A stretch of 64,000 nucleotides of DNA from the NCBI GenBank assembly GCA_035281625.1, contig DATEDO010000219.1, forward strand, positions 3,952-67,951, given 5' to 3'. Made by a program: the position numbers and the translations under genes. The notes beneath the pieces are model-generated. The model was not told the origin of the DNA. It did not search any database and saw only the letters and a list, made by a program, of their open reading frames with translations. Of this stretch, positions 1 through 64,000 are shown one piece after another; position 1 is the stretch's first letter, and the number at the start of each line of letters is the position of its first letter. Source of the DNA: Candidatus Methylomirabilota bacterium (GTDB taxonomy: Bacteria > Methylomirabilota > Methylomirabilia > Rokubacteriales > CSP1-6).

Positions 1-342
1 GCGTACTGCCACGACAACTACAAGAAGCGCGTGCTGACACTGGACGAGGAAGGCACGGTGGTCACGCGCGCCGCCTCGGGCAAGCCGTGCCGTCTCATCC
101 GCAACAACTTCACCCGTGAGTGGGAGAAGCGGGAGGGGGAGATCCAGCCCTTTCCCCTGCAGGCGGCGCGGGTGGGCCGCGACGCCGGCATCCTCGCCCG
201 GGAGAAGGGCGACGTGGACAACGGCAATGCCCCGTGCGGGCAGTCGGCGGCGCTCATCCGGGAGATCGTTCCCGCCGGTGAGGTGGTGCGCCGGCTGGTG
301 GCCGAGACCGCGGAGGTGCTGGAGCGCATGAGGCGCCCATGA
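1..342 (+). CDS. 3' end of a gene that starts upstream of the window; hypothetical protein (C-terminal 113 aa)
   Basis: Frame 1 is open from base 1 with GC-rich third positions. The stop TGA at 340-342 overlaps the ATG (339-341) of the next gene in an ATGA junction. No confident family assignment from the C-terminal fragment alone. Confidence 0.5.
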   Translation, partial: AYCHDNYKKRVLTLDEEGTVVTRAASGKPCRLIRNNFTREWEKREGEIQPFPLQAARVGRDAGILAREKGDVDNGNAPCGQSAALIREIVPAGEVVRRLVAETAEVLERMRRP

Positions 343-1526
343 TCCCGCTCCGTCTCGTCGCGCTCCTCACGGCGCTCGTCGCCGTGCTCGGCGGCGCGAC
401 TCGTCTCGCCGCCCAATCCTCCGGCCCGCCCATCCGCATCGGCGCCTCGCTGTCCCTCACCGGGGCCTATGCCAAGCCCGGCCTCTACGGCCGCGAGGGG
501 TACGCGCTCTGCCAGAAGCAGCTCAACGAGGGCGCGGGCGTGCTGAACCGCCCCGTGGAGTTCGTCATCTACGACGACCGCTCCGATCCCCAGACCGGCG
601 TGCGGCTCTACGAGAAGCTCATCACCGAGGACCGCGTGGAGCTCGTGATGGGCCCGTACTCCTCGGCCATCACCGAGGCGGTGGCCAATGTCACCGAGAA
701 ATACAAGAAGCTCATGCTCGCGCCCCTCGGCTCGGCGGGCAGCATCTGGGAGAAGGGCCGCCGCTACGTCATCATGATGGTCTCGCCCGCCGAGGTCTAT
801 CTCGAGGGCCTCATCGAGATGGCGGCCCGGCAGGGGCTCAAGACCATCGCGTTCATCTACGAGGACACCCTCTTCCCCAAGACCTCGGTGCGCGGCGCCG
901 TCGCCATCGCCCGCAAGCGGGGGATGGAGGTGGTCCTGCAGGAGGCCTATCCCAAGGCGCAGACCGACTTCGCCGCGCTCCTCACCAAGATCAAGGCGAT
1001 GCGGCCCGACGTGCTCGCCGCCGCCACGTACTTCGACGACGTGGTGGCCATCACGCGCCAGATGAACGAGCTCGACGTCAACGTGCGGATGTTCGGCACC
1101 ACCGTGGGCGGCGATCTCCCGGAGTTCTACAAGGCCCTCGGCAAGACCGCGGAGTTCGTCTACGGCTCGTCCCAGTGGGAGCCCGGCCTGGCCTATCCGG
1201 GCGCGCAGGAGTTCTCCGCCGTCTACGAGGCGGAGTTCCGTCGGGCCCCGTCCTACCACGCGGCCGCCTCCTTCGCCGCCTGCATGCTGATGGCGGACGC
1301 CATCGGAAAGACCGGCAGCCTCGACGCCGAGAAGCTTCGCGACTACCTCTTCAAGCTCAGCACCACCACCGTCTTCGGCGGCTTCGACGTGGACGAGCGC
1401 GGCTTTCAGACCGGCCACCGCATGGTCACCATCCAGTGGCAGGACGGGCGGCAGATCATCGTGTGGCCCGACGACGTCGCCTCCGGCAAGGCGCGCTTCC
1501 CCACCCCGCCCTGGAGCGCACGATAG
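339..1526 (+). CDS. Branched-chain amino acid (Leu/Ile/Val) ABC transporter substrate-binding protein, LivK/periplasmic-binding-protein type I family
   Basis: 395 aa. The N-terminal signal peptide is MIPLRLVALLTALVAVLGGATRLAAQ. The fold is typical of type-I periplasmic binding proteins, with motifs such as IRIGASLSLTG, a TGxYA-like segment, VEFVIYDD and GPYSS. ATG at 339. Confidence 0.85.
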   Translation: MIPLRLVALLTALVAVLGGATRLAAQSSGPPIRIGASLSLTGAYAKPGLYGREGYALCQKQLNEGAGVLNRPVEFVIYDDRSDPQTGVRLYEKLITEDRVELVMGPYSSAITEAVANVTEKYKKLMLAPLGSAGSIWEKGRRYVIMMVSPAEVYLEGLIEMAARQGLKTIAFIYEDTLFPKTSVRGAVAIARKRGMEVVLQEAYPKAQTDFAALLTKIKAMRPDVLAAATYFDDVVAITRQMNELDVNVRMFGTTVGGDLPEFYKALGKTAEFVYGSSQWEPGLAYPGAQEFSAVYEAEFRRAPSYHAAASFAACMLMADAIGKTGSLDAEKLRDYLFKLSTTTVFGGFDVDERGFQTGHRMVTIQWQDGRQIIVWPDDVASGKARFPTPPWSAR

Positions 1527-1551
1527 GCGACCCGGAGGTACACTCGCTCCC

Positions 1552-3594
1552 GTGATCCAGACCATTCGCACCGCCTGCGCTCACGACTGCCCCGACCAGT
1601 GCTCGATCGTCGCCACCGTCGAGGACGGCCGCCTGCTCAAGCTGCAGGGGGATCCCGACCACCCGTTCACCGCGGGCTTCCTCTGCGCCAAGGTGAATCG
1701 CGAGCACGAGCTCGTGCACTCTCCCGAGCGCGTGCTGCGGCCGCTCAAGCGCACCGGGCCCAAGGGCGCGGGGCGCTTCGCGCCCATCTCGTGGGACGAG
1801 GCGCTGGACGAGATCGTCACGCGCTGGCGGCACATCTTCGCCGAGGACGGGCCGCTCGCCCTCCTCGGCTACGCCTACAGCGCGCATCAGGGTCAGCTCA
1901 ACCGTGGCCTGGTCCTGGGGCTCTTCCACGCCCTCGGGGCCACCCGGCTCCAGGCGGGGACGGTATGCGACACCTGCGCGGAGGCGGGCTGGAACGCGGC
2001 GTGCGGCGGCGTGGGCGGCTCGGATCCCGAGAGCGTGGTGGAGTCCGACGTGATCGTCGCGTGGGGCGCGGATCTCCTCACCACCAACCTCCACATCTGG
2101 CCCCTCGTGGAGCAGGCGCGCGCCAAGGGGGCGGCGCTGGTGGTCATCGAGCCGCGCCGCAGCGGCACCGCCGCCCGCGCGGACTGGCATCTCCGCGTCA
2201 ACGTGGGCACCGACGCCGCCCTCGCGTTGGGCGTCATGCACGTGCTCGCCCGCGACGGCCTCTGCGACCGCGCGTACCTGGCGCGCGAGGCGGTGGGCTT
2301 CGAGCGGCTCGAGCGTGAGGTGCTGCCGCGCTTCGCCCCGGCGCGGGTGACCGAGATCACCGGCGTGTCGGTGGCCGATCTCGAGCGCCTCGCCCATCTC
2401 TACGGCAAGGCGCGGGCGCCCTTCATCCGGCTGGGCGAGGGGATGTCCCGCTGCACCAACGGTGGCCAGGCGGTGCGCGCGGTGGCGCTCCTGCCCGGCG
2501 TGGTGGGCGCCTACGCCAAGCGCGGCGGCGGCGCTCTCCTCATGACGGCGACGGGCTTCGGCTTCGATTCGAGCCCGATCCGCAGGCCCTCGGGTCCGGC
2601 GACTACCCGATCCGTGAATCATTCGCGGCTCGGTGAAGCGCTGCTGACCATGAAGGATCCACCCCTCCGCGCGCTGTTCGTCGCCGCCAACAACCCCGCG
2701 GTGACCTGCCCGGACGCGGCGGCGGTGCGTCGCGGACTTTCGCGCGAGGACCTCTTCACGGTCGTGCACGACCCGTTCCTTTCCGACACCGCGCGCTACG
2801 CGGACATCGTGCTGCCCGCGGCCACGCACTACGAGAGTGAAGACATCGTCCGCGCCTACGGCACCTACTGGATGCAGTTCATTCCCCAGGTGGTGCCGCC
2901 CCAGGGCGAAGCCCGGTCCAATCGTCACCTCGCCCAGGAGCTCGCGCGCCGCCTGGGCGTGAAGGATCCGGTTTTCTCCATGGATACGGATGCGATGATC
3001 CGCACCCTCTTCGGGAACGCGAAGAGCCCGGCGGCGGCGACCGTGGACCCGGCGAGGCTACGGACCGCGGGCTCGATCAAGGTGAAGGATCCCGTCGCGG
3101 TGGGGCCGGGCCAGCCCTTCGGCACACCGTCCGGCAAGCTCGAGTTCTACTCGGAGTCGCTGGCCGCGGAGGGGCTACCCGCCATGCCCGACTGGGTGCC
3201 CGAGCCCGGCGACGCGGCCGCGGCGCGCTACCCGCTGCGGCTCCTCACCGCGCCGGGCTACTTCCAGGCCCACACCGCCTATTCGGGTGTGACCGCGCTC
3301 CGGAAGAAGGCGGGGCCGCCGGAGTGCGTGCTGCATCCCGAAGACGCGAAGGCCCGCGGGCTCCGCGACGGCGAGCCCGTGGAGCTCTTCAACGACCTCG
3401 GCGCCGTGATCTTCGCCCTTCGCGTGAGCGAGGAGACGCCCCGCGGGGTGGCGTTCGTCCCCGGCCAGCGTCCAGTGGGCGAAGCCCACGCCGGCACCAT
3501 CAACATGCTCTGCTCCACCACTTACAGCGACATGGGCGAGGGCGCGACCTACCAGAGCACGCGCCTCGAGGCGCGCGCCCCGCGCCGGGCCTGA
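1552..3594 (+). CDS. Molybdopterin-dependent oxidoreductase (MopB/DMSO-reductase superfamily), cytoplasmic, N-terminal 4Fe-4S
   Basis: 680 aa, GTG start at 1552 with GGAGG 14 nt upstream. The N-terminal CAHDCPDQCS...C(FLCAK) is a CX2CX3CXnC 4Fe-4S motif. The molybdopterin dinucleotide-binding C-terminus is present. No twin-arginine signal. Confidence 0.85.
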   Translation: MIQTIRTACAHDCPDQCSIVATVEDGRLLKLQGDPDHPFTAGFLCAKVNREHELVHSPERVLRPLKRTGPKGAGRFAPISWDEALDEIVTRWRHIFAEDGPLALLGYAYSAHQGQLNRGLVLGLFHALGATRLQAGTVCDTCAEAGWNAACGGVGGSDPESVVESDVIVAWGADLLTTNLHIWPLVEQARAKGAALVVIEPRRSGTAARADWHLRVNVGTDAALALGVMHVLARDGLCDRAYLAREAVGFERLEREVLPRFAPARVTEITGVSVADLERLAHLYGKARAPFIRLGEGMSRCTNGGQAVRAVALLPGVVGAYAKRGGGALLMTATGFGFDSSPIRRPSGPATTRSVNHSRLGEALLTMKDPPLRALFVAANNPAVTCPDAAAVRRGLSREDLFTVVHDPFLSDTARYADIVLPAATHYESEDIVRAYGTYWMQFIPQVVPPQGEARSNRHLAQELARRLGVKDPVFSMDTDAMIRTLFGNAKSPAAATVDPARLRTAGSIKVKDPVAVGPGQPFGTPSGKLEFYSESLAAEGLPAMPDWVPEPGDAAAARYPLRLLTAPGYFQAHTAYSGVTALRKKAGPPECVLHPEDAKARGLRDGEPVELFNDLGAVIFALRVSEETPRGVAFVPGQRPVGEAHAGTINMLCSTTYSDMGEGATYQSTRLEARAPRRA

Positions 3595-4578
3595 TCAGTC
3601 GAGCACCTGATCCGCCTGCTGGCGGAGGGCCGGCGAGATCGAGAGGCCGAGCGCCCGCGCCGCCTTCTCGTTGATGAGCAGCCGGAGCTTCTGGGGGACC
3701 GCCAGCGGGATGTCGCCGGGCTTGCGGCCCCGGAGGATCTGATCCACCTGCTCGGCGGAGATGCGATACAGCGCGGCAACATCGGCGTAGTACGCGATCA
3801 ATCCGACCTCGTCGGCCGATGGGAACATCGGGAAGTCGTAGATCACCGGGAGCCGGTGTTCGGCGGCGAGCTTGAAGAGGTAGTGCCGATAGAAGTGCGC
3901 GGCGCTGTCACCGAGTGTCATCACGGCGTGCACGCCTTCGCGCTTCGCCGCGCCGAATGTGGCGCGGAGGTCTCCGGGGTCGCGCCACTCCAATCGGCGG
4001 ACGGCGACGTTCGCGCCGGCCGCTGCCGATTCCACATCGGCCAGGTGTGCGACCCAGCTGGAGCGGCCGTGATAGAGCAGGCCGACGCGAGACAGTCGCG
4101 GAAGCAGCTCGCGGAGCAGATCCAGCCGTCGCGCGGTGCCGGCAGGTGAGAAGTACGTGAAGCCGGTGGTGAAACCGCCGGGCCGCGCCAGCGAGTCGAG
4201 CTCCTTGCCGAAGCCGACGAGGTCGATGCAGCCGGCCACGATGGGGATATCCGGACTGCGCGCCCGCGCCGTGGTGACCGCGGAGCCGCAGGGGAGTACG
4301 AGGAGGTCGAGCGGGACGTCCATCAGCGCCTCCACGTGCTTCGGGAACTGGCTGAAATCGCCGTCCGCCCAGCGGTAGGTGGTCCAGATGTTCTGCCCCT
4401 CGACCCATCCCAGCTCGCGGAGTCGCTCCTGGTAGGCGCTTAGCATGGACCAGTCCAGGCCGGGGCCATAGGGTCCGAGGAAGCCCACGCGATAGGGCCG
4501 GCTCGCGTCTTGTGCACCCGCGGCCGGCGCGCCGAGGAGAATTACGGCGAGCGCAAGGAACCCGACTCGCGCGCCCAT
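3595..4578 (-). CDS. ABC transporter substrate-binding protein (ABC_sub_bind / PF04392-like family), paralog A
   Basis: The ORF track shows 414 aa, but the N-terminal 87 residues are Arg/Pro-rich out-of-frame-like sequence. The real start is the ATG at 4576-4578 (MGARVGFLALAVILLGAPAAGAQ signal peptide), giving 327 aa. The stop abuts the convergent molybdoenzyme stop (tga/tca at 3592-3597). Confidence 0.8.
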   Translation of the reverse strand: MGARVGFLALAVILLGAPAAGAQDASRPYRVGFLGPYGPGLDWSMLSAYQERLRELGWVEGQNIWTTYRWADGDFSQFPKHVEALMDVPLDLLVLPCGSAVTTARARSPDIPIVAGCIDLVGFGKELDSLARPGGFTTGFTYFSPAGTARRLDLLRELLPRLSRVGLLYHGRSSWVAHLADVESAAAGANVAVRRLEWRDPGDLRATFGAAKREGVHAVMTLGDSAAHFYRHYLFKLAAEHRLPVIYDFPMFPSADEVGLIAYYADVAALYRISAEQVDQILRGRKPGDIPLAVPQKLRLLINEKAARALGLSISPALRQQADQVLD

Positions 4579-5411
4579 CAGTCGAGCACCTGATCCGCCT
4601 GCTCGGCGACGGTACGAAACAGCGCGCCGACATCGGCATAGTACGCGATCAAACCGACGTCGTCGGCGGCGGGATTCATCGGGAAGTCGTACATCACGGG
4701 CAGTCGGTCGGCCGCGGCCCGCGAGAACAGGGCGTGCCGATCCGCATGCAGCGCCCCGCCGCCGAGGGTGAGAAGCGCCTCCACCCCGCGCTGCCGGGCG
4801 GGGAGGAAGGCGGCCGCGGGCCCGTCGGTGGGCACCCACTCGATCCGCTCGAGGTGGAGGCCGACGGCGCGCCCCGCCGCCTCGACCTCCGGCCCGTATC
4901 TCGTCCAGCTCGAGCCGCGCTCATGGAGGACGCCGACCCGCGACAGCCTCGGGACCAGCTCCTTGAGCAGCTCGAGCCGGCGGCGGGTGGCGCCGGGAGA
5001 CAGGTACGTGACGCCGGTGGTGAAGCCGCTCTTCGCGGCCTCCTCGTCCAGGCCCACGAGGTCGATGCAGCGCGCGACGAGGGGGATGGTGGGGCTCACT
5101 TCGCGCGCGGCCTTGACGGCGGGGCCGCACGGCAGGACGAGGAGGTCGGGGGACTCGGCCATCACGGAGCGCGTGAGCGCCGGAAACCGCGTGAAGTCGC
5201 CTTCCGCCCACCGGTACGTCGTGGAGAGATTCCGGCCTTCGATCCAGCCGAGCTCGCGCAGCCTGGCCTGAAAGCCATGCAGCATCGACCAGTCGAGGCC
5301 GGCGCTATAAGGCCCGACGAAGCCGATGCGATACGCCCGCCCGGTCTCCTGCGCCGTCCCCACGACCGGGACGCCGGCGAGCAGCACGACCAGCGCGGCG
5401 GCCCGCCACAT
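4578..5411 (-). CDS. ABC transporter substrate-binding protein (PF04392-like), paralog B (tandem duplicate)
   Basis: 277 aa, starting MWRAAALVVLLAGVPVVGTAQ (signal peptide), ATG at 5409-5411. It aligns with paralog A over its full length, and both share the conserved motifs WSML, LRELGW, TTYRWA(D/E)GDF, LLVLPCG and GLIAYYADV. The 3' terminal 26 nt are identical in both genes (tcagtcgagcacctgatccgcctgct). The stop overlaps the start of paralog A (ATGA). Confidence 0.8.
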   Translation of the reverse strand: MWRAAALVVLLAGVPVVGTAQETGRAYRIGFVGPYSAGLDWSMLHGFQARLRELGWIEGRNLSTTYRWAEGDFTRFPALTRSVMAESPDLLVLPCGPAVKAAREVSPTIPLVARCIDLVGLDEEAAKSGFTTGVTYLSPGATRRRLELLKELVPRLSRVGVLHERGSSWTRYGPEVEAAGRAVGLHLERIEWVPTDGPAAAFLPARQRGVEALLTLGGGALHADRHALFSRAAADRLPVMYDFPMNPAADDVGLIAYYADVGALFRTVAEQADQVLD

Positions 5412-5419
5412 CGGGCGCC

Positions 5420-6214
5420 CTAACGCCCCTTGAACACGGGGCGCCGCTTCTCGCCGAAGGCCTTCACGCCCTCCTGGTAGTCCTCGCTGTTGAAGCAGTC
5501 GGCGATGAGCTTGTCGAGGAGACCGAAATCGCGCTGGGTCTCGGGCTTCAGCAGCATGTCCACCGTGGTCTTGGCGGAGCGGATGGTCAGGGGCGCGTTG
5601 CGCGAGATACGAAGCGCGTACTCGCGGGTGAACGCCTCCAGCTCCGCCTTGGGCACGACCTGATTGACCAGGCCCCACCGGAGCGCCTCCTGCGCGCTGA
5701 AGTCGGTGCGCGCGGTGAAGAACAGCTCCTTGGTGTGGGCGGGGCCGATGAGCTTCATGAGCTTCTCCATGCCGCCGTAGTGGTAGCCCAGGCCCAGGCG
5801 CGCGGCCGGGATGCCGAAGCGCGCGTCGTCGGCGGCCAGGCGCAGGTCGCAGTGAAGCGCCATGCCCACGCCGCCGCCCACGCACACTCCGTGGATCATG
5901 GCGAGGAGCGGCTTGCCGAGCCCGGCGAGGGCCTGGGCCCCCCGCGCGGAGATCTTCCGGTACTCCGCCTCGTCCGCCATGTTGCGCCGCCGGTCCTTGA
6001 ACTGGGAGATGTCGGCGCCGGACACGAAGGCGGCATCCCCCGCGCCCCGCAGGATCACCACGCGAATCGCGTCGTCCTTCTCGAGATCCTCCACGTACTC
6101 GGGGATGAGCTGCCACATCTCCTGGCTCACGGCGTTCCGCTTCTCCGGCTGATTGAAGATGATCCAGCCGATGGCGCCGTCCTTCTCCAGCAATAGCGGG
6201 GCGGTGGCGGGCAT
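5420..6214 (-). CDS. Enoyl-CoA hydratase/isomerase (crotonase superfamily)
   Basis: 264 aa from the ATG at 6212-6214, with AGGAGG 6 nt upstream. Crotonase motifs include RNAVS..., GAGDAAFVSGADI and CVGGGVGMALHCD. The ORF-track extension to 6244 lacks an RBS. Confidence 0.85.
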   Translation of the reverse strand: MPATAPLLLEKDGAIGWIIFNQPEKRNAVSQEMWQLIPEYVEDLEKDDAIRVVILRGAGDAAFVSGADISQFKDRRRNMADEAEYRKISARGAQALAGLGKPLLAMIHGVCVGGGVGMALHCDLRLAADDARFGIPAARLGLGYHYGGMEKLMKLIGPAHTKELFFTARTDFSAQEALRWGLVNQVVPKAELEAFTREYALRISRNAPLTIRSAKTTVDMLLKPETQRDFGLLDKLIADCFNSEDYQEGVKAFGEKRRPVFKGR

Positions 6215-6300
6215 GGGAAATCCTCCTGAGGGCGAGCATCGCACACTTTGACTTGGCGGAAGGCGCCGCGTAGCATCGGCTCACCGAGAGGGGAGGGGCC

Positions 6301-7284
6301 ATGGCCTTCGACTACAAGCAATACTTCGGCGAGATCCTCACCGCGCAGGATCTCGTCACCCGGCCCGAGGAGCGCACCTGGCGGCTGGCTGCGCCGGGGC
6401 GCGATGCCGAGCACCACGACGTGGTCCTCTATCTCGGCTGCAACGTGCTCCGCACCTCCCACATGATCCAGACGGCCACCGCCATCTTCGACCGGCTGGG
6501 CGTGGACTACATCGCGGTGGGCGGCCCCACCTACTGCTGCGGCATCGTGCATCACCAGAACGGCGACACCGCCGCGTCGACGGGGATGAATCGCCGCACC
6601 GTGGAGCACTTCCAGCGCTACACACCGCAGGAAGTGGTGATGTGGTGCCCGTCCTGCATCTATTTCTACGACGAGGTGCAGCAGCTCGAGCTGCCGTTCC
6701 CCACCAGCCACACCGCGGAGTACCTCCTGCGCCGGCTGGGCGACCTGCCGCTGTCGCCGGTAGCGCCGCGGCGCGTGGCGCTCCACGGCCACGGAACGGG
6801 GGAGGCGCGACTGCGCGAGGCCGAGGCCGGCCGTCGCCTGCTCGCCGCGGTGCCCGGCATCACCCTGGTCGATCTGCCGCCGGACACGCGCTTCGGCCGG
6901 AGCTGTAATCCCGCGCTCATGACCAACCTCGGGCCCGAGGCCTGGCGCGCGCTGGCCCTGGGCGAGATGGACCGGGCCATCGCCGCGGGCGCGGAGACGC
7001 TCGCCGGTATGTACCACGGCTGCCAGCGCCAGCTCTGCCCGTTCGAGGCGGAGCGGCCCATCGTGCTCGAGCACTACCTCACGGTGTTCGGACGCGCCCT
7101 CGGCATCGAGTTCGAGGACACGTACAAGAAGTACCGCCTCTGGGCCGATCCGGCGCGCATCTTCGCCGACTCCACACCGTGCCAGCAGGCCAATGGCCTC
7201 GACCCCGCGAAGGCCCGCGACCTGATCGAGCGCACCTTCGTGCCCCTGGGCGCGGTGGCGCGTATCCCCCCCGTCGGAACGTAG
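6301..7284 (+). CDS. CCG-domain Fe-S protein, heterodisulfide reductase subunit B-like (HdrB/LutA/GlpC-like)
   Basis: 327 aa. The first CCG domain is C...PTYCCGIVHH...CPSC. A degenerate second Cys-rich domain is C-terminal (CNPALM...GCQRQLCPF). It is transcribed divergently from the crotonase gene. Confidence 0.7.
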   Translation: MAFDYKQYFGEILTAQDLVTRPEERTWRLAAPGRDAEHHDVVLYLGCNVLRTSHMIQTATAIFDRLGVDYIAVGGPTYCCGIVHHQNGDTAASTGMNRRTVEHFQRYTPQEVVMWCPSCIYFYDEVQQLELPFPTSHTAEYLLRRLGDLPLSPVAPRRVALHGHGTGEARLREAEAGRRLLAAVPGITLVDLPPDTRFGRSCNPALMTNLGPEAWRALALGEMDRAIAAGAETLAGMYHGCQRQLCPFEAERPIVLEHYLTVFGRALGIEFEDTYKKYRLWADPARIFADSTPCQQANGLDPAKARDLIERTFVPLGAVARIPPVGT

Positions 7285-7304
7285 CGCGGTACCTCCCCAC
7301 GCGC

Positions 7305-8003
7305 ATGGCCACCTTCTTCGTCGCGCACGGCGCGTGGTCGGCCGGGTGGGCGTGGAAGAAGATGCACCCGCTCCTGCGCGAGCGCGGCCACGCCCTCGTC
7401 GTGCCGACCCAGACCGGCCTCGGCGAGCGCGCGCATCTCGCGGGGCCGGAGATCGACCTCGAGACGCACGTCGCCGATCTCCTCGGCGCGCTCCACTGCG
7501 AGGACCTCCACGACGTGATCCTGCTCGGCCACAGCTACGGCGGCATGGTCGCCACCGTGCTCGCCGATCGCGCGCCGGAGCGCTTCACGCAGCTGGTCTA
7601 TCTCGATGCGTTCGTGCCCCTCGACGGCCAGGCCCTGATCGACCTCGTCCCGCCCGCGCTCAGCCGGAGCTGGCCGGCCGCCGACTGGCGCACGCCGCCC
7701 AACCCGCTGCCACCCGACACGAGTCCGGAGGACGTGGCCTGGATACTGCCGCGCCGCGTGCCCCAGCCGCGCCGCTGCTTCACCCAGCCGGTGAAGCTTA
7801 CCGGCGCGGGCGGCGCGCTGCCCCGGACCTACATCTTCTGCACGCGCCAGGCGCCGGGCGAGCCCTTCCGTCCCTTCGCCGAGCGCGCGCGGCGTGAACG
7901 GGACTGGCGATATCTCGAGATCGACGCGACCCACAGCCCCAACGTCACTGCGCCCGACGCGCTCGCGCGTCTCCTGGACGGGATCGCGCGCGGGGCCGCC
8001 TAG
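7305..8003 (+). CDS. Alpha/beta-fold hydrolase (esterase/hydroxynitrile-lyase-like)
   Basis: 232 aa from the ATG at 7305 (MATFFVAHGAWSAGWAW). The nucleophile elbow is GHSYGG. The ORF-track N-terminal 42 codons overlap the upstream gene and are Arg/Pro-rich, so they are rejected. Confidence 0.8.
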   Translation: MATFFVAHGAWSAGWAWKKMHPLLRERGHALVVPTQTGLGERAHLAGPEIDLETHVADLLGALHCEDLHDVILLGHSYGGMVATVLADRAPERFTQLVYLDAFVPLDGQALIDLVPPALSRSWPAADWRTPPNPLPPDTSPEDVAWILPRRVPQPRRCFTQPVKLTGAGGALPRTYIFCTRQAPGEPFRPFAERARRERDWRYLEIDATHSPNVTAPDALARLLDGIARGAA

Positions 8004-8035
8004 CCTCGGCTACCCACGGGAAGGAGCGCACGCTC

Positions 8036-9415
8036 ATGGCCACGCCCAGCCTCAAGATCGACCACGCCCGCTACGTCATCACCGTGGATGCCCAGCGGCG
8101 CATCATTCGTGACGGCGCCATTCTGGTGGAGAACGGCCGGATCAGCCGCATAGACCGCGCCGCCGCGCTCGCCGATGCTCGCGCGGATCGCGTCATCGAC
8201 GGGCGCGATCTGGTGGTGACGCCCGGCTTCTTCAACGGCCACATGCACATCAGCTACGCGCATCCCGTGCGCGGCATCTTCCCCGACGACGTGGGGAGCC
8301 CGTTGAAGCAAGTGTTCACGCTGCAGGGCGCCATGACGGAGGAGGAGGAGTATCATGCCTCGCTGCTCGCCCTGGTCGAGCTCGTGAAGAACGGCACGGT
8401 GTGCCTCCTCGATCCCGGCTCCACCAAGTATCCCGACGCGTGCCTCCAGGCCTACGAGGACTCGGGCATGCGGGTGATCATGGGTGAGTGCGTGACGGAC
8501 CGGGACGCGCCGTGGCCGCTGCCACGCTACGCCACCGCGGAGGCGGCCAAGCGCACGGTGGCCTTCATCGACAAGTGGAACGGACGGCTCGGGGGACGGC
8601 TCCGCGCCTGGGCCATGCCGTTCTCGCCGGAGACGTGCAGCGCCGAGCTGCTGCAGGCGTGCAAGCGCGCGGTGGACGAGCGGGGCACCGGGCTCACCCT
8701 TCATCACGGCAGCGGGACCCAGGCCCGGCGCGAGTATCAGGCGCGCGGGACCAAGAGCCCCACCGAGTATCTCGAGGGGCTCGGCGTGCTGGGGCCGACC
8801 ACGGTGCTCGCCCATGTCCTCGGGATCGACGACGCCGAGATCGACAGCATGGCCCGCACGGGCACCGCGGTGGCGATGTGTCCCGTCACCGCGGCCAAGG
8901 GCGCCCGCGGGGTGGGGGCGAACGGGCGCCTGCCCGAGCTCCTCGCGCGCGGCGTGCGGGTGGCCCTGGGCTGCGACTCGCCCAACAACTCGAACCACCT
9001 CGATCTCGTCCGCTCCATGAACATGGCGGCCATCCAGTACAAGGACGCGCGCCAGGACATGGCGCAGATCCCTGCGGAGACCGCGCTGGAGCTGGGCACC
9101 CGCGTGGGGGCGGCCGCGCTGGGGCTCGGGGACGACCTGGGCGCCATCGAGGCCGGCCGGCGCGCCGACCTCGTGTGCTTCGACACGCAGCGGCCGGAAT
9201 GGCAGGCGCTGTGGAATCCGGTGAGCAACCTCGTCTACAACGCCGACGGGCGCAGCGTGCACACCGTGGTCATCGACGGCCGCGTCGTCGTCGACGCCTA
9301 CCGCCAGACCTTCGTCGACGAGCGGAAGCTCTACGCCACCGTGCAGGAGATCGGCGAGCGCCTCCAGGCGCGCACCGGCATCACGGCCCCGCCCTCGCGC
9401 TGGCCGGTGGTCTAG
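8036..9415 (+). CDS. Amidohydrolase family protein (cytosine/guanine/chlorohydrolase-type metal-dependent deaminase, TRZ/ATZ-like)
   Basis: 459 aa. A metal-binding HxH (NGHMHISYAH) lies near the N-terminus, with HHGSG and D-rich C-terminal motifs. AAGGAG sits 9 nt upstream of the ATG at 8036. Confidence 0.85.
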   Translation: MATPSLKIDHARYVITVDAQRRIIRDGAILVENGRISRIDRAAALADARADRVIDGRDLVVTPGFFNGHMHISYAHPVRGIFPDDVGSPLKQVFTLQGAMTEEEEYHASLLALVELVKNGTVCLLDPGSTKYPDACLQAYEDSGMRVIMGECVTDRDAPWPLPRYATAEAAKRTVAFIDKWNGRLGGRLRAWAMPFSPETCSAELLQACKRAVDERGTGLTLHHGSGTQARREYQARGTKSPTEYLEGLGVLGPTTVLAHVLGIDDAEIDSMARTGTAVAMCPVTAAKGARGVGANGRLPELLARGVRVALGCDSPNNSNHLDLVRSMNMAAIQYKDARQDMAQIPAETALELGTRVGAAALGLGDDLGAIEAGRRADLVCFDTQRPEWQALWNPVSNLVYNADGRSVHTVVIDGRVVVDAYRQTFVDERKLYATVQEIGERLQARTGITAPPSRWPVV

Positions 9416-9427
9416 CGCTCGTCGTCG

Positions 9428-11062
9428 TTACTTGTCGAGCCAGACGCTCATGAGGCGCCCGCCGTAGTCGTTGCCGATGTTGGGCGCGAAGTTCTTCACG
9501 TAGGGCTCCCAGGCCGAGATGACCCGGGCGGCCGGACTCACGAAGAACTGGTACACGTTCTGGGCGAAGTGGCGCTGGATGTCGAAGATGATCTCGCGCC
9601 GCTTCTTCTCGTCGAAGGTGCGCCGCTGCAGCAGGATCATCTCGTTGAGCTTGGCATCGTTCACGCCGGCGATGTTCTGCGGCCGCCCGGGCAGGAGGTT
9701 CATCAGGTAGGGGTCGGGCGTGGTGGCTCCGCCGCGCAGGGTGACGATCATCTTCTCGAAGTTCCGGGCCAGACTCGAGGCGATGAACGCATTGCCTTCC
9801 TTCAACTTGAGCTCGGTCTCGATACCCGCGCGCTTCCACTCGCTCAGAATGGCCGCCACGACGTCGGAGAACGCCGTGCCCCAGGTGCCGGTGGACTCCA
9901 CCGGCAGCTTGAGCCCGCTGTGCCCGGCCTGCGCGAGCAGCCGCCGAGCCCCCGCCGGGTCGGCCTCGTAGATCTGCCGGCCTTCCTGGGTGAGCTGACC
10001 GATCGGGATCGCCCACTCGGTGAGGGCCGCGGGCACGAGCGGATTGGCCGCGCCGTGCCCGTAGCCCATGGGGTTCACCTTGATCACCTCGTTGAGGTTC
10101 ACCGCCATGTGCAGGGCGCGGCGGACGCGAACGTCGCGGAAGGGCTCGACCTCGAGCTTCGGGATGGCGAGGGTGGAGATGAGCCACGTGTACTCGGCGG
10201 TCTGGATATTCGGCTTCCGCCGCTTGACGACCTCGAGGTCGGCGCGCTGGAACGTCATGTGGATCTCGGGCGCGAAGTCGTACTGGCCGGAGAGCCAGGC
10301 GGCGAGCTTCGAGGCGGGGTCAGTGTCGACGCGGAACTCGATGCCGTCCGCGTAGGGGAGCCCCGACTGGAAGTAGTTGGGGTTGCGCACGAAGGTGAGG
10401 CGCACGTTGGGCTCGTAGCGCTCCAGCATCCAGGGGCCGGTGCCGATCACCGTCTCCGGCGTCTTGAACATGCCGTCCTTGTCGGCCGCTTCCTTGGGAA
10501 GGATGGGGGCCACCGCCGGGCTCTCCAGGAACCACGCGAACGGCTCCTTCATGGTGAACCGTACGGTGTGGCGGTCGAGCGCCTCCACCTTGTCGATCTC
10601 CTCGAAGGCCGCCCGGTTGGGGTTGCCCTTGACGGTGAGCGCCCGCTGGAACGTGAAGACCACGTCCTCCGCGGTGACCTCGCGCCCGTTCACGGGGGGC
10701 TTCGCGTGGAAGCGCACGCCCTTGCGGAGCTTGAAGATGTAGGTGGTGTCGTTGGGCCGCTCCCAGGACTCGGCCAGATGCGGCTCGATGGGGAGAGTTC
10801 CCGGCTGCACGCTCGGGCCGGCCTTGTGGCGCACCAGCCCGCCATGGGTCAACGACGTGTAGATGAACGTCCACCAGTGCGGCGTCTGATGGGGATCGAA
10901 GTGCGGCGGGTCGAAGCCGGCCAGGCGCAGGACCCCGCCCCGCTTGGGCGTCTGCGCGGCGGCGGGGCCGGGACGCAGGAGGTCGAGCGGGCCCACCGCG
11001 GCGGCGGCGCCCGCGAGCTTCAAGAGTTCGCGGCGGCTGACGGTGCCGGGATCCTGATCCAT
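9428..11062 (-). CDS. ABC transporter substrate-binding protein, family 5 (peptide/nickel/opine type, DppA/OppA-like) with Tat signal
   Basis: 544 aa. The N-terminus is SRRELLKLAGAAAAVGP (twin-arginine). The SBP_bac_5 fold is present. GGGAGGAA lies 5 nt upstream of the ATG at 11062. Confidence 0.85.
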   Translation of the reverse strand: MDQDPGTVSRRELLKLAGAAAAVGPLDLLRPGPAAAQTPKRGGVLRLAGFDPPHFDPHQTPHWWTFIYTSLTHGGLVRHKAGPSVQPGTLPIEPHLAESWERPNDTTYIFKLRKGVRFHAKPPVNGREVTAEDVVFTFQRALTVKGNPNRAAFEEIDKVEALDRHTVRFTMKEPFAWFLESPAVAPILPKEAADKDGMFKTPETVIGTGPWMLERYEPNVRLTFVRNPNYFQSGLPYADGIEFRVDTDPASKLAAWLSGQYDFAPEIHMTFQRADLEVVKRRKPNIQTAEYTWLISTLAIPKLEVEPFRDVRVRRALHMAVNLNEVIKVNPMGYGHGAANPLVPAALTEWAIPIGQLTQEGRQIYEADPAGARRLLAQAGHSGLKLPVESTGTWGTAFSDVVAAILSEWKRAGIETELKLKEGNAFIASSLARNFEKMIVTLRGGATTPDPYLMNLLPGRPQNIAGVNDAKLNEMILLQRRTFDEKKRREIIFDIQRHFAQNVYQFFVSPAARVISAWEPYVKNFAPNIGNDYGGRLMSVWLDK

Positions 11063-11194
11063 GGCGCTTCCTCCCCAGTGAGGATCGATGGCGGTGGATG
11101 GGGCGACCGCCGAACGGGCCCGCGCGATTCGCGCGATGAAGCGGGACGTGCGGGGATCCTAGCGGACGTGAGTGGGGGCGTCAAGCCCGGCGAA

Positions 11195-11245
11195 ACCGCG
11201 ATCGCGTTGCAATCGCCGCGTGACCTGTTCCATACTACCGGCTCC
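11195..11245 (+). promoter_or_regulatory. Candidate promoter of the sugar ABC operon in the 220-bp divergent intergenic region
   Basis: The plus strand reads TTGCAA-18nt-CATACT, about 45 nt upstream of the GGGAGGAG RBS. This is weak evidence. Confidence 0.2.
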
Positions 11246-11281
11246 GCGGAGACGGCGCGCGGCGGCGCGCGGGAGGAGCCA

Positions 11282-12643
11282 ATGAGCGACTCGGTTCCGG
11301 CTGGACGGTTCAACGCAGGACGCCGCCGGCTGCTCGCCGGCGCGGCGCTGGCAGCCGGCAGTCATCTCGTGCCGCGGCGCGCACGCGCGCAGGGCGCCGC
11401 CCCCTGGGGCGCCCGCCCCGCCGGCAATCCCGCGAACGTCACCTTCGTCGTCTGGCAGTACGGCAACATCTACCAGCAGATCGCCAAGCAATTCGAGGAG
11501 GATTGGGGGGTCAAGGTCAACCAGATCATCGAACCCAATGTCGAGCCGCAGGTGGCCAAGCTCACCGCAATGTACGCGGCGGGCGATCAGGTGGACGTCT
11601 CGCTGTCGCCCATGCAGTACCTGGCCAGCTACATCGACCAGGGCATTGCCACGCCGCTCGACGGGCTGCCTGGGTTGGAGCAGTACGTGAAGGACTTCAC
11701 GCCGTTCACCCGCGCCATCGCCCAGCGCGACGGCAAGACCTGGGGTCTGCCCTACTTCTCGACCTCGTGGGTGTTCATCTACAACGATGAGTTGCTCGCC
11801 AAGGCGGGGTTCAAGGGCAAGCCGTTCAAGAGCTACCCGGAGCTCATCGATCAGGCGCGCAAGGCCAAGCGCGATGGCGTGAGCAAGTACCCGATCCTGT
11901 GGATCGGCGGCGCCGGCTTCGAGCAGCTGCCCGGGACCTGGTTCAGCCTCACCTGCAACCGAGGCGGGGTGATCTTCGACAAGCAGCTGCAGCCGCAGCT
12001 CGGGCCGGGCTCGGTGGCGCGCGAGACGCTGAAGTGGTGGCAGTCGACCTTCAAGGACGAGCTGGCCGACCCGGCCTCGCTCAACGTCCGCTTCATCCCC
12101 GCGGTCAAGGCGTTCAACGCGGGCCAGCACGTCTACCTGGGCACGCTGCACCACTACTACATCAACCTGGTGAACGATGCCGCGCAGTCGCCGCTCGCGG
12201 GCAAGGGGCGCGTGGTCGGTCATCCCGGCGAGGGCAAGACCATCGGCTACACCATGCTCTACATCCTCACCGGGGCCACCAAGCAGCGCGAGTGGGCGTG
12301 GAAGCTCCTCCAGTACCTGGGCGGGCGCACCAAGAACGGGGAGTACACCCAGGCCAACCGCCTGGCCGCCGACGCCATGCTGGGCAGCGGCTACCAGTCG
12401 GTGATGGACAGCGAGCACCTTCGGAAGTCCTGGGCGAAGTGGGCGGACGTCCCCACGCTGCTCGACGTGTGGAAGCGCGCGGTGAACTTCTCGGACGTCG
12501 TGCCCGCGGTCTCGCAGAAGTGGTACCCCCGCTGGAGCGACGCCATCAACGTCGAGCTGACCGCGTGCCTTCAGGGCAAGATCACTGCCGACCAGGCGTG
12601 CGACAACATGGTCGCGGCGGTGGCGAAGGCGAAGCAGGCCTGA
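11282..12643 (+). CDS. Sugar ABC transporter substrate-binding protein (extracellular solute-binding family 1) with Tat signal
   Basis: 453 aa from the ATG at 11282, preceded by GGGAGGAG. The N-terminus is RRRLLAGAALAAGSHLVPRRARAQ. The long ORF-track N-terminal extension (9569..) is antisense to the family-5 binding-protein gene and is rejected. Confidence 0.85.
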   Translation: MSDSVPAGRFNAGRRRLLAGAALAAGSHLVPRRARAQGAAPWGARPAGNPANVTFVVWQYGNIYQQIAKQFEEDWGVKVNQIIEPNVEPQVAKLTAMYAAGDQVDVSLSPMQYLASYIDQGIATPLDGLPGLEQYVKDFTPFTRAIAQRDGKTWGLPYFSTSWVFIYNDELLAKAGFKGKPFKSYPELIDQARKAKRDGVSKYPILWIGGAGFEQLPGTWFSLTCNRGGVIFDKQLQPQLGPGSVARETLKWWQSTFKDELADPASLNVRFIPAVKAFNAGQHVYLGTLHHYYINLVNDAAQSPLAGKGRVVGHPGEGKTIGYTMLYILTGATKQREWAWKLLQYLGGRTKNGEYTQANRLAADAMLGSGYQSVMDSEHLRKSWAKWADVPTLLDVWKRAVNFSDVVPAVSQKWYPRWSDAINVELTACLQGKITADQACDNMVAAVAKAKQA

Positions 12644-12657
12644 TCGCCCGGCGCGCC

Positions 12658-13554
12658 GTGCGCCGGGAGATCTCCGCGCCGCGCCTGGCCCTGCTCCTCA
12701 ACGGGCCGGCGCTCCTGTGCCTCGCCCTGGTCCTCGCGTACCCCGTGCTCTACGCGGGGTTCCTGTCCTTTCACGAGGTCAGCATCCGCCAGCTCCGGAC
12801 CGGAGAGCTGCCGTTCGCGGGGTTGGCGAACTATGCGCGGCTCCTCCACGACGGCGTCTTCTGGCTGGCCCTGGGCCACAGCGCGATCTTCGTGGCCGCA
12901 TCGGTCGTGCTCGAGGTGGTGCTGGGGCTGGCGGTGGCCCTGGTCATCGACGAGGAGCGCGTGGCGATCTCGCGGGTCACGCGCTTCCTCCTGCTCGTGC
13001 CGTGGGCAGTGCCGCCCATCGTCAACGGCCTGCTCTGGTCGTTCATCTTCAACGCGCAGTTCGGCTACCTGAACCGCGTGCTGCACACCGTCGGCCTGAT
13101 CTCGGCGCCGGTCAACTGGCTCGGCGACGGTCGCACCGCGCTGGCCGCGGTGATCGTCGCCTACGTCTGGCGCACCACGCCCTTCAACATCTTGCTCTAC
13201 CACGCCGCCCTTCAGGGAATCCCACGCGAGCTGCACGAGGCGGCCGAGGTCGACGGCGCCTCCGCCTGGCGGCGCTGGTGGGCGATCACGCTGCCGCTGC
13301 TGCGTCCGGTCATCGCGGTGAGCTTGATCCTGCGTACCACCTTCGCCTTCATGGTGTTCGACGAGATCCTGGCCATCACCCAGGGCGGTCCGGGCAACGA
13401 CACCTGGGTCGCCGCCTGGTACACGTACCGCATGGCCTTTCAGCCCCCCTTCGACGTGGGCCTGGGCGCGGCCTCCGCGTACGTGCTGGCCCTGATCGTG
13501 GGGATGGCCGCGCTGCTCTACGTGCGCCTGGTGTACCGGCGCGTGGAGTACTGA
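12658..13554 (+). CDS. Sugar ABC transporter permease (MalF/UgpA-type, first membrane subunit)
   Basis: About 298 aa. A GTG at 12658 is the proposed start, but the start is uncertain. A polar-residue variant of the EAA motif sits in a cytoplasmic loop (EAAEVDGASAWRRWWAITLP). There are six predicted TM segments. Confidence 0.75.
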   Translation: MRREISAPRLALLLNGPALLCLALVLAYPVLYAGFLSFHEVSIRQLRTGELPFAGLANYARLLHDGVFWLALGHSAIFVAASVVLEVVLGLAVALVIDEERVAISRVTRFLLLVPWAVPPIVNGLLWSFIFNAQFGYLNRVLHTVGLISAPVNWLGDGRTALAAVIVAYVWRTTPFNILLYHAALQGIPRELHEAAEVDGASAWRRWWAITLPLLRPVIAVSLILRTTFAFMVFDEILAITQGGPGNDTWVAAWYTYRMAFQPPFDVGLGAASAYVLALIVGMAALLYVRLVYRRVEY

Positions 13555-13556
13555 CG

Positions 13557-14444
13557 GTGCGCCGACTCTCGCGTCGCACCCGTCTCGCGCTGGTCATCGC
13601 GAACCTCGCCGCGATCGGCTTCTTGATCGGGCCGCTGGTGCCGGTGGTGGTGGGCAGCCTGCAGTCCGAGCGCACCATGCAGCGCGACGTGTTCGCGCTG
13701 CTCCCGCGTGAGGTCACGCTGGAGAACTTCCGGCTGATCCTCTCCGGCGGCCGTGACAAGGGCCCGATCTTCGACCAGGTCACCTATCTGCCCGCCTCGG
13801 TGGGGCGCTTTCCCTCGGCCTTCCGCAACAGCACCGTCGTCGCGCTGGCCGTCACCGGGCTGGCCCTGGCCATTGCGAGCCTGTCCGCCTACGCGATCGT
13901 ACGGCTGCCCACGCGACTGACCCGGACGCTTTTCACGGGCAGCGTGGTCGCCCGCATGGTGCCTCTGGTGGTGCTCATCGTGCCGATGTACGTGCTGTTC
14001 CGCCGCTACGAGCTGCTGAACACGCTCACCGGCGTGGTCTGCGCCGAAGTGGGCTTCCTCGTACCCTACGCCGTGCTGATCCTCGCTCCCTACTTCGCGG
14101 CATTGCCCGCCGAGCTCGAGGAGGCCGCGCGCATCGACGGCTGCACGCGGGTGGGGGCGTTCTGGCGTATCGTGCTGCCGCTGTCCACCCCGGGCCTGGC
14201 CGCGTGCGCGGTCGTGCTTTTCATCATCTCGTGGCACGAGCTGTTGATCCCGCTGGTGCTGGCCTCCCGCCCGGAGGTGACGACGCTTCCGGTGATCCTC
14301 TCCGGCCTGGTCTCCGACTACTTCGTGTTCTTCACGCTGATGATGGCGATTTGCCTGCTCGGCATGATCCCCACCGTGGTGCTGGTGCTGTTGCTGCAGC
14401 GCTTTGTCGTGCGAGGTCTGGTGGCAGGAGCGGTGAAAGGATGA
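13557..14444 (+). CDS. Sugar ABC transporter permease (MalG/UgpE-type, second membrane subunit)
   Basis: 295 aa from the GTG at 13557, 2 nt after the upstream stop. EAARIDGCTRVGAFWRIVLPL is the EAA loop. Confidence 0.8.
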   Translation: MRRLSRRTRLALVIANLAAIGFLIGPLVPVVVGSLQSERTMQRDVFALLPREVTLENFRLILSGGRDKGPIFDQVTYLPASVGRFPSAFRNSTVVALAVTGLALAIASLSAYAIVRLPTRLTRTLFTGSVVARMVPLVVLIVPMYVLFRRYELLNTLTGVVCAEVGFLVPYAVLILAPYFAALPAELEEAARIDGCTRVGAFWRIVLPLSTPGLAACAVVLFIISWHELLIPLVLASRPEVTTLPVILSGLVSDYFVFFTLMMAICLLGMIPTVVLVLLLQRFVVRGLVAGAVKG

Positions 14445-15484
14445 GCGTGCGCTTTGCCCTCCTCGGCCACGGCTTGTGGGGCGCGCACCACGCCCGGGCC
14501 ATTGCGCGCACGCCCGGCGCCGAGCTGGTGGCCATCGCCGCGCGTACCGAGGCGGCGGCGGCGCGGGCGAGCCATCCCACCGCGGTGGTCGTGGCCGACT
14601 GGCGGGCGTGCATCGCCCGCGCCGACGTCGACGTGGTCGATGTGGTGTTGCCCGATGACATGCATGAAGAGGTGGCGGTGGCCGCGCTGGAAGCGGGCAA
14701 GCACGTGCTGCTGGAGAAGCCCATGGCCACCACGCTGGCGGGCTGCGATCGCATTCTGCGCGCGGCGCGGGCCGCCGGCCGCGTGCTCTGCGTGGGCCAC
14801 GAGCTCCGCTTGTCCAGCCAGTGGGGCGCCATCCGCGGACTGCTCGACGCGGGGCGGCTCGGTCGGCCCCTGCATGTGTTCGTCTCGCTATGGCGCCGCC
14901 CCTACCGCGGGGGGAGCGAGGGCTGGCGCTACGACCGGGCGCGCGTCGGCTCGTGGCTTCTCGAGGAGACCATCCACTATCTCGATCTGGCCCTCTGGTA
15001 CCTGGAGTCGCTGGGACCGCCGGTGGCGGTGGTCGCGGCGGGGAACAGCAAGGGGCGCGAGCCCGGCCTCTACGACAACTTCTCCACGCTGATCCGCTGG
15101 CCCGACGGCGCCCACGCCACCATCAACCAGACGCTCGCCGGCTTCGGCCACCACCAGGCCGTCCACGTGGTGGGGACGGCCGGCTCGGTGCGCGCCACCT
15201 GGTCGGCGAGCATGGACCGCACGCGGCAGGCGACCGCGCTCGTCGAGGTGCTGGAGGGGCTCACCGGCCACGAGCGCTTCGACGTCGGCGAGCCGTCGGT
15301 GCTGCCGCTTGCCGCGCCCTCGGGGGAGCTCTACGAGCTGGAGGCGGAGATCGCGGCCATGGTGGACGCGGTGCGCACCGGGCGGCCGTTCATGCCGCCC
15401 GAGGCGGCTCGGCGGGCGGTGGCCGTGTGCCTGGCCGCGGAGGAGTCGGCGCGGACCGGCCGCGAGATGGCGCTCGCCGTCTGA
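14441..15484 (+). CDS. Gfo/Idh/MocA family NAD(P)-dependent oxidoreductase
   Basis: 347 aa. The ATG at 14441 overlaps the permease stop (ATGA). The N-terminal Rossmann segment is RFALLGHGLWGAHHARAI, with EKP in the catalytic region. Confidence 0.85.
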   Translation: MSVRFALLGHGLWGAHHARAIARTPGAELVAIAARTEAAAARASHPTAVVVADWRACIARADVDVVDVVLPDDMHEEVAVAALEAGKHVLLEKPMATTLAGCDRILRAARAAGRVLCVGHELRLSSQWGAIRGLLDAGRLGRPLHVFVSLWRRPYRGGSEGWRYDRARVGSWLLEETIHYLDLALWYLESLGPPVAVVAAGNSKGREPGLYDNFSTLIRWPDGAHATINQTLAGFGHHQAVHVVGTAGSVRATWSASMDRTRQATALVEVLEGLTGHERFDVGEPSVLPLAAPSGELYELEAEIAAMVDAVRTGRPFMPPEAARRAVAVCLAAEESARTGREMALAV

Positions 15485-15616
15485 GCCGCCGCACGCCGGC
15501 CCTACACAGGCATCCCGCCCGGGCGGCGACAGCCTCAAGAGGGCGCGGCCCCGGCGTCTCGACCGGGTCGGCAACCGGGAGCTCGGCCAGCTTACGCCGG
15601 CCGGCGGGCGTGACGG

Positions 15617-18600
15617 TCAGCGCCCGGTCAGGCTCGGGGGGACGAGCGGCCGGTGCTGCACGTCCGGGGACTGTCCGGGCCAGAGCTGGAAGCCGGTCCA
15701 TCGCCAGTCCCGGAAGCGATTCACGTAGAGGCGGCCGGCCGGATCGATGCCGGCGGCGAGCAGCTCCGCGGGCCCGATGGCCACCATGCCCGCGATCACC
15801 ACGAGCGGGCCTGGCGGCGTGTCCACTTGCCACTCGAGCGGCCCGATCTCCCCGTCCCGGAGCGCGCGAAGGATACGCGCCGGCGGCGGGCTCGACGAGG
15901 TCGCCGAGACCAGGCGTCGATCGCCGGTGGTGAGCACGACGAGGCGCGTCGGGCCGAGCGCGCTCAGCGTGATCACATCGTACGCGTTGCCTCCGATCGG
16001 GGCGAAGCCTGGGGGAGCTACCCCGAGCGGACGGAGGCGCCCCGGAAGATCGCTCGGCGCCACGTGGCGATGATACATGCGTCCCTGCGCCTCGTCGGCC
16101 ACGACGAGATCGACATTGCCATCCCCCCAGCTGGACGCCGCGAGCGACCCGAAGACGGTGGCGCGCACGGGGAAATCGCTCGGCAAGAGCACGCCGGCCG
16201 ACCACTGCGCATCCGCGAAGCGCCAGCGGTGCACGCGCTGATCGCTCAGTACCGCGAAGAGCTCGAGGCGCCCCGCGCCGACGCCGATCAAGGCCGGCGC
16301 CGAGAGCGCATTGTTCGCTCCGGGAATCGCGGAAGGCCCACTCCACTGGCCCTGGCGATAGCGCCAGTGCCTGAGCGAGCGATCGCTGCCCATCGCGACC
16401 AGCTCGAGCTGATCGCCGACGGCAACGGCGACGGGACGAGCGGCGGCGGCGATCCCCGGCCGCGGGTCCACCGCCACGTCGATGGGCAGGGCGCCGTCGA
16501 GATAGCGGAGATGCCGCAGCCGGTCATCGGCGCCCACGTAGACCACGTCCACGACACCCGGTCCGGTGGCGATGGCGGTCGGCTCGGCGAGGTAGCCCGG
16601 CACCGCGACGGCGCGACCGCCGGTGAAGCGCGCCGGGATCCCGTCGCCGAGATGCGCCCGCTGGAGCCCGGCATCCGCCCCGACCACGACGAGGTCGCCG
16701 TGACGATCCGTGACGGCCAGCGCGGGCAAGCCCACCATGTCCGGCCACCCCGACCGCTCCCAGCCGCGCCAGTGCACCGCTGCCCACGGCCATCGCCCCC
16801 AGCGCGCGGCGCGATAACTGTTGTGCCACATCGGCCGCGCGGCGGACGCCGGAGTATCCCAGGCCTTGGCCATGAGATGCACCTGGCCATCCCGTGTCAC
16901 GGCCGCCGCGACCCCGCCCGCCACGCGGGGCGCCGGAACTATGCCAGAGCGCTCGAGCGGCAGGCCGACCGCGCTCCAGCCCTGCCACCCTGGGGCCCAG
17001 TTGCGCCCGTCGTTGCCGCCGGCGGCCCACGTGAAGTGATTGTGCCGGAGTCTCCGATCGCTCCCGGTGACGAGCAGCTCGAGCCGCCGGTAGCCTGAGC
17101 AGGCCAGCGTGGGGTCGCCCGCGCCGGCGAGCCCGGTCAGCGTCGTCGACGGCGACCACGACACCCCGGAGCTCCCCACGTTTGGCCGAAAGACGTCGAT
17201 TCCCGCCCAAAGCGGTTGATGCACCAGTGTGCCGTCGGTCCGCCGATAGGCCACGTCCACCCGTCCGTCACCGCAGGCGGCCGCCGAGGGGGCGCCGGCC
17301 AGGGTGGCGCCCGGGATGTTGAAGGCCGAGCCCCAGAGGCCGGTCTCGAGGTCGAAGGCCATCACGACGAGGCGCGAAGCCTGGTCGGCGAAGATCAGCA
17401 CGAGCTTGTTGGCCGCCTGCACCAGGATCGGATCGCGAAACGGCGGCGCGGCAACGACGCGCGGGGCCGCGAGCGCGCTCGCGGCCTGCCAGGCGCCGTC
17501 GAGGCGCCGCACGTGATGGAGCCGCCCGTCCACCGAGCGCAGGACGACCTCGAGCTGGCCCGCGGCCGTGGTGACCGCGGCCGGCCGGTGCGCGTCGAAG
17601 GTGACGCCCGGGGGCGAGGCCGGCGTCGCCACCTGGCTCCACGCGCCGCCGCGCAACGTCGCGTGCAGCAGCCGGCCGCTCGTGCTGACCGCGAGGGCGT
17701 CGAGTCGATCACCGCCTGCGCTCAGGAGCGCGGGGTCCCCCGCCATCGCCTGGTCGAGCGGGACCGAAGCGAAGGTGCCGCCGCCTCCGGACTCGCGGCG
17801 CCCGTGGTAGAGGCGGCCCCCGCCGCCTCGCACCGCGACGTGCAGCGTGGGCTCGGGGACTTCGGGGCGCGCCAGATACGTGGACCGAAGCCGCGGCGGC
17901 GGCGGGGCGGTCACGGCGAACTGCATCACATCGGCTCGTCCGCCGCCGTCGAAGTCGCCGGCCAGCACGACCATGTCGGCCGACGTGTCCCAGCGGGCCC
18001 ATTGTCGCGTCGAGAAGCCGGTCCCCGTCGAGGCGCCCACCCAGAGGCCGTACTCCGCCGTCCCGCTGAGGGGCACGTCGAACTTCATGACGTCGGTCTT
18101 GCCGTCGCCGGTGAAGTCGCCCGCGAGTACCTTCATCTCTCGATAGGTGTCCCAGCGCGCCCACTCGGTGGTGGTGAAGCGGCCCCCGTCGGAGAGGCCG
18201 ACCCAGAGGCCGAGCTGCGCCACGCCGCCGGAGGGCACGTCGAATTTCATGACGTCGGTCTTGCCGTCGCCGTTGAAGTCCCCGGTGAGCACCTTCATCT
18301 CGTGATAGGTGTCCCAGGTCGCCCACGGGGCGGCGGCGAACTGGAAGCTCGCCCCGTCGGACAGCCCCACCCGCAGGCCCGAGGCCCGCACGCCGCTCAG
18401 CGGCACCTCGATGGTGAGCACGTCCGTCTTGCCATCGCCGTTGAAGTCGCCCACCACGACCTGCCACGCCTGGGGGACGATGGCCGCCGACCATCGGCTG
18501 AAATGGAACGCGCGGCCGTCGGAGAGGCCCACCCAGATCCCCGACATGTACTGGTCCCTGATCAGCACATCGGTCTTCCCGTCGCCGTTGAAATCGCCGG

Positions 18601-19654
18601 TGTGGAGAACCATCCTCGGCGAGGTCGTCCACGTAGCCCAGCGCGAGAAGGCGAGCTGCTGCCCATCGGAGAGACCGACCATGAGCCCGGCGGGCCGGCG
18701 GGCGGTCGGGGCGACATCGAGCTTCAGCACGTCGGCCTTGCCGTCACCGTTGAAGTCGCCCGCGTAGACGCGCGCCTCACCATCGGTGTCCAGCCGACCC
18801 CACTCGGCGCCGCTGAAGGACCGCGTGCCGCCTCGCCCCATGGGCCCGCGGGACAGCCCCACCTGGAAGGCGCCCGAGGCCGGCTCCGGCACGAATCCCA
18901 GGCGCGGCACGGCGAACCGGCTGTACGAGAGCGTGCGCGTGACGTCCACGGGGGCGGACAGCGGGCCGGCAAGTCGCTGTACCGCGGTGTCCACCACCTC
19001 GCGCCGCGCGTTGCCGGAGAGCGAGATGCCGACCGGAGTGGGCTGGGCGCGCAGCCGGACCTGGCTGCCTTGCGCGTGCGGCGTCCCGAACGCCAGGGAT
19101 CCGCCGACCTGATAGTCGCTGATGGTGAGGGTGACGTCGTATCGTTCGTTGGCCTCGGGGACGAAGATCCGGCCGCTCACGCTCGCCCGCACGCTCAGGC
19201 CGAAGTAGACGATCTGATTGCCAGGATCGAAGGTGAAGCGGGGCGCGCCGCGCAGCTCGACGCGAGCCTGAGTGAGGCGCTCCAACCGCGCGTCGAGACC
19301 CTGCACCAGGGAAGCGATCTCGGGCCCGATCCAGGTGTTCAGCTCGCGCTCCGCCTCGGCGCCCGCCCGCTCCATCATCTCGGGCGTGAAGCGGAAGGCG
19401 CCGCGCTGCCGGAAGACGTCGCGCAGATTGCTCGAGACGATGCGGTTGCTGGCGTCGAACGTGATGACGATCACCGCTCCGTGCCAGGGTGCGAGCGTGT
19501 CGTTCGCGCCCTCGGCGGTGCCGAGCTGACGGGTATACGTCGCGACGTCGTAGTCGGTCAGGAAGAACGCCGGAGAGCAACCGCCCAGCGTGACGGCGGC
19601 GAGGGCCATCGCCGCGAGTGCCTGTCCAAGACGGCGCCGCCGTCGCCGGCTCAT
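15617..19654 (-). CDS. Giant secreted lipoprotein (1345 aa): N-terminal unknown domain, six FG-GAP/VCBS-type repeats, then a second ~10-unit propeller-like repeat module
   Basis: The signal peptide with lipobox is MSRRRRRRLGQALAAMALAAVTLGGC. GDFNGDGK(A/T)DV occurs five times and GDFDGGGRADV once (FG-GAP calcium-binding consensus). The C-terminal 740 aa contain repeated R-L-(R/Y/H)-H-x-R-(Y/F)-x-x-G-x-W-(S/T) units. The ATG at 19652-19654 overlaps the stop of the upstream gene. Confidence 0.8.
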   Translation of the reverse strand: MSRRRRRRLGQALAAMALAAVTLGGCSPAFFLTDYDVATYTRQLGTAEGANDTLAPWHGAVIVITFDASNRIVSSNLRDVFRQRGAFRFTPEMMERAGAEAERELNTWIGPEIASLVQGLDARLERLTQARVELRGAPRFTFDPGNQIVYFGLSVRASVSGRIFVPEANERYDVTLTISDYQVGGSLAFGTPHAQGSQVRLRAQPTPVGISLSGNARREVVDTAVQRLAGPLSAPVDVTRTLSYSRFAVPRLGFVPEPASGAFQVGLSRGPMGRGGTRSFSGAEWGRLDTDGEARVYAGDFNGDGKADVLKLDVAPTARRPAGLMVGLSDGQQLAFSRWATWTTSPRMVLHTGDFNGDGKTDVLIRDQYMSGIWVGLSDGRAFHFSRWSAAIVPQAWQVVVGDFNGDGKTDVLTIEVPLSGVRASGLRVGLSDGASFQFAAAPWATWDTYHEMKVLTGDFNGDGKTDVMKFDVPSGGVAQLGLWVGLSDGGRFTTTEWARWDTYREMKVLAGDFTGDGKTDVMKFDVPLSGTAEYGLWVGASTGTGFSTRQWARWDTSADMVVLAGDFDGGGRADVMQFAVTAPPPPRLRSTYLARPEVPEPTLHVAVRGGGGRLYHGRRESGGGGTFASVPLDQAMAGDPALLSAGGDRLDALAVSTSGRLLHATLRGGAWSQVATPASPPGVTFDAHRPAAVTTAAGQLEVVLRSVDGRLHHVRRLDGAWQAASALAAPRVVAAPPFRDPILVQAANKLVLIFADQASRLVVMAFDLETGLWGSAFNIPGATLAGAPSAAACGDGRVDVAYRRTDGTLVHQPLWAGIDVFRPNVGSSGVSWSPSTTLTGLAGAGDPTLACSGYRRLELLVTGSDRRLRHNHFTWAAGGNDGRNWAPGWQGWSAVGLPLERSGIVPAPRVAGGVAAAVTRDGQVHLMAKAWDTPASAARPMWHNSYRAARWGRWPWAAVHWRGWERSGWPDMVGLPALAVTDRHGDLVVVGADAGLQRAHLGDGIPARFTGGRAVAVPGYLAEPTAIATGPGVVDVVYVGADDRLRHLRYLDGALPIDVAVDPRPGIAAAARPVAVAVGDQLELVAMGSDRSLRHWRYRQGQWSGPSAIPGANNALSAPALIGVGAGRLELFAVLSDQRVHRWRFADAQWSAGVLLPSDFPVRATVFGSLAASSWGDGNVDLVVADEAQGRMYHRHVAPSDLPGRLRPLGVAPPGFAPIGGNAYDVITLSALGPTRLVVLTTGDRRLVSATSSSPPPARILRALRDGEIGPLEWQVDTPPGPLVVIAGMVAIGPAELLAAGIDPAGRLYVNRFRDWRWTGFQLWPGQSPDVQHRPLVPPSLTGR
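17914..18772 (-). repeat. Six tandem FG-GAP repeat-coding units (~50-55 codons each) inside the giant lipoprotein gene
   Basis: The protein-level repeats GDFNGDGKxDV...VGLSDG...F...W..W are spaced about 53 aa apart. The nucleotide-level periodicity follows from them. Confidence 0.7.
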
Positions 19655-20745
19655 GGCGCCGGCACCAGGGTGAACTCGATCCAGACCTGCTCGCCGGCGG
19701 AGGGCAGCGGGAAGCCGTCCTCCGCGCTGAACACGACGCGCCAGGTGAGCGTCGCGCCCGCTTGCGGCTCATCCGAGCGGTAGTTGGGCGTCACGAACAC
19801 GAGGTTGTGGTTCGGCCGGCAGAGCGACGCCCGATTGTTGGCCGGATCGGGGCCGAGATCGACAGCGCCGTCGGGGGCACTGGCCTCGCCGTGACAGTCC
19901 TGGACCGGCACGCCCTGGCTCCGGACCCGCACGTACTGGGGCGCGATCACCCGCTGCAGGGTGAAGGCGGGATCCATCAGGAGATCCCCCCCGCATTCGT
20001 CCCCCCGACCCTCCATCGGGGGGACGGCGCACGTTCCGACCAGCACGCGCACCTTGCTGACATGCAGCCGGGGGTCGAAGGCCTCCTTCACGGTCGTGGA
20101 GTCGCGGATTCCGCTCCAGAGCCATTCGTCGGAGGCAGCCCCGGGCTGCATGAGGCGAGGAGGCAGCGTGAACTTGCTCGACAGCACGTTGAACCGCACC
20201 GAGGTCCCCGGCTGGCTTGGTACCGGGGGCAGGTCGGGGTACGAGACGTGGGCCAGATAGTCGCCGGTTTCCGACGGCGCGAAGGTCGGAGGGTCGGAGG
20301 TCCCCGCGCAGCCGCTGGAGATGCTGAACCGGGCATCCTCGACCAGCATGTCGGAGTCGATTCGTCGGTGATTCACGGTGACCGACGTTGCGGTTGGGAC
20401 GGTGAACCGGCCGGTCGGGCAGCGGTCCTGCGGCAGACAGAAGTTGCAAGACTGACCGAACCGGATCTCGGGCCAGGTGACGGAGACCGGCGGGGCGGGG
20501 GCGACCCAGTACCGAACCCGCGCGGGAAGGCTCGCCCGGTCGTCGACGAAAGCCGGGACGAAGGTGGCGTCGGTCAGATGCACGCTGCCCGGCGCGAAGT
20601 CGAGCGGCGTCTGCGAAACGCAGGCGATCTGCGAGAGCAGAAGCAGGATGGCGCCGAGCCCGACGACGGCTTCGACCGCGAGGATGCCGCGCGACCGCGC
20701 CGGGGATCCGAGCGCGGCGCGTATGCGCGCGACAGCTGCGATCAT
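19651..20745 (-). CDS. Hypothetical secreted/membrane-anchored Cys-rich protein (364 aa)
   Basis: The ATG at 20743-20745 overlaps the lgt stop (ATGA). An N-terminal hydrophobic segment (ILAVEAVVGLGAILLLLSQIAC) precedes 10 Cys in the mature part. No recognizable family. The ORF-track N-terminal 204 codons overlap lgt out of frame and are Arg-rich, so they are rejected. Confidence 0.6.
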   Translation of the reverse strand: MIAAVARIRAALGSPARSRGILAVEAVVGLGAILLLLSQIACVSQTPLDFAPGSVHLTDATFVPAFVDDRASLPARVRYWVAPAPPVSVTWPEIRFGQSCNFCLPQDRCPTGRFTVPTATSVTVNHRRIDSDMLVEDARFSISSGCAGTSDPPTFAPSETGDYLAHVSYPDLPPVPSQPGTSVRFNVLSSKFTLPPRLMQPGAASDEWLWSGIRDSTTVKEAFDPRLHVSKVRVLVGTCAVPPMEGRGDECGGDLLMDPAFTLQRVIAPQYVRVRSQGVPVQDCHGEASAPDGAVDLGPDPANNRASLCRPNHNLVFVTPNYRSDEPQAGATLTWRVVFSAEDGFPLPSAGEQVWIEFTLVPAP

Positions 20746-21569
20746 GCGGCGGCCGCCCGCATCCGCAGCGCGCGACGGCGTCGCGCGGCCAGTCCGCCGA
20801 GTCCGATGAGGCCCAGGGCGGCGCCGATGAGCTGCGCTTCGGTGAGCCCGAACGCGATCGGGGGGTTGAGCCGGAGAAACTCGATACCGAAGCGCGCCGC
20901 GCTCGAGAGCACGAGATAGAGGCAGAAGACGCTGCCCTCCGGGTGCGATCTCCGGGCCCACAGAAGGAGCGCCGCGCAGATGAGGCCGGCGAGGAGGAAC
21001 TCGTATACCGGCGTGGGGTGGCAGGGCGTGTCGTCCGGCACCACGCCGTTGGGGAAGCTCGCCACGAGCTCGGGCAGCCCTGCGAACGCCCGCGAGGGCG
21101 GTACGAGACCGCCGTCGTATCGCGTTCCCCACGGCAGGTCGGTGGGCCGTCCGTAGTCGCCGTCGCCGGCCAGGTGGCAGCCGAGGCGGCCGATGCCATA
21201 GGCCAGCACGAGCGCGGGAGCGCCCGCGTCGGCGATGCGCGCCACCGGAAGCCCCCGAAGCCGCAGGTAGAGGAAGATCGCGGCCATCGCCGCGAGCAGC
21301 CCCCCGTACCAGGTCATGGTGTCGCGCCAGGCGCCGGCCCATGCGAGCAGGGACCACGCGCGACCCTCGTCGGCAAGGCTCAGCGCCTTGGATCCGGCCA
21401 CACCGAAAAGGATGGCGAGGGCCGTGATATCCCGGGCGACCCTCGCGTCCAAGGACCTTTGCCGTAGCTCGTAGGTCAGAAGCGCCGCGCCCACGACGAA
21501 GGCGGCGAGCAGCATGAGTCCATAGCCGTAGACGGGGACCTGCCCGATGTGGAAAAGCACCGGCGCCAT
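20742..21569 (-). CDS. lgt: Prolipoprotein diacylglyceryl transferase
   Basis: 275 aa. Lgt signature segments include GRLGCHLAGDGDYGRPTDLPWG, HPTPVYEFLLAGL and YLVLSSAARFGIEFLR. It has multiple TM helices. Confidence 0.85.
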   Translation of the reverse strand: MAPVLFHIGQVPVYGYGLMLLAAFVVGAALLTYELRQRSLDARVARDITALAILFGVAGSKALSLADEGRAWSLLAWAGAWRDTMTWYGGLLAAMAAIFLYLRLRGLPVARIADAGAPALVLAYGIGRLGCHLAGDGDYGRPTDLPWGTRYDGGLVPPSRAFAGLPELVASFPNGVVPDDTPCHPTPVYEFLLAGLICAALLLWARRSHPEGSVFCLYLVLSSAARFGIEFLRLNPPIAFGLTEAQLIGAALGLIGLGGLAARRRRALRMRAAAA

Positions 21570-21637
21570 CTCGGCGGGGAATATCTCACCGATGGCGGCT
21601 CAACGCCAGCGCGATGCGGGGAACTATTGAGCGCCGG

Positions 21638-23431
21638 CTACCAGGCCAGGGCGTACGTGGGGCGCCGCGGGTCCGCGCCGGCGGCCAGTACGCCGGTGGC
21701 GGGATCCCGCTGCGTCACCACCGCGCCGATGCCGCAGGCGCCCATCTCGATCACGCGGTGGCCGAGGGCGGCGAGCGCCTCGCGCGTGGCCGCGGGAATG
21801 CCCGGCTCCACGTTCAGCACGCCGGGCTTGTAGGCGCGCGGGTAGAACGAGTTGGTGAGCGTCTGGGTGGAGAAGCGCGGCGCTTCCACCGCCTGCTGCG
21901 GGTTCATCCCGAAGACGAGCAGGTTCAGCACGATCTGGAGATCGGCCTGCGCCTGATCGTCGCCGCCGGGGCAGCCCACCGTGGTCGTGGGCACGCCGTT
22001 CTCGGCGATGAGGTAGCTCACCAGGGTCGTGCGCGGGCGCTTGCCGGGGGCGAGCGCGTTGGGATGCCCCTCCTCGAGCACGAACATCTCGCTCCTCGTG
22101 CTCAGTGTGCAGCCGAGCTCGGGAGAGAACGCCGATTTCCGGAACACGCCCCCGCTCGGGGTGAGCGCCACCATGCTGCCGTCGCGGTCGATGGCCGCGA
22201 TGTGAGTGGTGCCGTCGGGGATGGGCGCGGTGGCGTCCGCGCGGGGCGTGGCGGCCGCGCGAGCCCGGGCGGCGCAATCGGGCCAGAGATCGCCCGGCGC
22301 GGGCGCCTCGGGCGCGGCGCGGTCCATGCGGATCAGCGCGGCGCGCTCCCTCGCGTAGGCGGGCGCCAGGAGCTCGGCCATGGGCACCGCGGCGTGCTCG
22401 GGATCACCGTAGTAGCGCTCGCGATCGGCGAAGGCGAGCTTGAGCGCCTCCGCCACCACGTGGATGTAGGCGGGGGTGTTGTGTCCCAGCGCGCGGAGGT
22501 CCACGTCCGCGAGCATGGTGAGCGCCTGCATGAGCACCGGCCCCTGGGTCCAGGGGCCCTGACCGAGAATCTCCCGTCCCGCGAAGCTCACGCGAAGCGG
22601 GGCCTCCAGCCGCGCGCGATAGCCGGCGAGGTCGGACGCGCGCAGCAGGCCGCCGAGCCGGGCCGAGAAGGCGCCGATGGTCTCGGCCACGTCGCCCTGA
22701 TAGAAGCGCCCCCGCGCGGCGGCGATCTCGGCGGCCCGATGATCGGTTGCCGGTTGTTCCGGCCCGGCGAGTCGGCGAAGCGTCGCGGCGAGGGCGGGCT
22801 GGGAGACGAGCGCGCCCAGCGGCGGCACGCGACCGCCGGGATAGAACACGTCGTGGCCGCCCGGCGGGTAGCGATCGAACTGCTGGCGCGACTCGGGAAT
22901 GGCCAGCATGCGGTGCATGTAGTCGTACATGGGGAAGCCGCGCTCGGCGTACTCGAGCGCCGGCGCCAGCACGTCGCTGACCGAGCGCGTCCCGTGCCGC
23001 TCCAGCAGGGTGAGAAAGGCGTCCACCGCGCCCGGCACCGTGAACGAGAGATGCGCGTCGGCGCCCGGTCCGGTGGGGATGCGGTCGAGGCCCCGGCCGC
23101 GGAAGAACGGGATGGTCGCGAGCGCGGGGGCCGTGCCCTGGCCGCTCAGGGCCAGCGTCTCGCCGCGGCGGGCGTCGTGGATCATGGCCACGCACTCGCC
23201 GCAGAGCGTGTAGGACGCGGTCGGCTCCACCACCGCGGCAGCGAGGCCGGCGGCGGCGGCGGCGTCGAAGGCGTTGCCCCCGGCGATGAGCATGCGCATG
23301 CCCGCCATCGCGACGAGGGGATGGCCCGCGCTGACCACACCCTGCGTGCCCGACACGACGGGCCGGGTGGTGGCGCGCTCCGCGGTGTGGTGCTCCATCT
23401 CGTGAACTCGAGGGCCGGGAGTCGTGGTCAT
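21638..23431 (-). CDS. ggt: Gamma-glutamyltransferase family protein
   Basis: 597 aa. Ntn-hydrolase GGT motifs include GGNAFDAAAAAGLAAAVVEP and a T-rich catalytic region (PDGTTHIAAIDRDGSMVALTPS). AGGAGG lies 12 nt upstream of the ATG at 23431. Confidence 0.85.
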   Translation of the reverse strand: MTTTPGPRVHEMEHHTAERATTRPVVSGTQGVVSAGHPLVAMAGMRMLIAGGNAFDAAAAAGLAAAVVEPTASYTLCGECVAMIHDARRGETLALSGQGTAPALATIPFFRGRGLDRIPTGPGADAHLSFTVPGAVDAFLTLLERHGTRSVSDVLAPALEYAERGFPMYDYMHRMLAIPESRQQFDRYPPGGHDVFYPGGRVPPLGALVSQPALAATLRRLAGPEQPATDHRAAEIAAARGRFYQGDVAETIGAFSARLGGLLRASDLAGYRARLEAPLRVSFAGREILGQGPWTQGPVLMQALTMLADVDLRALGHNTPAYIHVVAEALKLAFADRERYYGDPEHAAVPMAELLAPAYARERAALIRMDRAAPEAPAPGDLWPDCAARARAAATPRADATAPIPDGTTHIAAIDRDGSMVALTPSGGVFRKSAFSPELGCTLSTRSEMFVLEEGHPNALAPGKRPRTTLVSYLIAENGVPTTTVGCPGGDDQAQADLQIVLNLLVFGMNPQQAVEAPRFSTQTLTNSFYPRAYKPGVLNVEPGIPAATREALAALGHRVIEMGACGIGAVVTQRDPATGVLAAGADPRRPTYALAW

Positions 23432-23731
23432 TCGGGCAGGCGCCTCCTCGCGCGTCCCTCGATCGTAACACCGCCGGCCTTGACAGGGGCGGGCCGCCCG
23501 CGTACAAGGGACGGCACCATGTGGTGCCGTTTCAAGCGCGCCCAGAAGAGCCGGCTGGGGTCCCGAAAGGCGGGACGCCCAGCGACGGCGGTGGCGCGCG
23601 CCAGAGGAGAGTGCAGTCGAACGCCCTAGTCAGGCTGGCTGACTGATCCTTCTCGAATCCCTGAGGCCCGTGGCCACCCGGTCGCGGGCCTCTTTGCGTT
23701 TCACCATCCTACAGCCATGGAGAAGAGCGTC

Positions 23732-24619
23732 ATGACAGACATCTCGGGAATCTGGCTGCCCATCATCACCCCGTTCCGCGACGGTGCGGTGGACCTTACG
23801 AGCTACGAGCGGTTGCTCGAGCACTATCTCGACCGCGGGGTGGCGGGGATATTCCCGCTCGGCACCACCGGCGAGAGCCCCACCCTTGACGAGGACGAGA
23901 TGGAGGCCCTGGTCGATCGCACCGTGACCGTGGTCGCGGGCCGCGTGCCGGTCTTCGTGGGCATCGGCGGCAACGCCACCGCCAGGGTGGTGAAGGCGGT
24001 GGAGCGCCTCGAGCGTTATCGCTTCGAGGGGATCGTCTCGGTGTGCCCGTACTACAACCGCCCCGGTCAGGACGGTCTCCACGCCCACTTCACGCGCATC
24101 GCGGAGGCCACCGCGCGCGAGATCCTCATCTACAACATTCCGTACCGCACCAGTGTGAACCTCCTGAACGACACGCTCCTGCGCCTGGCCGAGCTGCCGA
24201 ACATCGTGGGCGTGAAGGATTCCAGCGGCAATCTCGCGCAGTCGCTGGAGCTGCTGCGCCGGCGCCCGCGGGGCTTCGCGGTCATGACCGGCGACGACGG
24301 CCAGCTCTACACCACGATGGCGCACGGCGGCGACGGCGGCATCCTGGCCTCGGCCCACCTCGACACCGAACACTTTATCGCGGTGTATCAACGCATGATC
24401 GCGAACGACCATCGCGGTGCCCGCGCGGAATGGGCGCGGCTGGAAGCGCTGGTCTCGCTTCTCTTCAAGGAAGCCAATCCGATGCCGATCAAGCATTGCC
24501 TCTGGCGCCGGGGTCTCATCGCCTCGCCGGAGTGCCGCCTGCCGCTCACCCGCGTGTCCCCCGAGCTGGCGGAGGCGCTCGACGGGCTCGTGCCCGCGGT
24601 CGGGGTTCAGGCGGCCTGA
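23732..24619 (+). CDS. Dihydrodipicolinate synthase/N-acetylneuraminate lyase family (class I aldolase, DapA-like)
   Basis: The Schiff-base lysine is in GVKDSSG, with a GTTGE motif. The start is chosen at the ATG at 23732 (MTDISGIWLPIITPF), which has GGAGAAG upstream. The alternative ATG at 23717 lacks an RBS. Confidence 0.8.
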   Translation: MTDISGIWLPIITPFRDGAVDLTSYERLLEHYLDRGVAGIFPLGTTGESPTLDEDEMEALVDRTVTVVAGRVPVFVGIGGNATARVVKAVERLERYRFEGIVSVCPYYNRPGQDGLHAHFTRIAEATAREILIYNIPYRTSVNLLNDTLLRLAELPNIVGVKDSSGNLAQSLELLRRRPRGFAVMTGDDGQLYTTMAHGGDGGILASAHLDTEHFIAVYQRMIANDHRGARAEWARLEALVSLLFKEANPMPIKHCLWRRGLIASPECRLPLTRVSPELAEALDGLVPAVGVQAA

Positions 24620-25353
24620 TCAGGGCCGTCCGATCGGAGCCAGCGCAGGCGCGACCGGGGGCCGGGATCGAGGACGAGCGCCTCGGGCGCGCGCCGCAGG
24701 AGGCCGGTGGCGCAAAGACCGGCGAGGGCGGTGTCGGCGAGGGGAGTGAAGGCCTTCAGAGCCGTATCGTCCTCGACGAGGCCCAGCCACACGAGATGGG
24801 GGCCATCCGTGCGCACAGGGTGGCGCGGGAAGTTGTTGGGGACGTCGAGCGTCGCGAGCGCGCCGACCTCTCGCACGCCGGCCTCGCGATAGCGCGCGAA
24901 GGCCGTCTCCGCCGCCGGGGCGAAGGCGTCGAGGCGCCCCTCGGCCACGGTGAAGATCTGCGCGAGCGCGACCCCACGGGTGCCCCCCTGCCCGCGGATC
25001 GGATCCACGGCGGGCAGCGCGGGAATGCCCTTCTCGGTGCCGCGGAGCGGCCGGAGCAGCAGCACATTGGTGTGATCGAGCAGGCGCGCATTGGCCGCGG
25101 CCGCGTGCTCTTTCCAGAGCGGGCCGTCGTAGAAGGCTTCGCAGACCGTGCGGCGGGCCGCCACGTCGGGAAAGCCGCGGAGCCAGGTGACGGTGTCGGG
25201 GGTGCGCTCCACGAAGTCGCCCAGGATCATCGCGCCCAGCTGCTGAAACGCCTCGGGGAAGAAGCTCTCGAAGTACCGCGAGAACGCGGGCGCCTCCCCG
25301 GCGCGTACCGCGTAGCGACGGAGCTCGAGCACGGGGAAGCGCGGGGCGTCCAT
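24607..25353 (-). CDS. NIPSNAP family protein (tandem NIPSNAP-like domains)
   Basis: 248 aa. The N-terminal LELRRYAVRAGEAPAFSRYFESFFPEAF pattern is typical of NIPSNAP dimeric alpha/beta-barrel proteins. Its 3' end overlaps the convergent DapA-like gene by 13 nt. Confidence 0.6.
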   Translation of the reverse strand: MDAPRFPVLELRRYAVRAGEAPAFSRYFESFFPEAFQQLGAMILGDFVERTPDTVTWLRGFPDVAARRTVCEAFYDGPLWKEHAAAANARLLDHTNVLLLRPLRGTEKGIPALPAVDPIRGQGGTRGVALAQIFTVAEGRLDAFAPAAETAFARYREAGVREVGALATLDVPNNFPRHPVRTDGPHLVWLGLVEDDTALKAFTPLADTALAGLCATGLLRRAPEALVLDPGPRSRLRWLRSDGPDQAA

Positions 25354-25659
25354 CTAGGTGACTTGCCGCGTGCGGGCCACGTCGAGCGGATGATCCAGCA
25401 GCGGTTCCACCGTCTCGATGAGGCGAACAGTGTGGGGAAGGGCGGCATGGCGCTCGAAGGCGGCCTCGTCCGGCCAGCGCGAATGGACGTAGAAGAGGCG
25501 CGGGTCGCGGAGCGAGCGGTACACCGCCACGCTCAAGCAATCCGGCTCCCGGCGTGTGAGCGGCGTCACCTCCGCGAACGCGGCGGCCACGGCCTCCTCG
25601 TGGCCGGCGCGCGCGTGAAAGCGCCCGACTATTACCAACTCCGCGGGCACCAGCTCCAT
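25354..25659 (-). CDS. Antibiotic-biosynthesis-monooxygenase (ABM) domain protein / putative quinol monooxygenase
   Basis: 101 aa. It has the ferredoxin-like ABM pattern (VIVGRFHARAGHEEAV...YVHSRWPDEAAFERH). The stop abuts the NIPSNAP start. Confidence 0.7.
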   Translation of the reverse strand: MELVPAELVIVGRFHARAGHEEAVAAAFAEVTPLTRREPDCLSVAVYRSLRDPRLFYVHSRWPDEAAFERHAALPHTVRLIETVEPLLDHPLDVARTRQVT

Positions 25660-25662
25660 CGG

Positions 25663-26136
25663 TTACTCCTTCCGCGTCATCTCCATGATCCAGTTCGTCT
25701 CCCAGGCGTGGCCGCCGTCGAGGGAGAGGGCCTGTTCCCACCGGCAGGTGGTCGGCGTGATGCCGGACCAGATGAAGCGCGCGTACACCGCCTGCCCCTG
25801 ATGGAGTTCCTGGTTGTAGAACTCGCCCCGGCCGTCGAGGAAGCGGCCGATCATGGGGGCGTCGAAGATGCCGGCGGCGCGGTTGGCCCAGTAGAGTCGC
25901 CACTGTCTACGGCCGGGCTCGTAGAGCCGCACCGTCATGCCGTGGATGCGTCCGAAGGGGGCGTCGGCCTCGTACTCGTCCACGTTGGCGGCGCCGCCCC
26001 AGACCGGCCGGGCCACGCAGCTGCCGTCGAACACGTCCCACTCCGTCGAGCCGGCGAGACGCTCCCGCAGCCGGCGATTGCGGATGGCCCAGCTCCCGAA
26101 GAAGAAGTCGAAATCCTTCTGGCCGTCGTGGTCCAT
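25663..26136 (-). CDS. Conserved hypothetical protein (157 aa)
   Basis: The ORF is clean and coding-like (MDHDGQKDFDFFFGSWAIRN...), and lies 3 nt upstream of the ABM gene. No family is recognized. Confidence 0.55.
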   Translation of the reverse strand: MDHDGQKDFDFFFGSWAIRNRRLRERLAGSTEWDVFDGSCVARPVWGGAANVDEYEADAPFGRIHGMTVRLYEPGRRQWRLYWANRAAGIFDAPMIGRFLDGRGEFYNQELHQGQAVYARFIWSGITPTTCRWEQALSLDGGHAWETNWIMEMTRKE

Positions 26137-26195
26137 GGCCCGGAGCGTAGCGGCGCTTTGGTATGCTCACAATGGCCATTCCGGGAAGAGTCACC

Positions 26196-27644
26196 ATGAC
26201 CACTTCGAGCGCCCAGATCGTTCCCTTCGTGCCGTTCGTGCGGCCGGCGGCGGGGCCGCTCTACCGGCAGATCTACGACGGCTACCGCGCGGCCATCCTC
26301 TCGGGACGGCTCCGGCCCGGGCAGCGGCTGCCCTCCACGCGGGCGCTGGCCGCCGAGCTCGAGATCTCGCGGCTGCCCGCGCTGAACGCGTTCGAGCAGC
26401 TCCTGCACGAAGGCTACATCGAGGGGAAGGTCGGCGCCGGGACCTACGTGGCCCAGGCCATTCCCGATGACCTCACGCGCCCCGCCGATGGGCGGGCGGC
26501 GGAGACGCGCGGGCGCGCCGCCCGGCCCGCGCCGCGTGACGAAGGCGGGCTCGGCCCCTTTCGCGTGAGCGTGCCCGCTCTCGATCAGTTCCCCCACCGG
26601 ATCTGGGCGCGCCTCCTCTGGCGCCATGCCAAGCGGCCGACCAACGAGCTCATGGCTTACGGGGATCCCGCGGGCCACGTGCCTCTCCGCGAGGCGATCG
26701 CCGAATATCTCCGCACCGCACGCGGGGTGCGCGCGGAGGCGGCGCATGTCCTCATCGTGTCGGGATCGCAGATGGCGCTGCAGATCTGCGCGCGGGCCCT
26801 CCTCGCCCCCGGCGACTCCGTCTGCATGGAGGAGCCCGGCTATCCGGGCGCGCGCGACGCCCTCGGCGCCGTCCCCGGCGCGCGACTGGTGCCGGTGCCC
26901 CTCGACGACGAGGGGATCGACGTCGGGCGCCTCGCCGCGGCGGGCCGGCGCGCGCGCCTCGTCTACGTGACGCCCTCGCATCAGTACCCGCTCGGCATCG
27001 CGATGACGGCGGCCCGGCGCCTCGCCCTGCTCCGCTGGGCGCGGGGCGGGGCACGGTGGATCATCGAGGACGACTACGACAGCGAGTATCGCTACGCGAG
27101 CCGGCCGCTCGCCGCGCTCCAGGGCATGGATGCCGCCGCGCGGGTGATCTACGTGGGGACCTTCAGCAAGGTGCTGTTCCCGTCGCTGCGCGTGGGCTAC
27201 GTGGTGGTGCCGCCGGCCCTCTGGGATCGGTTCGTGCGCCTGCGGGAAGGGCTCGACATCTTCTCGCCCACGCTCCCGCAGGCCGTCCTCGCCGACTTCC
27301 TCGCCGAGGGCCACTTCGCGCGCCATCTGCGTCGCATGCGCAAGCTCTACCAGGGCCGGCGCGATGCGCTCGTCGGCGCGGTCCGGCGGGAGCTGGGCGA
27401 TCTCGTCACCATCGTCGGCGCGGAGGCGGGCCTGCATCTGTCCGTTCTCCTGCCTCCCGGTGTGGACGATCGCGAGGTGCTCCGGCGCGCGGCGGCCGGG
27501 GGCGTGACCGGCTCGACGCTCACCTCCTGCTACGCGGGCCGGCGGCGGCGCAGCGGGCTCATCCTCGGCTTCGGCGGATCGGACGAGGGCCGGCTCCGCG
27601 AGGCGATGGCGACCCTCGCGGGCGTGATCCGCGCCCTCGCGTGA
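26196..27644 (+). CDS. MocR/GntR-family transcriptional regulator with fused PLP-dependent aminotransferase-like domain
   Basis: The N-terminal winged helix-turn-helix (YRQIYDGYRAAILSGRLRPGQRLPSTRALAAELEISR) is followed by an aminotransferase fold I domain carrying the PLP-binding Lys (GTFSKVLFPSLRVGY). The start is ambiguous between ATGs at 26163, 26172 and 26196. 26196 is chosen because GGAAGAG lies upstream. Confidence 0.8.
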   Translation: MTTSSAQIVPFVPFVRPAAGPLYRQIYDGYRAAILSGRLRPGQRLPSTRALAAELEISRLPALNAFEQLLHEGYIEGKVGAGTYVAQAIPDDLTRPADGRAAETRGRAARPAPRDEGGLGPFRVSVPALDQFPHRIWARLLWRHAKRPTNELMAYGDPAGHVPLREAIAEYLRTARGVRAEAAHVLIVSGSQMALQICARALLAPGDSVCMEEPGYPGARDALGAVPGARLVPVPLDDEGIDVGRLAAAGRRARLVYVTPSHQYPLGIAMTAARRLALLRWARGGARWIIEDDYDSEYRYASRPLAALQGMDAAARVIYVGTFSKVLFPSLRVGYVVVPPALWDRFVRLREGLDIFSPTLPQAVLADFLAEGHFARHLRRMRKLYQGRRDALVGAVRRELGDLVTIVGAEAGLHLSVLLPPGVDDREVLRRAAAGGVTGSTLTSCYAGRRRRSGLILGFGGSDEGRLREAMATLAGVIRALA

Positions 27645-27648
27645 GGGT

Positions 27649-29007
27649 ATGATGCCTCTCGCCATGACCGCCCGCGTGCTGTCGCTCGCGCTGGCCTGTC
27701 TGCTCGTCGCTCCTGTCGGCGCGGGCGCGCAGGCCTTCTTCACCGCGACGCCCAGCCCCAACCTCCGCATCGCGCCCCTGACCATTCGCGCCGCGGTCAC
27801 GCCCGCGGAGGGTCCGGTGTCGATGCGCGTGCAGTTCGGCGTGATGGCGCCGGCCGGCGCCACCGTGCCCGATCTCTACCTGCTCTGGCCCGGCGAGGTG
27901 AAGGGTGATCCCTCGCTCGGCGCCCGCCAGCCCGAGCTCGCCGAGCAGGTGACGGCGCTGCGCTACGAGGTGATCGACGAGGGGCGCCTGCCCCTTCGCT
28001 CGCGCAATCTGACCGCGGGCGCCGGCCCCGGCGCCCGCGAAGTCGTGCCGGGCGGCGCGCCCTACGTGACGTTCGTCCAGACCGGCGGGACGTCGGGTCT
28101 GAGCGCACCCGCTACCTGGATCCGGATCCCCTCCACGTCGCGCCTCGCGGATCCGGACTGGATCACCACGCTGGAGATTCCCAGCCTTTCCGCGGTGCGG
28201 GCCAAGCGTCCCACCTGGCTCGAACGCCTCGTGCTCGGCGAGCGCCACCTCTTCACCATGAGCTTCTACGAGGTGCGAGGCCGGCCTCTCCGCCGCATCT
28301 ATCTCACCCATCGCGACCGCCTCGTTCGCCTGGGCGACGCGCCCGCAGAGATGGTGGTGACCTTCAGCGAGTCGGATCACCTGAAGATCGACAGCGTGGC
28401 CCCGGCCACCGCGGTGCGCGGGGTGAGCGAGACCGCGGAGAGCACGGAGACGGTCACGCTGTACCTCGAGACCGGCGAGGGCATCACGCCACAGCGGCTG
28501 AGCGTGCAGTATGGCTACTTCTCCCGCACTCAGGCCATCGCGGTGGTGGCGATCCCGCTCGTCCTCCTGCTCCTGGGCTACGCGATCGGGCCGCTGGTGG
28601 GGCGCGTGTCGCTACACGTCGCTCAGCGGCTGGCCGGGCGCTTCCACCTCTCGCGCTGGGACGGCCTGCCGCGCGAGCGCAAGGCCGGCGTCGTCCTCTC
28701 GCGCGACGTGCTGGCGCGGATCCGGCCCGGCGAAACCACGCAGGACGAGGTGCTTCGCCTGTGCGGGCCCAATGTCGAGGTCCTCGAGCACATCCCCTCG
28801 GACGGCCACCGCACGCTCGTCTATCGCGGCCGGCACGTCCGCCCGCAGACCCGCCGCCTCATCGGCATGCTCGCCGCCGTGCGCCACCTCGAGGTGGAGC
28901 AGCACGAGGTGAGCATCGAGCTCGCCGACGGGGTGGTGCGGGACGTCAAGGCCGATATCCGGCGCTCGCGCGTCGCCGTCGGGGACGGTGACGGCGCACC
29001 CGTGTGA
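27649..29007 (+). CDS. Hypothetical exported protein with C-proximal TM helix (452 aa)
   Basis: The signal peptide is MMPLAMTARVLSLALACLLVAPVGAGAQA. One internal TM helix (AIAVVAIPLVLLLLGYAIGPLV) is followed by a ~150-aa basic C-terminal domain. No family is recognized. Confidence 0.55.
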   Translation: MMPLAMTARVLSLALACLLVAPVGAGAQAFFTATPSPNLRIAPLTIRAAVTPAEGPVSMRVQFGVMAPAGATVPDLYLLWPGEVKGDPSLGARQPELAEQVTALRYEVIDEGRLPLRSRNLTAGAGPGAREVVPGGAPYVTFVQTGGTSGLSAPATWIRIPSTSRLADPDWITTLEIPSLSAVRAKRPTWLERLVLGERHLFTMSFYEVRGRPLRRIYLTHRDRLVRLGDAPAEMVVTFSESDHLKIDSVAPATAVRGVSETAESTETVTLYLETGEGITPQRLSVQYGYFSRTQAIAVVAIPLVLLLLGYAIGPLVGRVSLHVAQRLAGRFHLSRWDGLPRERKAGVVLSRDVLARIRPGETTQDEVLRLCGPNVEVLEHIPSDGHRTLVYRGRHVRPQTRRLIGMLAAVRHLEVEQHEVSIELADGVVRDVKADIRRSRVAVGDGDGAPV

Positions 29008-29028
29008 GCCAAGTCAAGGAGACGGAAC

Positions 29029-29769
29029 ATGACCAGCGTCGTCACCCCGGAGCGGTTCGCCCGCGGCATGACCTTCGAGGAATACCTCCGCTACGTGGGC
29101 TCGCCCGAGAACCTGGCCCGCGAGGCCTGGGGCGGCTACTACCCCGATAGCGGATCCATCGCGACGGTTCGAAAGGACAACAGCGTGGTCTTCCGCGAGC
29201 GCTACGCCAGGGCGCGCCTGAGCGAGCAGCAGACCGCGGCCATCACGTGGCTGGTGACCCAGCCCGACGCCCCGGCCAAGATCCTCATGATCTCGGAGGA
29301 CTGGTCGTCCGACTGCCGGCGGGACGTGCCCATGTTCGCGCGCCTCGCCGAGGCGGGCGGCCTGGAGCTGCGCATCTTCAACCGGGACGGAAAGAAGATC
29401 CTGGGCAAGCGACGGCCGGACCCCGCCGCCTATCCCGACGGCAATCACGACATCATGCTGGAGTTCCTCAACAAGAAGGACGGCGCCGAGTGGGCGTCGC
29501 TCCCCGTGGCGGTCATCTACACCAAGGACCTGCGCGAGCTGCATCGCTACGTCGAGTACCCCGCCATCTATCACAAGGACCGAGTGCGAGGGTTCCAGCA
29601 GGCGGCGAAGGCCGGGGAAAGCGAAGAGCAACGGAAGGATCGCGATCGCCGCGAATTCCTGGGCCTGCAGGCCTCGCCCTTCTTCGACATCTGGGCCTCG
29701 GCGGCCATCGACGAGGTGCTGACCGCACTCCACGAGCGCCGCGTGCTCGCGGGCGGGGCGGCGTCCTAG
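29029..29769 (+). CDS. Thioredoxin-like fold protein (single-Cys WSSDC variant, Thioredoxin_9-like)
   Basis: 246 aa. KILMISEDWSSDCRRDVP resembles the thioredoxin-like WCxDC site with its first Cys replaced by Ser. Confidence 0.55.
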   Translation: MTSVVTPERFARGMTFEEYLRYVGSPENLAREAWGGYYPDSGSIATVRKDNSVVFRERYARARLSEQQTAAITWLVTQPDAPAKILMISEDWSSDCRRDVPMFARLAEAGGLELRIFNRDGKKILGKRRPDPAAYPDGNHDIMLEFLNKKDGAEWASLPVAVIYTKDLRELHRYVEYPAIYHKDRVRGFQQAAKAGESEEQRKDRDRREFLGLQASPFFDIWASAAIDEVLTALHERRVLAGGAAS

Positions 29770-29771
29770 CC

Positions 29772-30137
29772 ATGGCGCGCTTCTGGCGGCTCTACAGCGA
29801 CCCCGACGGCCAGTCGAAGATCGTGGAGGAAAAGCCCGCCATGCGCCCGTTCACCGACACCGAGGGCGCGCACGGTGAGGGGACGCCCATGGTGCCGGTC
29901 ACCGGGATCTCCTTCCGCACCTCGCCGCCCGGCTACGTGCTCTCCTGGCACTGCGCGCCCCGGCGGCAGTACTCGATCACGCTCTCGGGCGAGGCGGAGA
30001 TCGAGGTGGGCGACGGCACCGTGGCTCGCATCCGCCCGGGCGACGTGGTGCTCGCAGAGGACCTGACCGGGCAAGGGCATATCACCCGCGTGGTAGGAAA
30101 CACTCCCCGCCTATCCGCCCTGGTGCCCCTGGCCTGA
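29772..30137 (+). CDS. Cupin domain protein
   Basis: 121 aa from the ATG at 29772 (MARFWRLYSDPDG), 2 nt after the upstream stop. The pattern is a small beta-barrel cupin type (GYVLSWHCAPRRQYSITLSGEAEIEVGDG). Confidence 0.6.
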   Translation: MARFWRLYSDPDGQSKIVEEKPAMRPFTDTEGAHGEGTPMVPVTGISFRTSPPGYVLSWHCAPRRQYSITLSGEAEIEVGDGTVARIRPGDVVLAEDLTGQGHITRVVGNTPRLSALVPLA

Positions 30138-30153
30138 CGGGGCGACAGGTGGC

Positions 30154-30231
30154 GCGGGCGGGGCGGGCGGGCCGCCCTCAGCGGCGAATGCTGTACTGAG
30201 CAAGCGAGGGCGGCCCGCCCGCCCCGCCCGC
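30154..30231. terminator. 26-bp perfect GC-rich inverted repeat (bidirectional terminator-like hairpin) filling the gap between two convergent genes
   Basis: The left arm gcgggcggggcgggcgggccgccctc (30154-30179) is the exact reverse complement of the right arm gagggcggcccgcccgccccgcccgc (30206-30231). The 26-nt AT-richer loop is agcggcgaatgctgtactgagcaagc. The flanking stops are at 30137 (+) and 30237 (-). Confidence 0.6.
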
Positions 30232-30236
30232 GACCG

Positions 30237-31422
30237 CTAACCCATCGGATCGACGTCAGGGACGCCGAGGAGGATCTGCCCCAGCCGCTCGTACGCCGAG
30301 TCCGCCACCATGAAGTGCTGGGCGCCGGCGCTGAGATCGCGGAAGCAGCGCTGGAGCACGCCGGAGCGGTAGAGGGCGCCGCCGCCCGCGGCGCGAAAGA
30401 GGCCGGTGACGATCTCCGCCGCGGTCTCGGTGGCATGGACGGCCATGCTCCGCGTCTGGGCCTGCAGGCGGCGATCCGGCATCTGGCCGGCGCTCGCCAC
30501 GCGCCACGCCTCCTCGAAGAGCTCGATGGCCCCGGCCCGGACGGCGCGGAGACGGATCTCGCTCTCGCCCAGTAGCGCCTGATAGCGGGCGCGCCCGGCC
30601 ACGGGGTCGGGCTTGGCCCCCATGCCGCGGTGCTTGGTCGCCGCCAGCTCCAGTGAAGCCTCGAGCGCGCGCCGGGCCACGCCCAGCGCGAAGGCCGCGT
30701 GCTCGTACGCCACGAACGCCGGCATCCCGAGGCGGAAGAGCGCCCCGCCGCGGCGGGGGCGCGTCGCGACGAGATCCCAGGCGAAGTCGGTGGGGACGAA
30801 GAGGTCCTTCACCGAGACGTCGTTGCTGCCGGTGCCCTCGAGTCCCGCCACGCTCCAGTTGTCGTGGATCTCCGCGGCGGAGGCGGGGAACACCGCGACG
30901 TGGCGCGTGCCCGGATCCTGCGCGTCGCGGCGCACCCAGCAGCCGACGGCGAGCCATTCGGCATGGCGCGCGCCGCTGGCGAACGGCCAGCGGCCGGTCA
31001 GGCGGTACCCGCCGTCGACCGGCGTCGCGACGCCGGCGGGGGCGATGGCCACCGCCGCCGTCGGGACGCGGCCATCGGGCATGAGGGCCTTGACCGCGAC
31101 GTCGGGAAGAAAGCCGGCGGGCAGGCCGACGGCCGTGGTCGCCACCATCAGGCACCAGCCGGCGGAGGCGTCGAGACGCGTCACCGCCTCGAGCACCTCG
31201 AGCTGGGTCACGGGATCAGCCTCGATGCCGCCGAGGGATTCCGGCACCTTCAGGGCGAGCAGGCCGGAGTCGCGAAAGGCCTGGACGGTGGCGGGAGGCA
31301 GGGTGCGGAGCCGCTCCCCCTCCTCCGCGCCCGCCGCGAGCACGCCGCCGATGCGCTCGACCGCCTCGAGGAGAGCGGCGCGCCGCGCCGCGCGCTCGCG
31401 TGGAAACGCCGGGGTGGTCAAC
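30237..31422 (-). CDS. Acyl-CoA dehydrogenase family protein (type-2/flavin-dependent monooxygenase-like C-terminal domain)
   Basis: About 395 aa. The ACAD fold extends from N-terminus to C-terminus (…LKVPESLGG…, C-terminal MVADSAYERLGQILLG). The start is uncertain. I propose the TTG at 31420-31422 (LTTPAFPRERAARRAALLE), and the ORF-track extension to 31733 is Arg-rich. Confidence 0.65.
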
Positions 31423-32050
31423 GGCCGGCCGGAACGGAGGCGAGCTCGCGCCACTGCTTGAGCCCGAGGCGCGCGACCACCTCGAAGCCCGTCCCGAGCG
31501 GCCGCACCACGTCGGCCTCGCCTTCCTCCAGATACTGACCGCCCACCAGGCTGTAGTAGGGATAGGCGTGGCCGACGATCACCGTGTTGGCGCCGGTGGC
31601 CACGGGCTCGGCCATCAGCGCGCGGAGGGCCGCATAGCGCTCCGGCGTGCCGGCCGCTCCCCTCCGCTCCACCACCGCCATGGCCTTGTCGGCTCGCCCG
31701 AAGGCCAGCACCGCGGTCTCCACGGTACGACACATGGGGCTCGCCAGCACCGCCCCGATGGGGATCTGCAGCGCCCGGATAGCCTCGCCGATCTGGCGCG
31801 AGTGCTCGCGCCCCTTGTCGGCGAGGGGGCGCTGGTTGGCGCAGTCGTCGAAGCCCTTCATCCGGCGATCGTTCTGACTCCAGTCGGTGTCGCCGTGACG
31901 GAAGTAGATGATGTAGCCGCCCCCGCGCAGCGCGGCCAGGAGGTCGGCGCCGCCGAGCGGCGGGTTCGCCCTGGTCTGGGCGACGAGCGCGGAGGGCGCG
32001 GCGACCGCCAGCGCGACCGCCACTGCTCCCGCGTGCCGCCAGATCCGCAT
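31418..32050 (-). CDS. Histidine phosphatase family protein (phosphoglycerate-mutase-like), exported
   Basis: 210 aa. The signal peptide is MRIWRHAGAVAVALAVAAPSALVAQ. The catalytic RHG is in YFRHGDTDW, with a downstream His (VIVGHAYP). Confidence 0.75.
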   Translation of the reverse strand: MRIWRHAGAVAVALAVAAPSALVAQTRANPPLGGADLLAALRGGGYIIYFRHGDTDWSQNDRRMKGFDDCANQRPLADKGREHSRQIGEAIRALQIPIGAVLASPMCRTVETAVLAFGRADKAMAVVERRGAAGTPERYAALRALMAEPVATGANTVIVGHAYPYYSLVGGQYLEEGEADVVRPLGTGFEVVARLGLKQWRELASVPAGR

Positions 32051-32057
32051 GCGCCGG

Positions 32058-33095
32058 CTACTGCGTGAGGTCGACCAGCACCTTCATGACGGGCCCGCCC
32101 CTGAGCGCCTGCTCCATGCCCTCGCCGAGCGCCTCCAGCGGGATCTTCTTGCTCACCAGCGGGCCCAGCGTGACCGCGCCGGTGGCGCCGAGGCGAATGG
32201 CCTCCTCCCAGGCCTCCCAGGTGTAGAGCCGGCTCGCGTGCATGGTGAGCTCCCGCGAGAACATCGCCAGGAGATTCACCGGCATGGGCTCCGAATGAAT
32301 GGCGACGATGCTGATCGTGCCCCAGACGCGCACCACGTCGGTCATGAGGCGGACGGCCGTGGGATTGCCCGTCACCTCGAAGGCGACGTCCACGCCTTCG
32401 CCGTTGGTCCACTCGGGAATGACCTCGAGCACGTTACGCTCGGGGCCGATGACCTCGAGGCCTAGTCCCTTCAGCATGTCGACGCGGAACGGATTGATCT
32501 CGGCCACCGCGACCCGCGCGCCGCGATGCCGGCACACCATGGCGATGAGCGCGCCGATGGGCCCGCCGCCGAACACGAGCACCGCGTCGCCGGGCTTCAC
32601 CTGGGCGCGGGTGACGTCGTGCGTGGCCACGGCCAGGGGCTCGATGAGGGCGGCGTGGTCGTCGCTCAGCGCGTCGGGCACCTTGAGGAGTCGGTCCACC
32701 GGCACCGGGTAGAGCTCGCGCATGCCGCCGTCCACGTCCACGCCGCGGACCTTCAGGTGGTAGCAGACATAGGACGCGCCCATCTTGCACGCGCGGCACT
32801 CGCCGCAGGACACCACCGGATTGATGACGACGCGGTCCCCCGCGCGCACCGTCGCGCCGGCGGGCGCCTCCACCACCTCGCCGAAGGTCTCGTGGCCGAT
32901 GATGCGGCCCTTGCCCACGCGGGCGTCGAGATGTCCCTCGAAGATGTGGAGATCCGTCCCGCAGATGCCGACCCGGCGCACCCGCAGCAGGGCCTCGCCC
33001 GCGCCGGCCGTCGGGGCCGGTGCGGTACCGGACACGAAGTGTCGGGCGCCCTGATAGAACTGCGCGCGGATGGTCTTCGCCGGGGTCGCCGTCAT
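32058..33095 (-). CDS. Zinc-dependent medium-chain dehydrogenase/reductase (MDR; sorbitol/threonine-dehydrogenase-like)
   Basis: 345 aa from the ATG at 33093-33095, with GGAGG 7 nt upstream. The catalytic Zn site is GICGTDLH, the structural Zn site is CGECRACKMG...C, and the NAD fold is VLVFGGGPIG. The upstream ORF-track extension overlaps caiB-like. Confidence 0.85.
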   Translation of the reverse strand: MTATPAKTIRAQFYQGARHFVSGTAPAPTAGAGEALLRVRRVGICGTDLHIFEGHLDARVGKGRIIGHETFGEVVEAPAGATVRAGDRVVINPVVSCGECRACKMGASYVCYHLKVRGVDVDGGMRELYPVPVDRLLKVPDALSDDHAALIEPLAVATHDVTRAQVKPGDAVLVFGGGPIGALIAMVCRHRGARVAVAEINPFRVDMLKGLGLEVIGPERNVLEVIPEWTNGEGVDVAFEVTGNPTAVRLMTDVVRVWGTISIVAIHSEPMPVNLLAMFSRELTMHASRLYTWEAWEEAIRLGATGAVTLGPLVSKKIPLEALGEGMEQALRGGPVMKVLVDLTQ

Positions 33096-34234
33096 GACCG
33101 GGCCTCCTTCACGCCGCGGATCTCCGCGTTGTGCTCGCCAAGCGTGGGCGGCGCGCGGCGGATCCTCGGCTTCTCGCCGTCGAAGTTGAGCGGCAGGGCC
33201 ACCAGGTCGAGATTGTCCGCGCCGGGCACGGGCTGGAGCATGCCGGTGGCCTTGGTCTGCGGGTGCTCCACGATCTCGGGCAGGGAATGAATGGGCGCGC
33301 AGGGCACGCCGGCCGCCTCGAGGATGTCCACCCACTCGCCCTTGGTGCGAGTGGCGATGATCTCGCGGATCCTGCCGAGCAGCTCGGCCTTGTTGGTGGA
33401 GCGCCCGGTGTTCTTCGCGTAGCGCGGATCCGTGGCCCATTCCGGGTGTCCCAGGGCGCCGGCGAGCTTGGCGAAGAGGCGGTCGTTGCCGGCGGCGATG
33501 ATGATCTCGCCGTTCTTCGTCTCGAAGCCCTCGAAGGGGATGAGGCGGCTCGAGCCGGTGCGGTGGCGCACCGGCACCTCGCCGGAGATGCGATACGAGG
33601 CATAGTGGCCGGTGAGCCAGCCCAGCGCGGTCTCCAGCAGGGAGGCGTCCACCACACAGCCCTTGCCGGTGCGGCCGCGCTGGATCAAGCCGGCGAGCGC
33701 GCCCATGGCCGCCCACATGCCGGTGCCGAAATCGAGGATGGAGGTCCCGATGCGGGTGGGCGGACTGTCCTCGTCGCCGTTCATGGCCATGAGGCCGGAG
33801 AACGCCTGCACCATGGGCTCGAAGCCGGGGTTGAGCTTGAGCGGGCCGGTGCGCCCGAGCGCCCAGATCGCGGCATAGATCAGGCGCGGGTTCTTCTGCA
33901 GCATCACGTCCGAGCCGAGGCCCAGCTCCTCCATCGCGCCCGGCCGCATGTTGTGGACGAGCACGTCGGCGCGCGTCACCTCGTCCAGGAGCCAGGCAAC
34001 GTCCTTCGGGTCCTTGAGATCCAGCGTGATTCCGCGCTTGTCCGAGTTCATGGCGAGATACGCGGGGGACACCCCGTTCCAGAAAGGCGGCCCCCAGCCA
34101 CGCGCGTCGTCACCCTCGGGGCGCTCGACCTTGATGACGTCGGCGCCCATGCGGGCGAGAATGCCCGCGGCGAACGGCCCCGCGAAGGCGCCGCCCAGCT
34201 CGATCACGCGAATGCCCTCGAGCGGCAGGGCCAT
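33092..34234 (-). CDS. Family III CoA-transferase (CaiB/BaiF/alpha-methylacyl-CoA racemase family)
   Basis: 380 aa. The N-terminus is LEGIRVIELGGAFAGPFAAGILARMGADVIKVE, and the catalytic Asp region is conserved. The stop overlaps the MDR start (ATGA). Confidence 0.85.
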   Translation of the reverse strand: MALPLEGIRVIELGGAFAGPFAAGILARMGADVIKVERPEGDDARGWGPPFWNGVSPAYLAMNSDKRGITLDLKDPKDVAWLLDEVTRADVLVHNMRPGAMEELGLGSDVMLQKNPRLIYAAIWALGRTGPLKLNPGFEPMVQAFSGLMAMNGDEDSPPTRIGTSILDFGTGMWAAMGALAGLIQRGRTGKGCVVDASLLETALGWLTGHYASYRISGEVPVRHRTGSSRLIPFEGFETKNGEIIIAAGNDRLFAKLAGALGHPEWATDPRYAKNTGRSTNKAELLGRIREIIATRTKGEWVDILEAAGVPCAPIHSLPEIVEHPQTKATGMLQPVPGADNLDLVALPLNFDGEKPRIRRAPPTLGEHNAEIRGVKEARS

Positions 34235-34238
34235 GGGC

Positions 34239-35111
34239 TCAGGCCTCCGGCGCCGGGGTGAAGCGGTGGCCGCCGTCCTTCTTCACGATGAAGCCGGGGC
34301 GGGGAAAGTGAGCCGCGCACACCAGCACGCCGGAGTCCGCCATCTGCTCCACGAAGGCCTTGCGCGTGCGCGCGGCGTGGGCCATGTCGGTGCAGAACCG
34401 GCTCGACCACTGGGGCTCGGCCACCTGCACCACGCGGTGCATGAGGTCGCCGGAGAAGACGGCCTCGCCCGCCGTGGTGGTGAGGCGCACGCAGGAATGG
34501 CCCGGGGTGTGGCCGTGCGAGGGCTCGAAGCGGAGATGCTCGTCCACCCTGAACGTCTCGTCCACGAGCAGGGCCTTGCCCGCCTCCATGATGGGCGCCA
34601 CGCTGTCGGTGAAGCAGCCGGAGGCGTCACGCCCCGCCTCCTGCTCGCGCTTCCAGTATTCGAACTCGGAGCCCACCATCACGTACTTCGCGTTGGGGAA
34701 GGTCGGTACCCACGTGCCCTCGACGAGGCGCGTGTTCCAGCCCACGTGGTCCACGTGCAGATGGGTGCAGAGGACGAAATCCACCCCCTCGGGGCGGACG
34801 CCGGCGGCGCGGAGGTCGTCGAGATAGGTGCCGTGCTTCTTGTTCCAGGCGGGCACCTCGTGGCGCTCCTTGTCGTCGCCCACCCCGGTGTCGATGACCA
34901 CGGTGTGCTTCGGGGTCTTCACCACGTAGGACTGGATGCGCGAGCCCATGTCGCCGGTGGTGTCGTCCCAGAAGTCGGGCTTGAGCCAGCCGTGATGCCG
35001 CGCGATGGCGTCGGCGCTGGAGTCCGGGAGCATGGACGGCGTGGGGTTGTACGAGCGCGGGATCTCGATCACGCGGGTGATGGTGACGTCGGCGAGACGG
35101 GTAGTCGGCAT
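34239..35111 (-). CDS. MBL-fold metallo-hydrolase (lactonase/AttM-AiiB-like)
   Basis: 290 aa. The motif is HLHVDHVGW (HxHxDH), with downstream H and D ligands. Confidence 0.8.
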   Translation of the reverse strand: MPTTRLADVTITRVIEIPRSYNPTPSMLPDSSADAIARHHGWLKPDFWDDTTGDMGSRIQSYVVKTPKHTVVIDTGVGDDKERHEVPAWNKKHGTYLDDLRAAGVRPEGVDFVLCTHLHVDHVGWNTRLVEGTWVPTFPNAKYVMVGSEFEYWKREQEAGRDASGCFTDSVAPIMEAGKALLVDETFRVDEHLRFEPSHGHTPGHSCVRLTTTAGEAVFSGDLMHRVVQVAEPQWSSRFCTDMAHAARTRKAFVEQMADSGVLVCAAHFPRPGFIVKKDGGHRFTPAPEA

Positions 35112-35146
35112 GCATTCACCTCATGGGTCGACAAAACAGTCGGTGG

Positions 35147-36202
35147 TCACCGTGCCGTCAGCATCGGCCAGAGGGCCTGCGATCCCCGCGCCGCCACCTC
35201 GCGGCCCAGGCGCTCCGCCCAGTGACCCTCCGCGCCGAACTCCGCGCGCCACGACCAGAGCCGTCGCGTGACGAAGTGCAGGGTGTGCTCGTAGGTGAAG
35301 CCGATGGCTCCGTGGGCCTGATGCGCGATGCCGGCGCCCAGCCCCGCCGCCTCACCCACGCGGATCTTGGCGCAAGCGATCTCGAAGGCGGCGTCGCCCT
35401 TCTCCATGGCGTGGAAGGCGGCCTGAGCGGCCATGCCCGCCGCCGCGGTGTGGCCGGCGAGCAGCGCCAGGTTCTGCTGAATCACCTGGAACGTGGAGAG
35501 GGGCTTGCCGAACTGCTTGCGCTCACTCACGTACTTGACCGACTGGGAGAGCAGGAACTCGAGGCCGCCCGCCATCTGCGCCGAGCGCGCCAGGGCCCCG
35601 CCGAGCCAGAGCGAGTCCGGCTGCAGGCTGTCGGAGGCGCCGGCGGCGGCCACCGCGGCGTTGGACCAGGTGAGGGTGTCGCGCGGCTCGAGCGCGAGAT
35701 TGGTGTCGGGCTCGACCTTGGCGGCGCCGCCGGCGACGCGCGCCACCATGAGCTTCCCGCCGCTCTCCGCCAGCGCCACCACGTGCTTGGCGCTGCGCCC
35801 CCACGGCACGCGCGCCGCGGTGCCGCTGAGCGCCCAGCCGCCACCATTCCGAGAAATGGACAGGCGCTCGCCCGCCTGCGTCGGCGCGACCGTGATCGGC
35901 CCCATCGGTACGTCGAGCCCGGACGATGCGAGGAGCCACGCGCCCAGCATGGTCTCCGCGATGGGCAGGGGAACGGCGAAGCGGCCCGCCGCGCTCAGCA
36001 CCACCTGGGCATGGTCCCAGGTGCCGCCGGCGCCCCCGTGCGTCTCGGGGATCTGCGGCAGGGTGAGGCCGCCTTCCTCCACCGCCTGCCAGAGATCGTC
36101 TGGCCACTGGCCCTTCTCGGTGGACTCGATCAGCGCGGGCGTCACCCGGTCGGTGAAGAGCCGCGTGCAGGTGTCCGCCAGCAGCGTGCGCATCTCGTCC
36201 AT
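35147..36202 (-). CDS. Acyl-CoA dehydrogenase family protein (probable second subunit of a heteromeric acyl-CoA dehydrogenase)
   Basis: About 351 aa. The start is chosen at the ATG at 36200-36202, which has GGGAGAGG upstream. The alternative start is 36235. The ACAD C-terminal helical domain is present, but the sequence is divergent and lacks an obvious catalytic Glu context. Confidence 0.65.
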   Translation of the reverse strand: MDEMRTLLADTCTRLFTDRVTPALIESTEKGQWPDDLWQAVEEGGLTLPQIPETHGGAGGTWDHAQVVLSAAGRFAVPLPIAETMLGAWLLASSGLDVPMGPITVAPTQAGERLSISRNGGGWALSGTAARVPWGRSAKHVVALAESGGKLMVARVAGGAAKVEPDTNLALEPRDTLTWSNAAVAAAGASDSLQPDSLWLGGALARSAQMAGGLEFLLSQSVKYVSERKQFGKPLSTFQVIQQNLALLAGHTAAAGMAAQAAFHAMEKGDAAFEIACAKIRVGEAAGLGAGIAHQAHGAIGFTYEHTLHFVTRRLWSWRAEFGAEGHWAERLGREVAARGSQALWPMLTAR

Positions 36203-36278
36203 GTCAGGACCTCTCCCGTAGTGCAACGCGGTCATTTACCATGTTCGCTCGCCTCGCCTTCGGCTGCGGCTCGCCAAG

Positions 36279-37430
36279 CTATCTCAGACCCAGCCCGCGG
36301 GCGATGATGCCGCGCAGGATCTCGCGCGTGCCGCCGCGGAGGGAGAAGGACGGGGCGTGCTGGACGAGATAGCCGAGGGTCTTCTCGAACTCGCTGCCGG
36401 TGTCGAGATGCGGCTCGGCGCCGATCAGCGCGTGCACCAGCTCGGGGATCTCCTGCTCGAACGTGGTGCCGACGTCCTTGACCACGGACGCCTCGAGGTT
36501 GGGGCTCTTGCCCGCCTGGAGCATGGCCGCTACCGACAACGACATTTGACGAAGCGTGTTGAGGTGCGCGGTGAGCCGGCCCACCAGCACCGCGGCGCGC
36601 TCGCCCGGCTCCTTGCCGACCTCGTTGATCAGCTCCAGGACCAATCTGATCGAGGAGAGATACCGCTCGGGGCCGCTGCGCTCGAAGCCCAGCTCGGTGG
36701 TGACCTGCTTCCAGCCGTCGCCCTCCTTACCCACGCGCGCGTCCTCGGGGACGAAGGCGTCCTCGTAGTGCACCTCGTTGAAGTGGTGCCCACCCGCGAG
36801 GTCGTAGATGGGCCGGATGGTGATACCCTTGGTGTTCTTCAAGTCCACGAGGAACTGCGAGAGGCCCTCGTGCTTCTTGTCCGGCACCACCTGGGTGCGG
36901 AACAGCGAGATGGCGAAGTCGGAGAGATGCGCGTTGCTGGTCCAGATCTTGGTGCCGTTGACCTTGTAGCCGCCCGGCACCTTCTCGGCGCGGGTGCGGA
37001 TGGAGGCGAGGTCCGACCCGGAGTCGGGCTCGCTCATGCCGATGGCGAAGGACAGCTCCCCGCGCGTGATGGGCGGGAGGAAGCGCTGGCGCTGCTCCTC
37101 GGTGCCGAAGCGGAGGAGCAGCGGGCCGGACTGCCGGTCGGCCACCCAGTGGAAGCTGACCGGCGCGCCCGCGGCGAGCGTCTCCTCCAGCACCACGTAG
37201 CGCTCCAGGAACGAGCGCTCGTGGCCTCCGTACTTCTTGGGCCAGGTCATGCCGATCCACCCCTTGGCGGCGAGCTTCTTCGAGAACTCGGGATGGTGCC
37301 CGCCCCAGGTGCGCGGCCGCTCCTCGGTGGAGAGCTTGGGCAGCTCGGTGCGGAGGAAGTCGCGCACCTCCTGGCGGAGCGTTTCCGCCTCGGGCGGCAG
37401 CTCGTGCAGCTCGAAGTTGAAGGTGGCCAT
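36279..37430 (-). CDS. Acyl-CoA dehydrogenase
   Basis: 383 aa from the ATG at 37428-37430, with AGGAGA upstream. ACAD N, middle beta and C domains are present (…GMSEPDSGSDLASIRTRAEK…, C-terminal GGTREILRGIIARGL). Confidence 0.85.
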   Translation of the reverse strand: MATFNFELHELPPEAETLRQEVRDFLRTELPKLSTEERPRTWGGHHPEFSKKLAAKGWIGMTWPKKYGGHERSFLERYVVLEETLAAGAPVSFHWVADRQSGPLLLRFGTEEQRQRFLPPITRGELSFAIGMSEPDSGSDLASIRTRAEKVPGGYKVNGTKIWTSNAHLSDFAISLFRTQVVPDKKHEGLSQFLVDLKNTKGITIRPIYDLAGGHHFNEVHYEDAFVPEDARVGKEGDGWKQVTTELGFERSGPERYLSSIRLVLELINEVGKEPGERAAVLVGRLTAHLNTLRQMSLSVAAMLQAGKSPNLEASVVKDVGTTFEQEIPELVHALIGAEPHLDTGSEFEKTLGYLVQHAPSFSLRGGTREILRGIIARGLGLR

Positions 37431-37446
37431 GGACTCTCCTGCGGGC

Positions 37447-38223
37447 CTAGCGGCCCTTGAAGGCGGGCTTGCGCTTCTCGAGCATGGCGGCGGCGCCTTC
37501 CTTGGCGTCCTCACTTCGCTGAGCTTGGCGCGCCAGCTCGTCGATGTCCTCGTGGGGGATCTGCTCGCGGAGCGAGATCATGCGCCGGATGGCGAGCTTC
37601 ATGCCGGCCAGCGACAGGGGGGCGTTCTCGGCGATCTGCCGCGCCAGATCATCGGTGACCTTCTCGATCTCGGCCGGCGGCACGAGCTGGTGCACCATGC
37701 CGATCTCGTAGGCGCGCTTGGCGTCGATGAGCCGGCCGGTGAAGAGGAGATGCCGCGTGTGCGCAGGGCCGAGGACCTCCACCAGCTTCTGGCCGAGCGC
37801 AAAGGGGACGAGCAGGCCGATGCGCGCCAGCGGCATGCCGAAGCGCGCGCCCTCGGCGGCCACGCGCAGGTCGCAGTGCAGCGCCAGCTCACAGCCGCCC
37901 GCCACCGCGTCCCCGTGCACCATCGCGATGGTGGGGTGCCGGGACCGTTCGACCCGCTGAAGCACCTGCGTGACTCCGCTCTCGGGATCGCCCTTGGGGT
38001 CGTCCTGACGCTGGCGCATCTCGCGGAGGTCCATGCCGGAGCAGAACGCCGGCCCCTCGCCGCGAATCACCACCACGCGCACGTCGGGGTTCTTGTCGAG
38101 CGCCTCCATGTGCTCGACCAGCCCGTTGAGCATGGCGCGATTCATCGCGTTGCGCCGATCGGGGCGGTTCATGGTCAGTGTCGCGACCCCGGCTTCGACT
38201 CGCAGCTTCAGCTCTTCGGTCAT
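37447..38223 (-). CDS. Enoyl-CoA hydratase/isomerase (crotonase superfamily)
   Basis: 258 aa from the ATG at 38221-38223. Motifs include FCSGMDL and AMVHGDAVAGGCELALHCD. Confidence 0.85.
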   Translation of the reverse strand: MTEELKLRVEAGVATLTMNRPDRRNAMNRAMLNGLVEHMEALDKNPDVRVVVIRGEGPAFCSGMDLREMRQRQDDPKGDPESGVTQVLQRVERSRHPTIAMVHGDAVAGGCELALHCDLRVAAEGARFGMPLARIGLLVPFALGQKLVEVLGPAHTRHLLFTGRLIDAKRAYEIGMVHQLVPPAEIEKVTDDLARQIAENAPLSLAGMKLAIRRMISLREQIPHEDIDELARQAQRSEDAKEGAAAMLEKRKPAFKGR

Positions 38224-38338
38224 GCGACGCCCTCTGTTGTCTGGAGCTGGGGGGGAGCGGGGGCCGCTCCTCCCCCAGACCCCCCCACCCACTCCTGTGC
38301 TGGAGACGAGAGGCGACGGAACATCCGCCCGCGTGTCG

Positions 38339-39502
38339 TCATCGCAGCAACTGCCGCGCGATCACCATGCGGTGCACTTCGCTGGGCCCCTCGCCGATGC
38401 GGCGCACGCGCGCCTCGCGGTACCAGCGCTCCAGAGGGAACTCCTTGGATACGCCGTAGCCGCCGTGGATCTGCACGGCGGCGTCGATGACACGGCCAAG
38501 CACCTCGCTCGAGTAGAGCTTGGCCATGGAAGCCTCCACGCGCGCGTCCTCGCCGCGGTCCGCCTTCCACGCGCCCGACCAGATGATCCAGCGGCAGGCG
38601 CGCAGCTCCACCTCGGCGTCCGCGAGCATCCACTGGATGGCCTGGCGCTGGGCCAGGGGCTGCCCGAAGGTGGAGCGCTGCTTGGCATGCGCGATGGCCA
38701 TGCGATGGGCCGCCACCGCCACGCCGAGATTGCACGCGGAGTAGGGGAAGCGGTTCTTCACCAGGAGATCGAAGGCGAGATCGAGGCCCTGGCCCTCGGC
38801 GCCGACCAGCGCGTCCCCGGGCAGCACGCAGTCCTCGAACACCACGTCGTTGGGGCGGGCGGCGGTCCGGATGACCTTGATCTCGCTGGCGTGAAAGCCC
38901 GGCGTGCCATGCTCCACCACGAAGCAGGAGATGCCGGCGCGGCCCTTGCCCTTGTCGGTGCGGGCGAACACCACGCCCCATGGCGCGTCGTGGGCGCGCG
39001 AGATGAAGACTTTTCGCCCGTTGAGCACCCACGTGTCTCCGCGCTTCTCCGCGCGCGTCTGAATGGCGCCGGCGGGATCGGAGCCGCCGGAGGGCTCGGT
39101 GATGGCGAAGAAGGTCTGCCAGCCCTCGCGAATGGTGGGGATCGCGTACTTCTCGATCTGGGCCTTGGTCCCCGCCCAGATCGCCGGCGGCGGATAGCGG
39201 CCGAACACACCGCAGCCGGGCACGTAGAGCCCCATGCGGTGCTGCGACATCTCCTCGAGCGCCACGCACATGCCGAAGGTGTCGAGCCCGCCGCCGCCGT
39301 ACTCCTCGCGCGCGCCCAGCGCCCAGAGGCCGGCGGCCTTCGTCATGTCGGAGAGGCGCTTCTCGTCGTCGGGCGCCAGCTCCTCGGCGTCGGGATCGAC
39401 GCGCTGCTCGGCGGGGATGATCTCGTCCTGGACGAATCGGCGGATCTGCTCTGCGAGCATCCGCAATTCGTCGGGAAGGGTATAGCCGGGGAACGACGGC
39501 AT
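38339..39502 (-). CDS. Acyl-CoA dehydrogenase
   Basis: 387 aa. Segments include FAITEPSGGSDPAGAIQTRAEKRGDTWVLNGRKVFIS and the C-terminal IHGGYGVSKEFPLERWYREARVRRIGEGPSEV. Confidence 0.85.
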   Translation of the reverse strand: MPSFPGYTLPDELRMLAEQIRRFVQDEIIPAEQRVDPDAEELAPDDEKRLSDMTKAAGLWALGAREEYGGGGLDTFGMCVALEEMSQHRMGLYVPGCGVFGRYPPPAIWAGTKAQIEKYAIPTIREGWQTFFAITEPSGGSDPAGAIQTRAEKRGDTWVLNGRKVFISRAHDAPWGVVFARTDKGKGRAGISCFVVEHGTPGFHASEIKVIRTAARPNDVVFEDCVLPGDALVGAEGQGLDLAFDLLVKNRFPYSACNLGVAVAAHRMAIAHAKQRSTFGQPLAQRQAIQWMLADAEVELRACRWIIWSGAWKADRGEDARVEASMAKLYSSEVLGRVIDAAVQIHGGYGVSKEFPLERWYREARVRRIGEGPSEVHRMVIARQLLR

Positions 39503-39523
39503 CGGACGCTCCGGAGCGGAGGG

Positions 39524-39925
39524 CTAGTCGTACGGCTCGCGGTGACGCATCTCCACGAAGAGCCCGTGGCACTCCCGCGGGTGCACCCACGCGATCTTGT
39601 CACCACGTTGATCGACGCGCACGCCTTCCTTGCGGAGATGAGCGGACGCGGCCGCGACGTCTTTCGTTTCGAAGCCCACCAGGTACACGCCCTCGCCGTG
39701 CTTGGCGAGGAAGCGCCCGGCGGCCTTGTCGGGGTCCGTGGGCATGAGCAATTCGATGTGGCCGGCGCCCAGGGGGAGGATGGCGCTCTTGAAGCCGAAC
39801 TCCTTGGAGTCCAGCCGGTGATGCTCTTTCAGGCCGAACAGGCGCTCATAGCGCGCCACGGCCTCGTCGAGGTCGCGAACGACCACGGTCAGCTCGATCA
39901 CGTCGCCCAGCACCGGGGAGGCCAT
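39524..39925 (-). CDS. VOC/glyoxalase-family protein (methylmalonyl-CoA epimerase-like)
   Basis: 133 aa from the ATG at 39923-39925 (MASPVLGDVIELTVVVRDLDEAVARYERLFGL). The ORF-track start 36 nt upstream is also possible. Confidence 0.7.
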   Translation of the reverse strand: MASPVLGDVIELTVVVRDLDEAVARYERLFGLKEHHRLDSKEFGFKSAILPLGAGHIELLMPTDPDKAAGRFLAKHGEGVYLVGFETKDVAAASAHLRKEGVRVDQRGDKIAWVHPRECHGLFVEMRHREPYD

Positions 39926-40014
39926 ATCCACTAGACTGTGCAGGGACTTTACCCGAATCACGACACGCCCACAACCCCGCCGGGTTCGCCCCGGCGAACC
40001 GGAGAGAGGACGCC

Positions 40015-41019
40015 ATGGCCGCCCGGACGCGCTGGTCCCTGTCGGTGCCGCAGGACGGTTTCACCCTCGCCGAGCACGCGGCTCTCGCCCGCGAGGCGGA
40101 GGGATGGGGCTACACGGACTGCTGGTCGTTCGAGTCGGACGGCCTGGACTGCTTCTCGCCCCTCGCCGTCGTCGGCGCGGCCACGAATCTGCGCCTCGGC
40201 ACCGCCATCGCCAATGTCTACACGCGCGGTCCGGCCACCCTGGCGCAGTGCGCCGCCGGCCTCGCCGAGATCGCCCCCGGCCGCTTCATCCTGGGCGTGG
40301 GCTCCGGCTCGCAGGTCATCATCGAGAAGTGGAACGGCGGCCGCTTCGAGAAGCCCGCCACCCGCGTGCGCGAGATGGTGCGGTTCCTGCGCCAGGCCCT
40401 CGCCGGTGAGCGCGTCGTCTTCAAGGGAAAGACCTTCGAGGTGGACGGCTTCCGCCTCACGAAGCCGCCGTCGAAGCCCGTTCCCATCTACGTGGCCGCC
40501 CTCCGTCCCGGGATGTTGAAGGTCGCCGGCGAGGTGGCGGACGGCGTCATCCTGAACTGGCTCGCGCCCGAAGACGTGCCGAAGTCGGTGAAGGTGGTGC
40601 GTGAGGCGGCGGAGAGGTCCGGGCGCGATCCCCATTCGATCGAGATCACCGCGCGCATCTTCGTGAACCTCGACCCCGTCACGCCGGATTCGGAGCTGGC
40701 GGTGCGCCGCCACGTGGCCGGCTACCTCAACGTGCCCGTGTACCGTCACTTCCAGGAGTGGCTTGGCCGCACCGAGGCGCTGTCGGCGATGTGGCGGGCA
40801 TGGGAGGCCGGCGACCGGAAGGCCGCCGTCGCCGCCATCCCCCAGGGCCTGCTGGACGATCTCTTCACGCGGGGCCCGCTGCCCGAGATCCGCACGCGGC
40901 TCATTCGTTACTTCGACGCGGGGCTCGAGACCGCGTTCCTCGCCCTGTCGACCACCGAGCCCGACCCCGCGCGCAAGCAGGCCATCGTCCGCGAGGCCCT
41001 GCGGGTCATCGCATCCTAG
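40015..41019 (+). CDS. LLM-class (luciferase-like) flavin/F420-dependent oxidoreductase
   Basis: 334 aa. The pattern is a TIM-barrel LLM (…GFTLAEHAALAREAEGWGYTDCWSFE…LGTAIANVYTRGPATLAQ…). The F420-dependent subclass is suggested but not proven. Confidence 0.75.
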   Translation: MAARTRWSLSVPQDGFTLAEHAALAREAEGWGYTDCWSFESDGLDCFSPLAVVGAATNLRLGTAIANVYTRGPATLAQCAAGLAEIAPGRFILGVGSGSQVIIEKWNGGRFEKPATRVREMVRFLRQALAGERVVFKGKTFEVDGFRLTKPPSKPVPIYVAALRPGMLKVAGEVADGVILNWLAPEDVPKSVKVVREAAERSGRDPHSIEITARIFVNLDPVTPDSELAVRRHVAGYLNVPVYRHFQEWLGRTEALSAMWRAWEAGDRKAAVAAIPQGLLDDLFTRGPLPEIRTRLIRYFDAGLETAFLALSTTEPDPARKQAIVREALRVIAS

Positions 41020-41041
41020 CCGTGCGTTCCGCCGCGGGCGA

Positions 41042-42421
41042 ATGACGGGCCCATCCATCGCCCGCGGCATCATCGGACAGGCGCAGCCCATCCTGGTGGG
41101 CCAGCTCGCGCTGATGGCCTACGCGGTGGTGGACACCGTGCTCACCGGCCACGCCTCCGCGGTGGATCTCGCCACGATGGGGCTCGGGCTCAGCGTGTAC
41201 TCCACGGTGTTCGTCGGACTGCTCGGCGCGGTGAACGCGCTGAACCCCATCATCGCCCAGCACTACGGCGCCGACCGGCAGGCCGCCATCGGTGTCGCCT
41301 TCGTCCAGGGGATCTGGATGGCGCTGATCCTTTCCGCGGTGGGCTGCGCCGTGCTCGCGGCGCCGCAGCTCTGGCTCCACTGGCTGCGGGCGCCGGCGGA
41401 GGTCGAGCCGCTCGTCACGCGCTATCTTCACGTGCTCGCCCTCGGCCTGCCCGGCTCGCTCCTGTTCCGCGCCATCTATTCTCTCAACACCGCCGTTTCT
41501 CGGCCGCGCGTGGTCATGGCGCTGCAGCTGGTCGGGCTGGTCCTCAAGGTCCTCCTGAGCTACACGCTGATCTTTGGCGCCCTCGGCCTCCCGCGCCTGG
41601 GCGCGGTGGGCGCAGCGGTCGCCTCCGTGATCGTGTTCTGGACGCTGTTCGGCATGGGCCTCGCCTACATGCGGCGAGATCCGTTCTATCGGCGGTTCGG
41701 CATCCGGTGGACGGGCCCGCGCTGGCCCATCCTGCGCGAGCTGTTCGGGCTCGGCATTCCCATGACCCTTTCCTACACCCTGGAGGCGACTTCGTTCACC
41801 GTCATCACCCTGCTCGCCGCCCGCCTCGGCACCACGGTGATGGGGGGACATCAGGTGGTCGCGAACCTCGCCGCCCTCTGCTTCATGGTCCCGCTGTCGC
41901 TGGCCATCGCCACCGCGACCCTCACCGCCCAGTCCGTCGGGGCGGGCGACCTGCGGCGGGCCCGTCACACCGCGCTGACGGGGATGAGGATCGGGGCGGT
42001 GGCGGCGGCGGGCACGGTGGCGCTCCTGTGGACGCTGCGCGGCGGCATCGTGCGGCTCTACACCGGCGACCCCTCGGTGGCGGCGATGGCGCTCACCCTC
42101 GTCCCCTTCCTGGCCGCCTTCCACTTCTTCGATGCGCTCCAGACCGTGGCCACGTTCGTGCTGCGCGCGTACAAGATCGCGCTGGCGCCGACGGTGGTGC
42201 ACGCGGTGGCGCTCTGGGGAATCGGCGTGGTGGGCGGCTATCAGGTGGCCTTTGGCGGCGCATGGGGCGCGCCGTGGGGGCTCTCGGGGATGTGGATGGC
42301 GCAGGCCATCGCGCTGGCCCTCGCCGCGGTGCTCCTCGTCACGTACTATCTCGCCTCCTCGCGCTTCCGCCGCGCGGGGGCCGCGGGCGCCGAAGCCCTC
42401 GGGCAGCGGAGGCCGGCGTAG
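41042..42421 (+). CDS. MATE family efflux transporter
   Basis: 459 aa from the ATG at 41042, with 12 predicted TM segments. The N-terminus is IARGIIGQAQPILVGQLALMAYAVVDTVLTGH. Confidence 0.85.
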   Translation: MTGPSIARGIIGQAQPILVGQLALMAYAVVDTVLTGHASAVDLATMGLGLSVYSTVFVGLLGAVNALNPIIAQHYGADRQAAIGVAFVQGIWMALILSAVGCAVLAAPQLWLHWLRAPAEVEPLVTRYLHVLALGLPGSLLFRAIYSLNTAVSRPRVVMALQLVGLVLKVLLSYTLIFGALGLPRLGAVGAAVASVIVFWTLFGMGLAYMRRDPFYRRFGIRWTGPRWPILRELFGLGIPMTLSYTLEATSFTVITLLAARLGTTVMGGHQVVANLAALCFMVPLSLAIATATLTAQSVGAGDLRRARHTALTGMRIGAVAAAGTVALLWTLRGGIVRLYTGDPSVAAMALTLVPFLAAFHFFDALQTVATFVLRAYKIALAPTVVHAVALWGIGVVGGYQVAFGGAWGAPWGLSGMWMAQAIALALAAVLLVTYYLASSRFRRAGAAGAEALGQRRPA

Positions 42422-42425
42422 GCCC

Positions 42426-43166
42426 ATGTCCGCCGCCATCGCCGAGCACGGCGCCGCGCTCGCCTACGCCGCCCTCGTGCTCTTCCTGGCCTACTTCGTC
42501 CGCGGCATGGCGGGCTTCGGCTCGGGCCTCATCGCCGTGCCGCTCCTCACGCTGTCGTGGCCGCTGCCCGTGATCCTGCCTCTGGTGGTCGCGCTCGACT
42601 ACATCGGCTCGGCCGGGCAGAGCGTGCGCAACGCGCGGCACATCGCGTGGCGCGAGCAGCTCGTCCTCGTCCCGTTCATGATCGTCGGCGTGGCCCTGGG
42701 ACTCTACGTGCTGCGCGCGGTGCCGGCGGCATTGCTGGCCCGCGTGCTCGGCGGCTTCGTGCTCGTCTACGCGGTGTATCAGCTGCTCCCGCGGCCGCCC
42801 CTGCGCCGGTCGCGGATGCTCGCAGGAGTCTGCGGAGTGCTGGGCGGGCTCATGGGCACGGTGTTCGGCACCGGCGGGCCCTTCTACGTGATCTATCTGA
42901 ACCTGCGCCAGCTCGACAAGACGGCGTTCCGCGCGACGTTCGCCTCGAACTTCCTGCTCGACGGCGGCGTCCGGCTCGTGGCCTACGTCGTCGTGGGCCT
43001 CTTGCGCGTCCAGACCCTGGTGGCGGTGATCGCCGCCCTGCCCGTCGTGTCCGCGGCGCTCTTCGCGGGCGGGCGCCTCCAGGCGCGGTTCTCCCCGCGG
43101 ACCTTTCAGTGGTTGATCAGCGCGCTGCTGTTCGGCAGCGGGCTCGCCCTGCTGCTCCGGCGCTGA
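42426..43166 (+). CDS. TauE/SafE (DUF81, TSUP) family sulfite/anion exporter-like membrane protein
   Basis: 246 aa from the ATG at 42426. It has an 8-TM pattern with two GxxxG-rich repeats (VRGMAGFGSGLIAVPLL ... GTVFGTGGPFYVIYL). Confidence 0.75.
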   Translation: MSAAIAEHGAALAYAALVLFLAYFVRGMAGFGSGLIAVPLLTLSWPLPVILPLVVALDYIGSAGQSVRNARHIAWREQLVLVPFMIVGVALGLYVLRAVPAALLARVLGGFVLVYAVYQLLPRPPLRRSRMLAGVCGVLGGLMGTVFGTGGPFYVIYLNLRQLDKTAFRATFASNFLLDGGVRLVAYVVVGLLRVQTLVAVIAALPVVSAALFAGGRLQARFSPRTFQWLISALLFGSGLALLLRR

Positions 43167-43172
43167 GCGAGG

Positions 43173-44573
43173 CTACTGCGCGCGGCTCTGCTGGTCCTGC
43201 CAGCCGCCGCCGAGCGCCCGGTAGAGGCGCACCACCGCCTGCATCTCGCTGAGCTGTATGCGCACGAGCCCCAGCTCCGCGTCGAACTGCTGGCGCTCGG
43301 AATCGAGCACCTCGAGATAGGGGCTGACGCCGTTGGTATAGCGGAGGTTGGCGAGGCGGGTGGTGTCGATGGCCGCCACCACCAGCGCTTCTTGCTGGAG
43401 GCGGGACTCCCGCTGCTTCTTGTACTCCACGAGCGAGTCGGAGACGTCGCGGAACGCCCCGATGACGACCTGCTGGTACTGGAGCAGGGCCTCGTCCGCG
43501 CGGGCGTAGGCGGCGTCCACCCCCGCCCCGACGCGGCCGGCCGTGAAGATCGGGAGCGTGAACGAAGGCAACACCGAGAAGATGCCCTGCGGACCGAACA
43601 TCTGCCCGTTGACCATGAGCCCGCCCGCCTGCACCGCGCCGGACAGGAACACGCGCGGGAAGTAATCGGACTTCGCCACGCCGATGCGGGCCGTCGCCGC
43701 GGCCAGCACCTGCTCGGCCTGCTGGACGTCGGGGCGCCGCTCGAGCAGTCGCGCGGGAACGCCCGCCGGCAGCGCGGTGGCCGCGACCTGCTGCCCGAGA
43801 TCACGACCCCGCGGCACGGGGGCAGGCGCCCGGCCCAGCAGGATGCTGATGAGGTTCTCGGTCTGCTCGATCTGCCGCTCGATGTCGGGAACGGTCTGGG
43901 CGGCTCCCGCGACCAGGATCTCGGACTGCCGCACGTCGATCAGGCCCGCCACCCCGCCTTCCTCGCGGACCCGGACCAGCCGGAGCGACTGGGTCCGCGA
44001 GTCGAGGGTGCGGCGCGCGATCTCCAGCTGCACGTCGAGCGCGCGCAGCGAGAAGTAGGCCGAGCCGAGGTCCGAGATGAGCGTGGTGATGACCAGGCGA
44101 CGGCCGTACTCGGTGGCGAGGAGCTCCGCGCGCGCGGCCTCGGTGCCGCGGCGGAACCGGCCCCAGAAGTCGAGCTCGAATCCGAAGTCGAGGCCGCCCG
44201 CGGGCGCGAAGGTCTCGCGCGCCTGCAGGGGGGAGAGATCGCCCTCCACCCGCTGATACGGCGCGCTGCCGATGCCCCGCACCTCGGGGAACTGGAAGGA
44301 GCGGGCGATGGTGACCTGGGCGCGCGCGTCGAGGATGCGCGCCGCCGCCACCCGCACGTCGTAGTTCGCGGCCAGCCCTTCGCGGATGAGGCCCTGGAGG
44401 GTCTCGTCGGCATAGACCTGCCACCAGCCGAGATCGCCCAGCGAGGGCTCCGACGGGGGCGCGAGGGCGCCGCGGAAGTCCGGCGGCGTGTCCACGGCCG
44501 GGCGCGTGTAGTCGGGGCCCAGGGTGCAGGCCGCGAGCAGGAGGGCGGGGGCGACGAGCGCGAATCGTCTCAT
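43173..44573 (-). CDS. RND efflux system outer-membrane factor lipoprotein (NodT/OprM family)
   Basis: 466 aa from the ATG at 44571-44573. The lipobox is in MRRFALVAPALLLAACT. The start overlaps the RND pump stop (ATGA). The ORF-track upstream extension is a read-through frame. Confidence 0.85.
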   Translation of the reverse strand: MRRFALVAPALLLAACTLGPDYTRPAVDTPPDFRGALAPPSEPSLGDLGWWQVYADETLQGLIREGLAANYDVRVAAARILDARAQVTIARSFQFPEVRGIGSAPYQRVEGDLSPLQARETFAPAGGLDFGFELDFWGRFRRGTEAARAELLATEYGRRLVITTLISDLGSAYFSLRALDVQLEIARRTLDSRTQSLRLVRVREEGGVAGLIDVRQSEILVAGAAQTVPDIERQIEQTENLISILLGRAPAPVPRGRDLGQQVAATALPAGVPARLLERRPDVQQAEQVLAAATARIGVAKSDYFPRVFLSGAVQAGGLMVNGQMFGPQGIFSVLPSFTLPIFTAGRVGAGVDAAYARADEALLQYQQVVIGAFRDVSDSLVEYKKQRESRLQQEALVVAAIDTTRLANLRYTNGVSPYLEVLDSERQQFDAELGLVRIQLSEMQAVVRLYRALGGGWQDQQSRAQ

Positions 44574-47500
44574 GAATGCTCCGCCGGCCTGACCACCGCC
44601 GGGGGGGCGGCCACCACCGGTTTCCCGCGGCCGCGGCCAAGACTTTCCACGAAGGTGAAGTTGCCCGGGATGATGAACACGCCCAGCGCGGTGGCAATGA
44701 GCATCCCCCAGAACACGGACGTGCCCATGACGTTCTGGGCTCCGGCCCCGGCCCCCGCCGCCAGCATCAGCGGCACCACGCCCAGGATGAAGGCGAAGGC
44801 GGTCATGAGAATGGGCCGGAACCGCAGGCGGGCGGACTCGAGCGCCGCGTCGCCGTAGGACATGCCTTCCTCGTTCTTGAGCTTGGCGAACTCCACGATG
44901 AGGATGGCGTTCTTGGCGGCGAGGCCGATCAGCATGATGTTGCCGATCTGGACGTAGACGTTGTTGTCGTAGCCCATCAGCCATACGCCGAAGCTCGCGC
45001 CCAGCACGACCATGGGCGAACCGAGCAGCACCGCCCAGGGCAGCCGCCAGCTCTCGTACATCGCGGCGAGCAGGAGGAACACGAAGATGATGGCGAGGAT
45101 GAACGTGGGCGCGGCGGGCGGCGCCACCTTCTCCTGGTAGGACAGGGCGGAGTAGGCGTAGCCCATCTCCTTCGGCATGTTGGCGCGGAACACCTCTTCC
45201 AGCGCGGCGAGGGCCTGGCCGGAGGTGTAGCCGCGCCCGGGCGCGCCGGAGACTTCCACCGAGCGGAAGAGGTTGAAGCGCGTGGTGATCTCGGTGCTCG
45301 CGACCGGCGTGATCGTCATGAGGGTGGACAGCGGGATCATGGTTCCCGTGGCCTGGCTCCGGACATACACTTGCCCGATGTCCTCGGGGCGCCGCCGATA
45401 GTCGGCCTCGGCCTGGACGTACACACGGTAGAGGCGGCCGAAGCGGTTGAAGTCGTTCACGTAGGCCGCGCCCATGGCCGCCGACATCGCCTGGAAGACG
45501 TCGTTGATGGGGACACCCAGGCTCCGCGCCTTCTCCCGGTCGAGGTCCACCTTCACCTGCGGGTAGTTGGGATCGAACGAGGTGAAGAGATTGGCCAGCT
45601 CGGGGCGCTCGCGGGCGGCGGCGAGGAACTTGCGCGTCTCGGCGCCCAGCTCGTCCACGCTCAGCGTGCCGCTCCGATCCTGGAGGAGCATCTTGAAACC
45701 CGACGAAGCCCCGAAGCCGGAGATGGTGGGGATGTTGAACGGGAAGATGATGGCTTCGGGGATCTGGGCGAACTGGGGGCGCAGGCGCGCCATGATGCCG
45801 TTGACGTGGAGCGCGGCCCCGTGGCGCTCCTCCCATGGCTTGAGGCGCACGAAGACCGTGCCGAAGTTCGGCTGATAGGTGCTGGTCACCACGCCGTAGC
45901 CGCCGATGGTGGTGCTTGCTTCCACGCCCGGCGTCTTGGCGATGATCTCCTCCACCATCGTCAGCACGCCGGCCGTTCGCTCGAGGGATGCGCCGGGCGG
46001 CAGCTGCACGTTGACGCCGAAGATGCCTTGGTCCTCGTCGGGGATGAAGCCCGCGGGCAGCGCGCCGCCGAACAGCGCGGCGCCTACCGCCACCACGACG
46101 ACGAGGAGGATGGTGAGGATCGACCGGCGGACGAGCAGGCCGGCGATGCCGATGTAGCCCTTGGTCGCCCGGTCGAACAGCCAGTTGAACCCCCGGAAAA
46201 AGGCGCCCAGCGGCCCCCACGAGATGCCGTGGCTGCCTGGCTTCAGGAACATCGCGCACAGCGCGGGGGTGAGCGTCAGCGCGTTGAAGGCCGAGAGCAG
46301 CACGGAGATGGCGATGGTGAGCGCGAACTGCTGATACATCTGTCCGGTGAGCCCGCCCAGGAAAGCGACGGGGATGAACACCGCCGAGAGGATGAGGGCG
46401 ATGCCGATGACCGGAGCCGACACCTCTTTCATCGCCTGCTGGGTGGCCTCGCGCGGCCCGAGTCCGTGCTCCATGTGATGGATGACCGCCTCCACCACCA
46501 CGATGGCGTCGTCCACCACGATGCCGATGGCGAGGACGAGGCCGAACATCGAGAGCGTGTTGACCGAGAAGCCCAGCATCGGGAAGAAGATGAACGTGCC
46601 GATGATGGACACCGGGATGGTCAGGAGCGGGATGATGGTCGCCCGCACGGACTGGAGGAAGATGAAGACCACGAGGGTCACGAGGATGAGGGCCTCGACG
46701 AAGGTCTTCACGATCTCGTGGATCGAGGCCTGCACCGCGGGCGTCGTGTCGTAGACGATCTTGTAGTCCATGTCGGGCGGGAACTGGCCCTGCTGGCGCT
46801 TCATCGTCTCGTAGATCTCGTTCGCCGCCTTGAGCTGATCCGCCCCGGGCAGGAGGTAGACCGCCATGGAGCCGGCGGGCTTCCCATTCATCCGTCCGAA
46901 GGAGTTGTAGTCCTGCGAGCCCAGCTCGGCCCGGCCCACATCCCGGATGCGCACCTGCTGCGCGCCCTCCGTGCCCCGGATGATGATGTTCTCGAAGTCC
47001 TCGGGGTTCACGAGGCGGCCGGGCGCCGCCACGGTGTAGGTGAATTCCTGGTCCTTGGGGGTGGGCGCCCCGCCGACCTTCCCCGCCGGCGCCTGGAGGT
47101 TCTGCTCCTTGATGGAGCTGATCACGTCGGCGGGCGTGATGCCGAGCTTGGCCAGCTTGTCCGGCCGAACCCACACGCGCATGCCGTAGTCGGCGCCGCC
47201 GAAGAGGTCGACCTGAGCGATGCCGGGGATGCGCAGGATCTGGTCGCGAATGTTGATGCCGCAGTAGTTGATCAGGTAGTTGGCGTCGTACGAGCCGTTC
47301 GGGGAATAGACGGAGATGAGCATGAGGATGCTCGGGCTCTGCTTCTTCACCGTCACGCCCTGCGCGTTGACCTCCTGGGGAAGCCGCGCCTGGGCGGAGG
47401 CCACCCGGTTCTGGGTCAGCACGTTGGCGGTGTCCTGATCCACGCCGACCTGGAAGGAGACGTCCAGCAGCATCCGGCCGTCGCTCGTGTTCGAGGACTG

Positions 47501-47734
47501 CATGAAGATCATCCGGTCCACGCCGTTCACTTCCTGCTCGATGGGCGTGGCCACCGACTGCTCCACCGCCACCGCGGAGGCGCCGGGATAGGTAGCGGTG
47601 ACCCGGATGATGGGGGGAGCGAGGAACGGATACTGCTCGAACGAGAGCTTGCTGAGGGTGTAGACCCCCATCAGCACCATCAGGATCGAGATGACGATGG
47701 CGACGATGGGCCGCCGGATGAAGAACTGGGCCAC
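44570..47734 (-). CDS. RND multidrug efflux pump, inner-membrane permease (HAE1, AcrB/MexB family)
   Basis: 1054 aa, with a 12-TM AcrB architecture. The N-terminus is MAQFFIRRPIVAIVISILMVLMG. Confidence 0.9.
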   Translation of the reverse strand: MAQFFIRRPIVAIVISILMVLMGVYTLSKLSFEQYPFLAPPIIRVTATYPGASAVAVEQSVATPIEQEVNGVDRMIFMQSSNTSDGRMLLDVSFQVGVDQDTANVLTQNRVASAQARLPQEVNAQGVTVKKQSPSILMLISVYSPNGSYDANYLINYCGINIRDQILRIPGIAQVDLFGGADYGMRVWVRPDKLAKLGITPADVISSIKEQNLQAPAGKVGGAPTPKDQEFTYTVAAPGRLVNPEDFENIIIRGTEGAQQVRIRDVGRAELGSQDYNSFGRMNGKPAGSMAVYLLPGADQLKAANEIYETMKRQQGQFPPDMDYKIVYDTTPAVQASIHEIVKTFVEALILVTLVVFIFLQSVRATIIPLLTIPVSIIGTFIFFPMLGFSVNTLSMFGLVLAIGIVVDDAIVVVEAVIHHMEHGLGPREATQQAMKEVSAPVIGIALILSAVFIPVAFLGGLTGQMYQQFALTIAISVLLSAFNALTLTPALCAMFLKPGSHGISWGPLGAFFRGFNWLFDRATKGYIGIAGLLVRRSILTILLVVVVAVGAALFGGALPAGFIPDEDQGIFGVNVQLPPGASLERTAGVLTMVEEIIAKTPGVEASTTIGGYGVVTSTYQPNFGTVFVRLKPWEERHGAALHVNGIMARLRPQFAQIPEAIIFPFNIPTISGFGASSGFKMLLQDRSGTLSVDELGAETRKFLAAARERPELANLFTSFDPNYPQVKVDLDREKARSLGVPINDVFQAMSAAMGAAYVNDFNRFGRLYRVYVQAEADYRRRPEDIGQVYVRSQATGTMIPLSTLMTITPVASTEITTRFNLFRSVEVSGAPGRGYTSGQALAALEEVFRANMPKEMGYAYSALSYQEKVAPPAAPTFILAIIFVFLLLAAMYESWRLPWAVLLGSPMVVLGASFGVWLMGYDNNVYVQIGNIMLIGLAAKNAILIVEFAKLKNEEGMSYGDAALESARLRFRPILMTAFAFILGVVPLMLAAGAGAGAQNVMGTSVFWGMLIATALGVFIIPGNFTFVESLGRGRGKPVVAAPPAVVRPAEHS

Positions 47735-47737
47735 CGG

Positions 47738-49168
47738 CTACCCTCCGGACGCGGGCTTGGGGGGAGTCGGCGCCACGGACTTGGCCGGCGCCGGTGCCCC
47801 CGGCGAGCCCGGCGCCGGCGCGGCGGCCGGGGCCGGTCCACCCGCGGGGACCGCGGGCCTGGCCATCGCGGCCCGCTCCGGCTTCACCTGCATGCCCGGC
47901 CGCACCTTCTGCATCCCTTCCACGATCACGCGCTCGCCGGCGGCGAGGCCCTTGGTCACGATGGTGGTGTCGTCGATGCGCTCGTCGAGGGCGACCGGCT
48001 TCAGCACGACCTTGTCGTCGGCGCCCACCGCGAACACGATCTTCGTTCCCTGCTGGTCCATCACCGCGCGCTGGGGCACCAGCACCGCGTTGGGACGCTC
48101 CTCCACCACGCCGCGCACGCGGGCGAACTGACCCGGGCGCACGACCTTCTCCGGGTTGGGGAAGGAGGCCCGGATGTTGATGGTGCCGGTCTTGACGTCG
48201 ACCGCGCGATCCACGAAGACGACGCGCCCCTTGTGCGGGAACGTGCGGCCATCCGCGAGGATCAGCGTGAGCGCGGGTCCCGAGCTCTGCACGCGACCCG
48301 ACGGATCCAGCTGGATCCGCGGCGCGAGCTTCAAGTAGTCGACTTCCGCGAGCGGGAAGTCGGCGTAGATGGGATCGATCGCGGACACCGTGGCGAGCAG
48401 GGTCGGCTCGCTCTTGCCCACGAGGTTGCCGCGGTCCACCTGTACCTTGCCCACCACGCCGGTCACGGGGGACTTCACCGTGGTGTAGTCCACGTTGAGC
48501 TGCGCCTGGGTCACTGCCGCCTTCGCCGAGTTGACGGCGGCCTCGCCGAGCTGGATCTGGGTGCGCTGCGCCAGCTCGGCGTCCTTGAGGGCCGCCTCCG
48601 CCGCCTCCACCCCCGCGATGGCGACCTGCTCCTGGGAGAGCGCGGTGTCGAGATCCTGCTGCGGAATGGCCCGCGCCTGGGCGAGCGGCCGGTAGCGGTT
48701 GACGTCCTGCTGGGCCTTGCCGAGATCGGCCTTGCGCTGGTTGAGCTGGGCCTTGACGCGATCGACCACCGAGGTGTCGCGCGCCCGGATCAGATCGGCC
48801 TGGGCCTTGGCGAGCTGGGCGCGCGCCGACTCGAGCTGGGCCGCGTACTCCTCGCGCTGAATGGTGAACAGCGTCTGGCCCTGCTTGACTTCGCTACCTT
48901 CCTGGAACAGCACCTCTTCCAGCACGCCGGCCACGCGCGCGCGGACTTCGATCGTGGGTACGCCCTCCGTCCGCGCGGTGTACTCGCGGACGATGGGCAC
49001 GGACCGCTGCACCACCTCCGCGACGATCACGGGGGTGGGGGGCGGCGGGGGAGCCGCCACCTTCGCGCTGTTGGCGCGGTCGCACGCGGCGGTGGTCGAG
49101 AGTATCAGGAGCGCGAACAGCCATGCCGCCGCGCGGCGCTCCCGCTCAAGCCGGTTGTGTTGTCTCAT
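47738..49168 (-). CDS. RND efflux periplasmic adaptor (membrane fusion protein, AcrA/HlyD family), lipoprotein
   Basis: 476 aa from the ATG at 49166-49168, with AGGAG 6 nt upstream. The signal peptide and lipobox are LFALLILSTTAAC. The coiled-coil and beta-barrel MFP domains are present, and the tail is Pro/Ala-rich. Confidence 0.85.
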   Translation of the reverse strand: MRQHNRLERERRAAAWLFALLILSTTAACDRANSAKVAAPPPPPTPVIVAEVVQRSVPIVREYTARTEGVPTIEVRARVAGVLEEVLFQEGSEVKQGQTLFTIQREEYAAQLESARAQLAKAQADLIRARDTSVVDRVKAQLNQRKADLGKAQQDVNRYRPLAQARAIPQQDLDTALSQEQVAIAGVEAAEAALKDAELAQRTQIQLGEAAVNSAKAAVTQAQLNVDYTTVKSPVTGVVGKVQVDRGNLVGKSEPTLLATVSAIDPIYADFPLAEVDYLKLAPRIQLDPSGRVQSSGPALTLILADGRTFPHKGRVVFVDRAVDVKTGTINIRASFPNPEKVVRPGQFARVRGVVEERPNAVLVPQRAVMDQQGTKIVFAVGADDKVVLKPVALDERIDDTTIVTKGLAAGERVIVEGMQKVRPGMQVKPERAAMARPAVPAGGPAPAAAPAPGSPGAPAPAKSVAPTPPKPASGG

Positions 49169-49194
49169 GCCCGCTCCTGCGTGATGGAATCTAT

Positions 49195-49235
49195 TGGCCG
49201 CCGTTGACAGTAAACCGCACCGAGGGCAGACGTCT
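49195..49235 (-). promoter_or_regulatory. Candidate sigma70-type promoter for the RND operon
   Basis: The minus strand reads GTTTAC-16nt-TAGATT, ending about 25 nt upstream of the MFP ATG. This is weak evidence in a high-GC genome. Confidence 0.25.
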
Positions 49236-49262
49236 ACCGGCTGGCCGAGGGTCGCATCGCGG

Positions 49263-49310
49263 GCCCGCCCCGCGCCATAGGACCTTGGTCCACCCGGCGG
49301 CGGGGCGGGC
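49263..49310. terminator. Compound GC-rich stem-loop downstream of the AAEx transporter gene
   Basis: The outer stem gcccgccccgc (49263-49273) pairs with gcggggcgggc (49300-49310). An inner perfect hairpin ggacc-tt-ggtcc sits at 49280-49291. It shares the 15-mer GGCGGGGCGGGCGGG with the 30154-30231 inverted repeat. Confidence 0.5.
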
Positions 49311-49331
49311 GGGTGGGTCTTCCGCGACGCG

Positions 49332-51014
49332 TCAGGCCAACAGGGCCACGATGACGGGCCCCCAGGCGGTGAGCAAAATGTTTCCCACGGCATAGGGCAC
49401 GGTATAGCCAAGGGCCGGCAGCTTGCTCTGGGACTCCTCCTGGACGGCCCGCAGAGCGGCGGTGATCGTCCCCGCTCCGGTACACGCGCCCAGGAGGATG
49501 AGGGGGTTCATCCGGAGCACGTATCGGCCGAAGAGAATGGCCGTGACATGGGGCAGGATGGCCACCACCAGGCCGACCAGGACCAGGCTCACGCCGGACT
49601 TCTGGAGGCCCGACACGAAGCTCGGACCGGCGCTGAGCCCCACCACGCCGATGAAGACGGTCAGGCCCACGGTGTCGAATACCCACATGGCCGGCTCGGG
49701 GATGCGCCCGAACGTGGGATGCACGGCGCGCAGCCAGCCGAAGACCAGGCCCATGATGAGGGCGCCGCCGCTGGCGGTGAGGGTGATGGGAAGCCCCCCG
49801 AGCGTGAGCGTGAGCAGGCCCACCAGGCCGCCCAGGAAGATCCCGAGGCCGACGAAGATCATGTCCGTGGTGATGGTCGGGCGGTCGGCGTATCCGACCT
49901 CGCGGGCGGCTCGCTCGACGTCGGCCTTGGCCCCGACCAGGTTCAGCACGTCACCGCGATCGACGCGGGTTGCCGCGGAGAACGGCATGGGCTGCCCCAC
50001 TCGCGTGAGCTGGCGCAGGAACACGCCGCGAGCGGCCTCCATGGTCGCCAGCTCCGCGATGCTCTTCCCGATGACGTCGCGCCTGGTCACGACGACGTCG
50101 AGCACCTCGACCGGGAAGTCGAGCAGCTCCCGGTCGTCCTCCTCCGGGCCGATCACCGTGCCGCGCGCCATCAGCGCCTCGGAGCGAGTCATCACCGCGA
50201 CCACGTCGTCCTTCTGAATGACGGTGTCGGGGCGGGCCTCGACGATGACTCCGGCATGCCGGACGCGCGAGATGAAGACGCGCACGTCCTTGGGGAAGGC
50301 CTCGATCTGGCCCACCGTCTTCCCGATCATGCGCTCGTTGGCGACGCGATAGGCGCGGACGCCGAAGTTCATGAATGCGGAGCGGACGCCGGGCTCGGGC
50401 TCCTCGGTCGCCCCGCTCTGGCTCTGGTACTTCCTCGCCTCTTCCTTCAAGTTCACGCGCATCAACCGGGGGCCGATGCTGGGAATGAACCAGACGATGA
50501 AGGCGGTGCCGATGAGGTAGGTGACCGCGTAGGCCACCGGGATGTTGTTGATGAGCGCGGTCCTCTGATCCTGAGGCAGATCGAGCCGGTTGATGGCATC
50601 CGCGGCCGTGCCGATGACGGTGGATTCCGTGAACGCCCCCGCGAGAAGCCCCGCGGCGGTGCCCACGTCGTAGGCGAAGAGCTTGGCCGCCGTGAACGCG
50701 GCGATCAGGCACGTGACGCAGAGCACCACGGTGAGCGCGAGCTGGGGCAGCGCGTCCTTTTTCAACCCGCGAAAGAATTGCGGCCCGACCTTGTAGCCGG
50801 TGGTGAAGAGGAAGAGATCGAAGAAGACGTTCTTCACGATGGCGGGGACTTTGATATCGAGCTGACCGATGATGACTCCCGCCAGCAGCGTGCCCACCAC
50901 GGTGCCCAGGCTGAACGAGCCGATCCTGATCCGTCCGATGGCGAAGCCCACCGCGAGGGTGAGGAAGATCGCCAGCTCCGGGTGCTCACGCAATGCGCTG
51001 ACGAAGTAATGCAT
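49332..51014 (-). CDS. AAEx-family transporter (AspT/YidE/YbjL type, two central TrkA-C domains)
   Basis: 560 aa. The N-terminus ([40 protein letters not shown]) and the duplicated 5+5 TM halves flanking a cytoplasmic regulatory domain match the AAEx family. Confidence 0.8.
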   Translation of the reverse strand: MHYFVSALREHPELAIFLTLAVGFAIGRIRIGSFSLGTVVGTLLAGVIIGQLDIKVPAIVKNVFFDLFLFTTGYKVGPQFFRGLKKDALPQLALTVVLCVTCLIAAFTAAKLFAYDVGTAAGLLAGAFTESTVIGTAADAINRLDLPQDQRTALINNIPVAYAVTYLIGTAFIVWFIPSIGPRLMRVNLKEEARKYQSQSGATEEPEPGVRSAFMNFGVRAYRVANERMIGKTVGQIEAFPKDVRVFISRVRHAGVIVEARPDTVIQKDDVVAVMTRSEALMARGTVIGPEEDDRELLDFPVEVLDVVVTRRDVIGKSIAELATMEAARGVFLRQLTRVGQPMPFSAATRVDRGDVLNLVGAKADVERAAREVGYADRPTITTDMIFVGLGIFLGGLVGLLTLTLGGLPITLTASGGALIMGLVFGWLRAVHPTFGRIPEPAMWVFDTVGLTVFIGVVGLSAGPSFVSGLQKSGVSLVLVGLVVAILPHVTAILFGRYVLRMNPLILLGACTGAGTITAALRAVQEESQSKLPALGYTVPYAVGNILLTAWGPVIVALLA

Positions 51015-51036
51015 GCCGCGCCTCCCGTCCGCCGGA

Positions 51037-52566
51037 TTAGCTCTTGGGCTTGGTCTCCGCCCCGCCCCCGGGAGCCGGGGGCGGAACGCCGAAGTAGCGC
51101 CCCGCGGCCGGATGGACCGGGATCGTGATGCCCCGTAGCCCGGTCCGCTTGGAGATCTTGGCGCCCTGGGCCGCGCCCCGGGAGACGTAGTCGGTGTTCT
51201 CGAATACCAGCTTCAGGACCACCGCGGCCTCGCCTTCCGGGACGTCGGCATGCGTCACGAGCAGGGCGGTCGCCGCGACCGTCGTCACGCCGTCCTGTTG
51301 TCCCGGGTAGGTGTTGGCTGGGACCATGAGGCGGACGAGGCCAGGGCTCTGGCTGACCAGGCCCGCCACCGTGTCCACGTCCAGCGAGAGCAGGCGGATC
51401 GGATGCCGGGTCGCCAGGCGCTGTATCTCACGGGCGGGCGCGCCTACCGTCGCGAAGAAAGCGTCCAGGCGGCCACCTCTGAGCCGGGCCGGGGCGTCCT
51501 CCAGCCCGTCCTCGCGGACCTCGGCGAGGTCCTTCGGGGCGAGCCCATGCGCGGCGAGCACGGCGAGGGCGTCGGCGCGGGTACCTGAGTTCAGCGGGCC
51601 CAGGGCGACGCGCTTGCCGCGGAGATCGGCGACGGTCCGTATCGGGGACTTGGCGGAGACGACGATGTGCAGGGGCTCGGGAAACAGGCTTCCCAGGGCC
51701 CGGAGAGAGGTCACGGCGCCGCCCTGGGCGAACGCGCCCTCGCCGGCATACGCCATCGCGGCCACGTCGGACTGGACGAGGGCGTAGTCGGCCTCCTTGC
51801 TGGCGATGAGCCGGACGTTCTCCAGGCTGCCGACGGTCTCGACGTTGCGGACCTTCACCGTCGCGTTGATCTGCTGCGCGCGGGCGACCACGGCCTCCGA
51901 GATTGGATGGTATTCGCCTTCCTCGGGCCCGCTGGCGAAGGTGTAGACGTGCTTGCGCCGCGCCCGGCGCGCCGTGATGGCCTTGAGCGCGTGATCCAGC
52001 TCCTCGGAGATCATCTGATCTTCCTGGTTCGGGACGCCCGGCGGGGGAATGTCGACCATGGCGGCGAGCCGATCGATGAGCTGCTTCGCCTTCGAGGCGG
52101 GAGCGGCGTCGCCGGGCGCCGACGGCCGTCTTACCCCGGCGGCGGCGCTCTCCACGCCTTGCCAGCGGTTCCCCACCCACTCGTAAGTGGAGCTCCCGTA
52201 CACCCGGATCTCCTCGCCCGGCTTGGTCTCGCCGGGCTTCACCCCGAAGATGCCCTTCTCGGTCGCGCCGAGCACCTGGGCCAGGGTCCCCGGGCTCAGG
52301 CCTTCCCAGTCACCGAAGTCGTAGGTCTGGGCGAGCTTCAGGGTGGCGTTGTAGTAGACGGCGAGCCGGCTCGCCCCGCTTTCCGCGTCGGGCAGGGGAG
52401 AGCTGCCCTGGCGCCGGAGCGCGACCAGCTCGAAGAGCCCCGGCTTGAAGCGCTGATCGAGCTTCGTCTTCACCTCGGTGCGCAGCGCGGTGGCGTCCGG
52501 CCCGCGCGAACAGCCCAGCGCCGCGACGGCAAGCGCCAGGAACAAGGCCAGCGCGAGACGCTTCAT
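51037..52566 (-). CDS. TAXI-family TRAP-type solute-binding lipoprotein with ~190-aa N-terminal extension (orphan: no DctQM nearby)
   Basis: 509 aa. The signal and lipobox are LALAVAALGCS. The C-terminal ~310 aa carry the TAXI signature, including IPVHPAAGRYF. There is no adjacent TRAP membrane component. Confidence 0.75.
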   Translation of the reverse strand: MKRLALALFLALAVAALGCSRGPDATALRTEVKTKLDQRFKPGLFELVALRRQGSSPLPDAESGASRLAVYYNATLKLAQTYDFGDWEGLSPGTLAQVLGATEKGIFGVKPGETKPGEEIRVYGSSTYEWVGNRWQGVESAAAGVRRPSAPGDAAPASKAKQLIDRLAAMVDIPPPGVPNQEDQMISEELDHALKAITARRARRKHVYTFASGPEEGEYHPISEAVVARAQQINATVKVRNVETVGSLENVRLIASKEADYALVQSDVAAMAYAGEGAFAQGGAVTSLRALGSLFPEPLHIVVSAKSPIRTVADLRGKRVALGPLNSGTRADALAVLAAHGLAPKDLAEVREDGLEDAPARLRGGRLDAFFATVGAPAREIQRLATRHPIRLLSLDVDTVAGLVSQSPGLVRLMVPANTYPGQQDGVTTVAATALLVTHADVPEGEAAVVLKLVFENTDYVSRGAAQGAKISKRTGLRGITIPVHPAAGRYFGVPPPAPGGGAETKPKS

Positions 52567-52569
52567 GGA

Positions 52570-53781
52570 TCAGAACCCGAACATCGGCAGGGCCAGGTAG
52601 GCCTGGATGATGAACGCGTTGGTGATGTCGATGAAGAAGGCGCCCACCATGGGCACGATGAGGAAGGCGAGTGGGGAGGGCCCGTGGCGGTCGGTCACCG
52701 ACTTCATGATGGCGAGCGCGCAGGCGGTGGACGACATGCCGAAGCCGATCTGCCCCGCGGACATGATGGCGGCGTCGTAGGTTTGTCCCATGACGCGGAA
52801 CGTCACCTGCGTGGCGTAGAGCGTGATGATGATGGTCTGAGTGGCCAGGATCACCAGCAGCGGGCCCGCCAGGTTCACCAGGTCGAGCAATCGCATGGTC
52901 ATGAGCGCCATGACCAGGAACATGGACAGCGCGACGTTGCCCACCACGTCCACGGTGGCGTCGCTCATCTGGAACAGACCGGTCGCCGTCGAGGCATTCC
53001 GGATCACGACCCCGAGCAGGAGCGAGAACACGAAGTCCGGCAGGATGAATCCGGTGCCCGCGACCAGGCCCACGAGCAGCTTCCCGCCGGCCAGGCAGAG
53101 CAGGATGACGAAGAGCGTGGTGAGCAAGGACTGCGAGGTGACGGAATCCGCCTCGGCGGCGTCGGGCGTCCCGTCGGCGTCCGCGTCGGCGCCGGGCGCC
53201 GGTCCCTGCAGCTTGTGCCGCCTGAGGAGGTATTCGGCCACGGGACCGCCCAGCACGGCGCCGATGACCAGGCCCGCGGTGGCGCACGCCATGGTGAGCT
53301 CCATGATCCCCTGGAGGTTCATGGTTTCGCCGAGCCGGCCCGCATAGGCCGCGCCCGTCCCGTGCCCGCCGACCAGGGTGATGGATCCTCCGAGGAGGCC
53401 CACCACGGGATGCATGTCCATGGCGCGCGCCGCGCTGATCCCGATGAGGTTCTGCACCACGATGAGCACCACGCTGATCCCGAGGAATATGGCCAGCCGC
53501 GGGCCACCCTTGACCAGCATCCGCGCGTCGGCGGCGAGGCCGACCGTCGTGAAGAACATGAGGAGCAGGACGTCGCGCAGCCCCAGGTTGAAGCCCAGCC
53601 GCACGTGCAGGACGCCGTCCACCACGGCGAGGAGTAGGGCCATCAGGCCGCCGCCGACGACGGGCGCGGGGATGTTCAACCGCGACAGCAGGGGCACGTG
53701 GGCCACGAGGAGGCGGCCCAGGAACAGCACCGCGATGGAGACCAGCAGCGTGGAGATGAGATCGAAGTCTATCGTCCGCAC
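52570..53781 (-). CDS. gltS: Sodium/glutamate symporter
   Basis: 403 aa, with the GltS family 10-TM pattern and conserved segments (GISVVLIVVQNLIGI ... GFGMSSTACALAIMKSVT). Confidence 0.8.
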   Translation of the reverse strand: MRTIDFDLISTLLVSIAVLFLGRLLVAHVPLLSRLNIPAPVVGGGLMALLLAVVDGVLHVRLGFNLGLRDVLLLMFFTTVGLAADARMLVKGGPRLAIFLGISVVLIVVQNLIGISAARAMDMHPVVGLLGGSITLVGGHGTGAAYAGRLGETMNLQGIMELTMACATAGLVIGAVLGGPVAEYLLRRHKLQGPAPGADADADGTPDAAEADSVTSQSLLTTLFVILLCLAGGKLLVGLVAGTGFILPDFVFSLLLGVVIRNASTATGLFQMSDATVDVVGNVALSMFLVMALMTMRLLDLVNLAGPLLVILATQTIIITLYATQVTFRVMGQTYDAAIMSAGQIGFGMSSTACALAIMKSVTDRHGPSPLAFLIVPMVGAFFIDITNAFIIQAYLALPMFGF

Positions 53782-53869
53782 GCGGCGTCTCCGGGCCCCA
53801 TGCTGTCGCGATTCATCGGCCGATCATACGTCCGACCCCCGTCTTTCCTGTCACCTATTGGATCAGAGG

Positions 53870-55480
53870 CTAGGCCTTCGGGGCCTTCTTCGAGGCCTCG
53901 TAGGCGTCGCGGTAGCCGCGGGCGATGGCGCGCACGCCGCGTCCGATGTCGTCGTACACGTCGTCGCCGAGATTGGCGAGGGAGACGCGCAGGGACCAGT
54001 CCGGCGCCTCGAAGCCGCCGCCGTTCAAGAGCACGATCCCGTGGGTCTCGGCGAGCCGGAACGCGAGGTCCAGGGGATGGACGTTCTTCTTGAGATAAGC
54101 GACCGCATCCTCGCCGATGTTCTTCCGGGCCCAGAACTCGAAATCGATGAGCCCGTAGTAGGCATTGAACAGCGGGTTGGGGGCGACCTCCAGGCCCAGC
54201 CCGTCGAGGAGCGCGCGGGCCCGTCGGTGCACGATCTCCATGCAGGCCTTCTGATAGCGCTTCTCCGCGTCCATCAGCTCGGACAGGGAGAACATCGTCA
54301 TCATGACCTGCTGCGGGAGCGAGAGGCCGGCCGTGTGGTTCAGGCCGACGTCGCGGCTGTCCGCCACGATGCGATCGATGAACTTGATCTTCCTCGGCTC
54401 GAGGGTGAGCGCGCCGTAGCGCTTGTCGAGCGCCTTCAGCGTGTCGCCGGTGTGCTTGGCGATCATCGTGTCGTAGATGTTGTCCTCGTGCAGCGCGATG
54501 ACGCCCAGCCGCCAGCCCGTGCAGCCGAAATACTTCGAGTAGGAGTAGACGCCGAGAGTGTTCTGCGGCAGCTCGCCCAGCAGTGACCGGAAGCCGGGCA
54601 CGAAGGTCCCGTACACGTCGTCGGTGAGGAGCATGAGGTCGGGGCGCTTGGTCTTCACCAGCGTCGCGATCTTGCCGATGGACTCCTTGCTGAGCGCCAC
54701 CCCGGTGGGATTGCCGGGATTGACGAGGAAGAAGGCCTTGACCTTCGGGTCCTCGAGCTTCTTCAGCTCCGCGTCGGTGGGCTGGAAGCGGTTCTCCTGC
54801 GGCGAGGCGATATTGACCACGTTCAGCGCGTAGTCCTCGAGGTGCGTCATCTCGAGGTACGGCGTGAAGATGGGCGTGCCGAGGGCGATGGTGTCGCCCG
54901 GCAGGAGCAGGCGATTGGCCTTGAGCGACTTGAACAGGTAGCACATCGCCGCGGTGCCGCCTTCCACCGCGTAGAGGTCGAACTTTCCGGGGGGCCGCGG
55001 ATTGCCGCACACCGCCCACTGGATGTACTCGTGCACGATGCGCTCGTTGTGCACGAGCATCCGGTCGGGCACGGGGTAGTTGTCGCCGATGATGGAGTCC
55101 ACGATCTCGTGGACGAAGGCGTCCGGCTCGAACTTGAACTCCTTCACCGCGAACGGAACCATCTTCTTGAGGAAGTCCGCGCCGAGCATGTCGGAGTGCT
55201 TCGCGAGCCAGGCGTCCAGGCGCCCCGCGATGCCCTGGGCCGCGGGCATGCCTCCGACCCCCGCGGGATGCTCCATCACGCGCCGGCTCTCGGTCAACGC
55301 GAACTGGCCCAGCAGGAAGAACGCGTCGCGCGGGTCGGTGGCGATCCAGTTCGGGTTGCCGCGGCCCGCGTTGAGGAAGGGAGTCTGCGTGGTCCTGGAC
55401 GTCTTCTTGGCGAGCTTCGCCAGCTCGTCCTTGATCTCGAACGGCCCCATCTTGTCGAACTGCGTCAGGTCGATGGCCAT
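53870..55480 (-). CDS. asdA: Aspartate 4-decarboxylase (L-aspartate beta-decarboxylase, aminotransferase fold-I)
   Basis: 536 aa from the ATG at 55478-55480, with AGGAG 7 nt upstream. It aligns along its full length with characterized AsdA: FEIKDELAKLA, LNAGRGNPNW, YAVEGGTAAMCYLF, the PLP-Lys region YSYSKYFGCTGWRLG, and RIVADSRDVGLNHTAGLSLPQQ. Confidence 0.85.
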   Translation of the reverse strand: MAIDLTQFDKMGPFEIKDELAKLAKKTSRTTQTPFLNAGRGNPNWIATDPRDAFFLLGQFALTESRRVMEHPAGVGGMPAAQGIAGRLDAWLAKHSDMLGADFLKKMVPFAVKEFKFEPDAFVHEIVDSIIGDNYPVPDRMLVHNERIVHEYIQWAVCGNPRPPGKFDLYAVEGGTAAMCYLFKSLKANRLLLPGDTIALGTPIFTPYLEMTHLEDYALNVVNIASPQENRFQPTDAELKKLEDPKVKAFFLVNPGNPTGVALSKESIGKIATLVKTKRPDLMLLTDDVYGTFVPGFRSLLGELPQNTLGVYSYSKYFGCTGWRLGVIALHEDNIYDTMIAKHTGDTLKALDKRYGALTLEPRKIKFIDRIVADSRDVGLNHTAGLSLPQQVMMTMFSLSELMDAEKRYQKACMEIVHRRARALLDGLGLEVAPNPLFNAYYGLIDFEFWARKNIGEDAVAYLKKNVHPLDLAFRLAETHGIVLLNGGGFEAPDWSLRVSLANLGDDVYDDIGRGVRAIARGYRDAYEASKKAPKA

Positions 55481-55512
55481 GGTGTTCTCCTGAGTGGCGT
55501 GATGGCTCGTCG

Positions 55513-57207
55513 TCACGACAAGAGCATGATGAGGACCATGCCCCAGATCGTGAGCAGCGTGTTGCCGACCGCATAGGTGACGGTATAGCCCAGGGCGGGA
55601 ATCTGGCTTTGCGCCCGGTCGCAGACGAGACCGAGGGACGCCGTGGTCGTGCGCGCGCCGGACAGGATGCCGAGGAGGATGGCGTCGTGGAAGCGGAAGA
55701 TGTACTTGCCGACGAAGAGCCCGAGGATCAACGGCACGGTGGTGGCGACCGCGCCCCAGAGGAAGAGGCCGATGCCCTGGGTCTTCAACCCATCGACGAA
55801 GCCGGGGCCCGCCGAGATGCCGACGATCGCGATGAAGATGTTGAGGCCCACGGAGTTCATGAACCAGACGGTCTGGGACGGAATGCGCCCGAAGAACGGC
55901 TTGGTCGAGCGCAGCCAGCCGAAGACGAGGCCGGCGATGAGCGCGCCGCCCGCGGTCGAGAGCGTCAGGGGCACGCCCGCCACCTTGAGCACCAGCGCCC
56001 CGACCAGCGCGCCGAGCGTGACGGCGACGCCGACGAACGCCATGTCGGCCACGTCGGACGGCCGGTCGGGCACGCCGATCACCTTGGCGGCGGCGGACGT
56101 GTCCTGGGTGCGGCCGACCAGGGTGAGGATGTCCCCACGGTAGATCTTGGTATTGGGCAGGATCGGGATGGACGTCGCGACGGCGCCGCGGACGATCTTC
56201 GACAGGAACACGCTGCGCGCCACGGGCAGCGTGGCCAGCTCGGCGAGGGTCTTGCCGTCGACCTCCTTGCTCGTCACGTAGACGTCCACGCCCTCGACCG
56301 GGACGTTCAGCAGCTCGGGGTCGTCCACCTCCTGCGCGGCCTCGCCGATCACCTTCACGAGGACCTCTCGCGCCCCGGCGACGGCGACGATGTCGCCTTC
56401 GCGGATCACGGTGTCGGCCGCCGCATCCTCGATGGTCCCGTTGGTCCGGCGGATGCGCTCGACGAAGACGCGGGCATCCGGCACCATGGCTTCCGCCTCG
56501 ACGGCGCGGAGGCCGATGGCCTTGCCGCCCGGCCGTACCTTGAACGCCCGCAGCTCCCACTTGTGCCACGCCGACCCGGCGCCACCCATGGCGGCGGTGC
56601 CGCCCTGCATCCTCTCGTACTCCTTGCAGGCGGCGACGAGGTCCATGCGAACGAGGGCGGGACAGACGAGGGCGATCACGATGGCCGAGCCCACCGTACC
56701 GAACATGTAGGTCACGGCGTAGGCGATGGGCATGTTGTCGAGCAGGCCCTTCACCTGGTCGGGGGGGAGGCCGAGCCGGTTGATGGCGTCGGTGGAGAGC
56801 CCCATCGCCGCGGAGATGGTCTGGGAGCCGGAGTAGAGGCCCGCGGCATACCCCAGGTCATAACCCGCCGCCTTGGCGATGGCGACGGGAACCAGCAGGC
56901 TGAACACGCACTGAACCACGGAGAAGATCGCCTGCGGCAGGCCGTCCTTCGCCACCCCTCTGACGAACTGGGGGCCCACCCCGTAGCCCACCGCGAAGAG
57001 GAACATGAGGAAGGCGAAGGCCTTCAGCGGCTGATTGATGGTGATCCCGAGCTGGCCGATGATGACGCCGGCGAGTAGGGTCGCGGTCACCGAGCCGAGG
57101 CCGATGCCCTTGAAGGTGAACTTGCCGAAGTAGTAGCCGAGACCGATGGCGAGGAAGATCGCGATCTCGGGGTACTGACGGAATGTCGCGGCGAACCACT
57201 CAAGCAT
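55513..57207 (-). CDS. aspT: Aspartate:alanine antiporter-type AAEx transporter
   Basis: 564 aa. The AspT/YidE family N-terminus is [41 protein letters not shown]. It sits immediately upstream of asdA, and its start overlaps the decarboxylase stop by 8 nt. Confidence 0.75.
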
Positions 57208-59974
57208 GGTTCCCTCCGTTCTTCTTCCGGGCGGCGAGCACGTCCGGCTTCAGGAGCTTGAGCCCCTGTGAGGCCTGGTAGCCGTGGATCTCCTTCACGT
57301 CCAGCTTCCGCATGAACGTGATGGTCTCCCCGGTGATCACCTGGCCGGGGACCATGATGGGGAAGCCCGGGGGGTAGGGGATCACGAAGTTGGCGGACAC
57401 CATCTCGGGCCCACTCTTCAGCCGCTTGTCGATGTCCGGGCTGGCGAGCTTCACGAACTCGCAGTTGGCCTCGTCGTAGGCCATGAAGAAGGCCGGACGC
57501 ACGTGGCCCTCGTTGCTCGCGCCCTTCGGGTTGTCGCGGAACGCGTCCTGGAAGCGGCTGAAGTTCGGCAGGTCGGGCACGTCGGTCATGAGCGACTTCA
57601 CCCGCGCCGCGAAGGTGGCCTGCTCCGCGGGGCCGCCCTGAGCCAGGCGCTGCTCGATCTCGCGCGAGAGGTCGGCCAGCACCTTGATGAGAAGGGCGGC
57701 GTCGCTCCGCGTGTTGTTGATGTTGGTCTGGACGAGGATGCTGTTGCGCGAGGTCTTGTTGATCTGGATGTCGAAGCGCTCCGCCAGCATGCCCTTGAAC
57801 TGGGTGCCGTCGAAGCCGGCCGAGCCGCAGATGATGGTGAGGCGCGTGGGGTCGAGGGCGAACTCGTCTTCGTCCCAGGCTTCGATGGCCTGCCGCCAGG
57901 TGGAGTGGGGCGGCCCGTAGTCCTTGATGCCGGAGGCGCGGAACTCCGCCGGCACCATCTCCTCGGGCGTGGCCACGTGGAAGTACTTGGAGATGAGCGG
58001 GTGGGTGTTGATCTCGCGTCGGAGGCGCAGGGCGAGCTCGGTCATCTTCATCGTGAGCTCGTACCCCTCCAGCTCCATCTGGCGCCGCGCCACGTCGAGG
58101 GAGGCGATGATCTGGAGATTCGGCGAGGTGGAGGTGTGGGTGAGGAACGCCTCCTGGAACGGCCCCTCCACGTGGTGGAAGTCCTCGTCCCAGACGAGGA
58201 TCATCGAGCCCTGCCGGAGCGCGGACATCGACTTGTGGGTGGAGTGGGTCTGATAGACGCGGATGCGCGCCTTGTCCGGGTCGGGCAGGAGGTGCGTGTC
58301 GAGGAGCGAGCGGTCATTGGGATCGAGCGTCCCGTGCTTCGCGGCGAACGCCTTGTAGCGCTCGCGGTAGGCGGGGTCGCGATAGCGCGCCGTGAGCGTG
58401 GCGGCGGCGCCCATGGCGGTGCGCCGCCGATGGAAGGCGTTGAAGCGAGCGAAGCCGAACCACGCCTCGTCCCAGAGGAAGATGAGGTCCGGCTTGATGG
58501 CCAGGCATTCCTCCATCACCCGGGTGGGGTTGTACATGTGGCCGTCGAAGGTGCAGTTGGTGAGGTCCACCGCCCGCACGCGCGAAAGGGTGCCCTCGGC
58601 CTTGCAGGCGAGGAGCGCCGCCTTGATGGTCCTGAGCGGCACCGCGCCGTACATCGAGTACTGCGTCAGCGGGTAGGCCTCGACGTAGTAGGGTTGGGCA
58701 CCCGCCAGCACGAAGCCGTAGTGGTGCGACTTGTGGCAGTTGCGGTCGACGATCACGATGTCGCCGGGCCGGCACACCGCCTGCACCACGATCTTGTTCG
58801 AGGTCGAGGTGCCGTTGGTGGCGAGATACGCGCGCTTGGCGCCGAAGGCGCGGGCGGCGAGATCCTGGGCCTTCTTGATGTTGCCGGTGGGCTCGAGCAG
58901 GCTGTCGAGGCCGCCGGTGGTGGCGGAGGACTCGGCCAGGAAGAGATTGGTCCCGTAGAACTGGGCCATGTCGCGGATCCAGTTCGAGCGGAATACGGAC
59001 TTGCCGCGCGCGATGGGGAGCGCGTGGAAGGTGCCGATGGGCCGCTGCGCGTACTTCTTCAAGTTGCTGAAGTAGGGCGTCTCGAAGCGGTCGCTCACGC
59101 CGTCGAGGATGGAGAGGTGGATCTCCATCAGCTCCTCGACCTGGTGGAAGACCCGCCGGATGGGCGCCACCTCGGCGCTGCCGGCCAGGTGCTCGACGGC
59201 GCGGTCGGTGAGGAGGTAGAGGTCCAGCTCCGGACGGTAGCCCTTGATGGCTCGCGCGAGGGCGCCGGCGAGGGCGCCCGGCTCGATGCTCGCGGGGTCC
59301 ACGCGGAGGTTCCGCAGGAGGGTATCGCGCAGCGCCGGCATCTCGTGGCGGGAGCGGAACTGGAACCCGTCGTAGATCACCACGGCCTGCACATTGGTGT
59401 TGAACATGGCGCCGATCGCCGCGTCCTCGAAGCTGCCGACCTGCACGACCTCGTAGACGAAGGAGTCTTCCGGACGGCGCAGCCGGCGCAGATCGGCGCG
59501 GGACCGCTCCCAGCGGCTCGGGTCGTTGGGCGTGACGATGAGGACCTCGAAGTAGGGCTTGTGCCCGTTGCCCGGCTGTACGTCGGGGGGCAGCACGTCC
59601 GCCACCCGGCTCTCTCCTTCCTCGAGCGGGTCCCACGCCTTGGTGTCATGACGGTAGGCGCCGGTGACCAGGGCCGTCGAGATCTTGCCCACGAGCCGGG
59701 CGAACACGGCGGCGTTCCGCTCCTTGAGCGCCTCCGCCACCGTCCCCATGAGGTGGGGGCCGGGGTAGGCCCAGTAGTCCTCCAGCGCGGACAGCTCGGT
59801 GAGCAGCCGGGAGGCGTCCGGGTGCGCGGACTCCGCCGATGATCCGCGCGATACCGCCGCTTCCCACGCTCGGCCGATGGCGCCGAGCTCGCGCCAGCGG
59901 TCGATCCGCGCCTCCGCCGCCGAGAAGAAATCCTGAAAATCCTGCGCCTTGCGCTCGCCTTCCGCCTTGGCCAT
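57200..59974 (-). CDS. Orn/Lys/Arg decarboxylase family (biodegradative-type, fold-I PLP decarboxylase) with extended N-terminus
   Basis: 924 aa from the ATG at 59972-59974, with GGAGG upstream. It aligns with AdiA/CadA-type enzymes: [33 protein letters not shown], the PLP-Lys in [16 protein letters not shown], and [18 protein letters not shown]. It is about 170 aa longer at the N-terminus than AdiA. Confidence 0.85.
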
Positions 59975-60008
59975 GGCTAGATAACCTCCCCGGCTTCCCA
60001 ACACGAGA

Positions 60009-61340
60009 TCACAGAAGATCTCGCTCCCAGTTGATGATGAAGCGCACCTGATACCCGGTGGCGCGCGCGTCTTGCCGATCGAGAATCGCGCCGCGCGCCC
60101 GGAACCACAGCCCCTGCAGGAAGGCCGGCCACTTGAAGGGCGGCCGGTAGTCGACGGTGAGATCGTATTCGCCCTGGTCCGGCGCCGGCCTCCCGTTCGA
60201 CGGGTTGATGGCGTCCTTGCCCCACGCCATGTTCATGGTGGCGCTGAGCCCCTTCGTGAGCACGCTCGAGAAGTCGTAGGCCGCGCCGATCAGGAACGCC
60301 TTCTCGTTGGCGCGGTCGAAGTCCTGGTCGATCAGGGAGAGATAGGACGGAGAGCTGCCCCAGGGCTTCTGGATGTTGTTCCCCTTCGCGGTGAGGGTGA
60401 ACGCGCCGGTCAGGGTGAGATCGCCGATGACGAGCTGCGCCCGACCGCCGCCGTGCTGCGTCGCCCAGTGCCGGCCGTCGATCGTGGGACCCAGCAGGGC
60501 ATCCCCCACTCCCCGCTGATCCGTGAACTGGGCGCCGAGGCGCATCTTCATCGCCTGGTTCAGCGGGATCTCGTAGGCCACCTCGGTGTAGAAGGTGTTG
60601 ATGGTGTCGACGCCGTAGGAGTCGTTGATGTCGACCCGGAGCCCCGGGAGGGGGGTGAGGCGGACGCCGCCGAACCCGGCGCCCTCGTTGGTGTCCCGCG
60701 CCCCCGCCTGCTCGGACATGCTGATGAACTCATCCGCGTTCCGCGGCTTGATCTTCCAGAGAAAGCCGCCGAGATACTCCACCCACGCCACCTTGCCTCC
60801 CACGGTCACCCCCTGGAAGGTATTGGGCGTCATGCGGTTGTCGGCGGGGTTGATGTAGCCCTGGTTCACCTGCTGGCGGTAGCCTTTGACGATGACGTAG
60901 TCCTCGTACTTCAGCGCGCCCCAGGCCTCGCCCGGCACGTAGTAGCTTTCCTGACTGGGCTTGAGAAGGAGGGTGCCGTCGCGGTCCTCCGGCCCGTAGA
61001 GCTTCAGCGAGCCGTAGAGCGTGGCGCCCATCGCGAAGGTGTCCGCGAGCCAGCCCGACTGATACGTGATCCACCCGCCGGTGGCGAGCGCTTCGTTCTT
61101 CGAATCGTCGGTGTTGTTACGGTTGAAGTAGTAGATGCGGAAATGCACCTTGAGATCGGTGTCTTTGATGAACTTCGGCAGGGCGCTGGCCTGCAGCGCC
61201 TGCTGCAGGGGGTCGAAGAGCCGCTCGATCGGAGCCTCGTGGTGGGGTGGCGGCGGCGGCGCGTCCTCCGCGGACGCGAGGCCGGGCCACAGCGCGAGGG
61301 CCATCCCTGCCAACGCAATCACGGACCGTCTCATCGGCAA
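60009..61340 (-). CDS. OprD-family outer-membrane porin
   Basis: 443 aa. The signal peptide is MPMRRSVIALAGMALALWPGLASA. It has the OprD-like beta-barrel pattern with alternating aromatic/Gly strands and a C-terminal aromatic (…FIINWERDLL). GGGAGGG lies upstream of the ATG at 61340. Confidence 0.7.
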   Translation of the reverse strand: MPMRRSVIALAGMALALWPGLASAEDAPPPPPHHEAPIERLFDPLQQALQASALPKFIKDTDLKVHFRIYYFNRNNTDDSKNEALATGGWITYQSGWLADTFAMGATLYGSLKLYGPEDRDGTLLLKPSQESYYVPGEAWGALKYEDYVIVKGYRQQVNQGYINPADNRMTPNTFQGVTVGGKVAWVEYLGGFLWKIKPRNADEFISMSEQAGARDTNEGAGFGGVRLTPLPGLRVDINDSYGVDTINTFYTEVAYEIPLNQAMKMRLGAQFTDQRGVGDALLGPTIDGRHWATQHGGGRAQLVIGDLTLTGAFTLTAKGNNIQKPWGSSPSYLSLIDQDFDRANEKAFLIGAAYDFSSVLTKGLSATMNMAWGKDAINPSNGRPAPDQGEYDLTVDYRPPFKWPAFLQGLWFRARGAILDRQDARATGYQVRFIINWERDLL

Positions 61341-61473
61341 ACTCCCTCCCCAGTGCGACGACGTCTTGCGTGCGGGGAGAATCTACCCTCGGCCCGACGC
61401 ACCCCTCCATGGGACGAAGGTCCCATGGGGTTGGGACGGAGGCGGGCTTCGTCGCGGGGGCGGCGCGATCGGC

Positions 61474-62658
61474 CTACAGCACGACCTGGAGGAGGCGCTG
61501 CATGAGCTCCTCCAGAGAAATCATGGTGAGGAGGAGCGGGGCCACGGGAAGGAGCGTGATCACCGCCAGCTGCACCACGGTCTGCCTGGTGAAGGGCACC
61601 ATGCTCATGCTGCGGATGACCTCGAAGCTATTGGCCAGGTCGGCCAGGGACTGGATGTCGGCGCTGCCGACCAGCGGCTCGGCCGGGGGCGTCCCGCGTA
61701 GCCACTTGGAGTCGAACTCCCGGACGTAGCGGCCGGCGAGGGTGCCGTACTCGCGCAGGCCCACGCGCCGCGCGGTGGCGAGGTGAGGCGTGAAGAAGAG
61801 CAGAGGCCCCACCACGATCAGGAGCAGGAAGAGGACCACCGCGGCCAGCTCCAGCTTGAAATCCGTCAAGACGGCGCTCTGAAAGAAGATCCGGTTGGCG
61901 AGGAAGCCCGAGAGGAGCACGCCGTGGGCGGCCAGGAGCGGTGCGAAGGCCACGGCGGTATTGGTGAGGAAGCCGAGCCCCCCGGCGCGGTCGGGATGGG
62001 TGGGCACGAGCTTCAAGCGGCACCGCGCGACCTTCGAGAGGAAGCGGATCCAGATGAAGATGCGGAAGTACCAGCGGAAGAGGAGGAATTGGAAGATCGG
62101 CACGCTCACATAGGCGAGCCACCATCCGGCGGGGGTGAGGCGGTAGCCGCCCTCGCCCGGCAGGGAATACCAGGTCGAGGCGTGCAGGATGGCGTAGTGG
62201 GGCCAGAGGAACACGATGCCCACGTACACGAAGGCGATGAGGAGCAGCTCCGCCACGATCGAGTTCCGCAGACGCAGGGCCGAGGCCACCGCCGCGTCGA
62301 AGCGCGCCCGGGACTCCTCCGCGATGAGGTCGCGCTCGAGGAATTGCCGGATCAGGTGCCGCATGCGCTGATGCACCACCAGCTCGGCGACGATGAGGAG
62401 CGGGACGGCCAGGAGCAGTCGCGTGTGCACCTCGACGTCCATGACGAACGGCACCTGCACCGCCGACCCCCACGCGCGTCCCGCCACGACCGACAGGAGG
62501 AAAGGGGGAAGCCAGGCGAAAAGCGCGATGACGACGATGCGGCGCCGCAGGTGCTCGAGCGCGTCACCGGAGAGGTGCGCGCGCCGGACGAGCTGATAGA
62601 GGGGCCCGCCCAGCACGAGCGAGAAATCGTAGGGATCCGACGCCTCCGCGGTGGTCAT
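61474..62658 (-). CDS. Hypothetical polytopic membrane protein (394 aa)
   Basis: The ATG at 62656-62658 overlaps the GH13 stop (ATGA). It has 8-10 hydrophobic helices rich in Trp, Phe and Arg. No family is recognized, and the ORF-track N-terminal 90 codons are rejected. Confidence 0.55.
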   Translation of the reverse strand: MTTAEASDPYDFSLVLGGPLYQLVRRAHLSGDALEHLRRRIVVIALFAWLPPFLLSVVAGRAWGSAVQVPFVMDVEVHTRLLLAVPLLIVAELVVHQRMRHLIRQFLERDLIAEESRARFDAAVASALRLRNSIVAELLLIAFVYVGIVFLWPHYAILHASTWYSLPGEGGYRLTPAGWWLAYVSVPIFQFLLFRWYFRIFIWIRFLSKVARCRLKLVPTHPDRAGGLGFLTNTAVAFAPLLAAHGVLLSGFLANRIFFQSAVLTDFKLELAAVVLFLLLIVVGPLLFFTPHLATARRVGLREYGTLAGRYVREFDSKWLRGTPPAEPLVGSADIQSLADLANSFEVIRSMSMVPFTRQTVVQLAVITLLPVAPLLLTMISLEELMQRLLQVVL

Positions 62659-64000
62659 CGGGCGGTCACCTCGAACACGTGGTATCCCCAGGCCGGCAGG
62701 TCCAGGTAGAGTCCGCGGGACACGAGCTCGTGGCCGTCGCGATCGTACCGGGCGGGGCCGAGGAGATCCTGGAGCCGGACGGATCGTCCGGCGAGATCGG
62801 GATACGGCAAGCGGACATAGCACTGGGCCTGATGCCCCGCGTAGTTGACGGCGGCGAGCCGCCGCTGGCCGCTCGCCCCGTCCCAGGCCGAGACGATGAA
62901 GCAGTCCCAGGTCCAGTTGCCGTCCCACGCGGGGGAGGCTTCGAGCAGGCGCCAGTCGCCTTCGCGCACGACGGGCTGGGCCAGGACGGTGAGCAGCCTC
63001 AGATAGAACTTGTGCCGGGCGTCGTCCAGGGGCTCCTGCGGGGCCCGGACGAGATGCGGCGAGATGCGCTTTCGGCGGCCCTCGAGCTGGCCCTGATGGA
63101 AGAACCGCAGTCCCGGGGACAGGAACGTGACCACCGCCGCCGCCTCGTGCATGCCGGGGGAGAAGGTGGCGGCGGCCCGTGGCTCATCGTGGTTCTCCAG
63201 GAAGCGCGCGAGCCGGGCCTGGTAGTCGAGCCCGGCGTGGAGATGCTCGCGTGCCGGACGGGCGTGCCCGTCGCGGAGGCGGTCGTAGAGCCGCTTGTCG
63301 TACGCGTAGTCGAAGCCCCGCTGGAGCATCTCCCACTCGAGATCCCAGTAGACCTCGGCCATGAAGCGGAAGCCGGGCAGCCGCTCGCGCACCCGCGCGG
63401 TGGCCTGGGGCCAGAACGAGACCGCGCGCCGCCCCCACGTCCGCTCGAACACGTCCGGCAGGACCAGCATGGCCATGTCGCAGCGCACCCCGTCGCACTG
63501 CTGGGAGATCTTCAGGAGCTCGCCGGTCATCGCCTCCGCGGTGGCGGGATTGCTGTAGTCGAGCTGCAGCGTGTCCGGCCACCCCGAGAAGTACGGGTCG
63601 CGGCCGTGGGCGAGGAGGAGCTCGCCGTGCGTCCGTTTGATCCAGACGTAGTTCTGCGGCGCGCGGGCCTGGTCCATCTCGGTCCCGGCCACGTAGTGGG
63701 CGGGATGGCCCTCGACCCAGGGATGGTCCAGGCCGGTATGGTTGGGGACGAAGTCGAGCATCAGCCGGAGGCCGCGGCCGCGGAGGCGCTCCCGCAGCCG
63801 GGCGAGCGCCCCGTCGCCGCCCAGGGCGGCGTGCACCGTGTAGCCGGTGATGGCGAATCCGGATCCTCCGATGTCCTCCTCGCGGAGGTCGGGCAGCGTG
63901 GCCTCGAACTCGTGTCGCCACTCGGGATTGCTCCGCGAGACCTGCTGGCCCGCCTCGCCCGTCTGCCACACGCTGAGCAGCCACACCCAGTCGAAGCCCA
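62655..64000 (-). CDS. Glycoside hydrolase family 13 (alpha-amylase superfamily) enzyme, 5'-truncated by window end
   Basis: The GH13 conserved regions I, II and IV are present (DFVPNH, GVRCDMA, FLENHD). The ORF is open to the window edge, and the N-terminal barrel strands are missing, so the gene continues beyond 64000. Confidence 0.75.
   Translation of the reverse strand, partial: GFDWVWLLSVWQTGEAGQQVSRSNPEWRHEFEATLPDLREEDIGGSGFAITGYTVHAALGGDGALARLRERLRGRGLRLMLDFVPNHTGLDHPWVEGHPAHYVAGTEMDQARAPQNYVWIKRTHGELLLAHGRDPYFSGWPDTLQLDYSNPATAEAMTGELLKISQQCDGVRCDMAMLVLPDVFERTWGRRAVSFWPQATARVRERLPGFRFMAEVYWDLEWEMLQRGFDYAYDKRLYDRLRDGHARPAREHLHAGLDYQARLARFLENHDEPRAAATFSPGMHEAAAVVTFLSPGLRFFHQGQLEGRRKRISPHLVRAPQEPLDDARHKFYLRLLTVLAQPVVREGDWRLLEASPAWDGNWTWDCFIVSAWDGASGQRRLAAVNYAGHQAQCYVRLPYPDLAGRSVRLQDLLGPARYDRDGHELVSRGLYLDLPAWGYHVFEVTAR

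Follow-up and report, generated by a model that had tools for sequence, protein, structure and literature searches.

A divergent Lgt-family gene of Methylomirabilota is linked, and in relatives fused, to the gene of a predicted tandem Ig-like protein with a non-canonical lipobox-like motif

Prolipoprotein diacylglyceryl transferase (Lgt) is usually viewed as a single general enzyme acting on one loose lipobox, and this raises the question what an lgt-family gene does when it is packed tightly with the genes of a Cys-rich protein and a giant lipoprotein, as in a Candidatus Methylomirabilota bacterium (assembly GCA_035281625.1, contig DATEDO010000219.1). The whole stretch of this contig that was analysed, hereafter the window, comprises 64,000 nt. 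The original prediction described the three genes as a minus-strand trio joined by ATGA stop/start overlaps, and both the coordinates and the overlaps agree with the sequence (Table 1). All three ORFs show a coding-type GC3 of 0.87-0.89 (0.89 for the giant gene). Since 4-base overlaps are ordinary in this window, where at least five other same-strand gene pairs share them, the ATGA junctions indicate operon-type packing only. A gamma-glutamyltransferase (GGT) gene is located 68 bp upstream of lgt on the same strand and could be on the same transcript as the trio. Scanning positions 15300-23900 for promoters and terminators revealed none within the trio or directly after it, an Rfam scan of 15000-24000 detected no RNA family, and a tRNA search of the window found no tRNA.

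Table 1. Features of the three-gene locus; positions refer to the window.
Feature	Positions	Strand	Remark
lgt-family gene	20742..21569	-	275 aa ORF
Middle gene, Cys-rich protein	19651..20745	-	364 aa ORF
Giant lipoprotein gene	15617..19654	-	1345 aa ORF
ATGA overlap, lgt stop / middle-gene start	20742..20745	-	read off the sequence
ATGA overlap, middle-gene stop / giant-gene start	19651..19654	-	read off the sequence
Lipobox-like motif Q39-I40-A41-C42 of the middle protein, end of membrane helix	20620..20631	-	C42 and Q39 invariant in alignment A1
Lipobox L23-G24-G25-C26 of the giant	19577..19588	-	G24, G25 and C26 invariant in alignment A4
N-terminal domain of the giant, residues 27 to ~285	18800..19576	-	no known family
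FG-GAP repeat region of the giant, residues ~286-590	17885..18799	-	six GDFxGxGxxDV Ca-type motifs, residues 299-576
14 PLL-lectin-type beta-propeller blades of the giant, residues 603-1326	15677..17848	-	13 by iterated blade HMM, 1 by eye (737-780)

The product of the first gene matched the Pfam family LGT (PF01790) with 155.7 bits (cut-off 24.9) over profile positions 1-237 of 240. The original prediction named it prolipoprotein diacylglyceryl transferase and regarded lgt as normally a housekeeping gene, but its score against the equivalog model TIGR00544 (83.7) lies under the cut-off of 118.9, and it is thus not canonical; the best NCBIfam model, NF000778, gave 106.4 against a cut-off of 334. 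The protein belongs to a divergent 'GRLGCHLAGDGDYG' clade, has about 6-7 hydrophobic segments in a crude hydropathy scan and ends in a basic tail, ARRRRALRMR. A near-identical protein in the same 90% cluster (HKZ07993.1, Methylomirabilota bacterium) carries the NCBI name prolipoprotein diacylglyceryl transferase. Identity to E. coli Lgt (5azb) is 24% (E 6e-13), and in the HMMER alignment of residues 3-240 with residues 14-253 of the 5azb chain the E. coli residues Y26, D129, R143, G154, H196, R239, E243 and R246 are kept, with H103 changed to Y, N146 to C, E151 to D and Y235 to S. Throughout the clade, R143, R239, E243, R246, G154, H196 and Y26 are retained. Y26, H103, R143, N146, G154 and R239 are absolutely required in E. 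coli Lgt (PMC13251419); four of these six (Y26, R143, G154, R239) are kept in the window enzyme, and H103 and N146 are replaced. Natural Lgts include H103Y/W/F and N146C variants, and the N146C Lgt of L. interrogans partially complements E. coli (PMC13251419). As these clade-wide residues are kept and both replacements are known from distant Lgts, one of them from a partially complementing enzyme, the window Lgt looks catalytically active. The same substitutions also occur in Bacteroidota/Ignavibacteria-type relatives in housekeeping contexts and are hence not specific to the module, which counts against reading the enzyme as a dedicated one.

A synteny check in related genomes showed that the trio recurs in differing neighbourhoods and that its order is not unique to one strain. 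Every Lgt gene of the high-GC subclade whose contig extends far enough has the gene of a middle-protein homolog after it (the window and loci L001, L002, L013, L014, L015, L022, L008/9, L020/21 and L019), and homologs of the giant follow the middle gene in most loci. Upstream, the neighbours vary between GGT, TauE-MetE-ECH (L008) and rve transposases with SNase (L018); in L022 a pseudopilin gene is inserted between GGT and lgt. The ATGA overlap of lgt and the middle gene is also present in L015 and L022, and elsewhere this junction is an 11-nt gap (L001/L002) or a 13-nt overlap (L008); the 4-nt overlap of the middle and giant genes is shared by L001, L002, L003, L008, L020 and L022. Furthermore, in three divergent lineages Lgt and the middle protein are encoded by one fused ORF (P0138, 696 aa; P0141, 709 aa; P0153, 662 aa). 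Full-length identity among these fusions is 37-49%, and each runs from Lgt through a basic linker and an extra membrane helix to the motif QIAC, EIGC or QIGC and on to the middle domain.

Deviating loci show which parts of the trio can be separated. L019 carries Lgt and a middle homolog, with the giant absent; L003/L004 carry the middle and giant genes with an amidohydrolase gene in the lgt slot, next to an ECH gene 80% identical to that of L008; and in L012 the middle gene is present twice. Recurrence and fusions therefore uphold the prediction that lgt is tied to its downstream genes, but not the choice of the giant as its main partner: the Cys-rich protein is the most tightly linked, as judged from L019 without a giant and L003/L004 without Lgt. 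The lgt gene of L019 contains an in-frame TAA, and L018 has a frameshift at the junction. Both could be assembly errors; together with the missing lgt of L003/L004 they are indications that the enzyme is dispensable. Lgt remains 59-80% identical across loci at which identity of the middle protein falls to 32-50%. Between L003 and L008 the middle proteins share 29% identity, compared to 80% for ECH, so that divergence within the module far exceeds that of the flanking sequence.

Could the window enzyme nevertheless be the sole housekeeping Lgt of its lineage, serving all lipoproteins, with a lineage-specific surface-protein gene pair merely lying downstream in its operon? The plain NCBI name and the intact key arginines are compatible with this explanation, which we consider unlikely. 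Neither a profile HMM including E. coli Lgt nor phmmer with E. coli Lgt alone detected a second lgt among all six-frame ORFs of the 64-kb window, none was found in the 10 kb past its 3' end, and the other lipoproteins encoded in the window need an Lgt. A second canonical lgt in the same genome would favour a dedicated enzyme; the original prediction had taken the opposite view. Among the clusters listed, 17 (P0011-P0027) are at least 60% identical to the window Lgt, and the next matches are low-GC proteins of the Bacteroidota/Ignavibacteria type. The genes around the latter form a conserved arrangement of housekeeping type (PTS-EIIA / small ORF / Lgt / SpoU methylase) that lacks the module, and to this extent these relatives fit a housekeeping role. 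The same distribution also speaks against it: with so few listed clusters at this identity, and no further high-GC relatives listed before matches cross the phylum border, the Lgts of most other Methylomirabilota, a phylum abundant in soil data, must be more distant. Moreover, the trio shifts as a unit among unrelated neighbourhoods, one of them beside transposases, it would be odd for three lineages to have fused an essential general enzyme to a single substrate, and lgt is missing from the syntenic site in L003/L004 and interrupted by a stop codon in L019. Since the enzyme is divergent and its distribution matches that of the module, it is probably an accessory prolipoprotein diacylglyceryl transferase and not the housekeeping Lgt of the cell.

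The middle protein contains 9 Cys, not the 10 originally counted, and was rightly described as lacking a recognizable family, as searches of Pfam and NCBIfam both returned none. It consists of an N-terminal membrane helix ending in QIAC, followed by tandem Ig/FN3-like beta-sandwich domains, and would represent a rare family of tandem Ig-like lipoproteins. Compared to the lipobox consensus [LVI][ASTVI][GAS]C (as quoted in PMC4728403), QIAC deviates at position -3 (Q), and the PROSITE-type pattern does not match either. All Lgt-linked or Lgt-fused middle proteins carry [Q/E]-[I/F]-[A/G]-C, with a polar residue at -3 in every case (E in L018/P0141). The host lipoproteins encoded elsewhere in the window have canonical lipoboxes (OEP, LLAAC; MFP, TTAAC; NMT1 protein, ALGC). 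Remote homologs, about 30 in number and equipped with a short signal peptide, have a canonical lipobox aligned with C42 (LAAC, LSGC, VSGC and others). This suggests that the middle protein probably acts as a lipoprotein via a variant signal, and that Cys42 is, by homology, probably the residue to which the lipid would be transferred. The association of a polar -3 residue with linkage to Lgt is one-sided, being read from the Lgt-linked members, and L003/L004 keep the motif Q-F-G-C with no lgt adjacent, which counts against a dedicated enzyme.

The giant had been described as a double-propeller lipoprotein with a classical lipobox. Its N-terminus, MSRRRRRRLGQALAAMALAAVTLGG-C26, has the basic n-region, hydrophobic stretch, lipobox (TLGG-C26) and Cys of a lipoprotein, so that this part of the description stands; the G at -2 is allowed by the PROSITE-type pattern and lies outside the narrow consensus. 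The lipobox Cys is followed by the conserved stretch SPAF[FY]LTDxDVATYT. A Tat signal, considered for the RRRRRR run, was dropped, as L003, L008 and L018 do not share the arginine pair. The protein is 51% identical to a 1412-aa protein of L008. Its N-terminal domain matched no family in Pfam or NCBIfam, and its structural model is poor (pLDDT 56.8), so that TULIP-like matches are a hint only. The FG-GAP region scored above the Pfam cut-offs (FG-GAP, 91.8 bits; FG-GAP_3, 86 bits); the giants of L003, L018 and L020 lack it. A profile of the blade region, whose repeat has a conserved aromatic/Trp position, matched the PDB entries of PLL2 (6rfz, 1e-18), PHL (5mxe, 1.8e-15) and PLL (5c9o, 1.8e-14); PF26607 (Beta-prop_PLL) is precomputed on the L002 and L018 homologs, and the single window sequence has no match for this region in the Pfam copy used. 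The 14 blades probably form two seven-bladed propellers. With the six FG-GAP repeats the giant would thus comprise about three propellers, probably, and not two. The prediction that it is adhesin- or lectin-like is reasonable, given that its C-terminal half resembles PLL lectins at profile level.

A second explanation would make the middle protein a permanent membrane-anchored partner or specificity subunit, its helix docked on Lgt and its Cys structural or regulatory, and the giant the real substrate. Conservation of the helix (R17, E25, L30, L36, L37, Q39, I40) is unusual for a signal peptide and, with its conserved Glu, means that the helix could be a permanent anchor instead of a cleaved signal peptide; fusion would keep this helix permanently beside TM7, and the giant has both a proper lipobox and a strongly conserved mature N-terminus. 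However, the remote homologs are lipoproteins of the ordinary kind, with Cys42 aligned to the Cys of their lipobox, L019 combines Lgt and a middle homolog with no giant, and L012 has a second copy of the middle gene. Moreover, the nine Cys are conserved in the family, an odd number that leaves one unpaired. We therefore regard this explanation as quite improbable. Very unlikely is that the trio merely rides one horizontally moving island with an Lgt redundant with that of the host ('bring your own Lgt' or a decaying duplicate) and a linkage void of enzymatic meaning: the transposases adjoining L018, the pseudogene-like lesions in L019 and L018 and a module that outpaces its flanks in divergence between L003 and L008 would suit such a passenger, but the enzyme is conserved across loci while the middle protein drifts, three lineages of 37-49% identity have kept the fused ORF, and the polar -3 residue is invariant in linked members.

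With moderate confidence, we propose instead that the trio is an envelope module of diderm Methylomirabilota in which an accessory, divergent Lgt is dedicated to the products of the genes that follow it, the middle protein and probably also the giant; the window also encodes outer-membrane components. This proposal is supported by the co-occurrence of the genes in differing neighbourhoods, the fusions, the homology of Cys42, the kept catalytic residues, the signs of dispensability, the rarity of the enzyme, the canonical lipoboxes of the host and the precedent of genomes with two lgt copies. One message would encode all three proteins, and the overlaps suggest that the middle and giant genes would be translationally coupled. 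The helix of the middle protein would insert into the inner membrane such that the invariant Cys of [Q/E]-I-[A/G]-C faces the periplasm, and the co-encoded Lgt would transfer diacylglycerol from phosphatidylglycerol to this Cys. Owing to its polar -3 residue, the motif would be expected to suit the general Lgt poorly. In the fused relatives the substrate helix would be the eighth membrane helix, directly following TM7 of the enzyme, and as TM7 borders the cleft through which peptides are proposed to enter laterally, the reaction could run in cis; signal peptidase II would then split the enzyme from its product. The giant, with its canonical LGGC, may be lipidated by the module Lgt or by the general Lgt, and the giant with its propellers may join the Ig-like middle protein to form a membrane-anchored glycan-binding or adhesion complex. 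More tentatively, we suggest a narrower version of this proposal, namely that a substrate-dedicated Lgt has co-evolved with a lipoprotein of non-canonical lipobox ([Q/E]-I-[A/G]-C), the fusions lipidating their own eighth helix in cis before the cut by signal peptidase II; this would possibly represent the first case of an Lgt whose substrate is private and whose lipobox specificity is altered.

Accessory lgt copies as such are already known. If our proposal holds, lipobox specificity can be divided among Lgt copies. The crystal structures of Lgt, obtained without acceptor peptide, do not show how the enzyme binds its peptide substrate (PMC4728403), and the natural fusions P0138, P0141 and P0153 would provide a construct for trapping an enzyme-lipobox complex structurally. 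There are also consequences for annotation: the middle protein would escape lipoprotein predictors, and automatic annotation of the enzyme as an ordinary lgt could mask the real housekeeping gene in such genomes. What the giant propeller protein does in its host, a member of an uncultured phylum abundant in soil, is of narrower interest.

Neither an Lgt-substrate fusion nor a dedicated Lgt/substrate pairing nor such a gene combination turned up in literature searches, in agreement with the original prediction that the combination is undescribed. The window enzyme shares with E. coli Lgt (5AZB/5AZC; PF01790) the family, the predicted fold and the expected chemistry, transfer of the diacylglyceryl group of phosphatidylglycerol to the lipobox Cys; its high-GC subclade is linked or fused to one protein family, whereas E. 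coli lgt, found in the lgt-thyA arrangement, is a housekeeping gene without such a link. The original statement that lgt does not usually accompany a specific substrate lipoprotein was overstated, since about 1,300 of about 13,000 genomes (~10%) have two lgt copies and those on plasmids co-occur with T4SS lipoproteins (PMC13251419). Known second copies include MSMEG_5408 of M. smegmatis, Lgt1/Lgt2 of S. coelicolor and the plasmid lgt of the B. cereus group (PMC13251419). The window gene resembles these as a probable extra Lgt-family gene beside a general one, and MSMEG_5408 likewise carries N146C; it differs in its tighter linkage (operon, likely translational coupling, fusion in relatives), in the non-canonical lipobox and in its diderm Methylomirabilota host. 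Lectins of the PLL family bind L-fucose and O-methylated sugars between their blades (PMC6943638). The C-terminal 14 blades of the giant are akin to these lectins (profile E 1e-18 to 1e-12), but a PLL is soluble, measures about 370 aa and forms a single propeller, whereas the giant would hold two such propellers in its C-terminal half in addition to the N-terminal domain and the FG-GAP region. Dedicated pairs of enzyme and substrate are familiar from pilus-specific sortases and pilins, exosortase and PEP-CTERM proteins, rhombosortase and GlyGly-CTERM proteins, and accessory SecA2-SecY2 and serine-rich adhesins. In these systems, as proposed here, a paralog of a general envelope-processing enzyme is encoded beside its surface protein with a variant sorting signal, although the enzyme family and the chemistry differ.

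The Lgt-family, middle-protein and giant lipoprotein genes are joined on the minus strand by two ATGA overlaps, as the original prediction had stated. In all three ORFs, G+C is distributed over the codon positions as in real genes (GC3 0.87-0.89), in a window of 70% G+C. Since 4-nt overlaps also occur at no fewer than five other same-strand gene pairs in the window, those of the trio represent ordinary operon packing. A gamma-glutamyltransferase (GGT) gene ends 68 bp upstream of the trio on the same strand; downstream, sugar ABC transporter and oxidoreductase genes run convergently towards the end of the giant gene. Scans in and around the trio revealed no terminator- or promoter-like features, no Rfam family and no tRNA.

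Coordinates of the trio and of further lipobox-containing proteins in the window
Feature	Position	Strand	Description
Lgt-family gene	20742-21569	minus	ORF, 275 aa
Middle-protein gene	19651-20745	minus	ORF, 364 aa
Giant lipoprotein gene	15617-19654	minus	ORF, 1345 aa
ATGA overlap, lgt/middle gene	20742-20745	minus	sequence
ATGA overlap, middle/giant gene	19651-19654	minus	sequence
OEP	43173-44573		canonical lipobox LLAAC
MFP	47738-49168		canonical lipobox TTAAC
NMT1-type protein	51037-52566		canonical lipobox ALGC

The window Lgt shares a 90% cluster with HKZ07993.1 (Lgt) and the window GGT is an exact match to HKZ07994.1, both labelled Methylomirabilota bacterium by NCBI; the window sequence is contained in ENA contig ERZ27257124 k141_553899 (110,770 bp). 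Genes for an OprD-type porin and for an OEP/AcrB/HlyD efflux pump in the window imply a diderm host. Three solute-binding proteins (9428-11158, 11282-12643 and 339-1526) have signal peptides that lack a lipobox Cys, two of them Tat-like in appearance. At 52570-61340, genes for a 934-aa Orn/Lys/Arg decarboxylase, an aminotransferase, a glutamate symporter, two Asp-Al_Ex permeases and an OprD-type porin form a cluster that resembles a system for amino-acid decarboxylation and exchange. Two well-coded genes (27649-29007, 452 aa, with a signal peptide; 61474-62658, 394 aa) have no Pfam family. Loci L005/L001 (CAWFDO010000020.1, 259456-280529), titled 'uncultured Actinomycetes bacterium MFD02360.bin.2.285', have the order ABM-NIPSNAP-DHDPS-GGT-Lgt-middle in common with the window at 77-83% protein identity. 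As NCBI labels the window proteins Methylomirabilota and outer-membrane components are encoded alongside them, this taxonomic label, or else the contig, appears to be in error.

The gene order of the trio is conserved and the trio moves as a unit: a check of synteny in related genomes found it at other loci with differing neighbourhoods. GGT lies upstream in the window and at L001/L005, L002 and L015, and also at L022, where a pseudopilin gene separates it from lgt. At L008/L009 the trio follows TauE-MetE-ECH, and its Lgt, middle and giant proteins are 61%, 32% and 51% identical to those of the window. The trio is also present at L020/L021 on short contigs, and Lgt is followed by the middle gene at L013 and L014, where the contigs are too short for an upstream view. 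L003/L004 have the flanks of L008 (ECH 80% identical), with an amidohydrolase gene in the place of lgt, then the middle and giant genes; either this module diverges much more quickly than the genes around it or it has been exchanged as a cassette. The L003 middle protein (locus at 5749-11216) shares only 29% identity with its L008 counterpart. At L019 (2247-4900) the Lgt gene, 70% identical, carries an in-frame TAA (2899-2901) and precedes the gene of a divergent middle homolog of 603 aa that bears an additional domain at its C-terminus; the giant gene is absent. Two tandem middle genes follow Lgt at L012 (378-1906), both encoding the helix and QI[AG]C. In L001 (11071-13974) the giant gene ends after the N-domain (280 aa, P0181) and is followed by ParA/ParB, then GT87/PMT-type genes; it is either truncated or a chimeric join, between which the G+C profile does not discriminate. 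Low-GC relatives of the Lgt clade occur in another, housekeeping-looking context that lacks the module. In L006, L010 and L016 (around position 6001) this consists of PTS-EIIA, an ORF of 137-144 aa without annotation, Lgt, in some cases a Glrx-like gene, and a SpoU methylase gene.

The middle protein has no family match in Pfam or NCBIfam, which bears out the original description; its ten Cys residues have to be corrected to nine, every one conserved. It is rare, with 10 clusters in 5.8 billion proteins and 51 representatives in a profile search of 1.84 billion. Its AF2 model (pLDDT 78.9, pTM 0.76) places a single helix at the N-terminus (residues 19-41), ahead of all-beta domains for which fold searches returned FN3/Ig/Fab-like sandwiches only. 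The helix is closed by Q39-I40-A41-C42, with Q39 and C42 invariant. About 30 remote homologs carry a short signal peptide and a canonical lipobox (LAAC, LSGC, VSGC, LGGC etc.) at the place of Cys42. This suggests that the middle family is a lipoprotein family and that Cys42 is, by homology, its predicted lipidation site. Position -3 is polar in every known Lgt-linked or fused member (Q, or E in L018/P0141) and thus outside the consensus [LVI][ASTVI][GAS]C (PMC4728403), a one-sided correlation, drawn from the linked and fused members. The L003/L004 middle protein, with Q-F-G-C and no adjacent lgt, weakens this lipobox argument. Between the window and L001/L015/L022 the middle protein is 45-73% identical, compared to 83-86% for GGT and 76-80% for Lgt; such fast divergence would fit a surface-exposed protein.

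Among the matches of the middle-protein profile, P0138 (696 aa), P0141 (709 aa) and P0153 (662 aa) contain a complete Lgt at the N-terminus, followed by a basic linker, an extra hydrophobic helix, QIAC, EIGC or QIGC, and the middle-protein domains. Their mutual identity of 37-49% over the full length indicates a conserved architecture rather than a gene-calling accident. L018, 99-99.8% identical to P0141, is frameshifted at the Lgt/middle junction. In 2012, Pailler et al. reportedly placed the C-terminus of Lgt in the cytoplasm. Seven helices are attributed to Lgt (Pailler et al., a reference listed in PMC4728403); with the basic tail, the C-terminus is expected to be cytoplasmic and the eighth helix of the fusions would then re-cross the membrane. 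This helix would bring the chain back to the periplasmic side, place the motif Cys at the membrane face and be adjacent to TM7, a helix flanking the cleft that has been proposed as peptide entry site (PMC4728403).

The window Lgt matches Pfam LGT (155.7 bits) and E. coli Lgt 5azb (E 6e-13) and does not reach the equivalog cut-offs (TIGR00544, 83.7 vs 118.9). In E. coli numbering it keeps Y26, D129, R143, G154, H196, R239, E243 and R246 and carries the substitutions H103Y, N146C, E151D and Y235S; its signature motif, GRLGCHLAGDGDYG, is almost invariant across a clade that extends to Bacteroidota/Ignavibacteria-type contigs at about 50% identity. Y26, H103, R143, N146, G154 and R239 are required in E. 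coli (2026 study, PMC13251419). As H103 is naturally Y, W or F in some species, N146C/E151D occurs in distant Lgts, M. smegmatis MSMEG_5408, a second Lgt, has N146C, and in E. coli partial complementation is obtained with an N146C Lgt, that of L. interrogans (PMC13251419), the window enzyme is probably active with the usual chemistry. In a neighbour-joining tree, module-linked Lgts form an unfused and a fused group beside the low-GC group; the branching order among these groups is weakly supported, the two module groups being joined in 44 of 100 bootstraps.

The giant was originally described as a double propeller. Its domain order is instead an N-domain, six FG-GAP Ca-type motifs and fourteen blades, the profile of which matches PLL/PHL lectins of Photorhabdus (1e-18 to 1e-12). 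Lipobox TLGG-C26 precedes a strongly conserved mature N-terminus. The N-domain, with only three detectable homologs and a weak model, faintly resembles TULIP-type lipid-binding folds and nothing else. The FG-GAP block is optional, being absent from the L003, L018 and L020 giants. PLL lectins have seven blades, between which fucose and O-methylated sugars are bound (PMC6943638); by family resemblance, the giant may act as a lectin or adhesin.

The initial observation thus stands with these corrections, and its interpretation in part. The linkage recurs and the fusions argue for a dedicated module, in which Lgt is read as accessory instead of housekeeping and the middle lipoprotein, instead of the giant, as main partner. 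The most likely reading, to which we give about an even chance, is that of an accessory Lgt devoted to the variant-lipobox lipoprotein encoded with it and probably serving the giant too. Accessory status is suggested by the matching distributions of enzyme and module, by lesions or absences at the locus (L019, L018, L003), by fusion to a single substrate in three lineages, and by the finding that only 17 of the clusters listed, ahead of cross-phylum matches, are at least 60% identical to the window Lgt, though the phylum is abundant in soil data. That it is the sole housekeeping Lgt, as the lack of a second lgt within the 64-kb window and 10 kb beyond it would allow, appears unlikely. The middle protein is quite unlikely to be a permanent partner of Lgt and not its substrate; the canonical lipoboxes of remote homologs point to lipidation. 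Mere co-travel on a mobile island is improbable beside the conserved fusions, even with rve transposase and nuclease genes adjoining the trio at L018.

The combination had been proposed as undescribed, and our literature searches found no description of linkage or fusion of Lgt to this rare family, of the variant lipobox or of a PLL-type giant partner. Two lgt copies occur in about 10% of genomes, and plasmid copies co-occur with T4SS lipoproteins (PMC13251419). A specialised, accessory Lgt beside lipoprotein genes would therefore be a variant of a known theme, to which a tie with one rare family, in the operon and in gene fusions, is added here, together with a variant lipobox and a PLL-type giant partner.

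Follow-up and report, generated by a model that had tools for sequence, protein, structure and literature searches.

In the 64,000-nucleotide stretch analysed here (the window), a minus-strand open reading frame at 15617..19654 encodes a lipoprotein of 1345 aa, the C-terminal part of which is made of recurring units. The question raised by this locus is whether these units are an undescribed repeat, as the initial annotation proposed, or members of a known family, and what they might do in the cell envelope. That this frame on the minus strand is coding is seen from a third-position GC of 0.83-0.95 and is confirmed by homologues. In order, the protein consists of a lipoprotein signal, a conserved N-domain, an FG-GAP insertion and what are very probably two PLL-type propellers. 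The repeat region covers window positions 15617-17866 on the minus strand (aa ~597-1345), and position 17857 corresponds to aa 600.

Family identity of the repeat region

The C-terminal ~750 aa very probably comprise 14 strongly diverged PLL-type blades, in structure as well as in family identity. A profile derived from the protein and 16 homologues (17 sequences, alignment A1) gave eight credible matches in the PDB, all of them to PLL-family chains, with E-values of 2.4e-30 for PLL2 (6rfz), 4.6e-22 for PLL4 (8q82), 7e-22 for PHL (5mxe), 7e-21 for PLL (5c9o), 8e-17 for PLL3 (6t96) and 2.9e-13 for the weakest of the set, which includes PLL5. Several blades were aligned in register with PLL2, and blades 3, 5, 6, 10 and 11 matched the PLL2 blade profile at 83-96%. 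Additionally, a match to Pfam PF26607 (Beta-prop_PLL) is on record for 16 of the 17 homologues, at E<=1e-5 for two of them (P0006 and P0011), and three of the eight homologues that were rescanned passed the gathering score of DUF346 (PF03984; P0006, P0011 and P0013), a family equated with PLL-like lectins (PMC7778903). The repeat is therefore not undescribed, but belongs to the PLL-like family (PF26607, DUF346 PF03984, UniLectin class PropLec7A).

Taken by itself, whether scanned in full, as its C-terminal 756 aa or half by half, the window protein had no match to DUF346 or any other propeller family of Pfam at E<=10 except a sub-threshold FG-GAP_3 match in blade 12 (E 3e-4 to 2e-3), and NCBIfam gave no propeller family. 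The Pfam copy scanned lacks PF26607, as judged from PLL2 itself being recognised there only as DUF346. A phmmer comparison of the C-terminus with the PDB returned only a spurious match to LHCA3 (E 0.054). A blade HMM made from PLL2 alone found seven window blades in register and one match in the FG-GAP region; these scores were weak, and profile-profile comparison was therefore used instead. As the window sequence alone matches nothing, family membership rests on the family profiles and the predicted fold. It is understandable that the initial annotation could not name the repeat, because the relationship emerges only when families or folds are compared. PLL was among the profiles which that annotation had itself suggested for comparison, and the match found here is of the kind that it named as refuting its proposal.

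The AlphaFold2 (AF2) model of the C-terminal region (pLDDT 85, pTM 0.89) contains 52 strands. When searched against the PDB with Foldseek, ranks 1-22 were all PLL-family lectins (E about 1e-13), and the fit to PLL4 had a TM-score of 0.79 normalised to the target and an rmsd of 4.6 over 394 columns. The lower ranks include CV39L and BP39L (Chromobacterium violaceum and Burkholderia pseudomallei; 6gxs, 6gxr), which share the seven-bladed propeller lectin fold, with E-values of 3e-9 to 2e-8 and target-normalised TM-scores of 0.42-0.64. They gave no sequence-profile match at E<=10 and are clearly less closely related than the PLL lectins. Tandem double propellers (Elp2, Utp/WDR proteins and the LRP6 ectodomain; E about 1e-9 to 1e-8), which also have two consecutive propellers per chain, are likewise among the weaker matches. 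However, their blades belong to unrelated families (WD40, YWTD), with query-normalised TM-scores of 0.18-0.29 and no sequence similarity.

The A1 profile, the AF2 model and the Foldseek matches all bear out the earlier suggestion that the units are beta-propeller blades with lectins as their nearest characterised relatives. The proposed AAL/RSL-like or tectonin-like resemblance did not hold, as the profile search against the PDB retrieved no such protein at E<=10 and none is among the 50 Foldseek matches listed. The Pfam families of fungal fucose lectins, tectonin and PQQ repeats were likewise missing, at E<=10 for the window protein and at E<=1 for eight homologues.

Number, arrangement and divergence of the blades

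Repetition at the place first described is evident from two results. When aa 597-971 were aligned with aa 972-1345 by hhalign, the halves matched in register over 322 columns (probability 99.8%, E=1.5e-28), and the core [LVM]-x-H-x-[RH] occurred six times where 0.47 are expected, a count reached in none of 2000 shuffles. The size and number of the units had to be revised, however. Instead of about ten units of 55-75 aa, there are 14 according to the AF2 secondary structure and the positions of the motif, each of them four-stranded and 40-67 aa long (mean 52.4).

The in-register alignment of the halves indicates two seven-bladed propellers. Alignments shifted by one blade were significant as well, as further evidence of repetition. 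Propeller 1 (blades 1-7, aa 597-971) lies at 16742..17866 and propeller 2 (blades 8-14, aa 972-1330) at 15665..16741, both on the minus strand and both delimited from the family profile, AF2, Foldseek and hhalign. Given this duplication of seven plus seven blades and the fit to PLL4, the 14 blades most likely fold as two seven-bladed rings, and these would have arisen by duplication of one seven-blade unit. A conserved C-terminal tail (aa 1331-1345, P..PPSLTGR; 15620..15664, minus strand) follows, with a P..P conserved in alignment A1 and a terminal beta-strand (aa 1341-1344) that DSSP assigns to model residues 752-755. Blade 1 has no innermost strand of its own, and in the model the strand of the tail may close the ring there.

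The blades are strongly diverged from each other. Comparison of blade against blade by hhalign links all 14, most weakly blades 4, 7, 8, 12 and 13, but the mean pairwise identity is only 29.6%; shuffled blades reach 25.8%, and the blades of PLL2 63.3%. Tandem Repeats Finder detected no repeat at the DNA level in 15617-17857, and the units are accordingly old and diverged.

The consensus first given for the units, R-L-(R/Y/H)-H-x-R-(Y/F)-x-x-G-x-W-(S/T), survives only in part. The three strings quoted as examples are present, i.e., RSLRHWRYRQGQWSGP (aa 1092-1107), QRVHRWRFADAQWSAG (1139-1154) and GRLYVNRFRDWRWTGF (1307-1322), and a relaxed form of the consensus matches these three only, while the strict form has no match. 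In its wider form, D-x-x-L-x-H-x-R-[YF]...G-x-W, the motif mainly represents the structural core of each blade. Its Asp sits in the B-C turn, its Leu and His belong to strand C and its Trp opens strand D, and PLL lectins have these positions in common with it.

The Photorhabdus lectins PLL, PLL2-5 and PHL (5c9o, 6rfz, 6t96, 8q82, 8q83, 5mxe) have the same four-stranded blades of ~48-52 aa, seven to a ring. They also share the blade core, with G-R/Q-L-E-V/L in strand B, D in the B-C turn, L-x-H in strand C and G-x-W-S in strand D. The present protein differs from them in having a tandem pair of propellers rather than one, and in a strict consensus of L-[YHR]-H-x-R-[YF] where PLL has L-W-H-[IN]-W-Q. 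In addition, its C-D loop is ~3 residues shorter in most blades. Blades 6-7 (16742-17125) instead carry long, conserved, Trp-rich insertions in this loop, NDGRNWAPGWQGW and RWGRWPWAAVHWRGWE. Blades 10-11 (16160-16447) are the units closest to PLL.

Blade 12 contains a near-invariant FG-GAP-like motif, SSWGDGxVD (16109-16135), and shares F-G...S-S-W-G-D-G-x-V-D with the FG-GAP/VCBS repeats of the integrin alpha type (PF13517/PF01839). PLL2 itself matches FG-GAP_3 (2.8e-13), which indicates that the FG-GAP and PLL repeat families are related. Nevertheless, the DxNGDGxxD loop is absent from the remaining 13 blades, which in profile and fold resemble PLL and not integrin-type propellers.

Other parts of the protein and the neighbouring genes

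The N-terminus, MSRRRRRRLGQALAAMALAAVTLGGC, is of the lipoprotein type, in agreement with the initial annotation. The signal peptide read from the translation (19577..19654, minus strand) has an RRRRRR n-region and ends in the lipobox L-G-G-C (...AAVTLGGC), which fits [LVI][ASTVIG][GAS]C with the Cys at position 26. All 13 family members in alignment A2 have G25 and C26, and lipidation at Cys26 is predicted. A Tat signal, which the arginine-rich n-region might suggest, is not supported, as an RRxFL-type motif is missing and the n-regions of the homologues are ordinary.

The conserved N-domain (aa ~27-270; 18845..19576, minus strand) matched no Pfam or NCBIfam family. It was modelled by AF2 with medium confidence (pLDDT 76, pTM 0.70) as a long helix and a long curved beta-sheet. 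Nearly all of the 50 Foldseek matches listed from the PDB are TULIP-type lipid binders (E 4e-4 to 0.25, TM 0.2-0.45). The predicted fold, in which the long helix is wrapped by long curved antiparallel strands, thus weakly resembles BPI, LBP, SPLUNC1/BPIFA1, Takeout/JHBP and SMP. With a best E-value of 4e-4 and no sequence-family match, this likeness is a lead and does not amount to membership.

Between the N-domain and the propellers lies the FG-GAP/VCBS-type region (17885..18787, minus strand), recognised by PF13517 (1.6e-25) and PF01839 (2.1e-19). Its six DFxGDGKxDV units at aa 300-576 are bona fide FG-GAP units, and the PLL-type blades lie beyond them, as the initial annotation had stated. 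DNA tandem repeats of 162 nt were found inside this region at 17985-18452. The region is a lineage-specific insertion, missing from the ~1040-aa homologues.

Directly upstream, a partner gene of 364 aa with a signal/lipobox-like N-terminus (19651..20745, minus strand; open reading frame with homologues) encodes a protein without a known family in Pfam or NCBIfam. Its stop overlaps the start of the lipoprotein gene (ATGA), and the two are probably translationally coupled in the window. A homologue of the partner lies directly upstream of the orthologue in eight of nine Acidobacteriota loci and in the close relative L010, and in two further loci (L011 and L012) the same position is held by a gene of 404 or 364 aa without a Pfam match. 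The stop of lgt (prolipoprotein diacylglyceryl transferase; 20742..21569, minus strand; PF01790, 1.6e-45) overlaps in turn the start of the partner gene (ATGA), a linkage seen only in the window and L010. Beyond the partner gene the neighbourhood varies from locus to locus, with an HtrA-like protease, a sigma-54 activator, a kinase, a methyltransferase or MacB. The window also holds a convergent sugar ABC transporter and a GFO/IDH/MocA gene; given this variation, we do not take these as functionally linked.

Sugar-contact positions and possible function

In PLL lectins, which are seven-bladed propellers, sugars bind between the blades at sites formed by pairs of conserved Trp (PMC5584973, PMC6943638, PMC12203525). 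The hydrophobic site, for fucose or O-methyl sugars, uses the Thr of the B-C turn, the Trp of 'LWH' in strand C and the Trp of 'WSxW' in strand D (PMC5584973, PMC12203525). The polar, galactose-type site consists of Arg and Glu of strand B, a stacking Trp (HxW), a Gln and the strand-D Trp (PMC5584973). We mapped these positions blade by blade with hhalign. Of the Trp positions W1 to W4, W1 is present in blade 7 only (W943) and W4 in blades 6 and 7 (W893, W965), and the Thr, or a Ser, of the hydrophobic site in blades 2, 5, 6, 10 and 11; none of the 14 blades combines all three residues of this site. At the polar site, W2 and the Gln are missing from all 14 blades, with a conserved Arg at the W2 position in seven. 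The Arg and Glu pair is found in blades 6 and 11 only, while W3 is kept in 9 of the 14. At the fucose (H) site the Trp pair, and at the polar (P) site the Trp and Gln, have thus given way, mostly to Arg, Tyr, His or Phe, and no canonical fucose or galactose site is complete in any blade. Nor are the blades near-identical, as multivalent binding would have it (29.6% identity against 63.3% in PLL2).

The window region 15617-17866 probably encodes the extracytoplasmic part of a lipid-anchored envelope protein that has retained the scaffold positions of PLL but replaced its sugar-contact positions. As no blade holds a complete canonical site, lectin activity is an inference, and we propose only tentatively that the C-terminal propellers bind carbohydrate. 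Their ligand might be a glycan or glycoconjugate, either from the cell envelope or from the environment. The residues conserved in the family cluster in blades 6-7 and 10-12, and binding might depend on one or few specialised sites there rather than on 7-14 equivalent ones. In blades 6-7 the cluster comprises H871, N872, H873, D882, W890, Q891, W893, N945, W957, W962 and R963, and in blades 10-12 H1096, W1097, R1098, W1104, W1144, W1151 and S1174-D1182. The propellers may act together with the possibly lipid-binding, TULIP-like N-domain and the co-encoded partner lipoprotein.

The same observations can be read differently, namely that the double propeller is a protein-protein scaffold of the envelope without lectin function. 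In this case it would dock the partner lipoprotein, other proteins of the envelope or both, and the PLL-type blades would be no more than an inherited framework. The analogy would be to the lipoprotein BamB or the periplasmic TolB, propeller proteins that serve as scaffolds. The incomplete sugar-contact sets and the lipobox fit this explanation, as does the asymmetric conservation, which is expected of specific interfaces. The partner gene, conserved across phyla and apparently coupled in the window, points the same way. However, the close structural and sequence relatives of known function are all lectins. Moreover, Trp, His, Asn, Arg and Asp are frequent in the conserved clusters GWQGW, HNHF, HWRGWE and SSWGDG, a composition typical of, though not exclusive to, carbohydrate sites. 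We consider a pure scaffold somewhat unlikely.

Carbohydrate binding could also be part of a more specific and, in our judgement, rather improbable arrangement, in which the conserved two-gene cassette, made up of the partner and the propeller lipoprotein, encodes an undescribed envelope machine for glycolipids. The propellers would read the glycan head group through re-invented, non-canonical sites rich in Arg and aromatic residues, and the BPI/LBP-like N-domain would hold the acyl chains. If true, soil Acidobacteriota and Methylomirabilota would have a membrane-tethered, bacterial counterpart to the way in which LBP/BPI-type proteins handle glycolipids.

In many propeller enzymes there is one asymmetric site only, and the invariant polar residues H871, N872, H873, D882, N945 and R963, packed in the adjacent blades 6-7, might form such an active site, e.g., of a glycosidase, lyase or cyclase-like enzyme. 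No enzyme family was matched by sequence, though, and no propeller enzyme occurs among the 50 fold matches listed, where non-enzymatic scaffold propellers follow the lectins. The conserved insertions are also in C-D loops, which, to judge from the secondary structure, probably do not surround the central channel, and catalytic propellers are accordingly a very doubtful explanation. Finally, a previously undescribed repeat family with only superficial likeness to propeller lectins, which the unmatched window sequence (Pfam, NCBIfam, PDB), the deviating strict consensus and the shorter C-D loop might suggest, is hardly credible given the A1 profile match to PLL2 with several blades in register, the 22 best fold matches and the PF26607 and DUF346 assignments of the homologues.

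A PLL-type propeller family thus accommodates what seemed to be an orphan repeat, and the outcome is mainly a correction of the first reading. It also adds a new setting for a fold that has so far been characterised only in small, soluble, multivalent lectins of the insect-pathogenic Photorhabdus, of about 370 aa, with one propeller and no signal peptide (PMC12203525). Here, differentiated tandem propellers occur in large, predicted lipid-anchored proteins of soil bacteria, fused to other domains. Since scaffold residues are kept while the canonical sugar-contact sites are incomplete, the family offers a natural test of how a lectin fold is re-purposed, and a match to PF26607 or DUF346 alone should not transfer the annotation 'fucose lectin'. 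The conserved partner gene and the possibly lipid-binding N-domain supply concrete, testable hypotheses. An exact-sequence look-up found no identical protein on record. The family is small, with about 35 full-length representatives and named relatives in Acidobacteriota; the window itself probably comes from Methylomirabilota. A scan of genome contigs recovered relatives from Acidobacteriota only, at 30-36% identity.

The C-terminal repeat and its relation to PLL lectins

Only one ORF in 15617-19654, on the minus strand, has third-position GC of the coding type (0.83-0.95, in a window of ~70% G+C), and it encodes a predicted lipoprotein of 1345 aa. Its C-terminal part, which follows a series of FG-GAP repeats (window position 17857 corresponds to aa 600), carries the repeat claimed in the initial annotation, and the three example strings quoted there are all in the translated ORF. 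The structure prediction and blade count proposed at that time gave an AF2 model of aa 590-1345 (16 homologues in the input; pLDDT 85, pTM 0.89) which is almost all beta, with 52 strands. Placed along the sequence, the strands define 14 four-stranded units that span 40-67 aa (mean 52), and not the ten or so units of 55-75 aa first counted. The in-register duplication described below and the fit to a seven-bladed lectin suggest that these 14 blades form two rings of seven, i.e., propeller 1 (blades 1-7, aa 597-971) and propeller 2 (blades 8-14, aa 972-1330). What the C-terminal strand does, and where in the fold the conserved clusters sit, are likewise inferred.

When the profile of aa 597-971 was aligned with that of aa 972-1345, 322 columns matched in register (probability 99.8%, E=1.5e-28), and alignments of the halves offset by one unit were also significant. 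When all blades were compared with each other, each of the 14 was linked to others. Blades 1, 2, 3, 5, 6, 9, 10, 11 and 14 had mutual links of 80-99%, blades 4, 7, 8 and 12 were linked to at least one unit each at 85-95%, and blade 13 was the weakest link at 56-72%. The core [LVM]-x-H-x-[RH] was observed 6 times against 0.47 expected. Judged from its sequence, the repeat is real but ancient, since no DNA-level tandem repeat was found in the blade region and the blades share on average only 29.6% pairwise identity, compared with 25.8% for shuffled blades.

The window sequence alone matched nothing in NCBIfam, the PDB or the scanned copy of Pfam, which lacks PF26607 (Beta-prop_PLL), as seen from PLL2 being recognized there as DUF346 only. 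This absence of any direct match explains why the repeat first appeared to be an unnamed one. The suggested comparison with Pfam succeeded for the homologues and not for the window sequence: 16 of the 17 homologues found by database search, most of them ~1040 aa long, have a precomputed PF26607 match, and three of the eight that were rescanned exceed the DUF346 gathering score. DUF346, an earlier Pfam model for this repeat, has been equated with the “PLL-like lectin (PropLec7A)” (PMC7778903). Searched against all PDB sequences, the alignment profile matched eight chains, all of which are Photorhabdus PLL-family lectins (PLL2 2.4e-30, PLL4 4.6e-22, PHL 7e-22, PLL 7e-21, PLL3 8e-17, PLL5 3e-13), with several blades in register; beyond this family, only one spurious match was obtained at E<=10. 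PLL-family lectins also occupy ranks 1-22 when the blade model is compared with the PDB by Foldseek (PLL4 TM-score 0.79, normalized to target), while the CV39L/BP39L lectins and generic tandem double propellers rank below them. The initial guess of a propeller-lectin-like fold was correct, but the AAL/RSL and tectonin likeness was misplaced: these families, and PQQ, were matched neither in the sequence and PDB-profile tests nor among the 50 Foldseek matches listed, and were rejected in favor of the PLL family. Therefore, the profile, fold and PF26607/DUF346 matches place the blade module very probably, as a divergent member, within a repeat family that is already described and well characterized in structure.

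Sugar sites, conserved clusters and possible function

Sugar binding in PHL and the PLLs takes place between blades. Two Trp, that of “ALWH” and the second one in “WSxW”, are essential to the hydrophobic fucose site, which also includes the B-C turn Thr. The polar site takes its Arg and Glu from strand B, a Trp and a Gln from “HxWQ” and a further Trp, the first one, from “WSxW” (PMC5584973, PMC12203525). We rebuilt PLL2 residues 27-359 from printed alignments and mapped the site positions to the 14 blades by hhalign. The canonical sugar sites were not found in the lipoprotein blades: the first fucose-site Trp is present in blade 7 only, the second in blades 6 and 7 only, and the Arg and Glu pair of the polar site in blades 6 and 11 only, while the stacking Trp and Gln of the polar site were found in none of the 14. 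What the blades have in common with PLL is the scaffold, i.e., G-R/Q-L-E in strand B, the B-C turn Asp, and Leu and His in strand C, together with G-x-W at strand D in 9 of the 14. The motif of the initial annotation was right, and is essentially this scaffold. Where PLL lectins have the polar-site Trp, seven blades have a conserved Arg instead. The same Arg is kept in more distant homologues, several of them named as Blastocatellia, which argues that the replacement is probably not a G+C artefact.

Conservation within the family does not follow a seven-fold symmetry and is concentrated in two places. The cluster in blades 6-7 includes RHNHF, DGR...GWQGW, FHN.Y, PW..VHWRGWE and C-D loop insertions that are conserved and rich in Trp, and that in blades 10-12 includes HWRY..G.WS, W.F..G.W and the FG-GAP-like SSWGDGxVD. 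Given this asymmetry, one or a few specialized sites would be expected rather than 7-14 equivalent ones. Among the family's short motifs, SSWGDGxVD, preceded by F-G and located in blade 12 (aa 1174-1182; 16109-16135, minus strand), is the best conserved. It resembles the FG-GAP calcium-loop motif inside a PLL-type blade, with sub-threshold FG-GAP_3 matches. PLL2 itself cross-matches FG-GAP_3 at 2.8e-13.

We propose that the lipoprotein is an envelope protein with a lipid anchor, whose tandem pair of PLL-type seven-bladed propellers would lie outside the cytoplasm and bind its ligand, and which would act together with a co-encoded partner lipoprotein. The ligand would probably be a glycan or glycoconjugate, held at non-canonical, specialized sites. 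Ancestry and the aromatic and polar conserved clusters make carbohydrate binding a reasonable, if tentative, reading. Propeller proteins such as BamB and TolB serve as protein-interaction scaffolds, and a similar role for the lipoprotein would fit the loss of canonical sugar sites, the asymmetric conservation across blades and the presence of a partner gene; we regard this main alternative as rather unlikely. A catalytic propeller is improbable. The “undescribed” repeat of the initial annotation, i.e., a truly new family, is effectively refuted by the confident PLL-family match in profile and fold, an outcome named there as refuting it.

N-terminal modules and the two-lipoprotein cassette

The N-terminus of the 1345-aa ORF has a lipoprotein signal (MSRRRRRRLGQALAAMALAAVTLGGC), and Gly25 and Cys26 are invariant across the family alignment; from this lipobox-type signal, the protein is predicted to be lipid-anchored. 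The N-domain defined by family conservation (aa 27-270; 18845-19576, minus strand) had no match in Pfam or NCBIfam. Among the 50 Foldseek matches listed for its AF2 model (pLDDT 76, pTM 0.70), nearly all are TULIP-type lipid binders (BPI, LBP, SPLUNC1, Takeout/JHBP, SMP domains and CETP), with weak scores (best E 4e-4, TM <=0.46). As a lead only, this fusion may join a lipid-binding module to the propellers.

In the ~1040-aa homologues, a lipobox and a conserved ~270-aa N-domain are followed directly by the 14 blades. The FG-GAP segment of six units (aa ~300-590; 17885-18787, minus strand; PF13517 1.6e-25, PF01839 2.1e-19; six DFxGDGKxDV motifs) is absent from them, and is an insertion found only in the window and L010, a metagenome contig with a close relative of the lipoprotein. 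A repeat search on DNA found 162-nt tandem repeats with 78-81% matches at 17985-18452 (minus strand), each corresponding to 54 aa or one FG-GAP unit, which suggests that the FG-GAP blades were amplified recently, after a lineage-specific domain insertion.

The partner gene (364 aa; 19651-20745, minus strand) lies directly upstream of the lipoprotein, whose start overlaps the partner stop (ATGA). The partner has a signal/lipobox-like N-terminus and matched no known family. It is preceded, again with an ATGA overlap, by lgt (prolipoprotein diacylglyceryl transferase; 20742-21569, minus strand; PF01790 1.6e-45), and this lipoprotein-lipidating enzyme is apparently co-translated with the two predicted lipoprotein genes. 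A partner homologue is found directly upstream of the orthologue in eight of nine loci from Acidobacteriota genomes (L001-L005, L007-L009) and in L010. The upstream gene in the ninth (L006) has the same size, position and lipobox, and aligns at 25% identity, while two further loci (L011, L012) have a 404-aa or 364-aa gene without Pfam match in this position. The partner and the lipoprotein are a conserved two-lipoprotein cassette. What is new here is a differentiated and, as predicted, membrane-tethered double PLL-type propeller without canonical lectin sites, within a small, uncharacterized cassette of soil bacteria.

Neighborhood and distribution

Neighbors beyond the partner gene were not conserved among the homologue loci compared. 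On the plus strand, a solute-binding protein, two ABC permeases (PF00528) and a GFO/IDH/MocA oxidoreductase (~11300-15484) are convergent with the lipoprotein, and a gap of 133 nt separates the end of this sugar-uptake-like operon from the lipoprotein stop. The operon was not taken as a linked functional partner because it is not conserved beside homologues elsewhere.

The order DHDPS, GGT, LGT, partner, lipoprotein is also found in L010 (ENA ERZ25039555 contig_56492), where the relative is 67-72% identical to the window lipoprotein and frameshift-fragmented. This closest relative of the cassette (4225-9463) is split into called genes of 151, 658, 114 and 432 aa, and its tblastn pieces fall in different frames. 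The breaks are most likely assembly frameshifts, not real pseudogenes.

An exhaustive profile search of 1.84 billion representatives gave 4800 proteins at E<=1e-3. Most of these are generic PLL-like propellers, each matched over several short stretches; the full-length combination of N-domain and double propeller was found in ~35 among the representatives listed, plus fragments. The named relatives of the lipoprotein belong to Blastocatellia and Pyrinomonadaceae (Acidobacteriota), whereas the best named matches of the adjacent gamma-glutamyltransferase (21638-23431, minus strand) are from Methylomirabilota at 77-79% identity, with metagenome proteins reaching 93%. Together with its ~70% G+C, these matches make an uncultured, Rokubacteria-like member of Methylomirabilota the probable source of the window. 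The difference in named relatives suggests a patchy distribution of the lipoprotein, or its transfer between soil phyla.

Follow-up and report, generated by a model that had tools for sequence, protein, structure and literature searches.

A probable CoA-dependent catabolic operon with a predicted alpha2beta2 ACAD at its core in a soil bacterium of the Methylomirabilota

The locus belongs to a soil-dwelling member of the Methylomirabilota (Rokubacteria), an uncultured phylum, and the window, i.e., the whole 64-kb stretch of the MAG that was analysed, was searched for pathway genes. Within 32058-39925, GC3-based frame analysis and translation identify eight genes, all co-directional on the minus strand and read from the VOC-fold protein to the MDR dehydrogenase. 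Together with Pfam searches, this confirms the gene number, the shared orientation and the domains given in a preliminary description of the region. These genes and their neighbours are listed below.

30237..31421, minus strand: ACAD-fold group-D flavin monooxygenase (Pfam Acyl-CoA_dh_2 and Acyl-CoA_dh_N)
31418..32050, minus strand: histidine-phosphatase-superfamily protein, 210 aa (Pfam His_Phos_1, 4e-9)
32058..33095, minus strand: MDR Zn-dependent dehydrogenase, 345 aa (Pfam ADH_N and ADH_zinc_N)
33092..34234, minus strand: family-III CoA-transferase, 380 aa (PF02515, 2e-116, full length)
34239..35111, minus strand: MBL-fold hydrolase, 290 aa (Pfam Lactamase_B, 4e-27)
35147..36202, minus strand: ACAD beta subunit, 351 aa, putative non-catalytic partner (only ACAD N and C Pfam domains detected)
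36279..37430, minus strand: ACAD alpha subunit, 383 aa, predicted to be catalytic (ACAD N and M Pfam domains strong, C weak)
37447..38223, minus strand: crotonase-superfamily protein, 258 aa (Pfam ECH_1, 3e-55)
38339..39502, minus strand: ACAD3, 387 aa, complete (all three ACAD Pfam domains)
39524..39925, minus strand: VOC-fold protein, 133 aa, first gene of the operon (Pfam Glyoxalase_4, 2e-18)
39926..40014, no strand: divergent control region, 89 bp
40015..41019, plus strand: luciferase-like oxidoreductase (LLM), F420-dependent class, Rv3093c subfamily (Bac_luciferase, 5e-64)
41057..42421, plus strand: MATE-family efflux transporter (Pfam MatE, 4e-50), downstream of the LLM gene

Because the intergenic distances are small (-4 to 115 nt), ATGA and TTGA overlaps occur, and the operon scan returned no more terminator-like matches than expected by chance, the minus-strand genes most likely form a single operon of ten genes running from 39925 to 30237, which adds the histidine phosphatase and the Rv3094c-like flavin monooxygenase to the eight genes above. 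The CoA-dependent catabolic cluster first proposed is borne out as an operon, and the reported ATGA, in which the stop of the CoA-transferase overlaps the start of the MDR dehydrogenase (translational coupling), is present. The histidine phosphatase lies inside the operon, 7 nt from the MDR gene; it has a signal-like N-terminal sequence and a PRK06193-type NCBIfam match below the cut-off (1e-34), and is present in the related loci L008 and L009 only. The monooxygenase is probably the final operon gene, and its candidate TTG start overlaps the preceding stop (TTGA). Its best PDB match is Rv3094c (7f70, 6e-54), followed by HsaA, XiaF and HPAH C2, and its identity across L006-L009 is 75-77%.

The control region between the operon and the conserved, divergent LLM gene contains a perfect 8-bp inverted repeat (39983-39990 and 39993-40000). 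The region is mostly kept in L006, L007 and L009, and the repeat is absent from L008. A consensus promoter scan of 39926-40014 found no promoter; we infer that TTGTGG-N17-TAAAGT, in the same interval, is a promoter-like element. The LLM can be assigned to the F420 type because it scores above the cut-off of NCBIfam TIGR03841 (270.5 bits against 213.65) and because its best PDB matches are all F420 enzymes (F420-dependent Mer, 1e-33, fHMAD, FGD and Adf). F420 biosynthesis is encoded by Rokubacteria (PMC8498797). The MATE gene stands beside the LLM gene only in L006-L009, and it is uncertain that the transporter is part of the system. The reach of the operon to 30237, the divergent LLM gene and the non-canonical crotonase described below are all absent from the preliminary description.

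The two adjacent ACADs find their best PDB matches in the two halves of the same enzymes: alpha in IpdE1 Tcur3483 (6wy9/6wy8_B, 1e-45) and ChsE4 (4x28_A, 4e-45), beta in IpdE2 Tcur3481 (6wy8_A, 9e-14) and ChsE5 (4x28_D, 1e-8). Motif loss in the two proteins is complementary, with SEPxxGSD and W-T-S in alpha only, R.QFG and Q.HG..G in beta only, and all of them in ACAD3. Across the alpha family, SEPxxGSD and RGGT are found in 55/55 members and R.QFG and Q.HG..G in none of the 55, while the beta family has R.QFG in 49/49, Q.HG..G in 48/49 and SEPxxGSD in 0/49. In addition, the Pfam ACAD middle domain has no match in beta. Alpha Glu250 ('GFERSG'), a Glu kept in at least 50 of 55 members, aligns with ChsE4 Glu247, and beta has no Glu at either known catalytic position. 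Beta Glu321 ('RAEFG'), one residue ahead of the canonical catalytic column, is invariant, which counts against the reading set out below. The earlier contrast between a canonical ACAD and a divergent one lacking the catalytic Glu consequently holds for beta, but alpha is itself specialised, having lost half of the FAD-contact motifs.

Alpha lies directly upstream of beta in all 70 related loci with sufficient upstream sequence, an adjacency that exceeds chance. Natural alpha-beta fusion proteins also exist (P0255 and P0256, the former verified as an uninterrupted gene), with a precedent in the fused CasC. At least 585 species genomes encode relatives of beta, in a clade that is overwhelmingly Methylomirabilota, and the beta sequence matches that of NCBI protein P0001, from a MAG of this phylum, at 100% identity. 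Conservation is high in both subunits (for beta, column identity averages 78%). With a pLDDT of 54, the beta model from AlphaFold is too poor for inspecting the geometry. The paired PDB matches, the complementary motifs, Glu250, the adjacency and the fusions strongly support the prediction, already made for this locus, that alpha and beta form an alpha2beta2 heteromeric FAD ACAD, all the sequence-level hallmarks of which are present. Alpha would provide the pocket for the substrate, the motifs that bind the isoalloxazine and, in Glu250, the catalytic base, and beta would provide only contacts to the ADP-ribose of the alpha-bound FAD. Each alpha-beta dimer would then have a single active site, as is the case for ChsE4-ChsE5 and IpdE1-IpdE2. 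This motif split agrees with the published roles of the two subunits in alpha2beta2 ACADs (PMC11153573, PMC8399759). This enzyme type has been studied so far mainly in steroid-degrading bacteria, and the ACAD of the operon is a sound but fairly ordinary fresh example of it. Alpha Pro90, a Pro kept in at least 53 of 55 members, is the counterpart of ChsE4 Pro89 and LCAD Pro132, the proline in helix E that makes the pocket larger, which suggests that the alpha-beta enzyme accepts a bulky substrate.

The third ACAD of the operon is presumably an SCAD/MCAD/Bcd-like homotetramer with a canonical catalytic Glu371 ('IGEGP'). Its best PDB matches are 1ukw and 5ol2 (~3e-69), and all cis and trans FAD motifs as well as the C-terminal Glu are found in 18/18 orthologs. 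Of the two catalytic Glu residues, the crotonase keeps the first (E112, 'GGCELAL') and has Leu132 ('GMPLARIG') in place of the second, where alignment to the 'GLPEINLG' of 5zai gives a Glu to Leu change. The second Glu is absent from all 16 members of the family examined. The protein is not a canonical two-Glu hydratase, and simple hydration is doubtful. The chemistry of the crotonase superfamily is diverse (PMC3660561), and the top NCBIfam matches are below their cut-offs, e.g., EchA19 with 210 bits against 400. The VOC protein is nearest to methylmalonyl-CoA epimerase (PDB 6wf6/6xbs, 3e-19; TIGR03081, 73 bits against 114.95) and is presumed to be an acyl-CoA epimerase or isomerase; the epimerase motif 'GEGVHHIAF' reads 'GEGVYLVGF' in every ortholog.

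The CoA-transferase had been described as racemase-type. This assignment was rejected, because the best PDB match is SUGCT (9br6, 1.5e-72, 248 bits), with Asp168 ('ILDFGTG') aligned to the catalytic Asp of its 'MTDLATG', while racemases match at ~1e-28 (~103 bits to MCR). The enzyme is instead predicted to be SUGCT/YfdE/Frc-like and to activate the acid substrate; it scores 261 bits against the 750-bit cut-off of the NCBIfam succinate-glutarate CoA-transferase. The MBL hydrolase, which carries an HxHxDH motif at residue 117, appears lactonase-like, in the clade of methyl-parathion hydrolase, dihydrocoumarin hydrolase and AHL lactonases (AncDHCH1 5hif, 3e-22, then MPH and AHL lactonases; NCBIfam AidB lactonase, 84 bits against 360). 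The MDR enzyme is threonine/sorbitol-dehydrogenase-like (TDH 2dfv, 6e-48). None of the eight proteins of the 32058-39925 block reaches an NCBIfam equivalog cut-off, in line with the earlier decision to leave the substrate unassigned.

Among related loci, alpha and beta are the only universally linked genes. The LLM, VOC, ACAD3, crotonase, MBL and CoA-transferase genes are each found in 31-50% of the 42 fully flanked loci. The LLM gene (19/42) is, with VOC, the most widely kept non-ACAD partner; VOC is directly upstream of alpha in ~20 Rokubacteria loci, and MBL is downstream of beta in 14/42. The conserved module places LLM and crotonase on one strand and ACAD3, alpha, beta, sometimes MBL, and CoA-transferase on the other; in a second layout, LLM is co-transcribed with crotonase. 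Elsewhere, the position of MBL downstream of beta is occupied by an enolase-superfamily (MR/MLE) gene, and in some relatives the alpha-beta pair adjoins either a FadB-type hydratase/dehydrogenase or SDR, crotonase and ACAD beta-oxidation genes. Because these partners vary, some of the genes may serve other steps or substrates in other genomes. The MDR and monooxygenase genes are found only in the four nearest relatives.

We therefore consider it rather probable that the locus is a CoA-dependent catabolic operon, with an alpha2beta2 ACAD core and a divergent F420-type LLM, acting on a bulky, branched or dicarboxylate-like acid. The acid, possibly released beforehand from a lactone by the MBL hydrolase or, alternatively, first oxidised by the MDR enzyme and the Rv3094c-like monooxygenase, would be loaded onto CoA by the SUGCT/YfdE-type transferase. 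The alpha2beta2 enzyme would then create a 2,3-double bond in an acyl-CoA that is bulky, branched or carries a second carboxylate. The crotonase with its single Glu could handle the enoyl or hydroxyacyl intermediate together with the F420-type LLM or the MDR enzyme, ACAD3 could act downstream or in parallel on a smaller acyl-CoA, and the VOC protein could set the configuration at C2. The operon genes alone do not make up a full turn of beta-oxidation, because thiolase, 3-hydroxyacyl-CoA dehydrogenase of the usual type, ETF and acyl-CoA ligase are absent from the 64-kb window. The substrate is most plausibly bulky, branched or dicarboxylic and may derive from a lactone; a substituted dicarboxylic acid, an alicyclic acid or one of isoprenoid type is the leading, though not established, candidate.

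The lack of thiolase and ligase in the window would also suit a Cai/Bai-like CoA shuttle without chain shortening, in which the transferase moves CoA from product to substrate and the thioester undergoes dehydration, isomerisation or epimerisation (crotonase, VOC) and oxidation or reduction (ACADs, LLM) before the free acid is released. CaiA, CaiB and CaiD of the cai operon have their counterparts here in an ACAD, a family-III CoA-transferase and a crotonase, and the missing second Glu of the crotonase suits an isomerase or dehydratase-type role. However, such a shuttle is unlikely, as the Cai equivalog models are far under cut-off (CaiB, 75 bits against 413; CaiA, 152 against 540), three ACAD genes exceed its needs, the related transferases SUGCT, YfdE and Frc take succinyl-, acetyl- or formyl-CoA as external donor, and the alpha-beta pair stands beside beta-oxidation genes in some relatives.

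A comparably low probability is given to conversion of an alicyclic acid or lactone by pimeloyl-CoA-type dicarboxylate beta-oxidation, in which the MDR enzyme and the monooxygenase oxidise a ring alcohol or ketone, MBL opens the lactone, and the acid or diacid is activated by CoA transfer and then dehydrogenated by a PimCD-like alpha2beta2 enzyme. The top NCBIfam match of alpha is indeed the PimC large subunit (1e-51), beta matches the PimD small subunit, ACAD3 matches cyclohexanecarboxyl-CoA dehydrogenase models and MDR matches 6-hydroxycyclohex-1-ene-1-carbonyl-CoA dehydrogenase (1e-27). The dicarboxylate-enzyme relatives of the CoA-transferase, the lactonase clade of MBL and the MR/MLE gene found elsewhere in its place point the same way. 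Nevertheless, the curated cut-offs are far off (PimC, 176 against 624; PimD, 53 against 653; CHC-CoA dehydrogenase, 195 against 650), the locus lacks a thiolase as well as an aldehyde dehydrogenase and a ring hydrolase (Oah/BadI type), the LLM falls in the F420 hydride-transferase clade and not among FMN Baeyer-Villiger LLMs, and conservation of the MDR and monooxygenase genes ends with the closest relatives.

The steroid or bile-acid module initially suggested finds little room in these data. It would have an alpha2beta2 ACAD like ChsE4-ChsE5 or IpdE1-IpdE2 act on a steroid side-chain or HIP-type ring C/D CoA ester, with the crotonase in an EchA19-like role and an Rv3094c/HsaA-like monooxygenase acting on the ring. 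Of the solved structures, those of steroid enzymes are closest to alpha and beta, a proline of the ChsE4 Pro89 type is present in alpha, EchA19 ranks among the top matches of the crotonase and the monooxygenase also matches HsaA (2rfq, 7e-31). Yet identity to the steroid enzymes is only ~30%, the non-steroid PimC model scores equally well, the monooxygenase is much closer to Rv3094c than to HsaA, and acid activation is by a dicarboxylate-type CoA-transferase and not a steroid-CoA ligase. Homologs of KshA, KstD, HsaC, ChsH/MaoC, Ltp2/Sal, FadA5-type thiolase, FadD ligase and cyp125 are absent from the 64 kb, as are any genes for ring cleavage or for a thiolase, aldolase or ligase. Degraders using the 9,10-seco steroid route are known from Actinobacteria and Proteobacteria only (PMC5790920), and none is known in the phylum of the host. 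Similarly, the comparison with the bai operon that had been advised yields only the CoA-transferase superfamily in common. A steroid pathway is thus very unlikely, and the substrate is most probably something other than a steroid.

Finally, that the adjacent ACADs are independent enzymes, one possibly inactive or regulatory, in a loose set of paralogous beta-oxidation genes is already disfavoured and deserves almost no credence: high-GC soil genomes do carry many ACAD paralogs and the neighbours other than alpha and beta differ among genomes, but neither subunit alone has full FAD contacts, and the invariable adjacency, the fusions, the high conservation of both subunits and the tight operon packing speak against it.

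The window has a G+C content of about 70% and its raw ORF lists are crowded with shadow frames; one coding frame per stretch was chosen by third-position GC (GC3). In these frames, and with Pfam, eight consecutive genes lie on the minus strand between 32058 and 39925, limits that correspond to the stop codon of the MDR gene and the ATG of the VOC gene. The eight co-directional genes of the preliminary description were thus recovered, all its domain calls agree with Pfam, and the ATGA overlap between the CoA-transferase stop and the MDR start is present. Gaps among the eight genes range from -4 to 115 nt, with 76 nt between the two adjacent acyl-CoA dehydrogenase (ACAD) genes, here called alpha and beta. 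The unit is larger than first reported and most likely includes two more minus-strand genes that follow directly downstream.

Genes of the operon in order of transcription, and the divergent gene (window positions)
39524-39925, minus strand: VOC-fold protein (VOC), first transcribed
38339-39502, minus strand: ACAD3, a complete ACAD, second
37447-38223, minus strand: crotonase, third
36279-37430, minus strand: ACAD alpha, fourth
35147-36202, minus strand: ACAD beta, divergent in sequence, fifth
34239-35111, minus strand: MBL-fold hydrolase (MBL), sixth
33092-34234, minus strand: family-III CoA-transferase, seventh
32058-33095, minus strand: MDR Zn-dehydrogenase (MDR), eighth
31418-32050, minus strand: histidine-phosphatase-superfamily protein with a signal-peptide-like N-terminus, 7 nt after the MDR gene
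30237-31421, minus strand: ACAD-fold monooxygenase, Rv3094c-like, with a TTG start overlapping the preceding stop codon (TTGA)
40015-41019, plus strand: luciferase-like oxidoreductase (LLM), divergently oriented 89 bp from the VOC gene and followed by a MATE transporter gene

Two elements mark the 89-bp divergent control region (39926-40014). One is a perfect 8-bp inverted repeat, GGTTCGCC/GGCGAACC, at 39983-40000, located 15 nt ahead of the LLM start; the other, on the VOC side, is a conserved TTGTGG-N17-TAAAGT element upstream of that gene. The region is kept in three related loci (L006, L007 and L009) and the inverted repeat is deleted in a fourth (L008). No regulator gene adjoins it. A promoter and terminator scan returned no promoter-like match and three terminator-like matches, against 2.7 expected from shuffled sequence. 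The outer flanks are unrelated and encode a gamma-glutamyltranspeptidase, a DHDPS-family protein, a GntR-aminotransferase regulator, a thioredoxin-like protein and RND efflux genes. The histidine phosphatase sits within an otherwise cytoplasmic acyl-CoA operon and is present in two of the four closest loci.

The closest structures of alpha are IpdE1 (Tcur3483, 6WY8/6WY9; 1e-45) and ChsE4 (4X28_A; 4e-45), with all homotetrameric ACADs ranking lower, and the best full-length matches of beta are IpdE2 (Tcur3481; 9e-14), at the top, and ChsE5 (4X28_D; 1e-8). Each gene therefore pairs with the corresponding subunit of both structurally characterised alpha2beta2 enzymes. Alpha, beta and ACAD3 were aligned with their orthologs by MAFFT and the motifs that contact FAD were counted.

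Census of FAD motifs in alpha (n=55), beta (n=49) and ACAD3 (n=18) with their orthologs
SEPxxGSD (cis, isoalloxazine side): alpha 55/55, beta 0/49, ACAD3 18/18
W-T-S (cis): alpha 54/55, beta 0/49, ACAD3 17/18
R.QFG (trans, ADP-ribose side): alpha 0/55, beta 49/49, ACAD3 18/18
Q.HG..G (trans): alpha 0/55, beta 48/49, ACAD3 18/18

As aligned, the decay of the FAD motifs is complementary in alpha and beta. Beta is predicted to supply the FAD ADP-ribose contacts that alpha lacks, the role published for beta subunits (PMC11153573). Alpha has 'RGGT' in place of the catalytic 'EGT' of MCAD-type enzymes, and its E250 ('GFERSG'), kept in at least 50 of 55 orthologs, aligns with Glu247 of ChsE4 ('NHER'); ACAD3 keeps the canonical Glu371 ('IGEGP'). 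Beta has no Glu at the helix-G column or at the canonical C-terminal column, bearing out the earlier observation of a divergent ACAD without an obvious catalytic Glu. One residue ahead of the canonical column, Glu321 of beta, within 'RAE[FY]G', is conserved in 48 of 49 orthologs; IpdE2 has a Ser at this position. Because beta is devoid of the cis FAD motifs, we do not think that Glu321 is a catalytic base. Retention of the catalytic Glu by both ACADs, part of the outcome that had been named as speaking against the pairing, was not observed at these two columns. Finally, alpha Pro90 ('GAPVS'; at least 53 of 55 orthologs) aligns with ChsE4 Pro89 ('GAPVP'). The equivalent helix-E proline (LCAD Pro132) unwinds helix E and widens the pocket for bulky substrates (PMC11153573), hence Pro90 may be a hint of an enlarged pocket in alpha.

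Gene organisation points in the same direction. In all 70 related loci with at least 1.3 kb of upstream sequence, a same-strand alpha lies directly upstream of beta. Two natural fusions, P0255 (750 aa) and P0256 (677 aa), both representatives of 50%-identity clusters, carry an alpha-like half at the N-terminus and a beta-like half at the C-terminus. In P0255 these span residues 18-378 (40% identity to alpha, 7e-86) and 387-733, and its gene (L088:7001-9253) is an uninterrupted ORF on a 65-kb contig. AlphaFold2 prediction of beta from a 14-sequence alignment recovered the helix/beta/helix domain order with a mean pLDDT of 54 and a pTM of 0.48, too poor for a fold search. By every criterion that can be read from sequence, the pair belongs to the alpha2beta2 ACAD family, and alpha and beta very probably form such a heteromer. 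The pairing presumed in the preliminary description is upheld at this level by the paired structural matches, the motif decay, the constant adjacency and the fusions. That alpha and beta work as two independent ACADs is scarcely credible given the same observations.

The gene for P0255 is neighboured by an ABC transporter, an SDR, a crotonase, two ACADs, an APH-family kinase and an MDR dehydrogenase.

At 100% identity, beta matches the NCBI protein P0001, encoded on a 110-kb contig of a 'Methylomirabilota bacterium' MAG. P0001 starts 11 codons after the 362-aa beta ORF, giving 351 aa; the longer ORF had no match in an exact-sequence look-up. The best 120 homologs of beta are all at least 67% identical and originate from metagenomes of soil and groundwater and from Rokubacteria MAGs. 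When one genome per species was scanned, at least 585 loci with a beta relative were found, almost all in Methylomirabilota/Rokubacteria, with a small number assigned to Alphaproteobacteria (Parvibaculum, Minwuiaceae), Chloroflexia, Binatia or Dormibacterota by their labels. A library of 50%-identity representatives contains 1,621 members of the family at E <= 1e-30.

For synteny, twelve window proteins were compared by tblastn with 85 related loci and neighbouring ORFs were clustered separately. Because GC3 ORF calling on these loci yields antisense shadow ORFs (clusters c19, c22 and c32), the synteny counts rest on tblastn. Four layouts recur.

Gene layouts around the alpha-beta pair
Layout A (window and L006-L009, 88-98% identical): one strand with MATE and LLM; the other with VOC, ACAD3, crotonase, alpha, beta, MBL, CoA-transferase, MDR, the monooxygenase and, before the latter in some loci, the histidine phosphatase
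Layout B (about 18 loci): one strand with crotonase and LLM; the opposite strand with ACAD3, alpha, beta, CoA-transferase and, between the last two in some loci, MBL
Layout C (about 20 loci): sometimes LLM, then VOC, alpha, beta, an enolase-superfamily (MR/MLE) gene and another VOC-like gene
Layout D: FadB-type hydratase/dehydrogenase and FMN-dependent alpha-hydroxy-acid dehydrogenase beside alpha and beta, plus an ABC transporter

Among 42 fully flanked loci, VOC was found in 21, LLM in 19, CoA-transferase in 15, ACAD3 and MBL in 14 each and the crotonase in 13, while MDR, monooxygenase and MATE were each restricted to four, the closest ones. From these counts and layouts, alpha and beta are therefore an obligate pair, VOC and LLM are its commonest companions, and CoA-transferase, ACAD3, crotonase and MBL form a frequent extension of the set; the MDR and monooxygenase genes are recent gains in the window's own lineage. 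In Layout B, the LLM and crotonase genes are co-transcribed, lying on the same strand and either overlapping or 10 nt apart.

A tblastn search of plasmids found only relatives at about 50% identity or below, including on a Cupriavidus megaplasmid, the record of which is unannotated, and in Azospirillum brasilense. In the latter (L086, plasmid NZ_CP059451, 9956-29005), the ~50%-identical pair is arranged in the order beta then alpha, next to a crotonase, a CaiB-type CoA-transferase, two MR/MLE genes, a branched-chain-type ABC transporter and an IclR regulator. Since A. brasilense is cultured, it offers an organism in which the substrate of the pair could be sought.

Two of the related loci show peculiarities. 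L006 (DATJFY010000121.1) is labelled 'Verrucomicrobiia bacterium' and carries the entire operon, with proteins 88-97% identical to those of the window and of Rokubacteria MAGs; the label is probably a binning or labelling error. In L016, the VOC-alpha segment occurs twice, at ~8225-8833 and 15263-15742, about 7 kb apart and with equal identity, reflecting either a recent duplication or an assembly artefact.

The CoA-transferase matches PF02515 over its full length (residues 5-369 of 380, 2e-116). Its best structural match is the succinate-glutarate type enzyme SUGCT (9BR6; 1.5e-72, 248 bits), with the catalytic Asp of which ('MTDLATG') its Asp168 ('ILDFGTG') aligns. As judged by these matches, it is a true transferase of the SUGCT/YfdE/Frc type. 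Its score against the succinate-glutarate model NF052585 is 260.8 bits vs a cut-off of 750. SUGCT is its closest relative only, and the nearest named families use dicarboxylates. The enzyme had been described as a CaiB/BaiF/racemase-type CoA-transferase, of which the family-III assignment stands on PF02515 and Asp168. An alpha-methylacyl-CoA racemase was considered and rejected, racemases scoring ~103 bits (1e-28) vs 248 bits for SUGCT; such an identity would have suited the 25S/25R problem met by a ChsE4-like enzyme.

The MBL hydrolase has the full HxHxDH...H...D...H set of metal ligands (motifs HLHVDH, GHTPGH, GDLMH and AAHF). Its nearest relatives are dihydrocoumarin and AHL lactonases and methyl parathion hydrolase (3e-22), and the best NCBIfam lactonase model scores 83.7 bits vs a cut-off of 360; it may be a thioesterase or another hydrolase instead of a lactonase. 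The MDR enzyme resembles threonine and sorbitol dehydrogenases in sequence. For the VOC protein, called epimerase-like in the preliminary description, the VOC fold is confirmed by Pfam and an identity as methylmalonyl-CoA epimerase is not: this enzyme is its nearest relative (3e-19), yet TIGR03081 scores 73 bits vs a cut-off of 114.95, and the 'GEGVHHIAF' of the epimerase (MCE, 6wf6) reads 'GEGVYLVGF' in all VOC orthologs, with the loss of one usual metal-site His. The first metal-binding His lies just ahead of the aligned block and would pair with the invariant Glu11. The protein, whose family precedes alpha in about 20 genomes, may therefore not be a canonical metal-dependent epimerase.

The crotonase belongs to its fold family (ECH_1, 3e-55) and keeps the first catalytic Glu (E112), while the second is replaced by Leu132 ('GMPLARIG' vs 'GLPEINLG' in 5ZAI) in 16 of 16 family members. 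In rat enoyl-CoA hydratase, Glu144 and Glu164, the latter corresponding to the Leu132 column, are both important for catalysis, and the crotonase superfamily also isomerises, decarboxylates and hydrolyses, among other reactions (PMC3660561). Because the second Glu is lost and the chemistry of the superfamily is diverse, the name enoyl-CoA hydratase is unsafe, and the gene probably does not encode a plain hydratase.

The LLM scores 270.5 bits against TIGR03841 (LLM class F420-dependent oxidoreductase, Rv3093c family), above the cut-off of 213.65, and its best structural matches are all F420 enzymes: Mer, hydroxymycolic acid dehydrogenase (fHMAD), FGD and Adf. It is accordingly predicted to be an F420-type enzyme of the Rv3093c subfamily. 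A camphor-type FMN Baeyer-Villiger monooxygenase was considered and rejected, every strong match being an F420 hydride transferase. According to a review of F420, the genes for its biosynthesis are encoded in Rokubacteria and there is no experimental study of F420 function outside Actinobacteria (PMC8498797). The last gene of the operon is closest to the group-D flavin monooxygenase Rv3094c of Mycobacterium tuberculosis (7F70, 6e-54), with HsaA, XiaF and HPAH-C2 less close. Rv3093c and Rv3094c of M. tuberculosis share a transcript and have been put forward as a two-component flavin monooxygenase (PMC9904262); Rv3094c sulfoxygenates ethionamide. The window likewise encodes a member of each family, but the two genes are separated by about 9 kb, mark the two ends of the operon and differ in strand. 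The LLM is widely conserved, whereas the monooxygenase is limited to the four closest loci. That both are present in so distant a phylum is a hint that the two families are functionally linked.

As read from its genes, the locus is a tightly packed operon whose core encodes an alpha2beta2 FAD dehydrogenase, with one predicted active site per dimer, together with a genuine CoA-transferase. CoA transfer would activate the acid substrate, and the alpha2beta2 enzyme would then form a 2-enoyl-CoA from a bulky, branched or carboxylate-bearing acyl chain, to be taken on by the one-Glu crotonase and the F420-type LLM. A role of the LLM resembling that of a 3-hydroxyacyl-CoA dehydrogenase, or as an enoyl-reductase, is conceivable because the F420-dependent LLMs fHMAD, Adf and FGD are secondary-alcohol/ketone oxidoreductases. 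ACAD3 might act on a smaller acyl-CoA and the VOC protein might epimerise C2. The acid may come from, or interconvert with, a lactone, as suggested by the MBL hydrolase, in the place of which Layout C has an MR/MLE enzyme. For the lineage of the window, an upstream oxidation by the MDR dehydrogenase and the Rv3094c-like monooxygenase is also possible.

Several known systems resemble parts of this scheme. Pimeloyl-CoA dehydrogenase (PimC/PimD), encoded in the pim operon of Rhodopseudomonas palustris, is a two-subunit enzyme with a dicarboxyl-CoA substrate outside steroid metabolism. PimC (TIGR03204) is the best NCBIfam match of alpha, PimD (TIGR03203) is among the best for beta, and the CoA-transferase that accompanies the window pair belongs to a dicarboxylate type. 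However, the scores fall far below the equivalog cut-offs (175.8 vs 623.85 bits for alpha, 53 vs 652.7 bits for beta), and the CoA ligase, thiolase and hydratase/dehydrogenase of the pim operon have no counterpart in the window operon. Degradation of alicyclic or pimeloyl-type acids by the cluster is unlikely.

No thiolase, ETF, ligase or classical 3-hydroxyacyl-CoA dehydrogenase was found among the GC3-supported genes of the 64 kb by Pfam. Either genes located elsewhere provide these steps, or the pathway shuttles CoA and leaves the chain at its original length. Such a shuttle would be of the Cai type. Both the cai (CaiA, CaiB, CaiD) and bbs (BbsEF, BbsG, BbsH) systems use the same trio of ACAD, CoA-transferase and crotonase superfamilies on a CoA-activated organic acid, and the CoA-transferase shows detectable similarity to BbsE and BbsF (9fn0; 1e-41 and 1e-31). 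Neither has a heteromeric ACAD, though, and the window operon has no counterparts of CaiC, CaiE and CaiT or of BbsAB and BbsCD. No equivalog cut-off is reached, neither that of CaiB (NF002914, 74.8 vs 413 bits) nor that of CaiA (NF002885, 151.8 vs 540 bits). A Cai-like shuttle is about as improbable as the pimeloyl-type reading.

A bolder version of the proposed scheme joins the alpha2beta2 ACAD and the Rv3093c-type LLM with the one-Glu crotonase and the VOC protein in a new F420-coupled route resembling beta-oxidation, which would be specific to Methylomirabilota and widespread there (at least 585 species genomes have the pair). The LLM would replace the NAD-dependent 3-hydroxyacyl-CoA dehydrogenase or work as an enoyl reductase, and the substrates might be bulky acids of soil origin, for instance of isoprenoid, hopanoid or substituted dicarboxylic type. 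This version is speculative, and we hold it to be distinctly unlikely. If true, it would assign the first physiological role to F420 outside Actinobacteria and Archaea and provide a non-steroid function for the ChsE/IpdE-type ACAD architecture.

Steroid or bile-acid catabolism, modules of which the cluster had been thought to resemble, is very improbable. The pair does share with ChsE4-ChsE5 (FadE26-FadE27; 4X28) and IpdE1-IpdE2 (6WY8/6WY9) the adjacency of the genes, the isoalloxazine motifs, helix-G Glu and helix-E proline of alpha, and a beta subunit without catalytic Glu that would give the ADP-ribose contacts. On the other hand, identity is only ~30%, beta Glu321 has no counterpart in IpdE2, and the host phylum is Methylomirabilota, with no steroid genes near. 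The partners also differ: a dicarboxylate-type CoA-transferase, VOC, F420-type LLM, lactonase-like MBL and one-Glu crotonase here, FadD ligases, ChsH/Ltp2, Hsd4A and FadA5 in the steroid systems. Pfam searches of the GC3-supported genes in the 64-kb window detected no KshA, KstD, HsaC, ChsH/MaoC hydratase, Ltp2/Sal aldolase, FadA5 thiolase or steroid-CoA ligase, nor BaiB/CD/E/H. The comparison with steroid (cho/KstR, cas, scd) and bai neighbourhoods that had been suggested thus revealed no co-location, with neither ring nor side-chain genes in 64 kb. The source and nearly all relatives are Methylomirabilota/Rokubacteria MAGs, a phylum without known steroid degraders, the known aerobic ones belonging only to Actinobacteria and Proteobacteria (PMC5790920). 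A last parallel is the steroid ACAD CasC of Rhodococcus jostii RHA1, in which two domains are fused; its halves form one unit with one catalytic Glu, and the single-chain relatives P0255 and P0256 can be compared to it. In CasC the catalytic domain is C-terminal (PMC8399759), unlike the N-terminal catalytic alpha-like half of P0255 and P0256, and in the window the halves are separate genes.

The search for a characterised pathway matching the operon in composition (LLM, one-Glu crotonase, VOC, CoA-transferase and MBL) found none; the lack of such a match is common among the catabolic clusters of uncultured bacteria. To our knowledge, the characterised alpha2beta2 ACADs come almost only from steroid-degrading Actinobacteria and Proteobacteria. 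Alpha-beta is among the best-conserved catabolic gene pairs of Methylomirabilota, an abundant uncultured soil phylum in which no steroid degraders are known, and it comes with its own recurring partners: VOC, the F420-type LLM, the one-Glu crotonase, the dicarboxylate-type CoA-transferase and the lactonase-like hydrolase. Knowledge of the substrate would give Rokubacteria, whose physiology is poorly known, a further carbon source and would test whether this ACAD architecture is a general answer to bulky or doubly charged acyl-CoAs. It could also provide F420 with its first physiological role outside Actinobacteria. Should the substrate be an ordinary branched or dicarboxylic acid, the outcome would be a routine pathway annotation.

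Elsewhere in the window, a second crotonase (5420-6280, minus strand) and a CCG-domain protein (6274-7284, plus strand) lie near a molybdopterin oxidoreductase (1291-3594, plus strand) and a Peripla_BP_6 binding protein (282-1526, plus strand), and 1291-7284 may be another acyl-CoA-related locus. Between 11159 and 15617, about 4.5 kb hold no GC3-supported gene and the longest ORF has no Pfam match; the AT skew is strongly negative there, and the segment adjoins the gene of a 1,383-aa FG-GAP-repeat protein (15617-19768). On the minus strand, 49332-60232 encodes two Asp-Al_Ex/TrkA_C permeases, a sodium/glutamate symporter, an NMT1-like binding protein and a 1,010-aa Orn/Lys/Arg decarboxylase, then an OprD-family porin, and looks like an amino-acid decarboxylation/antiport locus.
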